From Azolla caroliniana (taxonomy: Eukaryota > Plantae > Polypodiophyta), in contig JBHGNT010000002.1 of NCBI GenBank assembly GCA_043228905.1, positions 27,466,001 to 27,530,000 of the forward strand: DNA of 64,000 bases, given 5' to 3'. A program made the translations under genes and the position numbers. Below, one piece after another: positions 1 to 64,000 of this stretch (the stretch's first letter is position 1; every line of letters begins with the position of its first letter). The notes beneath the pieces were generated by a model. The model saw only the letters and a program-made list of their open reading frames with translations. It did not search any database and had not been told where the DNA came from.

Positions 1-1
1 G

Positions 2-1018
2 TTCTTTACTATGGCACACTTTACCTGTACATTCTTCATCATGCCTGTTAACATTTTGTTTGAAATGGAACGGAGAATAGATGGAGTCTGGGATCTGGCC
101 TTCCCTTTCTTCGAGTTCTGTCGTCTCCGTTCCTTCTTCACCATAGCCATGTCGATGATACCCATGGTTCAATATATTTCTACTTTCTTTACAAATATGG
201 GGTCTTGTATCCTTTTCTTTGAAGTAGAACTCGCTCGAAGAAAGGCTGCGACCATCACCATCGATTGAAGTGGTATCATGCTCTGAAGAGTCGATATGAG
301 GAAGATAACAATTTCTTCCGGCTATGGAGGCCTTGTTGTTGTTGGATTTCCATACAGGAGAAGGAGATGAAGAAGCAACAGGTTTTGGCGACGGGAAAGA
401 AAGTTCAGAAGAAGTATGAGAAGAACTAACCGTTGTTTGATTTAATCCAGAAAAACGGTGCATTTTTCTCAGAGAAGAATGAATGGGAAATCTAGGTGAA
501 GGTTGGCCGTCTGGTTCAGATATGGCTGATTTTCGCCTGCTTTTGTTGTCCACCATGTCTGTTTTTTTGTTATAATTGTCCACCGTAGCCGTGTTTCTAT
601 CGACATTTTCCTTCATAGCTGGTTTTCTTCTGCTACCGTTTTCAATCATAGCTGATCTTCTTCTCCGGATATCTGTTTTTCTGCTGTCGTTTTCCACCAT
701 CTCGGCTTTTCCGCAATCGTTTTCCACCATCCCTGATTTGTATGGAAAATCCACGGGAGTCGAGTCTTTTTCGGGGTAGTCTTTCTGCCATATGCAAGCA
801 GAGAGCTGGTCTGTACAGGATCCAGGGCGATCAGAGAGAAGACAGAACCCATTCTCGAGGACAAGCAATACGGAATCAGAGGTCTGGTTGTGGATAGGTC
901 TTTCATGCGATGAGCCATATCGGGGACGCCGGATTGTAGAGGAAGGAGAAGAACAAGAAGAAGAAGAAGCAGCAGCAGCATTAGGGTTAGGGTTAGGGTT
1001 AGAGTTAGGGTTCGGCAT
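2..1018 (-). CDS. First coding exon of an unidentified gene running off the left edge (low-complexity, Ser-rich N-terminus with degenerate MVEND-type repeats)
   Basis: Manual translation from ATG at 1018 gives MPNPNSNPNPNPNAAAASSSSCSSPSSTIRRPRYGSS...HFKQNVNRHDEECTG with no stop in 339 codons to the window edge, so it is absent from the ORF track. Possible donor ACAG|GTAAAG at 25/24. No domain recognised. Confidence 0.7.
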   Translation of the reverse strand, partial: MPNPNSNPNPNPNAAAASSSSCSSPSSTIRRPRYGSSHERPIHNQTSDSVLLVLENGFCLLSDRPGSCTDQLSACIWQKDYPEKDSTPVDFPYKSGMVENDCGKAEMVENDSRKTDIRRRRSAMIENGSRRKPAMKENVDRNTATVDNYNKKTDMVDNKSRRKSAISEPDGQPSPRFPIHSSLRKMHRFSGLNQTTVSSSHTSSELSFPSPKPVASSSPSPVWKSNNNKASIAGRNCYLPHIDSSEHDTTSIDGDGRSLSSSEFYFKEKDTRPHICKESRNILNHGYHRHGYGEEGTETTELEEREGQIPDSIYSPFHFKQNVNRHDEECTGKVCHSKE

Positions 1019-1407
1019 TGATTTCAGGATGATGGGGTTATTTTTTGAATAATATTTGAAAGGAAAATAAATGTGGAGTCTTTTTTTCCCTTCTTTTCGA
1101 GTCATTCAAAGAAATGATTTCTTTGAAGAAAGAAAGAAAAAACTAACCAAACGATTTGGCAAATTCCTTTTGTTATTTATTTTGTTTTTCGAAATTGCTA
1201 AAAGCAAAAAGAAATTTGGAGAGTAGAAAAAATTAAACGAAACTCGAGAAGCTTTTCTTGTTGCGTCATTGTAAAAAAAAGAAAATCCCAACCACACCAA
1301 AGTGTATTTTTCGTATGTATTATGTAATATGTATGTAAGTATATATGTACAAAAAATACTCACTCATCATAACTATGTACACTTGACTTGACTTTGATTG
1401 ACTCTTC

Positions 1408-1701
1408 TTGACTTGGATTTCATTGATTTCACTTGCCTTGGATATAGTGTGACGCTGATGTGCCTCATTCCATTTTCACCCCAACTTGAAATGATATGGA
1501 TTGACCATGGCACGTATTGAAAGAAAATTCCAACGTCAACTAACCCACCAAGTGTTGACTTGAATTTCATTGACTTCACTTGCCTTGGATATAGTGTGAC
1601 GCCGATGTGCCTCATTCCATTTTCACCCCAACTTGAAATGATATGGATTGACCATGGCACGTATTGGAAGAAAATTCCAACGTCAACTAACCCACCAAGT
1701 G
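1408..1701. repeat. 147-bp direct tandem duplication (2 copies)
   Basis: Unit ttgacttg(g/a)atttcattga...aactaacccaccaagtg starts at 1408 and 1555 with only a few substitutions. It explains the internally repeated ORF 1373..1759. Confidence 0.95.
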
Positions 1702-2909
1702 TTGTGTAGTACAATCGACGCTCAATCAACGAATTGCGAAGGAGTGAACTATCTTTCACCGAAAACTCCTCCAGTGGTATTTAAAAATGAAACGATCTTA
1801 ACGAATTCATTTGTGGGGATCGTGTTGCCATTTATCACTCATTCCACGATGCTTGGCAAATTTGTGCGCTCATTACTTATTGATCTGTCTAGCCAAATTG
1901 ATCTTCTACAATTTTATTATCGTTTCGTAACCGTACATCTTCAACTTATTCAACTGCAAATTTGTCATTCATCAAATGTGTGTTTCCAACTAATCTAACA
2001 ATGGCTTTGTTGTTAGTTACTTATCTATGCCCCTAGATCAATTTCACCATGGCTTTGTTGCTTGTTAATGATATGTTTATATGTGTTTGGATGGCTTGTC
2101 GACCATTATATGACAACCTTTTATTGGCATGTGATTGTTTATCCTTCCTCTTGCAATCACCTATTGGCATGTTTGTCGCTCTTATTTTTTGTACCCCAGT
2201 GTTCTTGTTTGTTTTGCACTCCCATCGCTAGATTCCTTTTGGTTTTTGTAGCCACGCCCCAGTCAATCTCACATACGCCACCAAAAAGGATAGTAGACCT
2301 TCGGTTAATTGCGCATTCATTTAAGTGTGCCATTCTATTAAGTGAGCTTTTTTGGGAGACCAAAATCCCATTCAAAAAATTTACATTGTTTCTTCACAAA
2401 ATTACATTCTATTATATTCGAACGAGGAAAGAAAGAAGCATTTGCAAAGCATCTCTATCTTGTCAAGATCGTCTCTATCAGATAAGCTATTGATGTTGGG
2501 GACATTGAAGGAAATGGGTGAGGTTATTGTCGTGATAGGTCATGGTACTAATCATGCATCGACAATTGAAGAAGTGGATGTTAGGGCATCAAAGGAGAGT
2601 TTAGACTTCATGATTATGGATGACAATTTTGCATTAGTGGTATGGCGGGGCTGATTGGTTTATGACAACATACAAAAAGTCATCTACTTCAGATTGACTC
2701 CTATAATTATAGAAAGAAAGATATATTAATGTCTTCTAAGGCCAAAATTGGCCCATGAGACAAATGGTTTACAACAAAAAATGGGATATTTACCCATTCA
2801 TCGAAAGTAAAACATAAAAATAAAAATAGAGTTTTAAGCTAAATAGTTCTAGTAAAATAAAATAACAAACATGTTCTACAATGAAAATGATGGTATACTA
2901 GGCCTAATT

Positions 2910-3465
2910 TCATTTCCATCCAAGTCTCTCGAAGAGAAGCGAGAGGTCAAAGGGTTTCGATGTGGATGTGGCTCGTGGCCCCAATGTAAAAGGTACCCCA
3001 ACCATAGCTTCTAGTCGACGCAGCCCACGTTCCCTTATCTTCTTAATCCTTTCTACTCCGTGTCGAGTTGTTTTGAAGCCCAACATCCGAGGGCGTTTGG
3101 TTGTTCTTTGCATTTTGGCTTCCTCAAGAGAGAGGCCAAGCGGTGTAAGTGTATCCACATTCATCGTCTCCCCTTGTTCCTGAAAAATTACACTAGTTAC
3201 AAGTTGATGAATAGTAAAAGGGTTATGGTTAACACTTTGTAATTTATTCTCCCTATGTTGTTTTAGCTCTAAGATATACCTACCTAGTCTCTTTACATCC
3301 AGGGTATCTAATAGTTTGGAGAGGGTGGGAGAGGGTCCTAATATGTCTTGGCATTCCACTCATATCTCAGTATAAGTTGGGCACTTGCATGTGAAGTGAT
3401 ACTCATCCTCTATCTCTATGTGGCACAACCTACATAGCCTTTCCTCCCTATGGACTCTAGAGAGA
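2910..3465 (-). mobile_element. Non-LTR retrotransposon relic, ORF2 C-terminus (RTEX/L2-like)
   Basis: RVHREERLCRLCHIEIEDEYHFTCKCPTYTEI*ECQDILG...LGRYILEL matches the R-x-C-x2-C...EDE-x-HF-x3-CP-x-Y C-terminal motif of LINE ORF2. In-frame stop at 3360-3362. Confidence 0.7.
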
Positions 3466-3725
3466 AGCCAATGGATAATTTGTTGAGCATGCCCCAATTG
3501 GGTAAAAGGAGCCCACCTATAATTTGATATATAGGAGGTCGTCAATAATCTACTAAGCATGCCCCAAAGAGCCCACTGATAATCCACAATAGATCAGGCC
3601 ATTGATCATTTGTTGAACATACCCCCAATCAGGTGGAAAGAACCCAATGATAATCCGTTGCAGAGCAACCCACTGATAATTTGTTAAACATGCCCCTAAT
3701 CGGGTGGAAAGAGCCCCTAATTGTT
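3461..3725. repeat. Degenerate ~45-bp minisatellite-like array
   Basis: The motif (cccact)gataatttgttgaacatgcccc(t)aatcgggtggaaagagccc recurs about 5-6 times with indels. Confidence 0.65.
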
Positions 3726-4862
3726 TGATCATCTCTAATGTCACATGGAGGAACATCTCCTTCCAAGCCATCTATTGCTTTGTCATTTGCATAACCCTTC
3801 CAGTTAAGGAAGAGAAGATCATGAGGCTAACTGGTGTACCAAATGCCCCTTGTATCAATAGGATTTTCATATTCAACCTTAAGCGCACTTATTCCCCAAT
3901 ATCAATGCGCACTTAACCGAATGTCTACTGTACTTAAATGTTATGTGATTTTAATCATGTTGCAACCATGTTAAGTAATAATAACTCAATATCACATATT
4001 TTTAAAGAAATAAACAAATTTGAGATAGGAAATTAAAAAACTCCTTTCGTGATAGAATCTTGGTTGAGGATTAAATATCTCCTCATATTTCATGTGTTAT
4101 AGCCCTTCCTTCCAATTTCTAAAGGATAGCATTGTATATATTGTATGAAAAGGCATGTTGTATCCCCTTGCACGATAATAATTTCCTAACTCTTGTTGCA
4201 TGCATCTTTGTTCTCTATAATTTTAATTTGAGACATGAGCTTTATGAATGCACTTGGCCAATCCCACATCAAAGCTCCACAACTGAAGAAAAAAATTTCT
4301 TGCTCTTTCATATGGGTGACTATAGGTAGGTGCTACCGGTCAATTGCAGTTACAACAAGATATTACAATTTTTAAAGCACAATTTGAAAATATTCCCTAT
4401 TTACGCTATCAAAGGCACTTTAGGCTTTATTGTATGTAGAACTACATGAGATTGGAGGAACAACTTCAAAGAAACAAGGGAGGGCACAAGTTTCCAACTA
4501 GTAAACATAAAGGGTGAATGGTGAGCGAGCCTATGTGGGAGTTAGTACATGCACTTGCATACATAAGCATTCAAAGAAAATAATTGTTCGCACATGAATA
4601 AATTATCCTTGCATTAAATCTAAGGCATGAAAATTTACGAGTTTAATGGGTTTCCTCAATGTTGCATAATCTCAGGAGAACCATAGCTCGAAGAGATTAT
4701 AAAACAAGTGATGAGGACGGTGGACGAGAGGGATACACAAGAAAGGCCAAAGACATGCTACAACAAGGTATGACCCTATATAGTTTAGATGGGAGAAGAT
4801 TTTGAAGGGCATGACCCTCAAATGGTTCATGGAAAACTTGAGCAAGTAATCATGTGACTTAT

Positions 4863-4899
4863 TGTGTGTGTGTGTGTGTGTGTGCGCGCGCGCGCATGC
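4863..4899. repeat. (TG)n(CG)n compound microsatellite
   Basis: tgtgtg...tgtgcgcgcgcgcgcatgca seen directly. Confidence 0.9.
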
Positions 4900-5109
4900 A
4901 TTACCTACTATGTAAACCCTCTACACACATGGATTTCTTGTGGGGGAATATATCCTTCATAATATTCCAAATGTACCAATGGTTGTCATTAGTAATTACT
5001 AGGGTTTAGAGTTTAGAGTTTCAATATTTTGACTATATTGTTTGGTATTCTTTCCATTTGATATTGATGGTAAAATGTTTACTTGCAATCCCAACATTAC
5101 AAATGTTAG

Positions 5110-6200
5110 TGATTGAATCATGGGAATGGATGTGGGTCTTCCTTGGGCTGATTTAGTTAAGCAATAGCGGCCCACAGTGGTTAAGTGGTGGGAACACAAA
5201 CAAGAAATTAGTAACATAATGGAAAGTGGCAATAAAAATGGAAGAAAATGATTACACTCATAAAAAATTCTATGTGGATGTATCCTTGGGAAGCTCATGT
5301 GGCAGAAAGTGGCTCTGAGGGATGTAAATGATCGGGGCACTTCAATGCTAGAGGGGTTATTCAATACATTAAACAAGTTAATGCAGATGTTGAGAGCTCT
5401 ACCACAATGGTAGAATTTCAGGAATGGATGCCAATTAGAGTGCTTACTAGATCCAAAAATCAAAGTAGATCTAGACAAATGCAAAAATGATGTAGTTTTT
5501 AAAATCTAGATCTTGGAGGATACATGCCTGAAGACCTTGAAGACCTTGGATACAATGGTAGAATTTCAGGAATGGATGCCAATTAGAGTGCTTACTAGAT
5601 CCAAAAAACAATGGGAAGTAGATCTAGAGAGATGCAAAAATGATGTAGTTTTTAAAATCTAGATCTTGGAGGATGCATGCATGAAGACCTTGACATGGGT
5701 TCCAACAAAACTAGGATGGAAAACTCTGAAAGGTAATATTCAGTTTTTCCGTTATTCGTTTAAGCTTGGTTGTAGTATCCTACAATGTAAGAACTTGGAG
5801 CAAGAGGGCCTTTCTAGCAAGTGGATCAGGGAACACTTGGATTATGATTTCCTAAAACAATACTAGAAACAATTATGGGCCACTAAGATTGCCGGAAAGA
5901 TAAAAACTTTCTTATGGCTATGTAGCCACATATCTCTTCCGATAGGCACTTGGCTGCAGAAAAGGGGAATTGATGGTAACTACAGGTTGTGCTCTTCGGG
6001 ACTCAAACCTCTAGAGCATTGCTTATGGGAATTCTCTCATGCAAAGGAAGTTTGATCGAAAGTGATGAGTTATCTCCTTTCCTTTTGTACTGAACACAAC
6101 TATATAACCTATGCAACTTTTACTTAGTGCTAGAGCAATCGAGCGACGGTTCTCTTTGATATTATGTTGATGTGTTTCTTATCCTTGAAGAGAGAAGCAT
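5110..6200 (+). mobile_element. Decayed L1-type LINE fragment (zf-RVT region)
   Basis: 5870-6060 translates as QLWATKIAGKIKTFLWLCSHISLPIGTWLQKRGIDGNYRLCSSGLKPLEHCLWEFSHAKEV, the plant L1 zf-RVT pattern W...KIK.FLW...LP....L.KRG....C...E...H. Stops are present and the boundaries are approximate. Confidence 0.7.
5405..5692. repeat. ~148-bp tandem duplication inside the L1 relic
   Basis: caatggtagaatttcaggaatggatgcc...gaagaccttg starts at 5405 and 5553. Confidence 0.9.
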
Positions 6201-7569
6201 TTCAACTCCAATGAAGAGTGTATAGCTTATTGTTAGAGCAAATCAACCATGGTTCGATAGGTCATTAATTCAATCATAGTTGCGACCAAAAGTAAGAAGT
6301 GGTGATGGAAATAGTTGCAATTTTTCTTTGTATGTAAATGTCATGGTTGTCACTCTTCCTGATGTTGATGGAACATTTAATTTGAGAAGTAGATGCATTT
6401 GAATTCAAGGGTCTACAACCCAGTGGTCAAGCTATCAACTACATTCTAATAGGTCAATCCTAGTTATGCCCTGGAGGAAGAAATGGTGCAACCATTTTAA
6501 CCCATGCATCTCTTTTCATAAAATGTTGATGGTGTTTATAAATAAATGATGTGTTTCTTGTCCTTCTCTTTCAACATGATATTAATGTTATGAAGCATCA
6601 ATATGTTTACTTTGAATGTACAAGGAAATTAATTGGAGTGGTAGAGCAATCACTTGCAATTTGATATGTCATTAGTTCAATACTCGTTCTCCCCTGAACT
6701 AAGATGTGGTGAATAGGGTTTTCTTTCCATTTGAGCTTGAATGAAGCTTTCAGTAACTTAATGGCAAAGCACTTGATCATTGGTTCAATGTGATTATTCA
6801 TAAATAACATATATTTCTCAAATAGGGGTTTCTTTCATATGAGCTTGAATGAAGCTTTCAATACCTTAATGGTAGACCACTCAATCATTAATTCAATGTG
6901 ATTATATATAAATACCATATTTTTGTTGGTTTTATTTGAATATGATGCCAATAGAAGTATTTGAATTTAATTCAAGGGTGTATACCTTAGTGATAGAGCA
7001 ATCATTTGCAACTCAATATTTCATTAGTTGAATTTTGGTTACATCCTAATGTAAAGTTGTGGTGAATAGTGCGGCATATTTCATGTATACATGAATGATA
7101 TGCATGACAACACTGTAGGTCAATCACTTCAATCTTGGGTACGCCCTGTGTGGTGAATAGGGTTTCTGTATTTGCTTTTGTGGCTCTTATTCGTTTGAAC
7201 TCAAATGAATGGTGTATAACTCCATCCAATAGGTCAGTCACGTCAATCTTGGTTGTGCCCTAAAGTAAGATGTGATTAATAGGGGTTTCCATATTTGCTT
7301 GTGTGATCCTTATTCATTTGATCTCAATTGAAGTGTGTATAGCTCAATGGTAACGCCATCAACCACAATTTGGTAGGTACTCATCATTTTCAATCATGGT
7401 GAATATGCATGATTAGTCAGTTTGTGGTGAATATGCTTGAAATTCGGTTTAAAAATACACAATCAACTACAATTTGGTTGGTGCTCATAATTTTCAATCA
7501 TTGTTATTCCCTAACGCAAGAATTGGTCGTGAATATGGTTGAATTTTTTGTTTATATATATTTATATAT

Positions 7570-7641
7570 GGGTGTATAGCCTAGTTGTAGAGCAATTGGC
7601 TACGGTTTGGTAGGTCATCAGTTCAATCCTGGTTGCGCCCT
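7570..7641 (+). pseudogene. tRNA-Cys-derived pseudogene, best-preserved acceptor and T arms
   Basis: 72 nt: acceptor GGGTGTA/TGCGCCC, T arm ATCAG-TTCAATC-CTGGT, discriminator T. D arm and anticodon loop are mutated (CTACGGT). Confidence 0.7.
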
Positions 7642-8207
7642 AGAAGTGGGAAATTGCGGTGAATAATGTGGATTTTTTTGTTTATATATGAATGATATGT
7701 TTCTCATCCCAACACCACATCTTCATGGAAAAGCAATCAGAAGTCGCGAATTTCATTTGGATTCAAATTAATGGTGTATAGCTCAATGGAAGAGTGATTT
7801 GCTACAATCTAGTAGGTATTCTTGAGCCTCAATCATATGGTTATTCCCTAAAGTAAGAAGTGGTGGTGAATAAGGTTCAATTTTGGTTTTATATCGATTG
7901 TGTGCTTCTCTGAAATTCGAACTCAAATTAATGGTGTATAGCTCAATGGAAGAGTGATTTGCTACAACCTAGTAGGTATTCTTGAGCCTCAATCATATGG
8001 TTATTCCCTAAAGTAAGAAGTGGTGGTGAATAAGGTTCAATTTTGGTTTTATATCAATTGTGTGCTTCTCGTGGTTCGCTTTCCATGTGATGTTGATGGT
8101 GTTTATATATAAATGATGTGGCACATATGTTTCTCTTTCCATATGATGTGAATGGTGTTTATATGTAAATGATGTGGTTATCATGCTTAGTTTAGTGTTT
8201 AGTCAAA

Positions 8208-8279
8208 GGGTGCATAGCTCAGTGGTGGAGCAATCGGTTGCAATCTAATTGGTCATCCGATCAATGGTAGTTACTCCCT
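8208..8279 (+). pseudogene. tRNA-Cys(GCA)-derived pseudogene, best-preserved D arm and anticodon
   Basis: 72 nt: GGGTGCA TA GCTC AGTGGTG GAGC A ATCGG TTGCAAT CTAAT TGGTC..., anticodon GCA. T arm is damaged. Confidence 0.7.
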
Positions 8280-8761
8280 AAAGTAGGAATTCATGGTGAA
8301 TAGTGTGGAAATAATCGTTTATATATGAATGATATGTTTCTCATGGCAATGTCATTGCTCAATAGTAAAACAATCACTTGTAGTGTAATAGGTCAATCAC
8401 TTCCATCTTTGTTGTGCCCTAAAGTAAGATGGGTTTTCGTATTCACTTTTGTGGTTATTATTCGTTTGAACTCAATGGACGGGTGTATAGCTCAACAGAA
8501 GAGCGATCAACTACAATATAGTAGGTATTATTGAGCCTCAATCACAGTTATTCCCTAAAGTAAGAAGTGGTAATGAATAAGATTGCAATTTTGGTTTATC
8601 AATTATGTATTTCAAACCGTTTGTTTTTTTCCAAACAAAATATACTCCCATTAGTTTTAAAAAGGCATATCAGCTACAAAATACACAATTGATGGAAAGG
8701 ACGCGATAAATTACAATTATTCACAAGCTTGTCTTATGTAGGAAAATGGCTAGCCATGGGT

Positions 8762-8852
8762 CCTTCATTTGATAGAATTGATTGAGCATTTCCTCAAATT
8801 TCCCATTCTCGACATATCCTGCAATCAGTGCATTCCAAGAGACCTGTTCTTG
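8762..8852 (-). pseudogene. Isolated fragment of a PLS-class pentatricopeptide-repeat (PPR) gene
   Basis: Translates as QEQVSWNALIAGYVENGKFEEMLNQFYQMK, a canonical plant PPR motif (VSWNALIAGY...G..EEAL..F..M). Flanks are non-PPR. Confidence 0.75.
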
Positions 8853-8948
8853 GAGAATTTCAAACCATTTAAAAAAATCGAAACTTAAACCGAACCAAAC
8901 CAAACCAAAACAAACATGAAACCGTTACAAAAAATTCAAGTTCAAATT

Positions 8949-9335
8949 TGTTGAGAGTCAAGCTCAACATCGGCTGGATTGGCTGAAGAAGCCGAGGATC
9001 GGATCGGTTGGGACTGATCAGTTAGGCCGAGTGCGTAAACCGGGAGGCCGTTAGGAAAGATATTCCGTGAGGAATACATTTGGGAGTTAGTGTAGGAGCT
9101 CTTAATGAGCATTGAAGTACTGTCAGTACTTCGGTCAGTCCTTCTAGGACTTGTATAAAAGTGTTCACTGAAGCACGTCTTATGTACAGATCGAGTATTA
9201 TTGTTGAAAATAGTTTTTCTTGTCTTTCTCTCTGTCTCTGCTGCGTATACTGTGTAAGCTCAAGCTCTCCATTAAACCTGAGTGTTCTTCCTTCTATTCT
9301 GTCTTTATACTTGCTTCCGCACGCTACTTTCTACA
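8949..9335 (+). repeat. 5' LTR of copia element
   Basis: Starts TGTTGAGAG, ends TTTCTACA; direct repeat of 14245-14631; contains TATAAAA at ~9154. Confidence 0.97.
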
Positions 9336-9347
9336 TGATATCAGAGC
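9336..9347 (+). promoter_or_regulatory. Primer-binding site (initiator tRNA-Met type, one G>A change)
   Basis: TGATATCAGAGC immediately after the 5' LTR, versus canonical TGGTATCAGAGC. Confidence 0.9.
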
Positions 9348-9407
9348 GTGAGGGTTGAGAACCTCTCCGCAGCCGACACAGCTTGGCGAAGAAGAACAAG
9401 AAGAACG

Positions 9408-12400
9408 ATGGATAGAGGCATGGCGAGCTCGCTTCCAACAGAGAAGCTCGACAGAACCAACTACGCATCTTGGTCCTACAAGATGCACCAGTACCTGCTC
9501 GGGCACGGCTACTGGAGTTATGTCGAAGGAGCTAATGACGCGGCACCTGAATCGACACACAGAGACTTCCCGTCATGGGAGCAATCGGCGAGCAGGGTAT
9601 TATACTACTTCGCGTCGTGTGTGGGCGAACAACTATTGAGCTATGTTCGGGATGCAAAGACATCGAAGGGTGCGTGGGAAAATCTGAAGAAGATTTTCGC
9701 CGCGAGCACCACAGCCAGGAAGCTCCAGCTCCGACAGGAGTTGAGCAACCTACGACAACGCGACTTGTCGGTGGCGGACTATACCTCGAAGATCAAGGAT
9801 ATATGCGACTCCCTCGCCTCCATAGAGGTAAACATCGAGGAGAGCGAGATGGTCCAAATTTGTCTCAGAGGTTTGGCGTCGAAGTTCGAAGCGTTCCGAA
9901 CGGTTGTGTGTACCCGGGAGAATACGCCGTTCTTTTTCGACTTACAGTCAATGCTCATGGTATAGGAGAACCACGCGGGTGCGTCAACGAGCACGCACAC
10001 CGACAACAAGACATTGTACACGGAGGGAGAAAGGCCCCGTGGTCGTGGCGGACGAGGCAAGTCGGTACGCAATGGAGGCGGCCGACGAGATCAAGGAAGA
10101 AGGCACCGAAGTGATGCCGACAACAACTCTGGACCCTCCGGAAACAGGGGGAGTCGAAGCGATGAGAACCGGCAAGGGAAGGCCATCGCGGAGTGCTGGT
10201 ACTGTGGCAAGAAAGGCCACAAGGAAAGTGAGTGCTGGAAGAAGCGCACCGATTCGGAGAGAACCAGTTCCAGAAACGGCTCCGGACATACCGACAAGGG
10301 AAATCGGCAGCGATCGCACTACGCCGAAGACTCCGGGAGAGACGGAGAAGGGTCTGCCTTCGTGACGAGACATGAAGCAAACTCAATGAAACAGACCACC
10401 CCGAGATCGGACGAGGTGTGGTACGTAGACTCCGGCGCGTCAAACCACATGACGAGCCATAAGGAGTGGTTCTCGTACCTTGAAAAACCGATACAACCTG
10501 GAGTAGTCGCAACTGGAGATGACACTCTGCATCCAATCGCGAATGTCGGCGAAGTTCCCCTTAGCCATGTCGGGCAGAAAGGGAAACTCATGAACGTACT
10601 GCACTTTCCGACAATCACGAAAAACTTGGTCTCGGTCGGACAGATCGTCGACCAAGGGATGGAGGTTCGGTTTACACACCTCGGGTGCTTCATTGAGGAA
10701 GAAGGCCGTGTGATTGCGCAAGGGCGCAGAGACGGGAGGATGTTCATCCTCGATTCCACTGACGGCGGCACCACAATGTTCGCGAAGGGACAAAAACCCG
10801 AGTCGGACATCGACTTGTGGCACAAGCGGATAGGCCACGTCAACTACCAGCGGCTTCAAGATCTGCAATCGAAACAGGTAGTGTTTGGATTGCCCAAATT
10901 TAGTGGCCGAAAGGCACAAATTTGTGAAGCCTGCTAGCTCGGGAAGCAACATCGGCTTCCCTTCCCCAACGAGCGAAACCGGAGCCGGAACAAGCTCGAC
11001 CTTATACACTCCGATGTATGGGGGCCGACACAAAACGTTAGTCTTGGCGGGAGCCGATATTTCGTCTCCTTCATCGACGACCACACGGGGCACACGTGGA
11101 TCTACCTCATTGAGAGGAAGAGCGAAGTCTTCGACTGTTTTCGGGACCTCAAAAGGGTTCGTGGAAACGGAAACGGGACGAAAGATCAAGTGCCTGCGGT
11201 CGGATGGCGGAAAAGAGTACTTTTCCGGTCAATTCAACGGTTATCTACAACAAATGGGAGTTCGGCGCGAATTCAGTTGTAGATACACGCCGGAGCAAAA
11301 CGGCGTGGTCGAGAGGAAGAATCGGTCAGTTGTGGAAGCGACACGGGCAATGCTGGAGGAGAAGAGCTTGCCCAAGTTCTACTAGGCCGAAGCGGTAAGG
11401 ACCGCGGTATATATCCAGAACCGGATCGGAGACAAAGTGTCGGCGCACGAGCAATATTTCGGAACGAAGCCGAACCTTCGACACTTGAGGGTGTTCGGTA
11501 GCATTGCGTATGTGCATATATCGAAGGAGAAAAGGAGGAAGCTGGACGCAAAGGCCGAGAAATGCATCTTGGTCGGTTACTGGGACGAGCAGAAGGGTTA
11601 TAAGTGCTATAACCCTTGCACCAAACAAGCGCGTGTCAGCCGCGACGTTGTGGTTGACGAGTCCGCGTCTTGGTACCTGCCCCCGACTACGAACCTTGAC
11701 TCCAATCCGAGTTCTGACGATGAGGTCAGTGAGGCCGAGATGCCTCCGGATGAGCCCGAAATCGAGACCCGCGAAGAGAGTCCGATTTCACTCCGATTAA
11801 GTGGACCGATTGGACGACTGAGTCGGTACGACCAGTCCAATGAAGAGCCGGCGAGTAGTGGAGACTCGGTCGTGCATTCCCTGCGTAGGAAGCCGAGGAG
11901 ACGGCTTACGCGCGAAGAGAAAGGAAAGAAGAAGGTGTCGGATTCTGGCACGGAAAGGAACGAGTCAGACCGACGCGAATCCGACTCCGAGGGAACCGGT
12001 GACGGGTCTTTAAAGGTGAAGGCTGCGTCGACCGAGAAGGCCTTGACATCGGCTAATGCGAGATTACGCCGATCTACCCGCCAGAAGAATCTTGTTTTGC
12101 GGTTCGGATACAACGAGTACATGGCGCATCATTATGCGTACATGACCCGTGTAGCGGAAGTGCGTGAGCCGGAGAGCTACGCAGAAGCGGCTAAAAACGC
12201 GAATTGGCGTGCTGCGATGGAGGAAGAGATGCACGCATTGGCGGAGAACGAGACCTGGGACCTGGTTGACGCACCAAGAGGGGTAAAACCGATCGGGTGT
12301 AGGTGGGTGTACAAAGTCAAGTACAACACCGATGGCTCGGTCAACCGGTACAAGGCTCGGCTAGTGGCAAAGGGCTACGCGCAGAAACACGGCATCGACT

Positions 12401-14250
12401 ACGATGAGACGTTTGCGCCAGTCGCGAAAATGACGACCGTCCGTGTTTTGCTCGCAGTAGCTGCGGCCAAGGGGTGGCACCTACATCAAATGGATGTAAA
12501 GAATGCGTTCCTGCAAGGTGACCTTGAGGAACAAGTGTACATGGTACATCCCCCCGGATTTCACTCCGGAATGAACTCCTCGACAGTATGCCGACTGAAG
12601 AAGTCCCTTTACGGACTGAAGCAAGCCCCGCGTGCCTGGAACACGAAGATCATGTGACAACTGCGTCGAATGGGCTTCGTCACGTCAAAATCGGACTCTT
12701 CCCTGTTCATCCGGAAAGGTCGACTCGGACCGGTTAGTATTCTACTATATGTTGATGACTTGGTCATCATCGACGCTGACCTAGGTGAAATCGATCGCGT
12801 GAAGCTCCAACTTGCTGCATCGTTCGACATGAAGGATCTAGGGGACCTTCATTACTTCCTCGGGATCGAAGTGATCCGTACCCCCGAAGGCATATTGATC
12901 AGCCAACGCCATTACGTGCTGAGTATGCTCTTCAAATTCGGGATGGCCGACTGTAAGTCCGTCTCGACTCCTCTGGACAGAACCGTCAAGCTTCGTCCCG
13001 ATACGGGAAAGGTATGCGACCCGACGAGGTTCCGACAAATTGTCGGAAGCCTCATATACTTGACCATCACTCGACCCGACCTCAGTTATCCGGTTGGAGT
13101 GATCAGTCAGTTCATGGCATGACCTACCGAGGAGCACCTTCAGTGTGCGCAACGCATACTTCGATATATCAACGGCACTAAGGATCGGGGACTGCTATAT
13201 CGGACCAGTGCAACCGCGCAGTTAGTCGGCTACACCGATGCTGATTGGGCTGGCAATGCCGCCGATCGCCGATCCACGTCCGGATACGCATTCTCCCTCG
13301 GGAGTGCCGCGATCGCGTGGAGCAGTAAGAAGCAACCGATAGTTGCACTGTCGAGCACCGAAGCTGAGTACCGAGGAGCGGTTGTCGCGACATGCGAAGC
13401 CATATGGTTGAAGCGGCTACTTAAGGACCTGCAAGTGGAGGTGTCAGATCTGACGACGATCTACTGCAACAACCTCAGCAGCATCCAGCTCGCGAAGAAC
13501 CCCGTCTTCCACGCACGGACCAAGCACATTGAGGTGCATTACCATTTCGTCCGTGAGCGTGTCCTTTCCGATGAAGTCGAACTTCAGTACGTGCCGACGG
13601 ATCGGCAGACTGCCGACATCTTCACAAAGCCTCTTGGTCTGGACAAGTTGCGGCAATTCTCGGGTGCGCTCGGATTGCGTCACCTCGACGTGCCAAACTT
13701 GAGGGGGAGAACAGTCCCGAATGACCAAGCAAGGCAGCAGGAAAGGAGCAGAGACCGCGACACCGAGTTCGAGTCGGTTGACTCGGTCGTCGATTTCGAC
13801 TTCGGATCGGCTGAAGAAGCCGAGGGCGGACCCACGGAAAAGTCTGAAAACGGACAGAAGGGGAGCAGCCGAAGGAGAGAGCCGAAGCCAACCACGCATG
13901 GGGGAGATGACGCCATCGAGGGCGAGAAGACTGAAGACGAGTTGGAGACAGCCAACTCGGACGAGAGCGAAAACCGATCGGAGGTAGCCGAGTCGGTTCG
14001 GATGTTTGATTTAGACACATTGAATCAACCAAGGCCCAAGCGGAAGAAAAGGCAGCAGAAGAAGTGTCAACACCGCAACAACAAAAGAGCTGATAAGGGC
14101 CGCATGAGCAGACAAGCCGACCAGAAGGGTCGAAGCGCGCGGAGTCGAACAGGTCGAGGAGCGCGAGCGAGGCATGAAGCCAGGAGGAACCAAAGCTGTG
14201 AGTCTGAGGATCCCGAAGAGCCTCGAGTTGAGCTTGAGGGGGAGTGTTGA
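9408..14250 (+). pseudogene. Copia gag-pol polyprotein pseudogene
   Basis: Gag (EKLDRTNYASWSYKM), zinc knuckle CWYCGKKGHKESEC, protease WYVDSGASNHM, integrase HKRIGH..CEAC / LRSDGG / YTPEQNGVVERKN, RT ([14 protein letters not shown]), RNase H (DADW, EAEY, YCNN). Premature stops at 9963, 10935, 11383, 12655 and 13120, plus a +1 frameshift near 11151-11157. Confidence 0.96.
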
Positions 14251-14631
14251 GAGTCAAGCTCAACATCGGCTGGATCGGCTAAAGAAGCCGAGGACCGGAT
14301 CGGTTGGGACCGATCGGTTAGGCCGAGTGCGTAAACCGGGAGGCCGTTAGGAAAGATATTCCGTGAGGAATACATTTGGGAGTTAGTGTAGGAGCTCTTA
14401 ATGAGCATTGAAGTACTGTCAGTACTTCGGTCAGTCCTTCTAGGACTTGTATAAAAGTGTTCACTGAAGCACGTCTTATGTACAGATCGAGTATTATTGT
14501 TGAAAATAGTTTTTCTTGTCTTTCTCTCTGTCTCTGCTGCGTATACTGTGTAAGCTCAAGCTCTCCATTAAACCTGAGTGTTCTTCCTTCTATTCTATCT
14601 TTATACTTGCTTCCGCACGCTACTTTCTACA
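14245..14631 (+). repeat. 3' LTR of copia element
   Basis: Direct repeat of 8949-9335, preceded by the PPT and followed by TSD AAATT. Confidence 0.97.
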
Positions 14632-15800
14632 AAATTGAACCATTGAGAAACTTTCAAACCTTTGAAACGTTAAACCCACGGTTTCGTAGTTCGTTTTGGT
14701 TTTTAAGTTAGGCCAAATTTCAAAATTTCACAATTTAATTTTAACTTCTTCTTTTTTTCAAAATTAAAGATTTTTCTTAAAATATCCAAATTAAGCTTAA
14801 AATGTTCAAAAAAAACATTTAAGAAAATTATCAAGTGTCAATCCTAAACCGTTTAAACCACGAGTTCAAAATGTTAAACCAATAAAAGGCTGAAACTGAA
14901 TCAAACCATTTAAACCATTCAGTTGTTAAGTTGTGGTTTCGCGGTTCGGTTCGGTTCAAACCGTTGCCAATTGCTAATTACAACTGTTTTGTACTTGAAC
15001 CTACATATGATGCTCTCATTTTAAATCTCTAAACAATAATGTCATCACATCTATCTTGAATATGTTGATCTCATCATAATGATAGTCCTAACATTTGGCC
15101 ATGCATGGACTTAAGAAATTAAAAATAGATATGTATATGGATTTACTTAATGGTTAATGTATGCCACATGCAATGATCATGAGTACTTTAAAGTAAATGG
15201 GTTGTGTCTAGTAGTAGTCTCATTCACGTGATTTTATTTTGTTTTTGTAATTGTTTGGGAGCATTACTTTGTCCTTATTGACAAAGGGTCAAACTCACTT
15301 GTTAGATAACAATAAGAAGTCGCGTCATAATTTCAACCATGCAAAAAGAAATTTGGGATTGTGAAATTGCTTTGATAGTTGAAATTGAGATCGTGAAGTA
15401 AAGTCACACCATAAAAATATTGAACGATGAAATGAAATAATATCTATAACAACTTTGCACATGGTGAAAATAATAAATAATGAAAAAAATGGGGAGAAGG
15501 ATAACGCATAAGACGATTGTGGTAGAAGTATATCCTCGTGTTTATTGCAAGTTATGTTCTTTTCACAAATTTTGAGTACTTTGTCATTCAATTGAACCTT
15601 CACATTCACACTTCCACGTTCGAAACACTATTAATAAGTAGCGTACTCTCTCTCTCTCTCTAGAATTCACCTCGATTGAAAAATAACAACTTCCACTCTA
15701 AAATATTTTTTCTATTGAGGAGAGACTCGGAGTACCCCTCTCATATTTTAACATTGGATATGTCCTTTGCATATAGACATCCCAACTAGTCCTTGAAGAA

Positions 15801-15826
15801 GGGGGGGGGGGGGGAGGGGGGGGGGA
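15801..15826 (+). repeat. Poly-G tract
   Basis: Near-pure G run interrupted by one A. Confidence 0.85.
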
Positions 15827-17406
15827 GTTGATGAATTTCTATCATGTAACCAACGTAGAGGCAAGTGGTAATGCATTCTATCTATCTTCTCAATGTTTGT
15901 TTGTATTCTCTACGTTCAAGTTGTAAAATCTCGAGCCTATTTATTCTATCTAACATGAACACAACACATCTTTATTATCATGGGGCCGAAGGATTAAAAT
16001 GGTTATTTAATGATTTTTTTTTATGCACATAGGAATTCAAGACTCATAGACATGTTGTTTTGTGTAACACTCATATAAAACTAGAAACAAAGTCAAAACA
16101 TGTGCAAATACAAACCGATAAACCTCAAATATGGCAATCGGCAAGTAGTATTACAATTTAGTATATTTGGAAGGCTTGATGTTTGAAGATATTTCAAAAT
16201 GTGGCTGAAAGACCTTCCCAAATAAATTTGGGAATTTGGATAGAGATTGTGCATAATCTCAAAGGGTTGTTGGATAGTATAAAAGGTAATAATACTCAAC
16301 ACGTGGAGCTTAAGCGTTTGGAGTCTCATACCATTTGGGACATAGGTATATTTTATAGACAGCTTGTTGATAAGGTGGAGTGGTTTTGCTCAACACCAAA
16401 GTATTTTTTTAAGCCGATGGTTAGAATTTAGACAAATACAGGGGATATGTGGTATATCTTGTATGTATAATAGCCTTACGGCGTTTTCTTATACTAATGT
16501 AGTATCTTCTATTGGAAAAAAAGAAGAAGTCAAAACATAATTCTCAATACAACAATATTCATGCCTTTCAATACTTGTGAGTTTCAAGACTCAATCCAAC
16601 AAAGTCCGAAGGCCATATCAAAACAATTACAACTATTATCAAAAGTACTAACAAACGGTAAATTTAAGCTATTCTAAGTGGTGCAATAAAGGTAGAGAAT
16701 AGCAAAAAGGTTGTTCCTTTAGTTAGGTGACAATCTTTCTGTAGTGCGAGACTTTAAATTCAATCAATGCATTTCTTTCTTGTCCTTGTTGGAGGGTGAA
16801 AGAAGTCTTGCATAGGGTTCGGTCAATGTTTAAGAACACAACTTAATTGCAAACTTGCAACTAACAAGTTTTGAAATTTAGCGTTTAGTCAAAAACTTAT
16901 AAATAGAGCATAGATGTTGCGACTTCTGCAAAATATCACGAGTTACAATATACTACTCCCTATTGTAAACCACAACGCTAATCACTCTACTCATATCACT
17001 ATCCACAAATGGCACTAATCCATATATTAAACTTTTTTGATAATGTATAAACATATAGACATATTTTAGTTGCATTCAAAATATATTAATTTTGTACGCC
17101 CTCCTTCCAAAGGGGTATAACAATGTCCATATGCATTTTGCAATTACCAAATGAAATGTTCACACATATGTGGTATTCTCTCGATAAAAAGCTCCTAAAT
17201 TTCAACCAAGAAGTTTCCAAGCATTTTATCTTGAAGTTAGATCTGCCAAGTTGAGTCAAAACATACAAGTTGGCACTTATACTTTGCCTTACTGCTTATC
17301 TAACCATTCTCCAAGTGAAATGTAGCTAATGGTAGCTCTAGCATGTAATAGCATAGTCAAAAAATAAAATATCTAATTATGTTACCTTTATTTATTATTA
17401 TTATTA

Positions 17407-17719
17407 GGGAAAACTACCAGGATACCCTTGGAAGTTCGTCTATTTACCAGAATGCCCCTACAAGTTCCAAATTTACCAAACTACCCCTATGTCCAAAAAA
17501 GTACACTTTATAAAGTAATTATTCACTCAAATATTTGGTAAATAGGGCTAGTTTGGGTCCATTTCTTCCATCTTTGGTCAATAGGGCTTGTAGATTTGAC
17601 TGTATAATTAGTTTATAAAGTGTAATTTTTTGGATATAGGGGTAGTTTGGTAAATTTGGAACTTCGAGGGGCATTCTGGTAAATAGAAGAACTTCCAAGG
17701 GTATCTTGGTACTTTTTCC
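17407..17719. mobile_element. Mutator-like MITE with ~125-bp terminal inverted repeats
   Basis: gggaaaactaccaggatacccttggaagttc...taccaaactacccctat is mirrored by ataggggtagtttggtaaa...gaacttccaagggtatcttggtactttttcc. The flanks read TTATTATTA (17398-17406, 17720-17728), consistent with a 9-bp TSD but inside a TTA microsatellite. Confidence 0.88.
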
Positions 17720-19024
17720 TTATTATTATTACAATTGTTTAGCATTGCCTTTTATTTTACATGGCCATGCAATTGTTTCACCTTTTGTATCCTTGATATG
17801 TGACCATGCAACATTGAAAAGCCATTCTTAAGAGCAAACTTTTGGTTACATGATGTCAACTAAACTTATAAATGCTTATTTTAACAAACACATCATCAAT
17901 CCTGATTACTCGATGCTTAGACCCATGAGCTTATGTTGCCAAGCAAAAGATTCACCATCTCATTATCATATATTATATAATTGCATTATTTAGTTTCAAC
18001 ATGGTAACCTAGTGAATCTACCAACAATAAATGATGGGAAGTATAAAGGAAATGTTTTCGCATAATGCGCTATCACATATGTAATCTCTTGTATTATACA
18101 CAAAACATTATTTTTTTAAGGTGTTGTTAGATTCGTTGTCCATGTGAATTCTATATGCCTAAGGATAATTCCAACAAAAAGAGGGGTCCATTCATTTTCT
18201 TTTGCACGTTAAGCCTGTCATGTTTTTTAGTCATTGTCAAAATTATTTGCTTTCAATCACCATCTGGTTGCAAATCATAATTTATGAAGCCATATTTTTA
18301 GGAGAACACTTAGGATGCGCAAGTTAAGATTTGGTGCATGCATTGAGTTAGCCTTGGAAAATCAATAAACTTCACATGGCTACGATTTACTACCGAGAAA
18401 TCGGGAAAGTAGAGAGAGTTATTAGTAAATAATACCTAACAAGGTTTATTATTAATCCATCCGAATAACATCACACGAAGCAAGTTGCAATAATCAACAT
18501 TGATCTAACCGATGACAATGAAGACAACGAAACTCGAGTAATCAAGGTGGATTACTGGAAAGCTTCCCGTGTATGAAATGAGGAAGGCCAACAGAGTAGC
18601 GTGGGCTTCCCTGCCCATCCATTTTTTGCATTCAAAAACATATGTGATGATATATCTGTCGATAACCTATCGGATGGGGTGTCTGTCTCATAGATCACAA
18701 TTGGCCGCCGTAGAGACTACATATTTATATATCTCGCTTTCGTGTTCTTTGCTTTTCCATATCTATCTATCATTATTCATTTTGTACATAATGAAAAACA
18801 CTTATATATTTTTTTACTATATGTTTATTTGCATTGTTTTTCTCACATTTTCACCTCCATGGACCATGGTTTAAATTAAAAATTCTTTTTCTTTGGAAAA
18901 AGGTCAAAAAAAGAAATAATGGGAAAATTGGGGTATAAAGGGAAAAAATCCATTTTCTTTTATTTTTTCCAGTCATTTAATTTTCTTCACTGCTATTTAT
19001 TTTATTTTCTTCAATTTCTCACTA

Positions 19025-19363
19025 TCTCTTCTTCTTCTTCTTCTTCTTCTTCTTCTCTCTCTCTCTCTTTCTTCAGACTGACACTACACATACACATGTA
19101 AAAGCTTCCTGCTCACTTCTTCTGCAAATTCTCTCCCTCTCCATCGATTTCCTTCTGTCCATTTTTTCTCTACTCCTCTTGTTTCTCCGCATCTCTTACC
19201 TTCGTTCACTTTCTACGATTTCTACTTCGGTATATCTGCATTTCATCGCGATCTCCTTCTTTCTTACTGATTTCCGCCTTCTCAACTCGGTTTACCTATT
19301 TGCACATCCTTTTCTTTCTTCTTCGGTAGTTCTTCATCGATCTGGCCTCTCCATAGCATCGCC
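19025..19363 (+). promoter_or_regulatory. CT/CTT-rich putative 5' UTR of the PATROL1-like gene
   Basis: (CTT)n(CT)n at ~19027-19070 followed by a pyrimidine-rich stretch leading to gccATG at 19364, typical of plant leaders. TSS not determined. Confidence 0.55.
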
Positions 19364-22300
19364 ATGATACCGTCATCTCCATCGCGGTAAGATAGAGAAT
19401 ATGGTATTAACATGACAGAGATGAAATGTGAGAGTAAGATAGAGATGAAACAAAATGTAATATTTATTTGTGAGCAAAAGATTAAATGAAATGTGGTATT
19501 TAACCCGAGAGAGAAAGACAGAGCGACAATTCAATATGTCTATTAGAAGCAGAAATCGGTCCAGATGTTTGTTTGTAACAAGTGTGACAGGCCTGTGGTT
19601 CAGATGAATATGGCCTATGTTCACGGAAAATTTCAAATGTCATTGTCGTGACCCTACTTGTATAGCCCTTGATTGACTTCAGCAGGAGACGGAGGGGATG
19701 TTGCCAAATATAAGGCTAGTCATTGTTTTTGGCTGAAGAGGTTTTGTTGTTGTACTGTTGTCGTTCAATGATGTCTCTATATATCTCATGATATCTAGCA
19801 AGAACAATGCAAAGCATCATCCTTATTTCATAAAAAAATCATAATGGCAAGCAGTGTTCTTCTGGTTCTACTCCCTGATGGCAAAAGTGGCAGATCCATT
19901 CTTCCATAGATTTGCATGCCTATTTTTCTCTAGCTGATGTGGAGAGCATTTGATCTACCCTATCACAATATGAGGAGGATGTGCATTGGTATTTGTCCGA
20001 TGAGATGTGTATTAAACAAGGGCTTTATGGTGGCCATATCTACGAAGAGACTTTCTGGGGTGATCCACATTCATGCATATCCAATTAAATGGCATCAATT
20101 CGGATCTGCCATTAGTTTTCACTTTGGTCATTTCCAAGTGGGGACAATCCAAGCTATAGATTAGATGTAGCACATTTATATTGGTGCCATGTGATTGGAA
20201 CCATTCTTGCATTTCAGCATAGCAACAACGATTATCTCTATGTTTTGCTGAATGTTTTGACAACATAAATCCCAATCTTGAGTACTTTTTATTTGGAAGC
20301 TCTTTGTTGGATCCTGATCACTGGTTTGAGTAGTGCCTCAATCACTATTGGGGCTGCTCCTATTTCTGCCCAGATTACATAATGAAGACACAAATACTTT
20401 GCTCCTTACAATACAGGCAATCATTGAGACTAAATGTCTTTCTTATTCTCTCCAGTTTTGTACTCTATGAAGACTTGATCCACATGTTGCAAGTGTATTG
20501 ACCATAAGTTTGTTTGTGGTTTTTTTAATTGTATCCGTGACACTGTCTCCTGATATTTGCATATGCACAACATCCCTTTGAGAGTCAGAAATAAACACGA
20601 AATCATCAGCATATAGTTATATCAGTGTTGCTACCTCAGCCAAGCATGCGTCTGATTTTATTAATGATCTGTATGTTTGATGCTGATTTTCATAAATTCT
20701 CCCAGTCTTCTATAATCTTAAAGCAATGAACTGCATAACATTTCTACATTAATATGCAAAAGAAAGGTAGGATAACTCATCAAAGTTGTTGTAGCTTGCA
20801 CATCCATCAGCACACAAGCTAGTCAAGAACTTTTGAAAAATGACTCATCAATACTTCAGGATTTCTTTCATGAACATCATATCGTTGGATGATTCTATGA
20901 CTGGGGATGGTGAATTTTAGTTATGTCATTTGTAGCATGGCTTGTTTTGCAGGACTGCAGAAGTGGAGATGCTCCAGCGTTATCGCCGAGATAGGCATGA
21001 ACTTCTAAACTTCCTTCTTTCAGCCAGTGTTTTGAGGAAGGTGGTGATGCCACCAGGTGCTGTGTCACTTGAAGATGTGGATTTAGATCAAGTGAGTGTG
21101 GACTACGTCCTGGAGTGTGCACGGAAAAGTAAGTATTTTAAAAGGATTAAGAATGCCTGAATGTAGATACTTCTTTAAGCAACTATCGGACTTAGAATTT
21201 GCTGGTATTATTCTTATTAGTATCTTATGAATGTTTGTGTTCAGATGGAGTATTGGAGCTAGCAGAGGCAATAAAGAAATATTATGATGATTTGAACTTG
21301 CCTCCTATGGTAAGTTATGATATTTCGAAATTTTACCTAATCATCTGATCATTAAGATATCTTTTGCATGAGCTGCAATGTTCTACTCCATTTATGCCCA
21401 GGGCTATATTACACATGACTCATCCATGTCCTGCGCCTTTTAGAGGTACTGGCTTAAATGAATTTAGAGAAAGCTGAGTTACGTGATAGATTCACACAGA
21501 GCTTTGGACAAGATCACTAGGACCTCAGATGTCTCTGCATTAACAAACAAAAATGTGCATAATGCATAAAACTTGAACTTAATAAGGATGCTGAATGGTG
21601 TGACGAGGTGCATAGAAAATGAAGAATGCCTAGAATTTAAGACTTGTATGATATGGTGGCTTATTATGGATGGATGAATTAGATATCTGAATGACTCTTG
21701 ATTATCTTATAAAGGTACATAGTTTGTATGATATGGTGGCTTATAGTGGATGGATGAATTGGATATCTGTATGACTCTTGATTATCTTATAAACGTACGC
21801 AAAATAGTAAAAACATTCTGATTTTGAGACAACAAATTCCAGAAATAAAATTAGTCTTTGACAAATGAGATGAAAATAAAGCTAAAGCAAAGAAGAAGAG
21901 AAATGAGGGAAATGTAATCCGTTGTTGAAAAAACTAAGATCAGCATATGGGCAATGGTTAATGTGATGCACTGGAAAATTTGAGATTAAGAAACGTATTG
22001 GAAACAAGTAAAAACATTTCGTAGGATATCTTGATGTCGATCTCACGACCTTATGACTCATTCCGCTAGCAAGTAAAAACATTTCGTAGGATATCTTGAT
22101 GTCATAAATCTCGTTCCTAGAGAGCTCTCATTCTGCTAGCATAGTTTTCTGGATTCCAAACTAGTATTTTCTGGTTGTATCAAGTGGCCACTTTTACAAG
22201 ATGGTGTGCATATCTATTGCACTAATATTAACCTCAGGATTTTAATGAATAAATTATTTGTAGATACTAGTATAAACAAAAGCCTGGATGAAAGCTATTT

Positions 22301-25300
22301 CCGAGTTAATGATTATCGTTTCTTCAACAGGTAGGGGCAGGATTATCACAAACATTTTTTCTTGTAACAAATTTTGATTCTTCTGGTCCCCCTCCTTCTC
22401 GGACTGCACCTCCTTTGCCAATGGCTAGCTCTCCTGGTGGACTTCAGAAATCTTTCTCAACTCCATCAAGACGTGCGTCAGTTGATGAGCGTATAGATGA
22501 GGAAGATGATGAAGACGAAGTAGCATCCATTAATATAGTGCGCCGCCAGCTGAATGATGCGAGTGACTTGGTGTTAGATCTTCCTGCATTCAGAACAGGT
22601 GATTACTTTCTTGGAACACTTGACTGTTGCAAATGCCTCTTGCTCTTAATGGGTAGAAATATATGGAAATTCTTTAGGCGTGTGTGAGCATCTGGAAAGT
22701 ATGTGGGAAGAGAAATGTACGGAGAATTAGTATGAGTGCATGAATGATTCAAATTTAATGAAACTTACATCATTATTGTTTGTATTCATTAGCACTTTAT
22801 AAGGTCAAATCTTCTAGAACATTGTGAAGCATCTACTCAGCATACAATAAAGTGAGACTATCATTTGATTGTTTTCACTATTCTGGAAAATAGCTATGTA
22901 CATGCCTACTGGCAAAAATAGTATAGAGAATGTGGCTCTTAGTGGAAACTACTAAGTGCATCCATTATGTGTATATATGCTGTGTCCACCTGGCTCCATT
23001 CCCACATGTCTGAAGTTTTAATGAGTTGAAGACCTGGACTAAGCTTAGATTCTGAATTTCTCTCTTGGTTTGAAATGCTTAATACAGGGATATCAGAAGA
23101 TGACCTTCGTGAGACTGCATATGAAATTTTGCTCACCTCTGTTGGTGCAGCTGGGTAAGTATATATTTTTCTTGGGTTTACTTGGAAACTGCTATAAAGC
23201 TCAAGATACTCCTAGATTATTGAAGTAACAATTTGTGTTATACAGTGGTCTCCTGTTACCCCCTGTTAAGGACAAGAAAGAAGAGAAGAAATCAAAAATT
23301 GTGAGAAGGCTGACAGGACGCAAGACTGAAAAGTTCAAGCCCCAACCTAGTCGAGAATCAGGTCTTGCTGGTCTGCTTGAAAACATTCGTACACAAATGG
23401 AGGTAGACTATCAAATTTGAAGGAGAACCATAATACTTAGTTTAATAGTTTTAGAAAGCTAAACAGTACTTCATCTAATCATGCATATTATTCTTGGTCC
23501 TATTTCATTTTGTTAGGTTGTCACATAATTATGCACTTTGTTTCCTAAAATCTGCAAGGTTTTACCAAAATGACTACTACTTGGTTGCTGTCATTTTGTA
23601 AGGATCTTATTGAAGACCTCTCAATATAGATCTATGTGGTTGCCTAACACCGTCAAGTTTTATGTGTATATGAAATGATCATAAATATCATGGCAGTTTG
23701 TAATGTTATTTGAGAATTACTTTTGCTACTTTTGTGAGTGTTTTCTAAGGGAACTGTGGGGGTGATGACATTTTTGAATTGTATTCTAGTGCTGTTTCAT
23801 TGTATCTAGTAATCTTGTTTTTCTTGGTGAAGGTTCAAAGTTCTGGTTGTTTGGATGATCTAATGCAGCTATTCATGCGTTTCTAGATTTCTGAAGATAG
23901 GGACCGGCTGACAAGAAGTGGTCTTCTGAATGCATCTGCTGGAAGAGTTGGGAAGCGAATGGATACACTATTAGTACCTCTAGAATTGCTTTGCACAGTT
24001 TCTCAGTTAGATTTCCCTGATCGTAAATCATATTTAAGATGGGAAAAGAGGCAGGTTGGTATATGAGCCTCAGAAATTGCTTTTATGTGTTTTGTATTTT
24101 GACTCAATGATTAGCCTTTATATGGGTCTGTGAAATGAGAATTATTTTCTTATTAGCTGTATGACTCATCAGTTGGTTCTTTTGAACAGGTGAATCTGCT
24201 TGTAGAGGGTCTCCTCAATTATCCATCCATACACTTAGAAGAGACAGATCATAAAGCGCTGGAACTAAGGAGACTGATTGCGAAACTTGAGGAAGCAGAG
24301 GTAGAGGATCCATCTGATTGTCAATACCAACTTTCGTTTGTGTAATAATAGCCTAACAGCTTTCTAAAAGGAGATAACAGATTCTGTATCAATTTGAAGG
24401 GTCTTCCTTCTCCAGCAGGCCCAGCTCAGCATGCAGAGGCTTTAAAGGCTATGAGAGGGGTAGCACTTGGTCTTGCCGAAAGGGCTTCGAGAGGAGACCA
24501 AACTGGAGAGGTCTGCCATTGGGCAGATGGTTACCATTTGAATGTACGTGTCTATGAGAGATTGCTTTGCAGTGTCTTTGATATATTGGATGAGGGAAAG
24601 CTTGTTGAGGTAACCACACTCTAATATATGTAGAAAGGAGAAATTTCTGAATCATGTGTCTTACATTTGAACTTAGTATGATATATATTAAACTTTAGGA
24701 AGTTGATGAGATAATGGAGCTATTGAAATCCACTTGGCGAATGTTAGGGATCACTCAGACAATTCATGATCTATGCTATACTTGGGTATTGTTTCGTCAG
24801 GTATGTACTCGTAAGTGGTTAACTCTATTTTTGTTTGATGATTGTAATACTACCCTTGTATCATGAACTCAAAATACATTGCTATAATGTCTCTGGTATC
24901 TCTGCTCCTGTTTCAATCTAGTATTAATTTGGCTTGAACTTGTGGAGCTTGCATTTTTTTTGTTTGCAAACTCTAGTACAAATAAGGTAGACAGATGTTT
25001 TTCTAATGATCCTCCCCTAGATAGCATTTGTACTAAGAAAAGTTTGACAATGAACCTTTGGAGAATATGAAGGCATTGGCTTTTTACACATCCTGGAGGC
25101 TCATGAGAGAACAGCTATACTTATGTTGGAAAATTTGTGGGGTCTACATGTATGGTAGAATAATACAGGAAACGCTTCATTTGTTGATGCTTGATAGGCA
25201 GTGTCATCAAGCATGTTTTAGGAACTCCAGGACCTGAAGGAAAGGGCTGGGTTTTCACATAATATATTTCTCTCAATTTTGGGTTCTAACGCATTTGCCA

Positions 25301-28300
25301 TTCACATCATGGCACTGTATTCCATTATGTTACAAAAGTGATTACTCTTTATTTAAAATGATAAAAATTGACTCTACGAATCACACGAGAACACATGGGG
25401 ATTTAAGAGGTCCCACCAGCTTCGAACATCACAGAGAGACTCAAGTTATATGTTGTGCCAAAACATACAGTTCAGCTCCATTCTTCATTGCCCAAAATAA
25501 ATTGATGATGTTTATTATCATTAGAATCAGGTGTGTATATTAGTGAAATAGTAATCAAGCAGTAATTCTGAGCACCTTGTGCACAATGATCTGCTTTTCT
25601 TCATGCAGATGTGATGTCACATCCCAAGCTCTATAATTTTAGTGCCTCAATTTCATTTTCAAGATCCATATCTGGGTTGTTCATAAACTCATATGAAATC
25701 CCAATGTAAATCATCCTTAGCATTATATCTTCATCTATAAAATCTTTCTTTCATGCAACACAATTGTGTCGGCAAGATGCACAAGTACATACATATATGG
25801 GGTAGTCAAACATGCACTGGAGGTATGAACTTGCTGCAGAAAGTAGACCCTAATGCATTAAACAATGGCTGACCTTGTACTGTGCAGGCTGCATGTCATA
25901 ACAGAAACCAAGGAAAATTGTGCTTAAAATATTCCTGCACACCCTCTAGAGGAGTTCCAGTACTTTGTATTACCATTTTCATTGAAGATAATGGTATGCA
26001 GTATGGTCTACAATTTCTACTTTGTTTCAAGTTTTTATATGATCTCTACAAAAAATTATCTTGAATCTTTCATGCCCTTTAATGATGACATGCATTCCGG
26101 TGTTGATGGTAAACTCAGACTATAATACCTCATGTTATCTGCAATCAAAATTAAAAAAACAGAAGGCCTTTTCCTGAAATGATAATTTCTTCCAAATTCA
26201 GTCAGTTGTTAAATTCATTCCGAAACCATGGCATGCAGACCCTGTGTTCACTTCAGTCATTGTATTTATTTGTTGTGCCTTGATTGGGAGTCATTTTAAC
26301 AATAGATTCCTTCATTTGAAGTTTGTGCTGACAGGTGAAGAGGAACTTTTGCAACATGCATCATTACAGATGAAGAGAATAGCTGCTGATGGGCAGCGAA
26401 GTCCGCAAGAAAGATTTTACATGAAAAGCTTGCGGTCTTATAGAGAGGGCAAGGATGGTCCTCAAGAGTTAACCTTAGTGGAGTCGGTTCTTTACCCTAT
26501 TAAACAGTGGGTCGATAAACATATGGAAGACTATCATTTACATTTTGTGGATGTAAATTTTCTACCTTTGTTTCAACATGGTTATTCAAGAATTATTTTG
26601 TTGCAAAAGAATCTTAATTATAAATTCCGAAATGCAGCATTTGCTTAATCTTGTTGAGTTATGAATATATTTGTATGTCATCAGGCTTCAAAAATGGAAG
26701 CTCTTATTACTTTGGCAATGGTGGCTGGTAGACTCTTGGCTGATGAGAAAGAGCAGACCGGTGTAAGTTGATGAGCCCTAAACTCTAAGCTCTAATATTC
26801 TTCCCTCTCTCTGATTATATAATGGAGTTCCCATATATAGATCACAAGAATGACATCAGGAGCTGAGATGGCTGCAGTGGCGAAACAAGCTGAAGATTAT
26901 ATAATGTCCTCAGCTAAATCTGCTTTTGAAAGAGTGTGTACAATTTCTTCTCTCTTTTGTGTCATAACTTGATCTAAATTCCTCAAAAGGAGTTGTTATT
27001 TTGGGGCCAGGCACTGAAGGAAGCTGATGTCAAGTGTGAAGCTGAACATGAACATCGCTTGGCATTACTAGCAGAGTTAGTTCTAGGACTTGCTAAAAAG
27101 GATGCTTTGGTGTTTGCTCCTGTTTTGTCTCGATGGCACACTCATGCAATTCCTTTCTCGGCCTCTATCTTTCATAATCTCTACCAAAAGGAGCTGGTGA
27201 ATGCATAGAATTTCCTTGCTTATTATATTTTCATATTTTCCATGATCATAAAGAATCACTCCGGTCTATGTGTCTATGTGCTAGCTAGAAACCCTTTCTT
27301 GATGGAGTTTCCGTTCTTACGGATGATGTAGCATCAGTTCTTCCAGCAGCCGATAGACTTGAACAGTATATTATAGGACAAATCATGTCTGCAAATTCTG
27401 AGAATGAAGCCAGCTATTACAAGGAACAGATGAAGCCCTTTCAGGTATGGCACCACTAAGCAATAAATGTGAGGTATCAAATTATTTTTAACAGTCTAGT
27501 CATTATGTGGTGGAAAATTTTTCTATCCAAGAATAGAATTTTCCATTATAAAATGTTCAAGCATTGAGATAATCTATCGGTTCTGAATTGGTGGTCAGGC
27601 AGGGAATCATATAAGTCGCAGAGATTCTGATAATATCCTGATATAGGGACTTGTCCAAGTCACTTCCTCCATATTAGAATATCAGCATGGTGTTTGAATG
27701 GGAGGAAGAAAGTGTTTAGAACTCTTATCTGCCAATCCACACATGATGATACCAAACATACATGGAAAAATCAGGATGCAGACACAAAGTGTGGCCCAAT
27801 AGAGAACAATACGTTCAATTATAAATTGATATACAATTTGCAACATATGAGTTTCAAATTCATGATCCCCTAGATGAGAACCAAGGATAGAGGAGTAAAC
27901 TAATTCAAATTAAAGATAATGGAATCGACAGAAATTGGAAACTTAAACTTTGTAAACTGAAAGGGGATTAACCTTGCAACATTTTAAGCTACTGGATAAA
28001 TAGTGAAGTGAGCATGGGAGTCGGGGAAAAATGAAATGAATTGACATGATTTATAAACACTTCAAAAGGCCAAAGTGATCTATGAAAGCAGAAGCTACAT
28101 CCATGTGAAACTTATAGAATGTCTAATAATTAAAGCAAAATTAAATTGTACCTACATATGGGAGGCAGGGAAAAGAAAGAAAGAAATTTTAATAATTGGT
28201 CCAGGTTGAGGACATTTCAGATACATTGATTATGCGGTGGGTGAATGTGCAACTCAACAGGGTATCAGAGTGGGTTGACAGGACACTTCACCAGGAGGTT

Positions 28301-31300
28301 GTATATGATTCTCCTACCACTATACTCTTGTTTCAGTTGTTTAATACCTTACCTCTTTCAAGTATGTATGCTGTGTATATTCAAATAATCGATATAGATG
28401 TGCTAATTTTTGAACCAGATGAGAGTTAGATTTCTATCAACCTCATTTTTATTTATTGATTCTATATTAAATTTAAGGGCCAATCCTTCCATTTCAGAAA
28501 TGGGAACCATTATCAAACAACCAGCGACATTGTGGATCTATTGTTGAGGTTTTCCGTATCATGGAGGAGGTAATTTGATTGTTCTCAAACTGTTTGTATG
28601 GGTTATCTATAATTATTCTGAGTTTGTTCTTATTTCATTTTTTGCGTCATAAACATTTTTTATTGGCTAAGATATATCACTATATATGAAGGACAATGCC
28701 GATTATAGTAAAACGTGAATAAAATAAATGTTTCCCTTAGGCCCATAGAATAATAGCATGTGATTGACCAAAATGCTATTCAAAAACTTTTCCGTAGGTC
28801 CATAGTATAATCACATCTAATTGACCAAAGTGCTAAGCAAATATTTGCCCATATGCCCATAAAATAATAACATCTAATTGACCAAAATACAAAGCAAATA
28901 TTTGACCAATTCAGTAACGTACCTCCAAATGGTGTGGATGTCTTCATGGATAATTCATAGTTTTAAGTATTTGGTCGTTTAGTTTATGAAACACAACCAA
29001 GTATTTGATCGAAACTGTAGCATAATAATGTTAATGATAAAGATGTACTCAAATCAATTTCAAGATGTGGGGTTTTAACTTGGAGAACTTCCATATTTGG
29101 TTGTTGATTATTACTGATATGCAAATAGGAAGTTTTCTGATGTTCGATTTCTGTTATCACATAATAATGGCAAACTGAATGGTTGAACAAAACCAATGCT
29201 GAAGCCTAACAATAGTTCTGCCTATGTTTTTGTAGTTTGACCCAACTATACTATGAGTATGAGTTAAAGGCATCAAATTCTGTGGTTTAACTATTTGCAT
29301 GTAAACTTCTCACAGTCATTGTGATAGCCATGTCCTCTACGTAGAGAATGGTTCTATTTATATTCTTCTTTCTTGAGATACTTCATATGTTGGGTGTTGA
29401 AGGACCAATCATATTTCAAAATAATATCTCACCACAGTCCAATCACCACTACTCTCACACATATTAGCTATGCACTTCCTGAATGTAAACCATCTTGAAA
29501 ATCATCCCACCTCATGCATTCAGATAATGATATTAGAGTTTTAAGAAACCTAGAACTTTTAATTTTGTGGTAGTATGGACGACATGAACTCAACCTAATT
29601 TTAAGCATGATTTATTTCATAGGCCAAATTTGGCCTTTGGTCTCTATGTCAATGAGGTACCACATTATATAGAGAGATTCTGGGGTTCAGAAGCATGCCT
29701 AGGGGGTATAGCCATACAAATATTACCAGATGCTGATGATATAGATGAGGAGCAACAAAGACATCTTCATGCCTTAAAAGTATTTTGTATGGAGAAAAGT
29801 TTGTCGATAAACATGGATAAAACTAAAGTGATGTTGTCAATCAACGCCATGCAAATGGGTTTCCCAATAGGACATTACAAAGGGGTTACAATAGATCGGG
29901 CAATAGCAATTTGCCGTGCACGTAGGTCTTGGCCTCATGGACCACGATGTCACCATCCTTGTGATTGATAGATAAAGGCGATTATCACTAGCCATTGCAG
30001 GGGCTTTCCTTGCTTCGGAGACCTCTCCATTCTGGATCAACCTCTGTTAGAGATCTATTGAAGAAAAAAATTACAATATATCTGACTTGAGAATCTTGCA
30101 TGTACTGATACAAGATTCTTCAGTCAGTTTTTATTTTATTTACTTATTTTTGACTTGGTGTACTGATACAAGATTCTTCAGTCTGTCTTTATTTTATTTA
30201 CTTATTTTCTACTTAGTAACATATATTTTGGTTTTTTGTTCTCAAAGACGAGACAACACTTATGCTATAATCTCTTGTTTGGTCTTATATGCCATTTTGG
30301 CCTCTCACCTACACCTTTCATGAACTACTCATATATTTCAAGTGCTCTTTAGCTGTGAATCAGGAGATGGTGTTTTGATGTAGTGGTCAAATGGTAACTT
30401 TTATTGCAGACAATAGAGCAATTTTTCAACTTGAAATTGCCAATGCGGTTTCGATTGGTCAAAAGCTTGATGAGTGGTTTGGACAGTGCATTGCAGAATT
30501 ACTCCAAGAAGATTGTCAGTCAGCTTGGTAAGTGTATAATGTCCTATTTTTGGTGTTTTTCTTACTTATCAAGCAAAGCATGCATGTACATTGCCTGTTT
30601 TTCTGTTTCAGGATCCAAAGAGAACTTCTTGCCTCCACGACCTAGTCTAACTCGCTATGGCAAAGAGACAACGTCAATCAAGACATTTACTAAGAAAAAG
30701 CTAGCAGAATCGAGGACTCCGGATGAGAGGAGTAGTTACTTGAAGTTGCTAACAGTTTCACAACTTTGTGTTCGCTTAAACACCTTACACGTGAGACCTG
30801 CAGACATATTATTGTAGATAAAATCATAGAAAGATATTATAACATTTCTATCTTTTGCAGTATATATTGAATCAAGTGAATGTTCTGGAAGACACTGTGA
30901 AGCAGTCCTGGGCAGTGAGAAGACCCCCGGACAACCTTGGTAATGACTATTTGAACCACTATGATTTTTTGACTTCATAGACCCTGTTTGACTTTTTTTA
31001 TACATTTTGTGTGGGCAACCTTTTTGGCACAGCAAGAGGGTCACCAGCTGATAGAACTGCCGGTGGAACCTTTACTGCTTTTGACATAACACGGAAGTTA
31101 ATAAATGGTGCTGTTGATCAAATTTGCGAGTTCTTAGGTATTTATCATTGTAACTATTCTTATCTAAGAACATATCAACATGATTGAGGTATCTGTATAA
31201 GCTTTATGTGTAAATGTTCGAAAGGTTTCGAAAATGGTTTAACTGCCAGTGTGGATCATTATGAAAAACTAACATTTTCCAAAAGAACTAGCTACATTGT

Positions 31301-34078
31301 CAATCCTCCCTCTACATGTACATATGGATGGAATATTATGATGCTGATGATAAATAACGTTATAAGAGACAATATGTGCCTTGAGTTGATTCAAAAGTAA
31401 AAAACACTTTGTGTGCCTCTTTCTGTGATCTTGCCTAAGGACAATAAATTTTCTTTGTAAACCATAGAACTTCATTTATGGAAGCATTAGCACCCATAAA
31501 CCATTCAATTGAGTCATGGTTGATTCCAAATAAAGTTTCTGCTTGGATCTCAATTATCTTTCAGAACTGAATAACCTGCTATAGGTTGTTTCACATGATA
31601 AAAACATTCCTTATTTGACGTACAATATCCCGGAACTTTTCCTTCATTAATATGCTAATATGCATTTCTTGCGTCCAATGAGGCTGCATCTATATTACCA
31701 TTATGGAACTCTTGGCAAATGACAAAAATGATCCATATTACCATTGCCAAGACTTCAAGTTACCTAACTAGCATAATAGTGAGATATGCCTGACATGTAT
31801 TTGGCAGATAAACTATTTGTTTAGAGACATAAGCTTCTTTTTTGTTCTATTGCCTGATAAACTGTGCCAAAGAAAACTTCCTTCCTCTCAAGGATCGCAG
31901 ATCCATGAAACTATTTCCGCACAGTGGGGCATGATCAGGGTAGTGTTTACGTGCCACTCTATATCTTATTTTGGAAACAAACAATGTTATCTGGATGTTC
32001 GGCAATGTCATGCCACACTAGTCATCCTGACTTATTTTTGTTGATTGGCAAAAAAAACAATGCTATCTGCATGTTTAAATATTGCCCTGTGCAAGATGCT
32101 TTTGATTATCAATATGCTTACTGAATTTACTCCTCTTATATAATGCATTTTTTGAGTTTTATTCATCCAATTGGTTTTTTGTCTAGGAATGAAAATTATC
32201 TTTTGGGACTTGAAAGAATCTTTCATTGATGGATTATACAAGGGTGGAGTGGTTGCAGGGGCACGAATTGATCAAGTCACAAAGAACCTTGATCCAGTAG
32301 GGAGTATTTCTTTCCATTTCAAACTTTTTGCTAATATCATTAGTAGACTGAAACCACATCACAATACAAGCACAAAGATTGGTTCAAGTGCTTAATGCAA
32401 AGTGTTCTTCAGCCAATCAATTTACCCCAGACTATAAACTAACTTTAAGTGTGGGATGTATACTTGTGACTACAATTTGCGTTTTAATATGTGTCATCAT
32501 GTTTAGGTTTTGATAGAAATATGTGAACTTATTGTGGAACCACTCAGGGACCGTGTTGTATTGGGTCTTCTTCAATCAGCTCTTGTAAGTTTTGGCTGGT
32601 CTTGCTTAAGTTGAATCAAACATAACATTGATTCTGTTGCTGTAGTTTCTTTGTACATTCCTAAAGTGATCTTTCTGTAGGATGGTATGGTATGGGTTCT
32701 TCTTGATGGGGGATCCTCCCGGTTTTTTTCACAACCTGATGCAGTCTTGTTGGAAGAAGATTTGAACATTTTGAAGGTGCAAAGTTTGAACCCTACTAAA
32801 ACTCTTGTTGTGCAGGAGTTGTTATTATCATTTGTAACAGCTCTAACTTGTCTCTTATACAATACCAAAGGAATTCTTTATGGCTGAGGGGGATGGTCTA
32901 CCAAGGGGAGTTGTGGAGAACATGTCAGGTCATGTGAAACAGATCATTGAACTTTATGCCAAAGATGTAAGTACCTCCACATTATATCTAACAATCGGCT
33001 ATGGTTCGGTTCGGTTCGATTCGAGAGGGTCCAAACCGAACCGTTTAGAGATGTTGAAACCTGAACCGAACCAAACCACGAAACCATTAAACCGAACCAT
33101 TAAAAAAATTCAAACCCTTAAACCAATAAACTGGTAAAACCGCGGTTTCATGGTTCAGTTTCGGTTTTCAGCTTAGGTCAAAATTTAAATTTTCACTATT
33201 AAAATTTTTAAAATTTTCCCAAAATGTGAGAATAAGGCATCAAATGAAAAGATTATTTAAAAACAAAAATTTTTAATTTTTTTTTGAATTAAAAATAAAT
33301 AAATAACCGTTAAACTGCAGTTTTAACTGTTGAAACCGAACTGAACTGTTAAAAAAACCCGTACCCGAACCCGAACCGTTTAAGCCGTTAAGCTGCGGTT
33401 TCGTGGTTCAATGCCGAATGTTAATTATATCATAGATGGAAATGCAAAATACTCTCCATCTTAGCAATGACATTTTTTATACAAATAATGCATGCATGTA
33501 GAAATCCTTTAATATACACATGTAGTTTGGTATTTTACTAAGTTAGATTGTGAGTCATGACTATGAGATGGTATTTTATGCTCAAATTGTTTCCAAGCAA
33601 AACATTCGTTCTTCATCTTCTTTGTATTTTTTATACATTCATATTTTTAAGTACATTTAGGGTTTAGGTTTACCCTTGTCGTTTGGTATATTTACTATGT
33701 TAGATTGTGACTATGATACGTTATTTTATGCTCAAATTGTCTTCCAAGCAAAACATTCATTCTTCATCTTCTTTGTATTGTTATAACTTATACGTTCATA
33801 TGTTAGGTATGGTTGGATATCAAATTAATATCAAACATAGTGGATTAATATCAAAATATTTCAGAGAGATGACATTGTTTACTTCTTGTCAGACACGCAT
33901 TGTGATTGAAAATTTAAAGCGTGCAAGTGACAACATGGCTATGGGAGTATCTGTACAAAGGGAGACAAAGACGGCAAATGATGCTGATGCACTTCTTCGG
34001 GTCCTTTGCCACAGGATGGATACTGAAGCATCGAGTTATCTAAAGAAACAATATAAACTTCCGAAAGCCTCAGCATAA
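19364..34078 (+). CDS. PATROL1: PATROL1 / Munc13-like MUN-domain (DUF810) vesicle tethering protein, 26 coding exons, 1100 aa
   Basis: Manually spliced GT-AG exons: 19364-19386, 20953-21128, 21245-21309, 22331-22598, 23088-23154, 23246-23402, 23887-24054, 24190-24300, 24400-24609, 24699-24800, 26322-26552, 26685-26762, 26841-26933, 27011-27196, 27289-27444, 28205-28297, 28498-28569, 30410-30527, 30612-30790, 30861-30939, 31033-31137, 32187-32296, 32507-32584, 32681-32776, 32871-32966, 33893-34078. Total 3303 nt, phases consistent. Motifs LQRYRRDR...VVMPPGAVSLEDVDLDQVSVDYVL, DDLRETAYEILL, CHWADGYHLN, VLLDGGSSRFF and DADALLRVLCHR match Arabidopsis PATROL1 as I recall it. Confidence 0.93.
21644..21793. 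repeat. 80-bp tandem duplication in PATROL1 intron 3
   Basis: ttgtatgatatggtggctta...gattatcttataaa at 21644 and 21724. Confidence 0.9.
28720..28910. repeat. Degenerate ~57-bp tandem repeat (3+ units) in PATROL1 intron 17
   Basis: Recurrent (g)cccata(g/a)aataat..catctaattgaccaaa(a/g)tgctaagcaaatattt. Confidence 0.7.
29628..29835 (+). mobile_element. LINE reverse-transcriptase fragment (RTEX-like) in PATROL1 intron 17
   Basis: FGLYVNEV...GGIAIQILPDADDI..QQRHLHALKVFCMEKSLSINMDKTKVM resembles the non-LTR RT core LF.LY.D...LLYADD...LQ..L..L..FC....L.VN..KTKVM, with a degenerate YADD. Confidence 0.75.
32989..33423. mobile_element. Intact hAT-superfamily MITE in PATROL1 intron 25
   Basis: 11-bp TIRs TAACAATCGGC / GCCGAATGTTA (1 mismatch); perfect 8-bp TSD ATTATATC (32981-32988, 33424-33431); AACCG/CGGTT subterminal repeats. 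Confidence 0.92.
33533..33800. repeat. Diverged ~157-bp tandem duplication
   Basis: tttacta(a/t)gttagattgtga...tatgctcaaattgt...ttcttcatcttctttgtatt occurs twice. Confidence 0.8.
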
Positions 34079-34701
34079 GCCACTGTCAATCTGATACTTG
34101 TATTGTTTTTTCTCTTTTAACTCATTCTTTGGTTTGTTGGATCAATCACATGTTCTCTTGTTTTTTTGTAAAATTTGCCAAGAATTATTTCCAAGTGTAT
34201 TTAAGATGGTTTGTAAATTGTAGCAAGCAAAGCAGTACATGTACATTTTGGATGTTTAATATTAATCTTGTGCGATTTTGGTCTCACAATGATTGAGAGT
34301 TGTTCAATCGATTGTTCAAAGGACACACCTAGGCACACAGCCTTGGTGGATAAAGTAGTATTTTTTTTGCTTTATTTTGATCTTCCATTTTTGGTGTCTT
34401 GTCTCTATTTATGATGTATATAAAATGTACCTACAGAAACAAATTGGCAGATTGAAACCAAGTGTCGAATTCATTGAATAACATGTGTATCTTCTTGAAC
34501 CATTGTCTCTATCTCACTATAAATAAGTTGTAATTAGTACTGCACCTCTAATTATGCATATTAATAACTTTCATATCATTTGAGCTATGAAACAACATAA
34601 TGCTGTAGATGTGAAGGAAATTTAATACAAATCATTTGTGAATAGTTATCCTTTGTTCCTGATTATTAATGTAATCTTCTTTGGATTCAGATTATAGGGC
34701 A

Positions 34702-35077
34702 AGGAATTTGACATAGCTTGAATGTGTTTTACTTAGTTGGAGGTGTGTTTATTCAATGTTTGATTATAGGCGTATATCTTCATTCCTAAGCTGATTTAAC
34801 ACTACTACTAATGCATACCTTGTTGTGTAACATCTTGGAAAGGAAAGCCCTTTTAAGGTGTGGAAAACAGAAATAAGTATTAATATGTATTTGGCTAGGA
34901 ATTTGGCATAGCTTGAATGTGGTTTATTTATTTGGAGGTATATGTTTGGAAGTTCATTCAATGTTGGTTATAGGTGCATGTCTTCATCCTTAAGCCCATT
35001 TAACACCACTGCTAATGCAAATGTCATGTAACATCTTGGAAAGGAAAGCCCTTTCAAGGTGTAGAAAACAGAAATAA
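34702..35077. repeat. Diverged ~195-bp tandem duplication
   Basis: aggaatttg(a/g)catagcttgaatgtg...gtaacatcttggaaaggaaagccctt...aaacagaaataa at ~34702 and ~34897. Confidence 0.85.
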
Positions 35078-35655
35078 ACATTTAGGTATAATTAGTAGGT
35101 ATCATATTAATGTAATACTTTTATTGCTTGGATAGGTTACAACTTGGGGAGATCCAATTTGTTATGTGACTGAATTGATGGAGACTGAATTGAAGTATTG
35201 CATGCAATTGTGAAAATGGTTTTGATATGCACATTCATACTATTGTGTTGACAACATGAGGATTGGAATAAAGTCAATGCTCATAACACTGTTGTTATAT
35301 GTGCTCTCTTGGACATATCATTTTTGCAAGCAAGAAAGTGGCATGATGCTAGGATTGTGCTTGCTTATTTTCTTCCAACAACTATCATCAAAATTTCTTT
35401 TAGTACGTGTCTGCATATCTTTGTAGGTTGACACTCCTCTTCCATGAGTACTTCATAACTTATACACTAGGGTGACTACTAAACTTTTGACTTTAAATTA
35501 TTATTGAAACCCAAAAGTGAGACTCAATTGTATTCACAAAAGATTTGATGCTTGAATTCAGTTCCTATCTCCTAGAATTCCAACACACTTTGGCCTCATA
35601 AGCTCTTTGCATATTCCTCTTAACACCTAAGGTTGAACCAAAAAACACATACATT

Positions 35656-36660
35656 CATACTCGCAAATAACTCATGAAGAGGGGTTTGAGACGCCCCTTA
35701 TGTAATGGTTGGCGTACATTGGGCATCCTTGATGAGGTGCTCATTACCTTTTGGAAGGGTCTTTGGCGTCTCCACATGCCGGAAAAGATAAAAAAAAATT
35801 GGTGGCAAATCGGTCATAATGTGGTTCCCATTGGCGAATGGCTAGGTAAACGTGGCGGCCCATTAGGCTGCCCACTTTGCCATTCACCTATTGAGACTCT
35901 GAGGCATTGTCTGTGGGATTGTCCTCAAGCTCAAAAGGTATGGGATAGAGTGACTCGCCTCCTTACGGCATGTGAAGTGGAAGGAACAACATTGTGAACT
36001 GTTGCGGCATGGCTCGATCACTCCATTGATAGGTGGACAGACGCCTTCAATGAGGATAGTTCGTGCTACGTATGCATGAGAGGCAAAATCGCCAAGATTC
36101 GATTTGAGAGAGGCTTGCAGTTCGCATCCCCTAGGTTCCCGAACATTTGGATGTTGATCGCAGACTTCACCCTGTGGTATGTATGGAAAACGCGTTGCCT
36201 AAAGGTCTTTCAGGATCTAGTGTGACCCCTAGAGGAAGTGATCATGGACATATGGTTTGCACTTATCAACTGCCTACGATGGCAATTGGACAAGGTTTGC
36301 AGCCATTCCAATGACGTGGTTACTACCCGTTTACGCTTTTGGTAGAAATGGCGGAACACGCCTATGGTGACACAAGGAGGAAGTGGCCCGAGGTGGAACT
36401 ACCAGCCCCCATGCTGGTTGTTTCTGTCTCACTTACCACCCTCCCTGCGCTATCGACCCCAGGAGTTGTCTCGTACTAGACATCACTGAAGGGCACTGTT
36501 TTTAGCTATAGGTACTTACATTAAGTAGTCAGTCTGAAAGGCGATGTAAATAGTCTCATTTTCTTGAACTTGATCGGAGGGAGATTCCCCGATCTATGTA
36601 TAAGTCTCCTTGTAATAATCCTTCCTAAGTAATGGGAAAGTAGCTTCATTTTGGGAAAAA
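35656..36660 (+). mobile_element. 5'-truncated L1-type LINE with poly(A) tail and 15-bp TSD
   Basis: zf-RVT translation FWKGLWRLHMPEKIKK.WWQIGHNVVPIGEWLGKRGGPLGCPLCHSPIETLRHCLWDCPQAQKVW, later TLWYVWKTRC; several stops; A-tail at ~36656-36665; TSD aaaaa(c/t)acatacatt at 35641-35655 and 36661-36675. Confidence 0.9.
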
Positions 36661-36782
36661 AAAAATACATACATTAGAGATTAAAAGGGCATTTATCCTA
36701 CTTCTTTTGCTTTGTTTTCTTCATCCAAAGAAAAAGAGTGGGAGTAATAGTAGAAGAATCATAGTGGAGAAGCTCTCTATCC

Positions 36783-38342
36783 ATGCCTCTGCGACGCAAG
36801 AAATGGACAGAAGAAGAAGAAGAAACTCTGATTTCCAAGTATGGAGATCTTCTCCGATCAGGATCTCTCTCAAAAATGAAGTCCAGGGAGAGAAAGTTCC
36901 AACCCATAGCAACCCATGTGAACTCTCTCTATCATAGTCAGAACTCCATAGCTTATCCATGGTTATGGACATGGAAAGACGCTTCCACAAAAGTTCAGAA
37001 CATGAGACATCAGTATTTGGGTGTGAAGCAGAAGATCAGGAAACTGGTTGTTTCATCACTTGATCCAAGTGGTCATGAAGAAGTCTATGAATGGGAAGAT
37101 GGTCTATCACATTGGTCCAATTTCCTTAGGTATAAGGAGGTATTTGGTGATCAAGACCTGGAACTGAATGATTTCTTCACTAATCCTGATCCTAACCCTA
37201 ATCTTAATATAAGGGGTGCTCTGAGGCATCAACATCAACGTCAACAACATCGACATCATTATCATCATAAACATCATCATAAACATCATCAACAACATAG
37301 TCATCATTGTCCGCAAGCAATTTTACAGTATCGTCCAGATTCTTCAGCAGGGACAGCTAACAACAACAATAGTAGTAGTAATAATAATAATAGTGGTATG
37401 CACTCTCTCGCTAAGGATTTCATTGATAATGATGTGGTCAATTTAGGAGGGAATCAAAATAGCAGTGGTTTGCTTCTCCCACCCATGGTTAAAGAGACCA
37501 CCATTGTGAACCAAGCTGTTTTGGATGGGGATAATGATGATCTCACAAATGGTTTAGGGTTTGCATATGATGACGATGATGATTGCGAAGATGATGATTG
37601 CGAAGATGAACATGGTAGGAAAGATAGAGATGAAAACTATGAAGAAGAGAATGATGATAACGCTGATGAAGACAATGATGATGATGACATGCATTACAAT
37701 AGGAAGAAAAGGAAAAGACAGTGGGTGAAACCTCAGATCGGAAATATGAACATGAGTGAAGATCGAATTTTGTCTGCCATGGGCGGACATTTTGCCATGC
37801 TTCTTGAGAGAGAAGCAAGGAGGGAAAAAATAATGTTAGAGCGGGAGAAGGAAAGAGAAAAGAGACTCTCACTTATAGAAGCAGAGATATCAAAGCAAAA
37901 GAAAGAGTGGGAGAGAGAGAGGAGGGAAATGGAAGAGATAAGGCAACGAGAAACAGAGAAGAGAGAAGCTGAGAAGCGAGAGCATGATATGCTTGATCAA
38001 CAAAGAAGAGAAGTAGATAGAGCTCGGGATGAGAGGATGGAGAGGGAGAGAATGGAATGGAGAGAGAAGATCGAGAGTCAAGGTATGCAACATCAAGCGG
38101 CGATGATGCAAATTCAGTTACAAATTGCACAGAGTCAACAAAACACGATAGCAATGTTAAGTGGTGGTTTGTTGCAATTGGTTGGTCAAGGGAACGACTT
38201 TACCAGTCAAGGGAATTCAGTTAGCCCTTTCATATCTCAACTAATCCAGAACTTGCAAGCGCATAGTTCGGGGATGGTTCAATGTGGTATCAGAAGAGGA
38301 GCTGGAGAAAGTAGCGATAGTCAATTTGATGTGGATGGATAA
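36783..38342 (+). CDS. Trihelix-family transcription factor (N-terminal Myb/SANT-like DNA-binding domain, C-terminal coiled coil), 519 aa, intronless CDS
   Basis: RRKKWTEEEEETLISKY...YPWLWTWKDASTKVQNMRHQYLGVKQKI...HWSNFLRYKEVFG trihelix-like domain; His/Gln, Asn and acidic tracts; RKKRKR NLS-like motif; E/R-rich coiled coil. An in-frame TAG upstream (36762) supports this ATG. Confidence 0.9.
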   Translation: MPLRRKKWTEEEEETLISKYGDLLRSGSLSKMKSRERKFQPIATHVNSLYHSQNSIAYPWLWTWKDASTKVQNMRHQYLGVKQKIRKLVVSSLDPSGHEEVYEWEDGLSHWSNFLRYKEVFGDQDLELNDFFTNPDPNPNLNIRGALRHQHQRQQHRHHYHHKHHHKHHQQHSHHCPQAILQYRPDSSAGTANNNNSSSNNNNSGMHSLAKDFIDNDVVNLGGNQNSSGLLLPPMVKETTIVNQAVLDGDNDDLTNGLGFAYDDDDDCEDDDCEDEHGRKDRDENYEEENDDNADEDNDDDDMHYNRKKRKRQWVKPQIGNMNMSEDRILSAMGGHFAMLLEREARREKIMLEREKEREKRLSLIEAEISKQKKEWERERREMEEIRQRETEKREAEKREHDMLDQQRREVDRARDERMERERMEWREKIESQGMQHQAAMMQIQLQIAQSQQNTIAMLSGGLLQLVGQGNDFTSQGNSVSPFISQLIQNLQAHSSGMVQCGIRRGAGESSDSQFDVDG

Positions 38343-39872
38343 GATTGTCTCTCTATCCCTGATGATTTTCTCTGTAAACTGTATCAAAACTTGAAGTTAA
38401 GGACTGCATTTCAGTCATTTTGGAGCCCTTATAGCATTACTTCATTCCATAGCCTTTCTTTTGTTCATATGATATAGATAGCATAGGACATAAGCATGGA
38501 AAGCATATGGCCCCATTTTGATTGGAGACTTATTGATCCCAAAGAAGGAACTTTACAAGGGCGTTGGAGATGTTCCCATTCTTTGTTTATATACTTTGTA
38601 GCATAACATTGTTCTTTACTTTTGGCTCTATCCTTGGCTTTGATTCACGATTGCCTTGATTTTGTGTCCTGTGCTCGACTACTCTAGGGTGTGATCTTGC
38701 TGCTGAAGCAACGAATATAAAGGAACCTTGCACTATTTCTGCATATATGCAAATGGAGAAATTGATTGCTATTGTGAGGTATGCAACCATCTTGAAATGT
38801 CATAGAATAGGTAAGGTTGATGGTCCAAAATACTTTAAGAGGTAAGATGATGAACATGTATTTGAGATGTAATATAGCTACAAAGATCACACAGTATATT
38901 GGTAAAGTAAGTAGAATGTATATGGTAAAAGGACTGTTAGCTCTTCTGTTATGTAAACATACAACAAACTATGAGATTGGCAACTTAAATTATTGTAGAT
39001 AAAAATATCACATATTCCTGAAACAAGTTCTTTGTGTCTTTGAAGACCTTTGAACTGCTCAGAGTCTGGTAACTTTTGGTCTTTCTTGTTTAGAACAAAT
39101 TGTTCAACATGTAAAGATCCCCTCAAACAAATGCTTTCCCATTTACTGCATTAAAGTGGATAATAGCAATCTCTTTTGTTGTGTAACCTTGAACACACAA
39201 ATGGTCTTTCTTGCACGCACATATTGAAATGTTATCTATATTGATTATATATTAACAAAAGGTGGAGCCTTGGAATGAAAACAACATGGTCGTGACATAA
39301 ATAAACAAGCTTAGGCCCTCATTTGCTCTGCTTTCACTTTCAGTGCCATTGACATCATCTCTCTCCACACTTTAGAGGATTTTGCTCTTCTAATGATCCT
39401 TCATGTTCCAGAATTCTTGCTGGTTCCATCATACTGTGTGGTTTGTATGTGAAGCGACCCATCCATATGCTGACATGCTTCTCATACATTTATTCAAACA
39501 AACTTCTGAATCGCATATTCAGTGATGTGGGAAGCTTACTCTATCTCACTTATGAACCTATAGTTAGTTTGTGGAAGCTTGCAAATGGTAATATGGATTG
39601 CAAAACTGGTGCATGTATTTTACTAGGTCCTCGATGGATGTCTGTGTCCTTGATGAATGTCTCTCTACCCATGTAGCAGTGACACCACATAGTTGTGGAA
39701 GTTTTGTTTATTGGAGCAAATCAAAATTCTTTCCTCGATGGAGTGTTTGTCTCGCCTATTGGTTATTTAGCATGACCCACTACCCATATAGTGGTGAAAC
39801 CATTCACTTGTGGTACCATTCTATTGTTTTTCACACACATTTATTAATATAATTGAGTTTACAACAAAAAAA

Positions 39873-39886
39873 GCAGAGAAAGAGAG

Positions 39887-39927
<41 letters not shown>
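39873..39927. repeat. (GA)n microsatellite
   Basis: Seen directly. Confidence 0.9.
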
Positions 39928-39932
<5 letters not shown>

Positions 39933-41829
39933 TATGATGATATATTGACATTCACATGGGGCCAATATTACCCATGAGACCAAATTGATCATTACAAATC
40001 ACTCTTCCCAATTGTACATTTGGGGATTTTAAAAATGATGGATCAAAGAAAGAATGCTAAAGCTGAAATGAAAAATTAAAATTGTCACTTAATCTTGCAG
40101 TTGGAATCCTCCTCGAGTTTGGTTATGTGGTAGAGTAGATTAGCAAAGAACATGTGTAAATGCCACTGGTTATGGTTTTCTCCTTATGATGGGTTCTTGA
40201 AAACTATAGCACGGCCTAATAGAAATTCTTGAAAATCATGCTTCATATTCTCATTTCTGAGGCATTCTAAACTGATGTTCTTCTGTTTATGGTGCTTTGT
40301 GGCAATATAGCCAGCGTGTTCTGTTTCTCTGCTCCATATTTCAACCTATTTTCAATGTGTGTGTTTCGCGTCATTGTGATGGGCAGTATGAATGTGAGCT
40401 TAGGAATCTTTCAATAGTCTGCTGTAAATATCTCAAGAGTATTTTTGCTGCAGTAGTGCTGAAACATATGTCTATGTTGGGATGTTTTCTATTTTGTGTG
40501 CAGGTCATTGTGGGCAAGTAAAAACATGAATTTGGTGCTGTCCTGTCCTTTCTTTTTCTCTACATGCACATCCAGATATTCTTCGACATGTCATCTTGCA
40601 AAACCTTTTCCGGATGGCTTGGACATGGTTGGATAAAATAAATTTGTTTTTGTAGTTTTTTTGTTGTAAGCATCCAATTTCCCATGCAGCCTTGGGGAGG
40701 TAAAAATTTCAAGGCACTGTGTGTCTTTACTTTCATTAAGTGCTTGTTAACGCGTTGATGAATGGGCATAAATTTCTGTTGGCCTGCTTCCAGCTTGTAC
40801 AAACATTATGAAGTGCTAGATTATGCTCACTGGGATAGTTGCTCATTTGCAGTGAAATCGTCATAATGGAGAAAGCCAATCAAAGGATTATTACACCGTC
40901 AGTAGTCCATTTCGATTGTGTCTAAGACACCTATGACAACAAGGGAAGCTTAGTGATGGGTTTCATCACATTATCATAAATGAAATCCTGTCTGGCATTA
41001 CCTTGGTGCAAATGTGTTGTTTCTCTTAATTTGTCAATGAATAGATATTAACCATAGGAATCTCATCAATGCACTAACCTATGTTTCAACCTAAACTTTC
41101 AAGCCAGAGAGGCTTTTAGAGTAAGAAAAAGCATAGGACTGAAGTGCATGCACACGGAATGTGCTGAAGTTTTTGTTTCTTTCTTTTGACACTAAACTTT
41201 CTCATTGTATGTCTTGTGTTACATAATACTCCAACTATTTTTTATGATTAAAAACAATGTCATATCTCAAAACATATAGAACTTATCATACTTATAGATC
41301 AAGCTATAATTAGTGATACCATAAGCTAGTTAAACTCGGGCATTATCAAAGAGTATTTCCATGATTTGGAATAGTGTGAATGCATGTGCATAGTTAGACA
41401 CATGTGTGTGCAATGTGTATGCATATGCATACTTGTATTGGGTAAGTCAATCCATATATTATGAAATCAAACATCCAAATGTTTGTTAAACTCATATTGC
41501 CAATACAAGATTATAATTAAGGTCTAGTTTAACGGAAGCTAAAGAGTGTGGTGTTTGAAGAGACTCTGTAGCCCATAAGTAAATATGAAATAAATGCAAC
41601 ATAATGCATTTTCTAAGTACTAAGAAGGTTGGTTGAGACGTCACAGGTGAATGTTTGACTTTATTGAGTTTCATCGAGTGTGTTACTTCAATGTTGAAAT
41701 CTCTTACACATACATAGGTTGACTTCCATACAATTGAAGATGCTATTTGGTAGTGCATGTGGTTCCTATGTAATGGGTCAATCAACTATAGAATATGATA
41801 TCATCAATTATTTGATTGAATGAAGACTT

Positions 41830-41895
41830 GATGGCTTAGTGGTAAATTAGATTATCCCTAACCTTAGATTTGTGGATTCAAGCCCAATTACGTGT
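41830..41895 (+). mobile_element. Possible tRNA-derived SINE head (A box / B box remnant)
   Basis: TGGCTTAGTGGTAA (A-box-like) and GGATTCAAGCCC (B-box-like) about 30 bp apart; no cloverleaf. Confidence 0.4.
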
Positions 41896-41938
41896 GTTAT
41901 GAGCGTGGCATGTGACCATTAGAAATCAAGATTTAGAC

Positions 41939-42042
41939 ATGGCATAAGTGTTCATATAAAAGAGCTAGTCTTGAAATCAAGGTTGATGGCATAAGTGTTC
42001 ATATAAAAGAGCTAGTCTTGAAATCAAGGTTGATGGCATAAG
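41939..42042. repeat. 47-bp perfect tandem duplication
   Basis: atggcataagtgttcatataaaagagctagtcttgaaatcaaggttg at 41939 and 41986, plus a partial third copy. Confidence 0.92.
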
Positions 42043-42577
42043 CACTCACACAAATGAATTATCCTTGGCCATGTCATATGTTTTCACATAAAACATAATT
42101 CTTGACAATCAAGATTAATACCCATGTCACATGTATTAATATAAAAGTATTATGCTTTGCAATCAACGTCGATGCATGCATTATTTTCATTTCATGATGT
42201 TTTGAAACATTCTTCAAGTTCACAGTGAATCAAGTGCATTGTAAAATGTAAATAAGGTTTATTTGTCAGCAACTTGCATTGTAGGTCAATAGTTGTGTTA
42301 CGATTTCATTACCAAAAGCCACATGACAGTGAATAGGTTACTATGGTACCTTACTTCAAGTATTTGCCAAACAATAGGCTCAATGGCCAGCATGAATAGT
42401 AAGAGAGAAATGTCACACGTACATTTATTCTTGGTGTTGTAATTTTGTGTCTCTTCTTCTGACATCATAATAATGCACAATGGTGATTGCCATAATATGT
42501 TGTATAAGAATAAATAAAGGCATTATTCGCACTACTATGTTTGGAGTCTATGATCATGTTCTACAAACACTTTGGTA

Positions 42578-42713
42578 TTTTTAATTGAACAAACTAGATA
42601 TTGTCGCTTTGTTGTTTCTTTTACTTTTTATGATGATAGTGTTGATCATTTTTAATTGAACAAACTAGATATTGCCGCTTTGTTGTTTCTTTTACTTTTT
42701 ATGGTGACAGTGT
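42578..42713. repeat. 70-bp tandem duplication
   Basis: atttttaattgaacaaactagatattg...ttttatg at 42578 and 42648. Confidence 0.9.
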
Positions 42714-45700
42714 CCTTGGGGTGACAAGTTTTCTGTTTTACCATATATTCATTGGCATGAATCACTACGGAATTACATTCACTATGTCGCAAACATACAC
42801 ATTGATATTTCAGTTTATATACTTACTTCCTAGTGCAATGGATACACATATTTATACATGTGGTGTTTATACACTATCTAACACTTTTGTATTTTGTCGT
42901 TGATATGCCTTTTTTTAAACTAATGGAAGGATATGTTGTTTAGAAAAGAAAAAAAAGATGACCAATTGGTTACACTTTTAAATGAGTCAAACCCTACAAT
43001 TGAACATGATAAATTTGTAGCAATTTGTTTTGAAGTATTGAATGTTCTTACCAACTTTCCATATTTTATTTAAGATGTTTGGGTTTAATTAGTAGAAAGA
43101 AGACTCTCTTTCATTTTACGTTTTTGAGTGACATGGACCCTATTTTTGTACCAATTGAGCTAGTCTAGCAATAAAGAGGGGGGAACTTGAAAAGTTATTT
43201 CAGTTCATTGTATTTATATACGTCATCCACAAATTCATGAGACTCATCTACCATAAAACTTCATTTATCCATGCACCCATAGGATACGGACTAGGGTTAG
43301 CGGACCGAGTCTAATGATTATGTTGTCCCCGTGTAATAAATGGTGTGAGTAACAATCCTTCTGTAATAACTATGTTGTTGATTTTGATGTGTACCATGAT
43401 TGTTTGCTTCTATAGTTCAAGACTTTCTAGATTTCCTTCATAATTTAATGTTTATTTGAAATGAGGAAAAATGTTTATTGTTTTATAATTATAATCCAGC
43501 TCTTATAGCCTTAGGTAAACATTATACTCATGAGTTATAGACACATTTTTCCTAGTACAAAACTTCTGCATGCAAGAATCCATCAATGAAAACATGGTGT
43601 CTCGTAGATATATAACTCATTGCCTTAATATGTACATATTCCACAGAACGCATTGTGATGACTTCTACAGGTTTCTAAACAAGCTAGCATGAAAGTTGCA
43701 TAAGATCTAGCTAGCGATATGTTTGAAAATTTAACCCAAGGAAATTAATTGAGAGTTTCGTACAGTCAAAGGTATTTAGTTCCACTCTTGAACTTTGAAG
43801 TACCAACTAAATTTGTGCAAAGACACATTGGTATGACAAACTCAAAAAACAAATCTGGTCAAAATGGTGTGATTAGGACCTTGAATATACAAAACATGTA
43901 AACAATATGAAATAATGGATCGATCATATGTGTAAAGTGGCATGAAAGAACATGACCAATGTAAATTATGTTGAATATAAAGAAAGTTTGATGTCCATTA
44001 CCTAGACAATCATCTAGGTAGCGAACAAATGGGATATTGACCCTAGACAATGACGATTTTTTCTTTTCCTTAACAACTTCGACATGTGTTTTTCTATTTA
44101 TTACAAAACAAGAAAATGCACTCCATAGTAGGGGGCTACAATTTTGTAGAATATAGTTCACCACAGCCTTTCGATTTCAATGCACCCACTTGTTAAAATT
44201 TTGCACTTCTCTCGTGTACCGATTAGTTCAAGAATCATCCACCTGTTTGGATTAGATTAAAATATAAATTTGTCCTTTCTTTATTCACCAAGGAGTCCAT
44301 AATACATAATTTTGTGGGCCTCCGGTATTTGCCTCAAACCTTGTTATTTTAATCAAGGTTTATGATTATTTATAAGTGCAATCACGTGAAATGAGGTTTG
44401 CGATTTGTTTACTAGAGCATACACATTAAATCAAGTTGCTTGAACGGTATTTCACATGTTACTTTGTTGCTTTAAAATGATGCCTCTCACACTACCGGCT
44501 TCAACCTTAACAAAAACTCGAAGGAGAATGTGTGCTTTGTGTTATCTTTTTTGAAGTTTATTATGCTTGTCGATGATGAATCGTGCATCTCCTTGATTTC
44601 ATGCATGTAACAACCTGTCCTAATCTTTATCCTTTGTTTCACTATGAAAAGAAAAACTAGTAGAGGCAACAAACACAAAAACACAAGTTACGTTACTCCT
44701 TGTAGAAAACTATCATGATTGTCCTATGTTGTGTAACTATGTCTTAAAATCTACAAAAATGTAGCCGATTGGTGAACTACATAGGGGACCATCGACATTA
44801 GTGCCTTACTCACAATCTCAAAAAAGTGCACAACAATACACCTTCAAAGGGTGAGAAAAAAGAGTTGAAAGGTCACCTAGAATATAGAGCCCATTCTTCT
44901 CTAAGAAATTTGTCACATGGATAATAAGAACATGTGGGCCAATGAGGCGAAGGGGCTTGAATCTTAAGCACGTCCATCTAGCCTAATGAAAGTCGGTCGA
45001 GAATTCATGTATCCATCTCATCATATTTTTTTCTTAGCTACCATGTTCCCTTGTTGCATACTTCAATTCTTTTTCTTCCCAAACTTTTAAATTCGAAAAC
45101 AAACGATTCAGCCTTTGTTCATTGACGAGATATGCGAGCTTATCACATTTCATGTTTAATAGTTTTTGTTGCAAGCCGTATTATCTTTATACATAATAGA
45201 GGAGATAGAGTGCCGAGCACATGAAATTGTATTTATGTGGAAGAAGTTCAAGCAGCGTCTACCTTTATTCATAATTAAAACACATGCTTTTGTTTTTACT
45301 AGTCTAGTTTCAAATATGGGCATTCGCTTTCCTATGGGAAATATTGATTAATAGTGTTCACTTTCCCACGGAAAATTATCGATTTGACCTAGGCCTAGTC
45401 CTTGTCTCATGGGCTCGCATGATAGTCTCTCCACTTAAGCGTTGGTTTTGAGTTTATCATTTTTTATTTTTTATTTAGGTTACTTTGCATTTGAAAGCTA
45501 TTCGTTCATGATTTTTTCATTGTTGAGTAACCTTTTTGTTGTCTTCTTCCTACACTTGAACAGTCATGTGCAACATCTTCTATGTTAGCTATTGAAGACA
45601 ATTTCCAAATTTTATTTTGTCTTTGGAATGTGAGAATACGGATCATTATTATCATATTGGTGGATTTTGTAGGGATTTCAATGACACAATAATAAAAATG

Positions 45701-47999
45701 ACATTGGTTTCATCGTGCGCATTGCAAGCACACACATTTGTTGTGGATATTCCACAAATTGACTAAGCTACTTCATAAACATCAAGACTTATGACTCTTT
45801 CATAAACTCATCGCCACGCAAGTATATTAATTATTGGAGAAATCAACGTGTAAGGTGCCATAATTGAGATCTACAAGTTGTGGATAAGCACGTAATAATC
45901 CACACAATGCCATGTGTTTTGACAAGCCAGTAGGAATTTGTAAACATTTACCTCTAAGTTAGGACTTTTACATTTTGAAGCAAATTTTGAGATTATTGGA
46001 ATTGCATATGGTTTTGAATCTCCGTGTCAAGTCTTTTATCATGAGAGCCTACAAGATGATTCTGCCATCACCAATGTTAGTTTCGTCTTTTAGTAGTAAA
46101 AGAGGTCAATAACAATGAAACTTTGTGCTTCTCATTTGAAATTTTGTGCAATGACATGGCATTGTAGATCTCATATTTTCCCTATGTTCTACTAGGTTGC
46201 TCAAATTTGCTTACTAAGATATTCGAAGAAATAATGGCCAATGTATTTGATGCTAAGAACGTAACTTTTTCATCACATTCACTTGGAAATGAATCTCGGC
46301 CATTTCTATCAATCCATTTTATTCATATTGCGGTTCAACTTGCATATATTAGGTCGCAATTGATAAATATGAGTTGCTCATTTGATATATTAGGATAGGG
46401 GTAATACATTTGGCAATGAGTCCCAATCATATCTGTCGACTCATTTCATTCAAGTGGCGACACTAATATTATATCAATTAGGTGGTAGCTTCCACCATAA
46501 GTATGTTGATCCTACATCAAGGCTCAAAGAAAATCATCCTAATGTACGAAATGTGAAGCCAAATTTTACCAAAAAGCAATTGCTTTTAGCATATGTATTG
46601 GTTCTTAATGAAAGAACATTCATTACATTTCTTTCTTTCTTGTAAGGATGATATTTTTTTTTGGACTTGCGAAAAGGGTATATTTAGTTGCGAGACGTGC
46701 TTAAAGAAATCGCTAGTTTCATTGGGGGATCCTACATTTTGGATATCGATTGTAGGACCCACGTTCGGCTATTGATGTACACGAAGAAATTAATGTATAT
46801 GAAAAATGACAATGTAGGTTTGAGTGTTTAACAATTTCATTTTGTATTGAATTTGTTTAGCATCATAATGTTCCTAGATTGAACTTTCTTCGGATTGGAT
46901 GGAAAACGATCTTCCCTTACAAAATGGAACATGCATGTTATAGTTCTTTAAAAAACTATTAGAAATTATATGTTCTCTTTACGAACAAACCAAATATTTT
47001 AAAACAAATTGACTTACAGGAATAGGCACTTTTTCTCTCATTGAAAACAAAATCCTTTCTACTAGATTGACATACAATATAATGAGGTAATGGTAATACA
47101 TGTGTGGATTCTACCAAATATTGTATCCTCGTCACGCAATGCACGTTGTTTCTGGATAGAACTCGAAACCATGTGGTCTTGTGAGACCTTATTCATAACT
47201 TGAACTTCGTAACAATAAGTTATGATTGTAATGGTTAAATTTGCAATAAACCACATCTAATGTCCTCCATTTTAGTTTGTTTAGTAGTGTATGCATGGAT
47301 CAAGACTCAATATAAGTACAACTTAATTGTGGAGTAAAAACGTAGAGATCTATGTGGATCCAATGTTTTAGTGGTACATAGGACCCAACGTGTGTGAAGG
47401 TCTTCTCTCATCACACCGTAGAGAACCACATGGATAAAAATATTCAAACAATGGCCTTACAGACAACATTGGTAAACATGCCAACATCACTTGACAAGCC
47501 ATTGGAGTTTTTTGTGACTACTAGACTCTAGTAGCAATTATCAAATAAGATTTGTGACATGATGAATAAATGGTCTTCTTAGATCATAGTAAAGGTGCAC
47601 ACATGCAAGTTGGTCATTTCTAAACAATTTATAATTGCACCCAACATCATGAACGACATTTGGTGACTAATCGAACCATTTGTGGTTCATATTTTTTTAA
47701 ATTATTTGGGTAAGGTTTTTGGGGATCGTGAACTGTGTATTTGAATTTTGGATATTATGTACATAACCACATGATCTTCAATCATCTAACTCTAATTGAA
47801 GTCTTCTTCTTTAAGCATATTCCCAAGCTATTGCATGATTGAATCTCACTCCACAATATTTCCCCTTCATAGACTTTAAATTTTTTTTGAGTGCTTTTCA
47901 ACACAACTTTGTGCATTAATGTTTTCGTGGATTTTTTAAATTTTTTTTCCAAAACAAAATATCCTTCCATTAGTTTTAAAAAACCTATCAAGTACAAAC

Positions 48000-50900
48000 T
48001 ACAAAAGAGATGAAAAAGAAGAGATAAAAGGACTATCCCAATGACTAGCCATGGATCCTACTGCCTACTTTCATCATACCAAAAAATGACATCATAATAA
48101 TTAGACACCTTACACAAGCCTTCAAGGATAGAGTTGTATAGCATCCTCATTCTTATCCTACTTAATATATCCCAATAACATGGGAAGCCGTTGTATCATA
48201 TCTCCTCAAATCATATGTGATAAATGGCGACCTTCAACTTGCCTTCATTACATAATGTGCTCATGCTTCAATTGTTGCTCCACCTTTACAGTACCAATCT
48301 TCGTTGATCCATGCTCAACATATCTTGTAATAGATGCATTTCACAAGAGAACATGTTTTTTCACCTCGTCTTTAGGTTTCCCACTAGGTATTAGTATACT
48401 AAGCATTATTAAAGAGATAAAAAGAAATTTGCGAGAATCATGATTGCAATGAGTATACAAAAGCGCAAACATCCCTTCAAGTATCTAAACCTTATGTAAA
48501 AAAGTGTGAACACGTTACGCAAACACGAGCATATCCTTGCAAGTATCCAAACATTGTTTTATTCCATTTCAACCAGATCTTCAAAATCACGAGATGATGT
48601 CTAAAATGGTTTAAGAGAAAGTTAAATTATATTTAAGTTACAAGTTGGAGAGCATTAGGTTATGCATTGTGCCTCAAAGGTTGAAACTTGTATTGTCGAG
48701 ATCATAAGATTGTGCATTCAACTCCAAAGACTTAATGGGAAATTAATGGGATTCGTACACCTACCAACTTGTTTGGCAAAGGTCACACATTTAACTGTTG
48801 CACTCGCCAAGGTAAACCCAAGTATTCACTTTGAAGAAGAAGATATAAATGTATTAGTCAATGTGTAGAAGAAGGAGAAGAAGTAGGCCAATGTGTAGCT
48901 TATGAAAGCAAAACAATATACATCTTATACCTTGTTCAAGAAATGAAATGAACAGCCCTAATACTGATTTGTTCCATTGATCCATTCCAAAACCCCGTGA
49001 CATGCCTCTCCTCGATGGCACTAGTGTGCTTGAGGAGTGTCTAGTCAAGTCTCTATCTTCCTAATTAGAGAGCCATATGCATTACATTTGAAGAATATTT
49101 TGTGATTCGTGACTTTCTTTCAAAAGTATAAAGCCTAAGAGGATGTAGTGAACTTTGGATACCCAAGCAAAGAGAGATCAAGTAGTCTATGGTGGTGTGT
49201 AATCGTGGAAGGTGATGATGACAGGTTGCCAGTCTCAAATCATAATGAAGAATCTTTGTTTTTCTCTTTTCCTTTTTTTCTTCTTTGAGAAGGGGCAAAA
49301 ACCATTGAGAGAATTCTAGGGAGAGTGTCACACACAGTCTACCTCGCATAAAATGGAACACTTTCTTTGGTCCAAGTTTCATTTTTCATTTAATTTAAAA
49401 AAGAGTGGGGGGAGAGAATACTTAATGCAATCTCTTCTTTTATCTTATAGGCCATTTTGGCCTCTTAAAAGCGTTAATATTTCTCCCTCTCTAGATATAA
49501 AGACACCTATAAATATAGATGTTTCTATTTGCACCATATAATCTAGCCTTCCTTAGTGTCTAGCCTTTCCTTCTTGGGTACTTTATAATGAGTTTCGTTG
49601 ATTGTCTTTAGAGAGAATTTCTAAAGTCTCCTTACAAGTTATAAAAAACTACAAAAAGTATGATGTAAATTTTGTAACTTAGAAGCATTGTTGGTAAATT
49701 CGCCTTTTTCTACCACAAAATACCTACCCTTGGTAATTTCACTAACAAGTTATGAAACATTTCCATCTGGGCTTAGGGTGGTGCCTACACACCATCTTAT
49801 CATAATTAAGTACCTTTGTGCTTTCATTTGCACCCACTACCAATTGAATGATCGTATCTTTCCTTTGTTGACAATGAAACATGACCCAAACTTATAAAGT
49901 AGAAATGTCTTGGACAAGGACGCATTTTCTTGAATCATGCTTATCTCACGTGCCTCACTTCTAAGTACTTCCTAATGGTGCCCCTATTATTCTAGTGTAG
50001 AACTATGATGTCGATTTGCCCATCTCCATCAAATTATGTAATCATAGCTTGGCCACGGAACGCAATATTGATTCTTGCACTCTAACAAAAATGTTCCTAG
50101 GTCTTTGCAAAACATCCTTGGAAGATGAGCTAAAAGTACTCAATAAGTTGGAAAACACATGTGACCTCAACTAGCCCACATTATTGTGCTTCTTTCTCAA
50201 TGAAAAACACTCAATAGAGTCTACAATTGGACCTTTACATCATGTAAATACATCAATCAACCGATATATAAACACCTACAACATGTTTCTCTCTCAATCA
50301 ATACATTTGAGAACCTCTGAAGAATCTATAAATACATATTTGCATTATGTGCTCGCTTGAAAAAATACAATTAACTCCAAAAAAACATTTAAATATTCTC
50401 TTAAAGATGCATTCATCTAACTCCCTCGTGATAGATGTACTCTACTATGTTATACAACTTCATCAAAGCTCTAAATTGTAGGTGTGGAGATATTCATACG
50501 TGTGGAAAACATTTTTAGCAAAGGAATTTGCAATTTTTGAAGGTTCTCAAAGAACTCAAATATTCAATTATATAGGCCATCCATATGATGCTCAATAATT
50601 CTATATAATAATGGACGGTAACCAACATTTGAGAAGTTCAATGATACTCTTTAGGAGAGAGAAGTCTCAATGAATATCACGATATTTGGAAATAAGTGAA
50701 CCTCTAAAGTCAAAGATATTGAACAATTGATTACATATAATCCGGGAAGCACTTCGTCACGAGAGAGAAATTTCCCAATGACTTTTGGAGTATCCTAGCT
50801 ATGAGCTTTATCTAGTGCCTTCACTGTTCAACTTTACTTTATACAACCTAAAAGAACTCATTATGCCACTCATCCCTTACAAATGCATAATCGTTGAAAG

Positions 50901-53700
50901 GCTACTAACCAACTTTAGATATCCCTTCAACAAACTCTGTGTCATGTAAGTGTCACAATTTCAACACTCATCTTCACATCAAAATCTTCTTTTGCATACC
51001 ACAACATTGTAATAGTAATGAGGATTAATTAATACATTTCAACTGACTTTAGTACATTATCATGCTTTGGAAGTTCTCAACACTTAAAGGGATGTTAAGA
51101 GTGTTAATACACAATCATCTTACATGCTTTCATTCGTCTTTTACAAGCAACATCATTATGAAACGTCCAACTATGTAGGGCAATGCTAAAGTCTTTTAAC
51201 TTTAAGATAATCACATGTACAAGGCACAAAAGGTTCATTTGGTCTTGAGTCTTGACCAACAATCATCTCGATGTCGTAAAAGGAGAGTTGGATGTTTGTT
51301 TTTAAATTTGAGGAAATGATCCACAAATTTGAAAAACCTTGTGTATTCAATGTTTTGGACCAAATATATATCATAGCTCTTAATGCATACCATCCTCCTC
51401 TCATCCATGAATCATAACTCGGGTTGGATAAAGGTTGTTATAAATTGTGAGGTTCTAGGGTTTCACACTACATTTGAGGAACTTACATTACTTTCAAATA
51501 ATTTTGGGTGTTATTGTGCATTACATTCTAGTTAATTATTTTAAATAACATCCTCTCACTCGTCACACTACATACAAAACAACCAATGAGATCCATTGAG
51601 AAATATTTTCTACTAGAGGTACCTCTTATGAAGAATATTAGTGGGCTATGAGGTAAACAAACAAGAAAACAATGTTGCTTTGTCCACTGACTTATGAGAC
51701 TTTTGATTTTGATGGACACATTTGCTCATCTTGTTATTGTTTATTTTTTCACTGAGCCTACATACATAATCACTTGACACCAAAAATCCTCCCCAATTAT
51801 CATCACCTTGGGTTAATGACACACGATACAAAAAACTTGGTCGCCCCAAACAACTAGAATCGGTCATTCCAAACAACTAGACATTAAAACAAGCGATGGA
51901 TAAAAAATGAGTTGATTGGACGTGTGGTAGGGGGGCAATACATACATACATATACATATATGTGAGGCATAAGAAGGAATCAAATCTATTACACAATGTG
52001 GAGCAAAGAAAAGAAAATGATTCAAAATGAAGAAGAAAATGACACACCAAGACATTTGGCTTTACATGGGCCCGAACATAAAGAACAAATGGAGAATTGC
52101 TTTTCTTTATGTGTTCACGTTGTCTCATTTCTTCTTTTTTTAGTTTTCAACAAACCTCTTGTTATTAGGTACCATTGGGTGGACAAATTTGATATGACCA
52201 AATCAAAATGCTTATTTGTTACACTTGTCCTTACTTGCCTTTTCATTTATAAAATGGTTTTAAGGGAAAAATCATGGAGCTAGAGGTAATCAGGATGATT
52301 GTCTAAAAGACCACTTGAAGAAGAAGAAGAAGAAGAGTTCATCTACATCAAGCTTATTACATGGCATCCTTGTAGTCAATGATTCCCCGCATCTTGCACC
52401 AAAGTCATAATGGTCGCCCCTATACCTATGAGATCACTAACAAGGGATACAATATTATCTATTGCCATGTGTTTTGCACATTAGTTTGTTTATGGGGTGC
52501 TTCATTCCATGACCCTAGAGGTTCGGTTGTGCAATCCCTAACTCTCCTTCCAACGACGTAGTTTTCTTTATTTCTTTCTCCAATTTCTTTTGGATGGTGG
52601 GATGTCTAAATGTTAGTAAGATTGTAAGATGTCAACTATAAATGGTTCTTTGCATCACTTAAGTTTGCTCCCATTCACAATGTTTGGAAAGTCTTCACTT
52701 TCAAGATTCTTAAACTTACAAGTTCATGTTTTAATGATTTTTGTCACAATGCATAAGCCTTCGATCATGAGTTTGAGCTCTTATTGTGTCTTTTGGAAGA
52801 GAACATAAGAGTAATATAACCTTCCTCAAGAACTTTGTCTTTGATCATGTTGCTACATGGTGTTTTCTTCGTAAGGAGTGTATCTCAATCAAACTTATCC
52901 AAAAAGACCAATTATTCAAAAGTTCTTTCCAAGCTGAAGTTTTGGGAAATGACAAGAAAGTCACTACCTTATTATCCCTTCTAGAAAAAACTATTTCATT
53001 AGAGAGTTTTTTTGTAGAGTGTATGTGCTTTGCTGTTAAGGTTCCTTTCATAGTACATTCAAGAGAAATGATTAGTTTTCAAAATTCGTTATTGCAAAGT
53101 TGGCTTTTGTTAGCATTTCACACATATTGGCTAATAAGGAATAGCCCCCTCCTAATTGATCTCTTACGCACACAGAATTATCTCTTTAAGTAAATCACTT
53201 GGAAGTTTTTTCTTGCATAGTGTAAACATATATAACAATCGTTGTTGGACAAACACATTTTTTTCATGATTTTTTGACCTTGTGGTGTTGAGAATTGAAT
53301 CAAAGTGAATTCGCTCTCATCCCTTAATGGTTTCACCTCTAGGCTTTCGAGGAGTGAATGTCTTTACAAGAAACTTGCATTGCTTAACTTTTAGATGCAA
53401 GAGGCGAGTAATTTTCCCAACTCTTCCCATTTCCATTTAGGCACATCCTCAAAACACTTTCACCAAAATAGAGTAGGATTAAGTAAATGGTTAAGTTTCC
53501 CTTAATACACCTTGGCATTTGCTCAAACTTTGTGATGTATCCTTTTTATCTCCAAATTATGATCTTGTTAAGGTTTTTATTATTCACAAGATAACCAATA
53601 AGATTTGTGCACCAATTCCGACCTAAGGGATTACCTGATCCACCCAAGTTCGTGACACACGCTTCGTTGTGGTGATATATGTACATCGTCAACAACTAAT
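48000..53700 (-). mobile_element. Highly degenerate transposon relic, possibly Ty3/gypsy pol
   Basis: CpG-depleted and ORF-less. Fragmentary minus-strand translations around 50000-50900 weakly resemble gypsy RT. No LTRs identified; boundaries are guesses. Confidence 0.3.
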
Positions 53701-56700
53701 AAATGCATTCCTTATGTTGTACATGTACTCTAACCCCTTTGAACCTCCAATATCATTTTGAATTTTTAGAATCATTTATTGATCATACAACTACCATCAA
53801 TAACTAAGCAACATTATCTTCCTATTTTATATTTACAATGTGAATTGTGTATGAAGTTATTGTCTTTATAGCCTAATGTTTTTCTAGAATGCAGTTTAAA
53901 TGAAAGTCATGAGTATGTATATTATACAACCACATTACCATATTTAGTTTAAATATTTCGTTTGTCTCATGGAGTGAATGTGGGGCCAAGGTTGTGAAAC
54001 CATCCAATTTTCATCCACATGGAATGTAAACTCTAAATTACTCTGATTTATAGACAATGATATCAAAAAGATTGGACCTTAAATCCAAGCAGACCACGTG
54101 ACTTGTTCACTTTGGTTCAATAATGTTACAACTTAATCACAAAGATACGCACACAAAATTTTAGTTTTATTCTTGAGGTTGTGTTTAGAATTGCAATTCT
54201 TTATGTAAGTTGGAGTTTTAATCATCATCAAAATATATTTTTCACATTTATACTATCTAAGGAGATTTACTCATTTTGAATAGGTTTGAAGAAGTTACAA
54301 ATACAACCTTATTGAACTATGATTGCCATATTTTCATCGAGTAAACTAGTGCAAATGGCGATATTTGAAGCCAAGTGTATGGGTTTGAAAAATGTATGAT
54401 ATGTCACAATTATGCACTAACAACAAAAAGTAGTTACAAAAGGCAATGTTTAAGCCTAGATGGAATGCATTGAGTAATGATGATAACTCAATTAATTAAA
54501 AACCATCATTTGCTTTAAAATTGAGACTTAATTCTTAATGATGATTCAAGATAAATGTCAAATTTTCTGGTATGATTTTTTTGCCACTATGTGCACATTT
54601 GTATATCATTAAAATGAAGATAGTGCATGTATAGTTCTTGAGTTGACAATTTCATCCTTGGGTATTGTATCATGAGAGATGGTTCATACAACGATGAATT
54701 AATCTTGAAAAAAAAAACTTTTGAAAGTTATTATTTCTAATAGCATTTAAACCTTGAGAGTTTGAAATGTAAGAGTAGCGATACTTTAATCATTGCCAAA
54801 CACATTTGAATGAGTATTAGTTACAATAAGCTGACAATGAGGCTCAAAGTTACATCATGCATATATGTAGAATCAGAGATTTGTCGTATAATATGCACCC
54901 CCTGACAATCTATAATCTCTAACAACTCTTTACATGTGATCAAGGCCATGCGCATACAAATAATACCTTGTCGATAGTATGGACCACATGTGGTCATAGC
55001 TATGAAGGTAAGAAACTACAAAAAGTTGAACGAAATTTTTGATATCTTTTTCTTTACGCATGAAATTTTGAGAATGCTTGTGATGGGGCATACAAATGAT
55101 ATTGGGAGTGATAAGGATAGGTGAAGTGATCGAGTTGTTTTTTTAAAACTCTAAAATTTGATAAGAGACAAAGAAGTATGGGAGCTATTTGCTACATGGG
55201 AGGTTGAAACAACTTGTGGGACACTGACATGGAAGCTCGGAATCCTACTAAGGCATAAGAAATATATAAATGGAAGAGGGGCGACTACTTTGATTATGAA
55301 AGGGGAACAATAACGTTGTTTTTTTTTATAAATTTTATCACAAGATTTGATTTTTTTGGTTCATAGCAAAAAAGGTCATGGTAAACTCTTAGGTCAAGTT
55401 GTACGAAAGGGCTAATACATGAGATAAAACATCATAGTACTTAATGTATTCGAAATCTCATAATGTTAAAGCTTCACAAGTACCTTAAATTGTATACATG
55501 CTTTCTTATAACATTTGTATGTATATGGATATACATGTATATATGCTTACAACCAACCACATCAACAATTGGCTATACAGAAAATGTCACATTTTATTAT
55601 CATGATAGGAATATATATGTGACATATTTGAAACCCATTTATTTGTGGCTTGAAAATCATGTATTTGATTATTCGTTTGAATTCAAGTGATAATGTGCAT
55701 AATGTAGAGTTATTGTAGGAAACAAATATGTTTGGAACTGAATGATGACACTTGGAATACAGTTTTAGGAGTGCAATCGTTTGGAGAGGACATTGAATAT
55801 TCATACTTTGTAATCTCTCCTCTTGAAATTTATGAATAAAAACAAACTTGCCACCAATGTAATGAAATTATTGAGGGGAGAAAGTTATAAACATATAATT
55901 GAATGAGCGTCATGCATAGAATAAGGCTTACTATTTCCTCATACGCTACCTCATTTGATCCTATTTCATGCGAATCAATAACCATTGATTTGGTGTTCAC
56001 AACAACAATGGTTGATGTTGAGTTTGTAACCATGAAACTTGTTTGAAATGTCACTTTAATAAAATCTTATATTATTATAAATGAGATATGAACAACTACA
56101 TTATTAAGTCGTTCCACCTAGTTTTTCATGTGTTATTTGTGAGAAAATTTGAGAAGGGTCAAAAGTGCTTAGGAGTTCGATATGGCAGACATTTAGGTGA
56201 AGAAGGGAATCATGTTATTCCAAATTCCAATATGTGGCATACACAACACCATCTTGCTTCCATCTTTTTGCACAATATTATTTTTTGGGTGGACAATTGA
56301 TGATTGTAATGTCAACATACGAGTTCATGCTAGGTTTCAATTTCTTCCCTATGATGATGCTAGTTTGACATTTGATCATACCAACCCCCATGAAAACACT
56401 AACATTTTAACCGAAGGAAATATTGCCACTCTTTAAACCACATTCAAATGCCCAAGATAATGTTAAGGGATATGTTTCATGATACCATAAGAGTAAATAT
56501 TGACACGTTCTTTCACAATGCTTGATAGATAAAAATGCATTTTAGAAACAACCAAAACTGAAATTGAGGTAACGTTATTTCCAACGACGTCATGTATTCT
56601 TATTATATATTCAATAATCATACACAATATTGCAATTACTTGTACAAATGTATTGTAAAAATTAGTGGTATGGCTTAGTCATTCACGTGAACTTTAGAAT

Positions 56701-57467
56701 ATAGCAATATTGGTTGTCCCACGCTCACCATGTTCTTAATCCACATTATTTTTTAGTTCCTTAATATGGAATGGATAACCACACATAACATGGCACAAGG
56801 CCTTGACAATAGTTATGTGTTTTTACTAACAAAAGGATCATCATTAGGGCCTCAATGGCACTACCAAGCACCCCGATGGTTGTTTCCCCCAATAGTTTCC
56901 AACAACGTCTAGGTGCTGTAAATTTGTATAGTTATGGTACAAATAACTAGGTTATTGGAGTTGTTTGGATACGTTTGTTGAAAATGAGGTGGGGACTATG
57001 TCCGCTTTGGTGGGAAGGCCAGAGTGAGGGCTGTTGAGAGGAATTTTGAGAGTTCTATGATGTAATTTTGTTTGCTAACTAATGTGAAGTAGTGTTTTTT
57101 TGGAAAAAAAGAGAGAGAGGATCATCCACTTTTTTTTTGAAGTGACTATTGTGAATTTCCACGAGAAACTAATAGAAATGATATGAGAAGAGAGAGGGAA
57201 GATGTCGAAAGACGAGACAAACATATACATATGCATAGTTGTAGTCACAACTTTATGTGTGTATGTTAGAAATAAAAATAGATTTCTCAAATATGACTTA
57301 TGGGACTAAAGCAAAACATTATCTTGTTGGAGTTGGTAAGCAACTCTCAACGGGCATGACTTTTACTAATGAATATTGCGATTGAGAGCACACATAGTGA
57401 CTCTGAGAACAATGTTTGTAGGGGTAGGTTAGGATGAAGATGTGGGAAAGCAATTTTGGATATGGTC

Positions 57468-57483
57468 GCGCGTGTGCGTGTGC

Positions 57484-57537
<54 letters not shown>
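57468..57537. repeat. (CG)(GT)n(GA)n compound microsatellite
   Basis: Seen directly. Confidence 0.9.
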
Positions 57538-57541
<4 letters not shown>

Positions 57542-60500
57542 CTCTTAATAATAACATAACAAAATAGGGAGGACATTATTTAGAAACAACTGTAAAGACG
57601 TGATTATTTCAATGTGAGGTAATTTTATGTAGGTAGGCGGTTGTATATATCCATATCTTCTATTGCTTGACCAAAAGTTTATCCACATTTGGTATTGATC
57701 TAACTTTATGTAGGTTACGTTTTGCAAATGTTGCCCTCCAAAAGATTTGGTACCTTTTAGTAAAAGTTATGCATAAGATGAGTTGGCTCTACAACATATT
57801 GATGGCGTGATGTAGGCGTTATTGTTTAAGAAGTGGGGTATAGACATGACATCAAGAGAGAGTGCTAACATTTCTAAGTTTTGCGGCAGAAGATTTAGTT
57901 TGTGTGTACCAAATAGTTTGATACATTTCCCCCTTCACTGTATTATGTTTTAGAGCAATTCACATACAATTTGAGCTCAAAAACAACAAGCTAATTCTCT
58001 ATCACTCATCTCTAGAACCCACAAGACATTACATATATTAGTATATGAACGTGGTTAGCATCTTTTTTTGAACTAGTTCCAACATGGAGAAGAGAGCTGA
58101 AATTTTAATGTGTAATGAAGATGGAGAGACAAATTATGCAACCTATGGTGAGGATCAAACTTTGGTTTGCTTAATTTTATTGATTTTTGATGCTACAACA
58201 CAAACAACAAAGCCTTTTGATAAGAAGAATATAGAAAAAGAAATTATTTACATCCCCTTTTCATTCCTTTTTAATAAAAGTTTTATTTTCTTTTTCTAAA
58301 ATTGTATCAAAGGTTGAAATCGAGAAGGAAGCTACAATTGTGACTCACAATGGCATATAGCCCAATTCATTGAATCTAACAGCCATTACTTTCAACTTTA
58401 AGAGACAAGTAATGGAATGCATCTTCAACGTCAGCTCCTTTAGGTTGCCCAATTCACACAAACATAGGATCGATAATAACGTCATTGATCACTTGCACCT
58501 TTTCAATTCAACGATTCTATTATTATAGTAAAATGAAGTGGCTGACAAAGCAACATTTTTACAACTAATATTGTAGATGTGGATGAATATATTCATATAC
58601 ACCAAATGGTGCCTAACAAGTGGATATTTAATGGATTGTTAATAACTGATGATAATTACATGTCACCATAGGTTGCCAAGGGACCCCATACATTGTTGGG
58701 TATAGAATAGGGAAAATCAATTCTCTCGTGTATTGTTTTGATATTGTGACATATACATGTATATTAAAAAAATGTTAGGTAACATGCCGAATATAACATA
58801 CGGATGGGGCAAATAACTTTGACATCTTCTTCAGGACAAACCTAAAGGACCGGACTCTTTATAATATTTTCTTCCAATAACTTTGATGATGAAGTTAGGT
58901 TAGTGGGAACATGTATGGAGAGATGTTGGTTTATGGAAGGATGGTGAAGTGACTTCAACGACACTCGAGAATACAACTTTACCATTCACCCTGGAAAGAC
59001 ATGACCGGGAAACAAGGCATTTCTTCCACATGAGATGCTTTTAAAAAAGTAAAAAAATGTGTTGATGGGGGTTGTAACCCATTCAAAGCACCTTGAAAAC
59101 TCTCAAAAAATATATCATGCGGAAAAGATATGAAAGAATCGCACCAAAGTTTTTCACCAAGAAGCTTCCACAGGGTACGAAAAATCCATTATTGGTTGAG
59201 AAATTGAAATATGTGTATTCTCCAATAGCTAAAATATTGGCAGACAAACTGAACCCAATGCCTATCATGTAATTTTTTGTTTATGTGCATAATGCATACA
59301 AAAATATAATAATATATTCTTATTGTTTCTTATTTGCCTTTGTACTATGCATACACACATTGGCAAAGTTGTGCATATGGGCTAAAGAAAAAGCGCTTCA
59401 AACCCAATGGTTTTGCTCAAGATTATTGGCACTTTTTGGACAAACATGTTAAATTAATAAACTTATATGGCATTGCATTGACAAGTACAAGGGCATCCTC
59501 AAGCCTATTAGGTTCCTAACAAGTATTGGATTTGACCATTCACAATTCAAATGAGACAAGAACTATGAATTACTTAAAGAGGGGATGAAAGCCAAAGGGT
59601 TCAATAATGCCATCAGTATTATGGCAATAATTTAAAACAATCACACTTGTCATTAGGCTTCTTAAAATTGCCAACTCTATGTTGTAATGGACTTTCTAGA
59701 AGCATATGTTGAATTGTGTTCTATTGCGCCACTATTATTATCTATAAACAAGGCCAAAAGGTTATATGCCCAAATGTCCACACAAAAAGTACGAGTACAG
59801 GAAGATGTCAAGTTGAACATTTCATAAAGAGGCACATAGACAAACACGGGCTACCCACAAAGTTGAAAATGACAAAATTGAGAATGAAGACTACTTACAT
59901 CTTGCATCTATGTGCAACTGGCAAGAACATGATATTGTTATATGCAATCAATGAATAAGTAGATATTGGTATAATAAACGTAGATAGGATGACAATACTG
60001 TAGAAGGAGATGTACTATTCAAGGCAAGGGTTAGAAACCAAGTGAAAGCTTTATGACAATATCACCATCCCCATATGCTTAATGTTATCACATTAATAAT
60101 GGACCTTTTTTAGCTTGATTGCTTTTTATGGTGCTTAGGCTGGTCATTAAGATCATCCTTATGAACTAAGGATTGCTCAAGAGTACATATTTCTACATTT
60201 CGTAGCATTGGATCAAATCATTATTGTACTTAATAATGTTGATATGTGTGTTACATTTGTTAAAAGACTTGTGTATGTATTTGATAATCTTAAATTATAA
60301 GTCCTTGTTTTCTCTAGTTGATGTATAGTATTTCCCTTTTATGTGAAAGAAAACAACACTCGAGCACCATTGTGCTTCATGTTGTGATGGAATAAAATGT
60401 AAGGGCACCTTATGTTTTTGAACATCATAAGTGTCCAGAAATTTCCTTGTTTCATTTCTCCCTTGGTGTGTATCTATAGATGTAGCGTCAATGATGTGAC

Positions 60501-60548
60501 CTAGTATGTTTTGTTGCATAACAGTTACTGGATATAAAAAGAAGCACC

Positions 60549-60745
60549 TGGTTGAGAGATCCTTTGGAGAACTTGCTTTAGTGAGATTGTGGTAAGGAAA
60601 ATTCTTTGGATAATCCAAAGGAAACTTACTGAAATTTCTAAGAGTGTGGTTGAGAGATCCTTTGGAGAACTTGATTTAGTGAGATTGTGGTAAGGAAATT
60701 TCTTTGGATAATCCAAAGGAAACTTACTGAAATTTCTAGGAGTGT
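60549..60745. repeat. 98-bp tandem duplication
   Basis: tggttgagagatcctttggagaacttg...gaaatttcta(a/g)gagtg at 60549 and 60647. Confidence 0.92.
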
Positions 60746-62564
60746 ATTCGTAGAAAATTCACATTTTGATAATTTTATTATCAATAACTAATACAAAAAC
60801 CAACTTGAAATTTTGGTGAAAACATATTGTATCCTTTTCCTGGAGCACTCAGATGAGGATTATCACTTGTGCATGAGTAAGTGTACCAATCCTCGACAAC
60901 AAACCCAAATTTTGTGTAAATTTCATGCCCAAAGTTCGAAAATCTACATTCATAAAATTACATTTCGAGGAACACTCTAGTGATAATGTTTGAATTTGGA
61001 AATTTGATGTGCAAAAGGCTGATGTTTGAAGGGTGTGGTAAAAAAACCAAAGCTCCATTGTCAATTGCACCTTCAATATTATAATATCACTGTAAAAAAT
61101 ATTCAAACTAGTGAAAAAAACACCTTCAAATATTGAGATATGTATGTATATATGTTAGTAAGTAGCAATTAAAATGTCCCATTCTCTTGACAATGAGTAT
61201 TGTATTGTAAAGCCGGCGGAGGCAGATAAATTTCAATTTCTTCTCATTTTACTTGAGGCCAATGTGAACGGGTGTACAAAGGAATATATGCCCATTCCTG
61301 ACCTTCCCTTGTTTGGCGGAAGAACGGTGGGGCCAAAGGCATTTGCGGCCAACTTGTTTCCTATTTTTGTTGCTCGTTGTGAAAAGTCCCAAAAATTGTG
61401 AAGGTATTGATTGGTTTGATATTATGTTTTCATTTGCCTCTGTTGTAGTGTGAAAAGACCCTTAAACAAGACAAAACTTCATAAATTTGTCACACCACAT
61501 GAGATTCAATTTTATCCCCATGAAAGTCTAGGCTTTTCCACCAAACCACTTTGGCTTCAAGGCAATACGTAGATATATTTTTAATCAAGCAATACATAGA
61601 TATATTTTTAATCAATAACATAGCCTATAGTTATATAGGTGACCATTGGGCCAAGAGGCAAGTCGATGAAAACCAAAAGCCTCTTAGTTTTGAATGAATG
61701 GAGGGTTTAACAACCTTCTAGGGGTTGATTTCGACAACTTATTAACATTTATGTGGACACGGTGGTGGGGTGGTTTCAAACCGTCAAAAGAACATCTCTG
61801 ATATATCTATGGTCCATATATATATATATTACATAAGATTTCAACGATTGCAAATATAAACGAAGGCGCGTTACCGTTCGACAAACTTGTTATTTTACCA
61901 CAAACACGAGACATAACTGTCGCCTTCCGCCCCCCCTATAGTTACCTTACCCCCATCCCTAGTGCTTCTAGAAATGATCACCCTTTACCCCCCCCCCCCC
62001 CCCCCCCCCCCAATCCCTGGGTGGTTCTAGAAATTATCAGCCTTTACCCTCCCCCCCATATTGCACGTTAGAAGGGTGAGGGCTATGTACAGATGTATAT
62101 GCTTTCTCTATATATTTTTATTATCCTCACGCTTTTTGTCTTCCATATTTATTTATTTAGGCGTGGCGGAGGGGGGGGGGGGTTATTTCTGAAATGATCT
62201 TAGTTTTCTATTGTTTTTTACCACTCTTTTCTTTTATTGACTATATTTTTTCGTTAAAAAAAAGGGGGGGGGGAGGGGTTAAACGAAGGGTGGGGGTGGT
62301 AAATTGAATGAAGAGAGAGAGAGATCAGATCACACGGGCGAAAGGAGAAAATAAAACCACCCACGATATGTATATATAACTGCAGAAGAGAGAGAGAGAA
62401 ACAAAAGAGTCTTGTCGATTTACCAAAAGAAAACAAAAAGAGATGTCTTGTAGAGAGAGGAAATTATAGAAGAAGAAGAAGAAGAAGAAGAAGAAGAAGA
62501 AGAAGAAGAGAGGGAGGGCAGGGGCATCATTCGCGGCCATTCAATGGACGGGCGGGCCGTTCGT

Positions 62565-62574
62565 CCGACGTGGC
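62565..62574 (+). promoter_or_regulatory. ABRE/G-box-like motif (ACGTGGC) overlapping CCGAC upstream of the right-edge gene
   Basis: CCGACGTGGC within a CpG-rich patch (62530-62590), ~780 bp upstream of ATG 63350. Motif match only. Confidence 0.35.
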
Positions 62575-62945
62575 AAACGGACGCCACATCACTCTTTAAA
62601 TCCTGTTTTCAGTTTATTATTTTCCCTGCTCCTTCAGTATGTATTATTAGAAGAAGTAGTAGTAATAATAATAATAATAATAGTTCATGGGAATTTCTCT
62701 CCCCACGAACCAAAACAGTCCCTCCTCCTCAACAAACAAGATCTTATCGATTTCTCTCCTCCGCCTCTCTCTGTGCATTAACTGAATTGGATTGAAGCGG
62801 CAGCAGACAGACAGACACAGAAAGGAAGGTTAAGATCAGGAAAGAAGCGGGCTTCAAAGCACGGGAAGAAGAAGAAGAAGAAGAAGAAGAAGAAGGAGGA
62901 GGAGGAGGAGGAAATTAGAATAATTAGAAGAAACTTGCATTCTGA

Positions 62946-63041
62946 AGCAGCACCATAAGAACAAGGTTCTGTTCATCTTCATTGGTTTATGGAACATTAG
63001 CAGCACCATAAGAACAAGGTTTTGTTCATCTTCATTGGTTT
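62946..63041. repeat. 53-bp-period tandem duplication in putative 5' UTR
   Basis: agcagcaccataagaacaaggtt(c/t)tgttcatcttcattggttt at 62946 and 62999. Confidence 0.9.
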
Positions 63042-63349
63042 CTTCAAGAAGAAGAAGAAGTAGAAGAACGGGAGGAAGCAGGACCAGAAGAAGAAGAAGA
63101 AGAAGAAGAAGAAGTTCAGGACCAGGTGGAGGAATTAGACGATTCAGCAGGAAGAAGAAGAAAAAGAAACAGGAAGAAAAAGGAGAAGCGCAAATTGTTT
63201 CCCTTTTCCATATCCATCGTCTTCTTCGCAATCGTCAGTTTCGTCTTCATTGGATTTGTCGCGGTCTTTGTAGACTGCTGATTTCCTGTCCTTAAATAAT
63301 AGGGATTTTCTTATATTTATTTCTCGCTGTCTTCGAGGCTTATTCGGCG

Positions 63350-64000
63350 ATGGCAGTTCAAGCACAGAATCCATCCACACCTCTTCCTGATCTTCGCAAC
63401 AGGTAGCAAAGTAAAACCAAAATTGTCATTCCTTATCGTTTCTTATTTTGCTTGATTTCTTTTTTTCGCGTCTTAGTCTTTCCTAATCTTATCTGTAAGT
63501 ATTCATTCTCTTCTTGATCTTAATCTTGACCATGACCATTATCAAAACCTTGATCCTTCTTCCGCGTTCCATTATTTTTTCCTGATCGGAGAAACAGGCA
63601 AACACGGTATTTCTTTCTTGATTTTTGTTTCGCTTAACCTTAATATTCTTCTTGTTAAATGTACTTTCTTTTGGATTTTTGGATTCTCTTTGATCATCGT
63701 TATCGCAATCTTGACCGTCGTGCAGATAATTCGAACTTTAATCCTGATTTCGCTTCTTCTTCTTCGTCTTCTTCTTCGTCTTCTTCTTCGTCTTCTTCTT
63801 CGTCTTCTTCTTCCTCCTCCTCCTCCTTTGATTCTTCTTCTTTGGAGTTTTATTTTCGATTCCATGCCATCATTGTATACATCAGTGCTTTTGATCATGG
63901 ATATTGCTCATGTTTTCACTGCTTTCTTCATTGATGCGAGTACAAATTTTCTTCTTGACAATCTTCACAGGTCTCCTACGTCATTATATTTTCGTTCGTG
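63350..64000 (+). CDS. N-terminal exons of a probable BOI-related / SBP-family RING E3 ubiquitin ligase (partial)
   Basis: Exon 63350-63402 encodes MAVQAQNPSTPLPDLRNR with donor AG|GTAGC. Acceptor cttcacag| at 63970 continues in frame (RSPTSLYFRS..., 63971-64000). MAVQAQ.PS....NR followed by a phase-2 intron matches the BOI/BRG N-terminus as I recall it. The RING domain is outside the window. Confidence 0.65.

What the first reader, a model, noticed from the sequence alone, without database searches (positions are those of the whole stretch)
6216..8580. Cryptic head-to-tail array of ~16 tRNA-Cys(GCA)-like units with a conserved trailer
Seen: same-strand repeats spaced ~110-280 bp apart. My reconstructed ancestor GGGCGCA TA GCTC AGTGGTA GAGC A ATCGG CTGCA(A/G)T CCGAT AGGTC ACCAG TTCAATC CTGGT TGCGCCC T folds into a complete 72-nt cloverleaf. 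Many units are preceded by TCAA and followed by AAAGTAAGAAGTG(TG)GTGAATA and then a T-rich run. Established: a GCA anticodon plus U73 are tRNA-Cys identity elements; plant tRNA genes have upstream CAA motifs and oligo-T terminators; methylated tandem tRNA clusters exist in Arabidopsis. Inference: a fossil tandem tRNA-Cys cluster or a tandemly amplified tRNA-derived SINE/satellite. If transcribed, RNase P/Z could cut it into tRNA-like and spacer RNAs, and the array could act as a TFIIIC-bound boundary. No single copy looks fully functional.
Basis: partly seen in the sequence, partly recalled or inferred. Interest (0 to 1): 0.8.

Follow-up and report, generated by a model that had tools for sequence, protein, structure and literature searches.

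The report
Fossil cluster of cysteine tRNA genes
This is a 2.4-kb run of about 16 broken copies of a cysteine tRNA gene in what is likely a fern, which likely arose by repeated local duplication and then likely decayed under DNA methylation, an ordinary fate for such gene clusters.

Summary
The array is real. Fourteen of 16 same-strand units at 6216-8595 are statistically firm, and two are weak remnants. An intact parent-type tRNA-Cys(GCA) gene was found in a public contig (L039, Rfam 61.7 bits).

The units share the untranscribed upstream flank, a ~31-nt trailer, a T-run and multi-unit blocks. They show no target-site duplications. This points to tandem DNA duplication, not a SINE.

Decay follows methyl-C deamination: transition rates are CG 0.47, CHG 0.37, CHH 0.13 and A/T 0.06. 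Base pairs are broken as often as chance predicts (65 vs 67.8 +/- 4.6). No unit keeps both promoter boxes.

A neighbouring protein places the host among ferns. Younger arrays of the same tRNA type exist in other contigs, one sharing the trailer.

Verdict: a pseudogenised tRNA-Cys homocluster, the end stage of a kind known from Arabidopsis. The proposed RNA-processing and boundary roles have no support here. The scan had no sequence look-alike on record; it noted a decaying tRNA-Leu array in another genome. One lead: the young sister arrays mostly lack nearby Pol III terminators.

The parts
6216..8595 (+). Whole decayed tRNA-Cys homocluster: 16 units plus spacers and the last trailer
6119..6142 (+). 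Possible extra remnant of a D-arm (not significant)
   Evidence: HMM E 0.3; local score 42, equal to the 95th percentile of shuffles
6216..6288 (+). U1, full length, 76% identical to the parent, anticodon destroyed, T5 at +33
   Evidence: E 5.5e-9
6409..6472 (+). U2, 8-nt deletion in the variable loop/T stem, anticodon ACA
   Evidence: E 0.005
6624..6695 (+). U3, keeps GCA and the B box; 5' acceptor and A box destroyed
6743..6800 (+). U4, weak remnant lacking the anticodon arm; first copy of a 108-bp duplication
   Evidence: E 0.85
6851..6908 (+). U5, weak remnant, duplicate of U4 (84%)
   Evidence: E 0.11
6976..7047 (+). U6, full length, keeps GCA, B box broken; starts higher-order block 6976-7569
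   Evidence: E 4.7e-9
7108..7147 (+). U7, 3' half only
   Evidence: held out, E 7.6e-6
7209..7261 (+). U8, internal deletion of D loop to anticodon stem
   Evidence: held out, E 1e-12
7333..7404 (+). U9, insertion subfamily, 3' end lost
   Evidence: E 0.003
7459..7512 (+). U10, 5' end lost
   Evidence: held out, E 1.5e-16
7570..7641 (+). U11, best copy: 88% identical to the parent, 20 of 21 pairs, B box intact, a D-loop G of the A box lost, anticodon changed to ACG, T7 at +32; starts block 7570-8207
7772..7849 (+). U12, insertion subfamily; first copy of the youngest (160-bp) duplication
7932..8009 (+). U13, duplicate of U12 (5 transitions in 156 bp)
8208..8279 (+). U14, full length, 81% identical, keeps GCA and the A box; B box and T stem broken; starts block 8208-8620
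   Evidence: (E 2.3e-11)
8347..8420 (+). U15, anticodon GTA, heavily decayed
   Evidence: E 0.045
8481..8556 (+). U16, insertion subfamily, followed by the trailer and T-run to about 8595
   Evidence: E 3e-5
5780..6100 (+). Left neighbour (not part of the array): broken LINE-like zinc-binding reading frame, multi-copy
   Evidence: translation with stops (the LINE label is my recognition, this stretch was not scanned against Pfam); depth 330-490 vs 18
8949..14631 (+). Right neighbour (not part of the array): young Ty1/copia LTR retrotransposon with 387-bp LTRs and a 5-bp TSD

Best explanation
The array is a set of about 16 broken copies of a nuclear tRNA-Cys(GCA) gene that likely arose by repeated tandem DNA duplication, was likely silenced by CG and CHG methylation, and likely does nothing today. 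Shown: every firm unit derives from the whole 72-nt gene with its own upstream flank, ~31-nt trailer and T-run; multi-unit blocks are repeated; changes are concentrated at CG and CHG sites; the cloverleaf is not protected; no copy keeps both promoter boxes. Inferred: (1) a complete Pol III transcription unit was copied head to tail by unequal recombination or slippage, first singly and then as a roughly three-unit block; (2) the repeat, lying between a LINE remnant, a high-copy repeat and a copia element, was methylated and shut off, as for Arabidopsis clustered tRNA genes; (3) intact copies elsewhere in the genome made it dispensable, so 5-methyl-C deamination and small deletions erased anticodons, boxes and stems.
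For: Parent. The intact gene in L039 817-888(-) is called tRNA-Cys(GCA) by ARAGORN and scores 61.7 bits on RF00005; units are 63-88% identical to it. The polarised consensus of 14 units is called tRNA-Cys(GCA), with 3 differences from the parent. In the window's own organism, other contigs laid on U14 show five listed changes (8243, 8246, 8247, 8250, 8258), all toward the parent's letters. A 47-nt node over U11 has depth 280 against 15-18 for single-copy contigs, roughly 15 intact-type copies elsewhere (rough; the tool warns that depth is not copy number).

DNA-level duplication. The 25-nt upstream flanks of 12 units are more alike than shuffles (16.3 vs 12.0 +/- 0.4; maximum 13.6 of 1000), and so are the trailers (23.2 vs 13.1 +/- 0.4). 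Block matches: 7228-7379/8387-8527 (E 4e-25) and 7570-7707/8208-8344 (E 3e-20). Subfamilies have bootstrap 86, 95 and 100.

Methylation signature (14 units; U5 and U13 dropped as recent duplicates). Transitions: 36 of 77 at CG, 55 of 148 at CHG, 30 of 226 at CHH, 25 of 414 at A/T. Fisher P is 6e-9 and 1e-7 against CHH (the units share ancestry, so P is overstated). The pattern holds in two 6-unit subsets and with a second parent. It fits Ceratopteris methylomes, where CHG is enriched in repeats and CHH is near background (PMC9477723, passages).

No selection. 65 pairs are broken vs 67.8 +/- 4.6 in context-matched re-dealing (P 0.31). Stems change more than loops (161 of 530 vs 68 of 371). GCA survives in 3 of 12 complete anticodons. 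Both boxes are intact in 0 of 16 units.

Younger stages exist. L027 (4 units, trailers scoring 9.7-12.8 bits on the window's trailer matrix vs at most 5.8 for 80 other gene flanks), L007 (12 local-alignment hits), L026 (9) and L095 (5).
Against: Methylation and silencing are read from the mutation spectrum only; no bisulfite, small-RNA or ChIP data were available. U11 keeps 20 of 21 pairs, a B box and a T7 terminator, so it could still bind TFIIIC. Of 31 pairs changed on both sides, 18 still pair; double deamination of C-G to T-A would give this, but I did not test it separately. The genome is not held, so dispersed copies of unit plus trailer elsewhere are not excluded. In organism A, 9-10 contigs carry a related trailer after the tRNA 3' end, and their arrangement is unknown. 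L039 comes from a metagenome contig of unknown species; it is a stand-in for the parent.
Confidence: 0.85

Rival explanations
1. The unit is a short tRNA-derived SINE (tRNA head, ~30-nt body, T-rich tail) that spread by retrotransposition and was later amplified in tandem here.
For: The unit has a tRNA head, a non-tRNA trailer and a T-run. A related trailer follows tRNA-Cys 3' ends in 9-15 other contigs of organisms A and B. A LINE remnant lies next to the array.
Against: The upstream flanks, which Pol III does not transcribe, are shared. No TSD-like repeat of 8 nt or more flanks 12 of 16 units; by my reading the other 4 matches are overlapping or shared spacer sequence. The head is the complete tRNA, and no CCA follows the discriminator. 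Trailers are no more like the two LINE remnants than like 60 control stretches (25.1 and 23.9 vs 24.4 +/- 1.1). There are no dispersed copies in the 64 kb. The related trailer in L027 is itself in a tandem array.
Confidence: 0.06
2. The array still works: U11 (and perhaps U3) recruits TFIIIC/Pol III and either gives tRNA-like small RNAs or marks a chromatin boundary between transposon DNA and genes.
For: U11 passes the Rfam gathering score and keeps a B box, 20 of 21 pairs and a terminator. Organism B holds U11 with 2 differences in 118 nt on a 2,929-nt contig.
Against: There is no selection on pairs or stems, and 14 of 16 B boxes are broken. U11 has lost GCA. The array lies among transposon remnants, not at a gene edge. 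Two differences in 118 nt is in line with organism B sharing 0.47 of the 31-mers over the whole array, so U11 is not specially conserved as far as tested.
Confidence: 0.06
3. The units are internal or terminal parts of a transposon, such as a Helenus-type TRIM with a tRNA in its LTR or a Helitron, amplified in tandem.
For: Helenus TRIMs with tRNA-like LTR sequence exist in a lycophyte (PMC10886601, passages). The Arabidopsis Cys cluster overlaps Helitron annotations (PMC10701932, part 1). The trailer begins with a purine-rich stretch followed by TG.
Against: There is no PBS-like site on the + strand and no repeated polypurine tract (2 runs of 10 or more purines on the + strand in 2.55 kb). There is no room for an LTR end, PBS and internal part between the tRNA and the purine stretch. 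No hairpin plus CTRR end was found on the + strand within 450 nt to the right (crude scan). The unit keeps the whole tRNA body, not just the boxes.
Confidence: 0.03

Closest known systems
Arabidopsis thaliana chromosome 5 tRNA-Cys(GCA) cluster (PMC10701932: part 1 of 5 and passages read; PMC7544208: passages read)
   Same: Head-to-tail copies of one tRNA-Cys gene with flanks; copy number changes by whole-unit gain or loss; pseudogene members; transposon-rich setting; CG/CHG methylation (measured there, inferred here).
   Different: There, 4-6 units of ~420 bp at 84-94% identity mostly pass as high-confidence genes. Here, ~16 units of 100-280 bp are all broken, show higher-order blocks, and come from a different tRNA-Cys isodecoder in a likely fern, so the origin is independent (inference).
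Plant tRNA homoclusters in general (Pro, Ile, Ala, Gln; PMC13437025: section 10 and passages; PMC13578239: passages)
   Same: A compact single-isotype array with flanks more uniform than those of dispersed genes.
   Different: Those surveys count recognisable genes (5 or more in 5 kb) and would score this locus as at most one gene. No fern Cys cluster is named in the passages seen.
tRNA-like sequences and pseudogenes of fern genomes (PlantRNA 2.0, 10.1101/2021.12.21.473619, passages)
   Same: More than 10,000 tRNA-like or pseudogene sequences are reported for Azolla filiculoides; this locus is the sort of sequence such counts may include.
   Different: That paper ascribes them to whole-genome duplication and transposon load. 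Here the source is local tandem duplication. The host species is not established.
tRNA-derived tandem satellite DNA of plants (Benslimane et al. 1986; only the title was seen, in the reference list of PMC4411372; text not held)
   Same: A tandem repeat whose monomer descends from a tRNA gene.
   Different: Satellites are long, homogenised, high-copy arrays (recalled). This array is 2.4 kb, heterogeneous and bounded.

Membership tests
tRNA (Rfam RF00005) | Score at or above the gathering threshold (29 bits), extant units | tested here: not met
   1 of 16 units passes (U11, 34.7); U14 scores 22.5 and U6 20.8
tRNA (Rfam RF00005) | The ancestor or parent fits the model | tested here: met
   L039 gene 61.7 bits; polarised consensus called a tRNA by ARAGORN; the consensus itself was not run through Infernal
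   GCA is kept in 3 of 12 complete anticodons (U3, U6, U14), which keep only 12, 17 and 15 of 21 pairs; the best-folded copy, U11, reads ACG. Met for the parent.
Functional tRNA-Cys gene | Intact internal A and B boxes | tested here: not met
   A box 4 of 16, B box 2 of 16, both 0 of 16, by a consensus pattern that I wrote from recall
Functional tRNA-Cys gene | Transcribed, processed and charged | not testable with these tools
   Only contigs were available
Plant tRNA homocluster (pseudogenised) | Five or more same-isotype tRNA-derived copies within 5 kb | tested here: met
   14 firm copies in 2.4 kb, same strand, one parent. Met as pseudogenes; the published criterion counts annotated genes
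Plant tRNA homocluster (pseudogenised) | Shared upstream and downstream flanks from tandem duplication | tested here: met
   Leader and trailer similarity exceed all 1000 shuffles
Plant tRNA homocluster (pseudogenised) | CG/CHG methylation and silencing | tested here: inconclusive
   The mutation spectrum fits past methylation; there is no direct methylome
tRNA-derived SINE | tRNA-related head with A/B boxes | tested here: met
   In the ancestor
tRNA-derived SINE | Target-site duplications and unrelated 5' flanks | tested here: not met
   5' flanks are shared and no TSD is seen; old TSDs may have decayed
tRNA-derived SINE | LINE-related 3' end or A-rich tail | tested here: not met
   No A-rich tail after units; no excess likeness to the two LINE remnants in the window; other LINE families not tested
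tRNA-derived SINE | Dispersed genome-wide | tested here: inconclusive
   Absent from the rest of the 64 kb; genome not held
Helenus-type TRIM | Two LTRs with a PBS and PPT between them, and a 5-bp TSD | tested here: not met
   No + strand PBS like the neighbouring copia's and no repeated PPT; only the iMet-type PBS was sought
Dicistronic tRNA-snoRNA gene | A conserved C/D-box snoRNA directly after the tRNA | tested here: not met
   Only a weak snoZ175 match at 8567-8620 (24.5 bits vs gathering 43, E 2.6)

The most novel reading that the evidence does not exclude
Ferns run a birth-and-death cycle of tRNA-Cys tandem arrays, and this window is its fossil end stage. The young arrays (L007, L026, L027, L095) hold near-intact genes with no nearby oligo-T terminator, so Pol III would read through them as polycistronic pre-tRNAs cut by RNase P and Z. 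Such arrays, rather than whole-genome duplication, would be a main source of the thousands of tRNA-like sequences counted in fern genomes.
Probability: 0.1. Interest if true: 0.55.

Novelty: new member of a known kind. Interest (0 to 1): 0.2.

Why it matters
Modest. The locus shows the end state of a methylated tRNA cluster, with the deamination signature readable base by base. With L027, L007, L026 and L095 it forms a series from intact to fossil arrays in what appears to be one lineage. This offers a concrete route, local tandem amplification followed by methylation-driven decay, for the excess of tRNA-like sequences reported in fern genomes. It also warns annotators: ARAGORN calls U11 a tRNA-Arg(ACG), but it is a mutated Cys pseudogene, and 15 of 16 units are invisible to standard tRNA finders.

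Tried and rejected
Expression. No RNA holder was listed. The RNA-guess run X13 of organism A laid 0 records on U11. The RNA-guess run X10 holds a 186-nt contig identical to 6258-6443 at depth 3.7, but it also holds contigs of the neighbouring repeats and may contain DNA. None of this is evidence either way.

Genome-wide view. No genome is held, so dispersal and synteny could not be tested.

Folding. MFE folding does not give a cloverleaf even for the intact parent (z -1.34), so it cannot judge the units (9 sequences).

Other readings rejected:
- snoRNA trailer: E 2.6, far below the gathering score.
- tRNA-Arg for U11: the body is 88% identical to tRNA-Cys.
- LINE-derived tail: one of four comparisons slightly exceeded 200 shuffles (30.5 vs 30.0), but the effect vanished over 12 trailers against 60 controls.
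- Sigma-70 scan: irrelevant to a plant; fewer sites than in shuffles.
- Protein coding: the longest stop-free stretch in the array is 85 codons.
- My first guess of a bryophyte host: dropped after the tree.

Other gaps. The gapped block identities (65-77%) have no null and are used only together with the BLAST E-values. The protein Atlas gave no answer.

Literature. Eight paper searches listed no paper whose title or abstract start describes a fern tRNA-Cys tandem array. The main supplementary PDF of the fern genome paper PMC6786969 was too large to read and may bear on this. Earlier-findings look-ups by sequence found nothing.
Full report
What is there. The region 6216-8595 holds head-to-tail repeats on the + strand. 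I delimited 16 units, U1-U16, spaced 101-276 bp. Standard tools see one: ARAGORN and Rfam RF00005 call 7570-7641 (U11, 34.7 bits against a gathering score of 29), and two more score below threshold. A covariance model of 14 intact relatives finds 11 of 16 at E<=0.05 and U10 and U8 weakly; the best hit in the rest of the window, on either strand, is E 3.9. A profile HMM that includes the flanks, trained on 10 units, recovers four of the six held-out units strongly (U7, U8, U10, U13) and U4 and U5 only weakly. So 14 units are firm and 2 are probable remnants. Independent DNA contigs of organism A cover three parts of the array with 0-1 differences at single-copy depth, and a 2,929-nt contig of organism B carries U11 with 2 differences. 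The array is not an assembly artefact.

The parent. Laying run contigs showed that other copies in the same organism read differently from U14 at five listed places. It also showed eight contigs of organism B that join an intact GCA anticodon arm to U11's 3' half. ARAGORN, given 60 of the 123 loci, called the match tRNA-Cys(GCA) in most of them. The gene in L039 scores 61.7 bits on RF00005 and is 88% identical to U11 and 63-86% to the others. All five listed changes on U14 go toward its letters. A deamination-polarised consensus of 14 units is called tRNA-Cys(GCA) by ARAGORN and differs from L039 at 3 positions; the plain majority consensus reads ACA. A 47-nt contig node over U11 with 6 differences has depth 280 against 15-18 for single-copy contigs. 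Six is also the number of differences between U11 and L039 in that stretch, so roughly 15 intact-type copies likely lie elsewhere in the genome. The letters were not shown, and depth is a rough guide only.

The host. The window is plant nuclear DNA: it holds a copia element, PATROL1 exons and a zf-RVT LINE remnant. For the protein at 36783-38342, the best 120 of 458 hits were listed. In a tree of 27 of them plus the query, the query lies in a starred 8-row clade (100/100) with Ceratopteris and Adiantum, apart from liverworts and seed plants. No named moss or lycophyte was among the rows. The host is likely a fern; the species is not determined.

How the array arose. The repeated unit is a whole transcription unit. 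TCAA lies within 12 nt upstream in 8 of 14 units (background 6%). The trailer motif occurs 6 times in the array and never elsewhere in the window. A T4+ run follows within 35 nt in 10 of 13 units. Upstream flanks and trailers are each more alike than all 1000 shuffles. Pol III does not copy the upstream flank (established knowledge), so shared leaders point to duplication of DNA, not retroposition. The units fall into subfamilies, U7/U8/U15, U9/U10/U12/U13/U16 and U4/U5 (bootstrap 86, 95 and 100). These recur in order in blocks starting at U6, U11 and U14 (BLAST E 1e-11 to 4e-25). Copies from different blocks differ by 5.6-15% transversions, whereas U12/U13 and the two LTRs of the neighbouring copia element differ by none. 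So the main expansion is old, and one 160-bp duplication is recent. Unequal recombination or slippage is the inferred mechanism.

How it decayed. Against the parent, over 14 units (U5 and U13 dropped as recent duplicates), 124 of 229 substitutions are G>A or C>T. Transition rates are 36 of 77 at CG, 55 of 148 at CHG, 30 of 226 at CHH and 25 of 414 at A/T. The pattern holds with a second parent and in two 6-unit subsets. It matches methylation in the fern Ceratopteris, with CG and CHG present and CHH near background (PMC9477723, passages), and the CG/CHG silencing of Arabidopsis clustered tRNA genes (PMC7544208, passages). Structure is not protected: 65 pairs are broken against 67.8 +/- 4.6 when each unit's changes are re-dealt among sites of the same base and context, and stems change more than loops. 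GCA survives in 3 of 12 complete anticodons. No unit keeps both boxes. Against this reading, U11 still has 20 of 21 pairs, a B box and a terminator, and 18 of 31 double changes still pair; methylation itself was not measured.

Relatives. L027 holds four units running from decayed to apparently intact (the last is cut by the contig end). Its three trailers score 9.7-12.8 bits on the window's trailer matrix, above all 80 distinct flanks of other intact genes (maximum 5.8), so the two arrays likely share an ancestor. L007, L026 and L095 hold arrays of a close isodecoder with a ~360-bp period, each period carrying one near-intact and one decayed copy; their trailers do not score above background. 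L040, L060 and L093 are tandem arrays of a more distant tRNA-Cys. The species behind these contigs are unknown. In L007, L026 and L095, 0 of 5 distinct flanks of intact copies have a T4 within 25 nt, against 80 of 85 for other intact genes. L027 and L095 have no T4 before the next unit, while 4 of 6 L007 copies have one at +33 to +36. The single gene L039 also lacks a strict T4, so the contrast is a lead, not a result.

Rivals. The SINE reading fails on shared 5' flanks, missing TSDs, no LINE-like tail and no dispersed copy in 64 kb; genome-wide dispersal is untested. A Helenus-type TRIM (PMC10886601, passages) fails on PBS and PPT. A tRNA-snoRNA dicistron has only an E 2.6 match. A living role for U11 is not excluded but has no positive evidence.

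Comparison and novelty. The array works like, and is a decayed member of, the plant tRNA homoclusters; the Arabidopsis tRNA-Cys cluster is the nearest described case (PMC10701932; PMC13437025). It is not a set of functional tRNA genes. Fern genomes are known to hold very many tRNA-like sequences (PlantRNA 2.0; PMC13578239). Eight searches listed no paper on a fern tRNA-Cys array, but the fern genome paper's main supplement could not be read. The scan's own notes hold no sequence look-alike and one decaying tRNA-Leu array in another genome.

Verdict. Observation confirmed; origin settled; function most likely none. New member of a known kind, interest 0.2.

Noticed in passing
L007 784-2662, L026 1507-3000, L095 46-705, L027 420-1167: Young tRNA-Cys tandem arrays whose near-intact genes mostly lack an oligo-T terminator nearby (0 of 5 distinct flanks with T4 within 25 nt vs 80 of 85 other genes); possible Pol III read-through.
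   Followed up: partly
L007, L026, L095: The ~360-bp repeat unit is a dimer of one near-intact and one decayed tRNA-Cys copy amplified together.
   Followed up: partly
L040, L060, L093: Independent tandem arrays (156-168-bp period) of a different tRNA-Cys isodecoder with a T4 right after each gene; tRNA-Cys seems to form tandem arrays repeatedly.
   Followed up: no
L001, L009, L022, L028, L032, L046, L050, L052, L056: Very dense mixed islands of 20-37 eukaryote-type tRNA genes on both strands within 2.6-6 kb.
   Followed up: no
window 8949-14631 (+): Young Ty1/copia element: 387-bp LTRs differing by 6 transitions, a 5-bp TSD, an iMet-type PBS with one mismatch, and stops in the polyprotein.
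   Followed up: partly
window 8620-8910; related 42874-42954 (-) and 47942-48028 (+): High-copy unannotated repeat right after the array (summed depth up to ~2900 vs 18).
   Followed up: no
window 7190-7210 and 7312-7332: The leader of several units is a near-palindrome just upstream of the tRNA (pair I3); no role tested.
   Followed up: no
window ~22300-34100 (+): A long PATROL1-like gene; CpG is depleted but CHG is not over 20-32 kb, while CHG is depleted in intergenic DNA, which hints at CG-only gene-body methylation.
   Followed up: no
window 36783-38342 (+): Intronless 519-aa ORF with a conserved N-terminal domain; no Pfam hit at E 0.01; groups with fern proteins.
   Followed up: partly
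window 6258-6443: A run guessed to be RNA (X10, organism C) holds a 186-nt contig identical to this stretch; may be DNA carry-over.
   Followed up: partly
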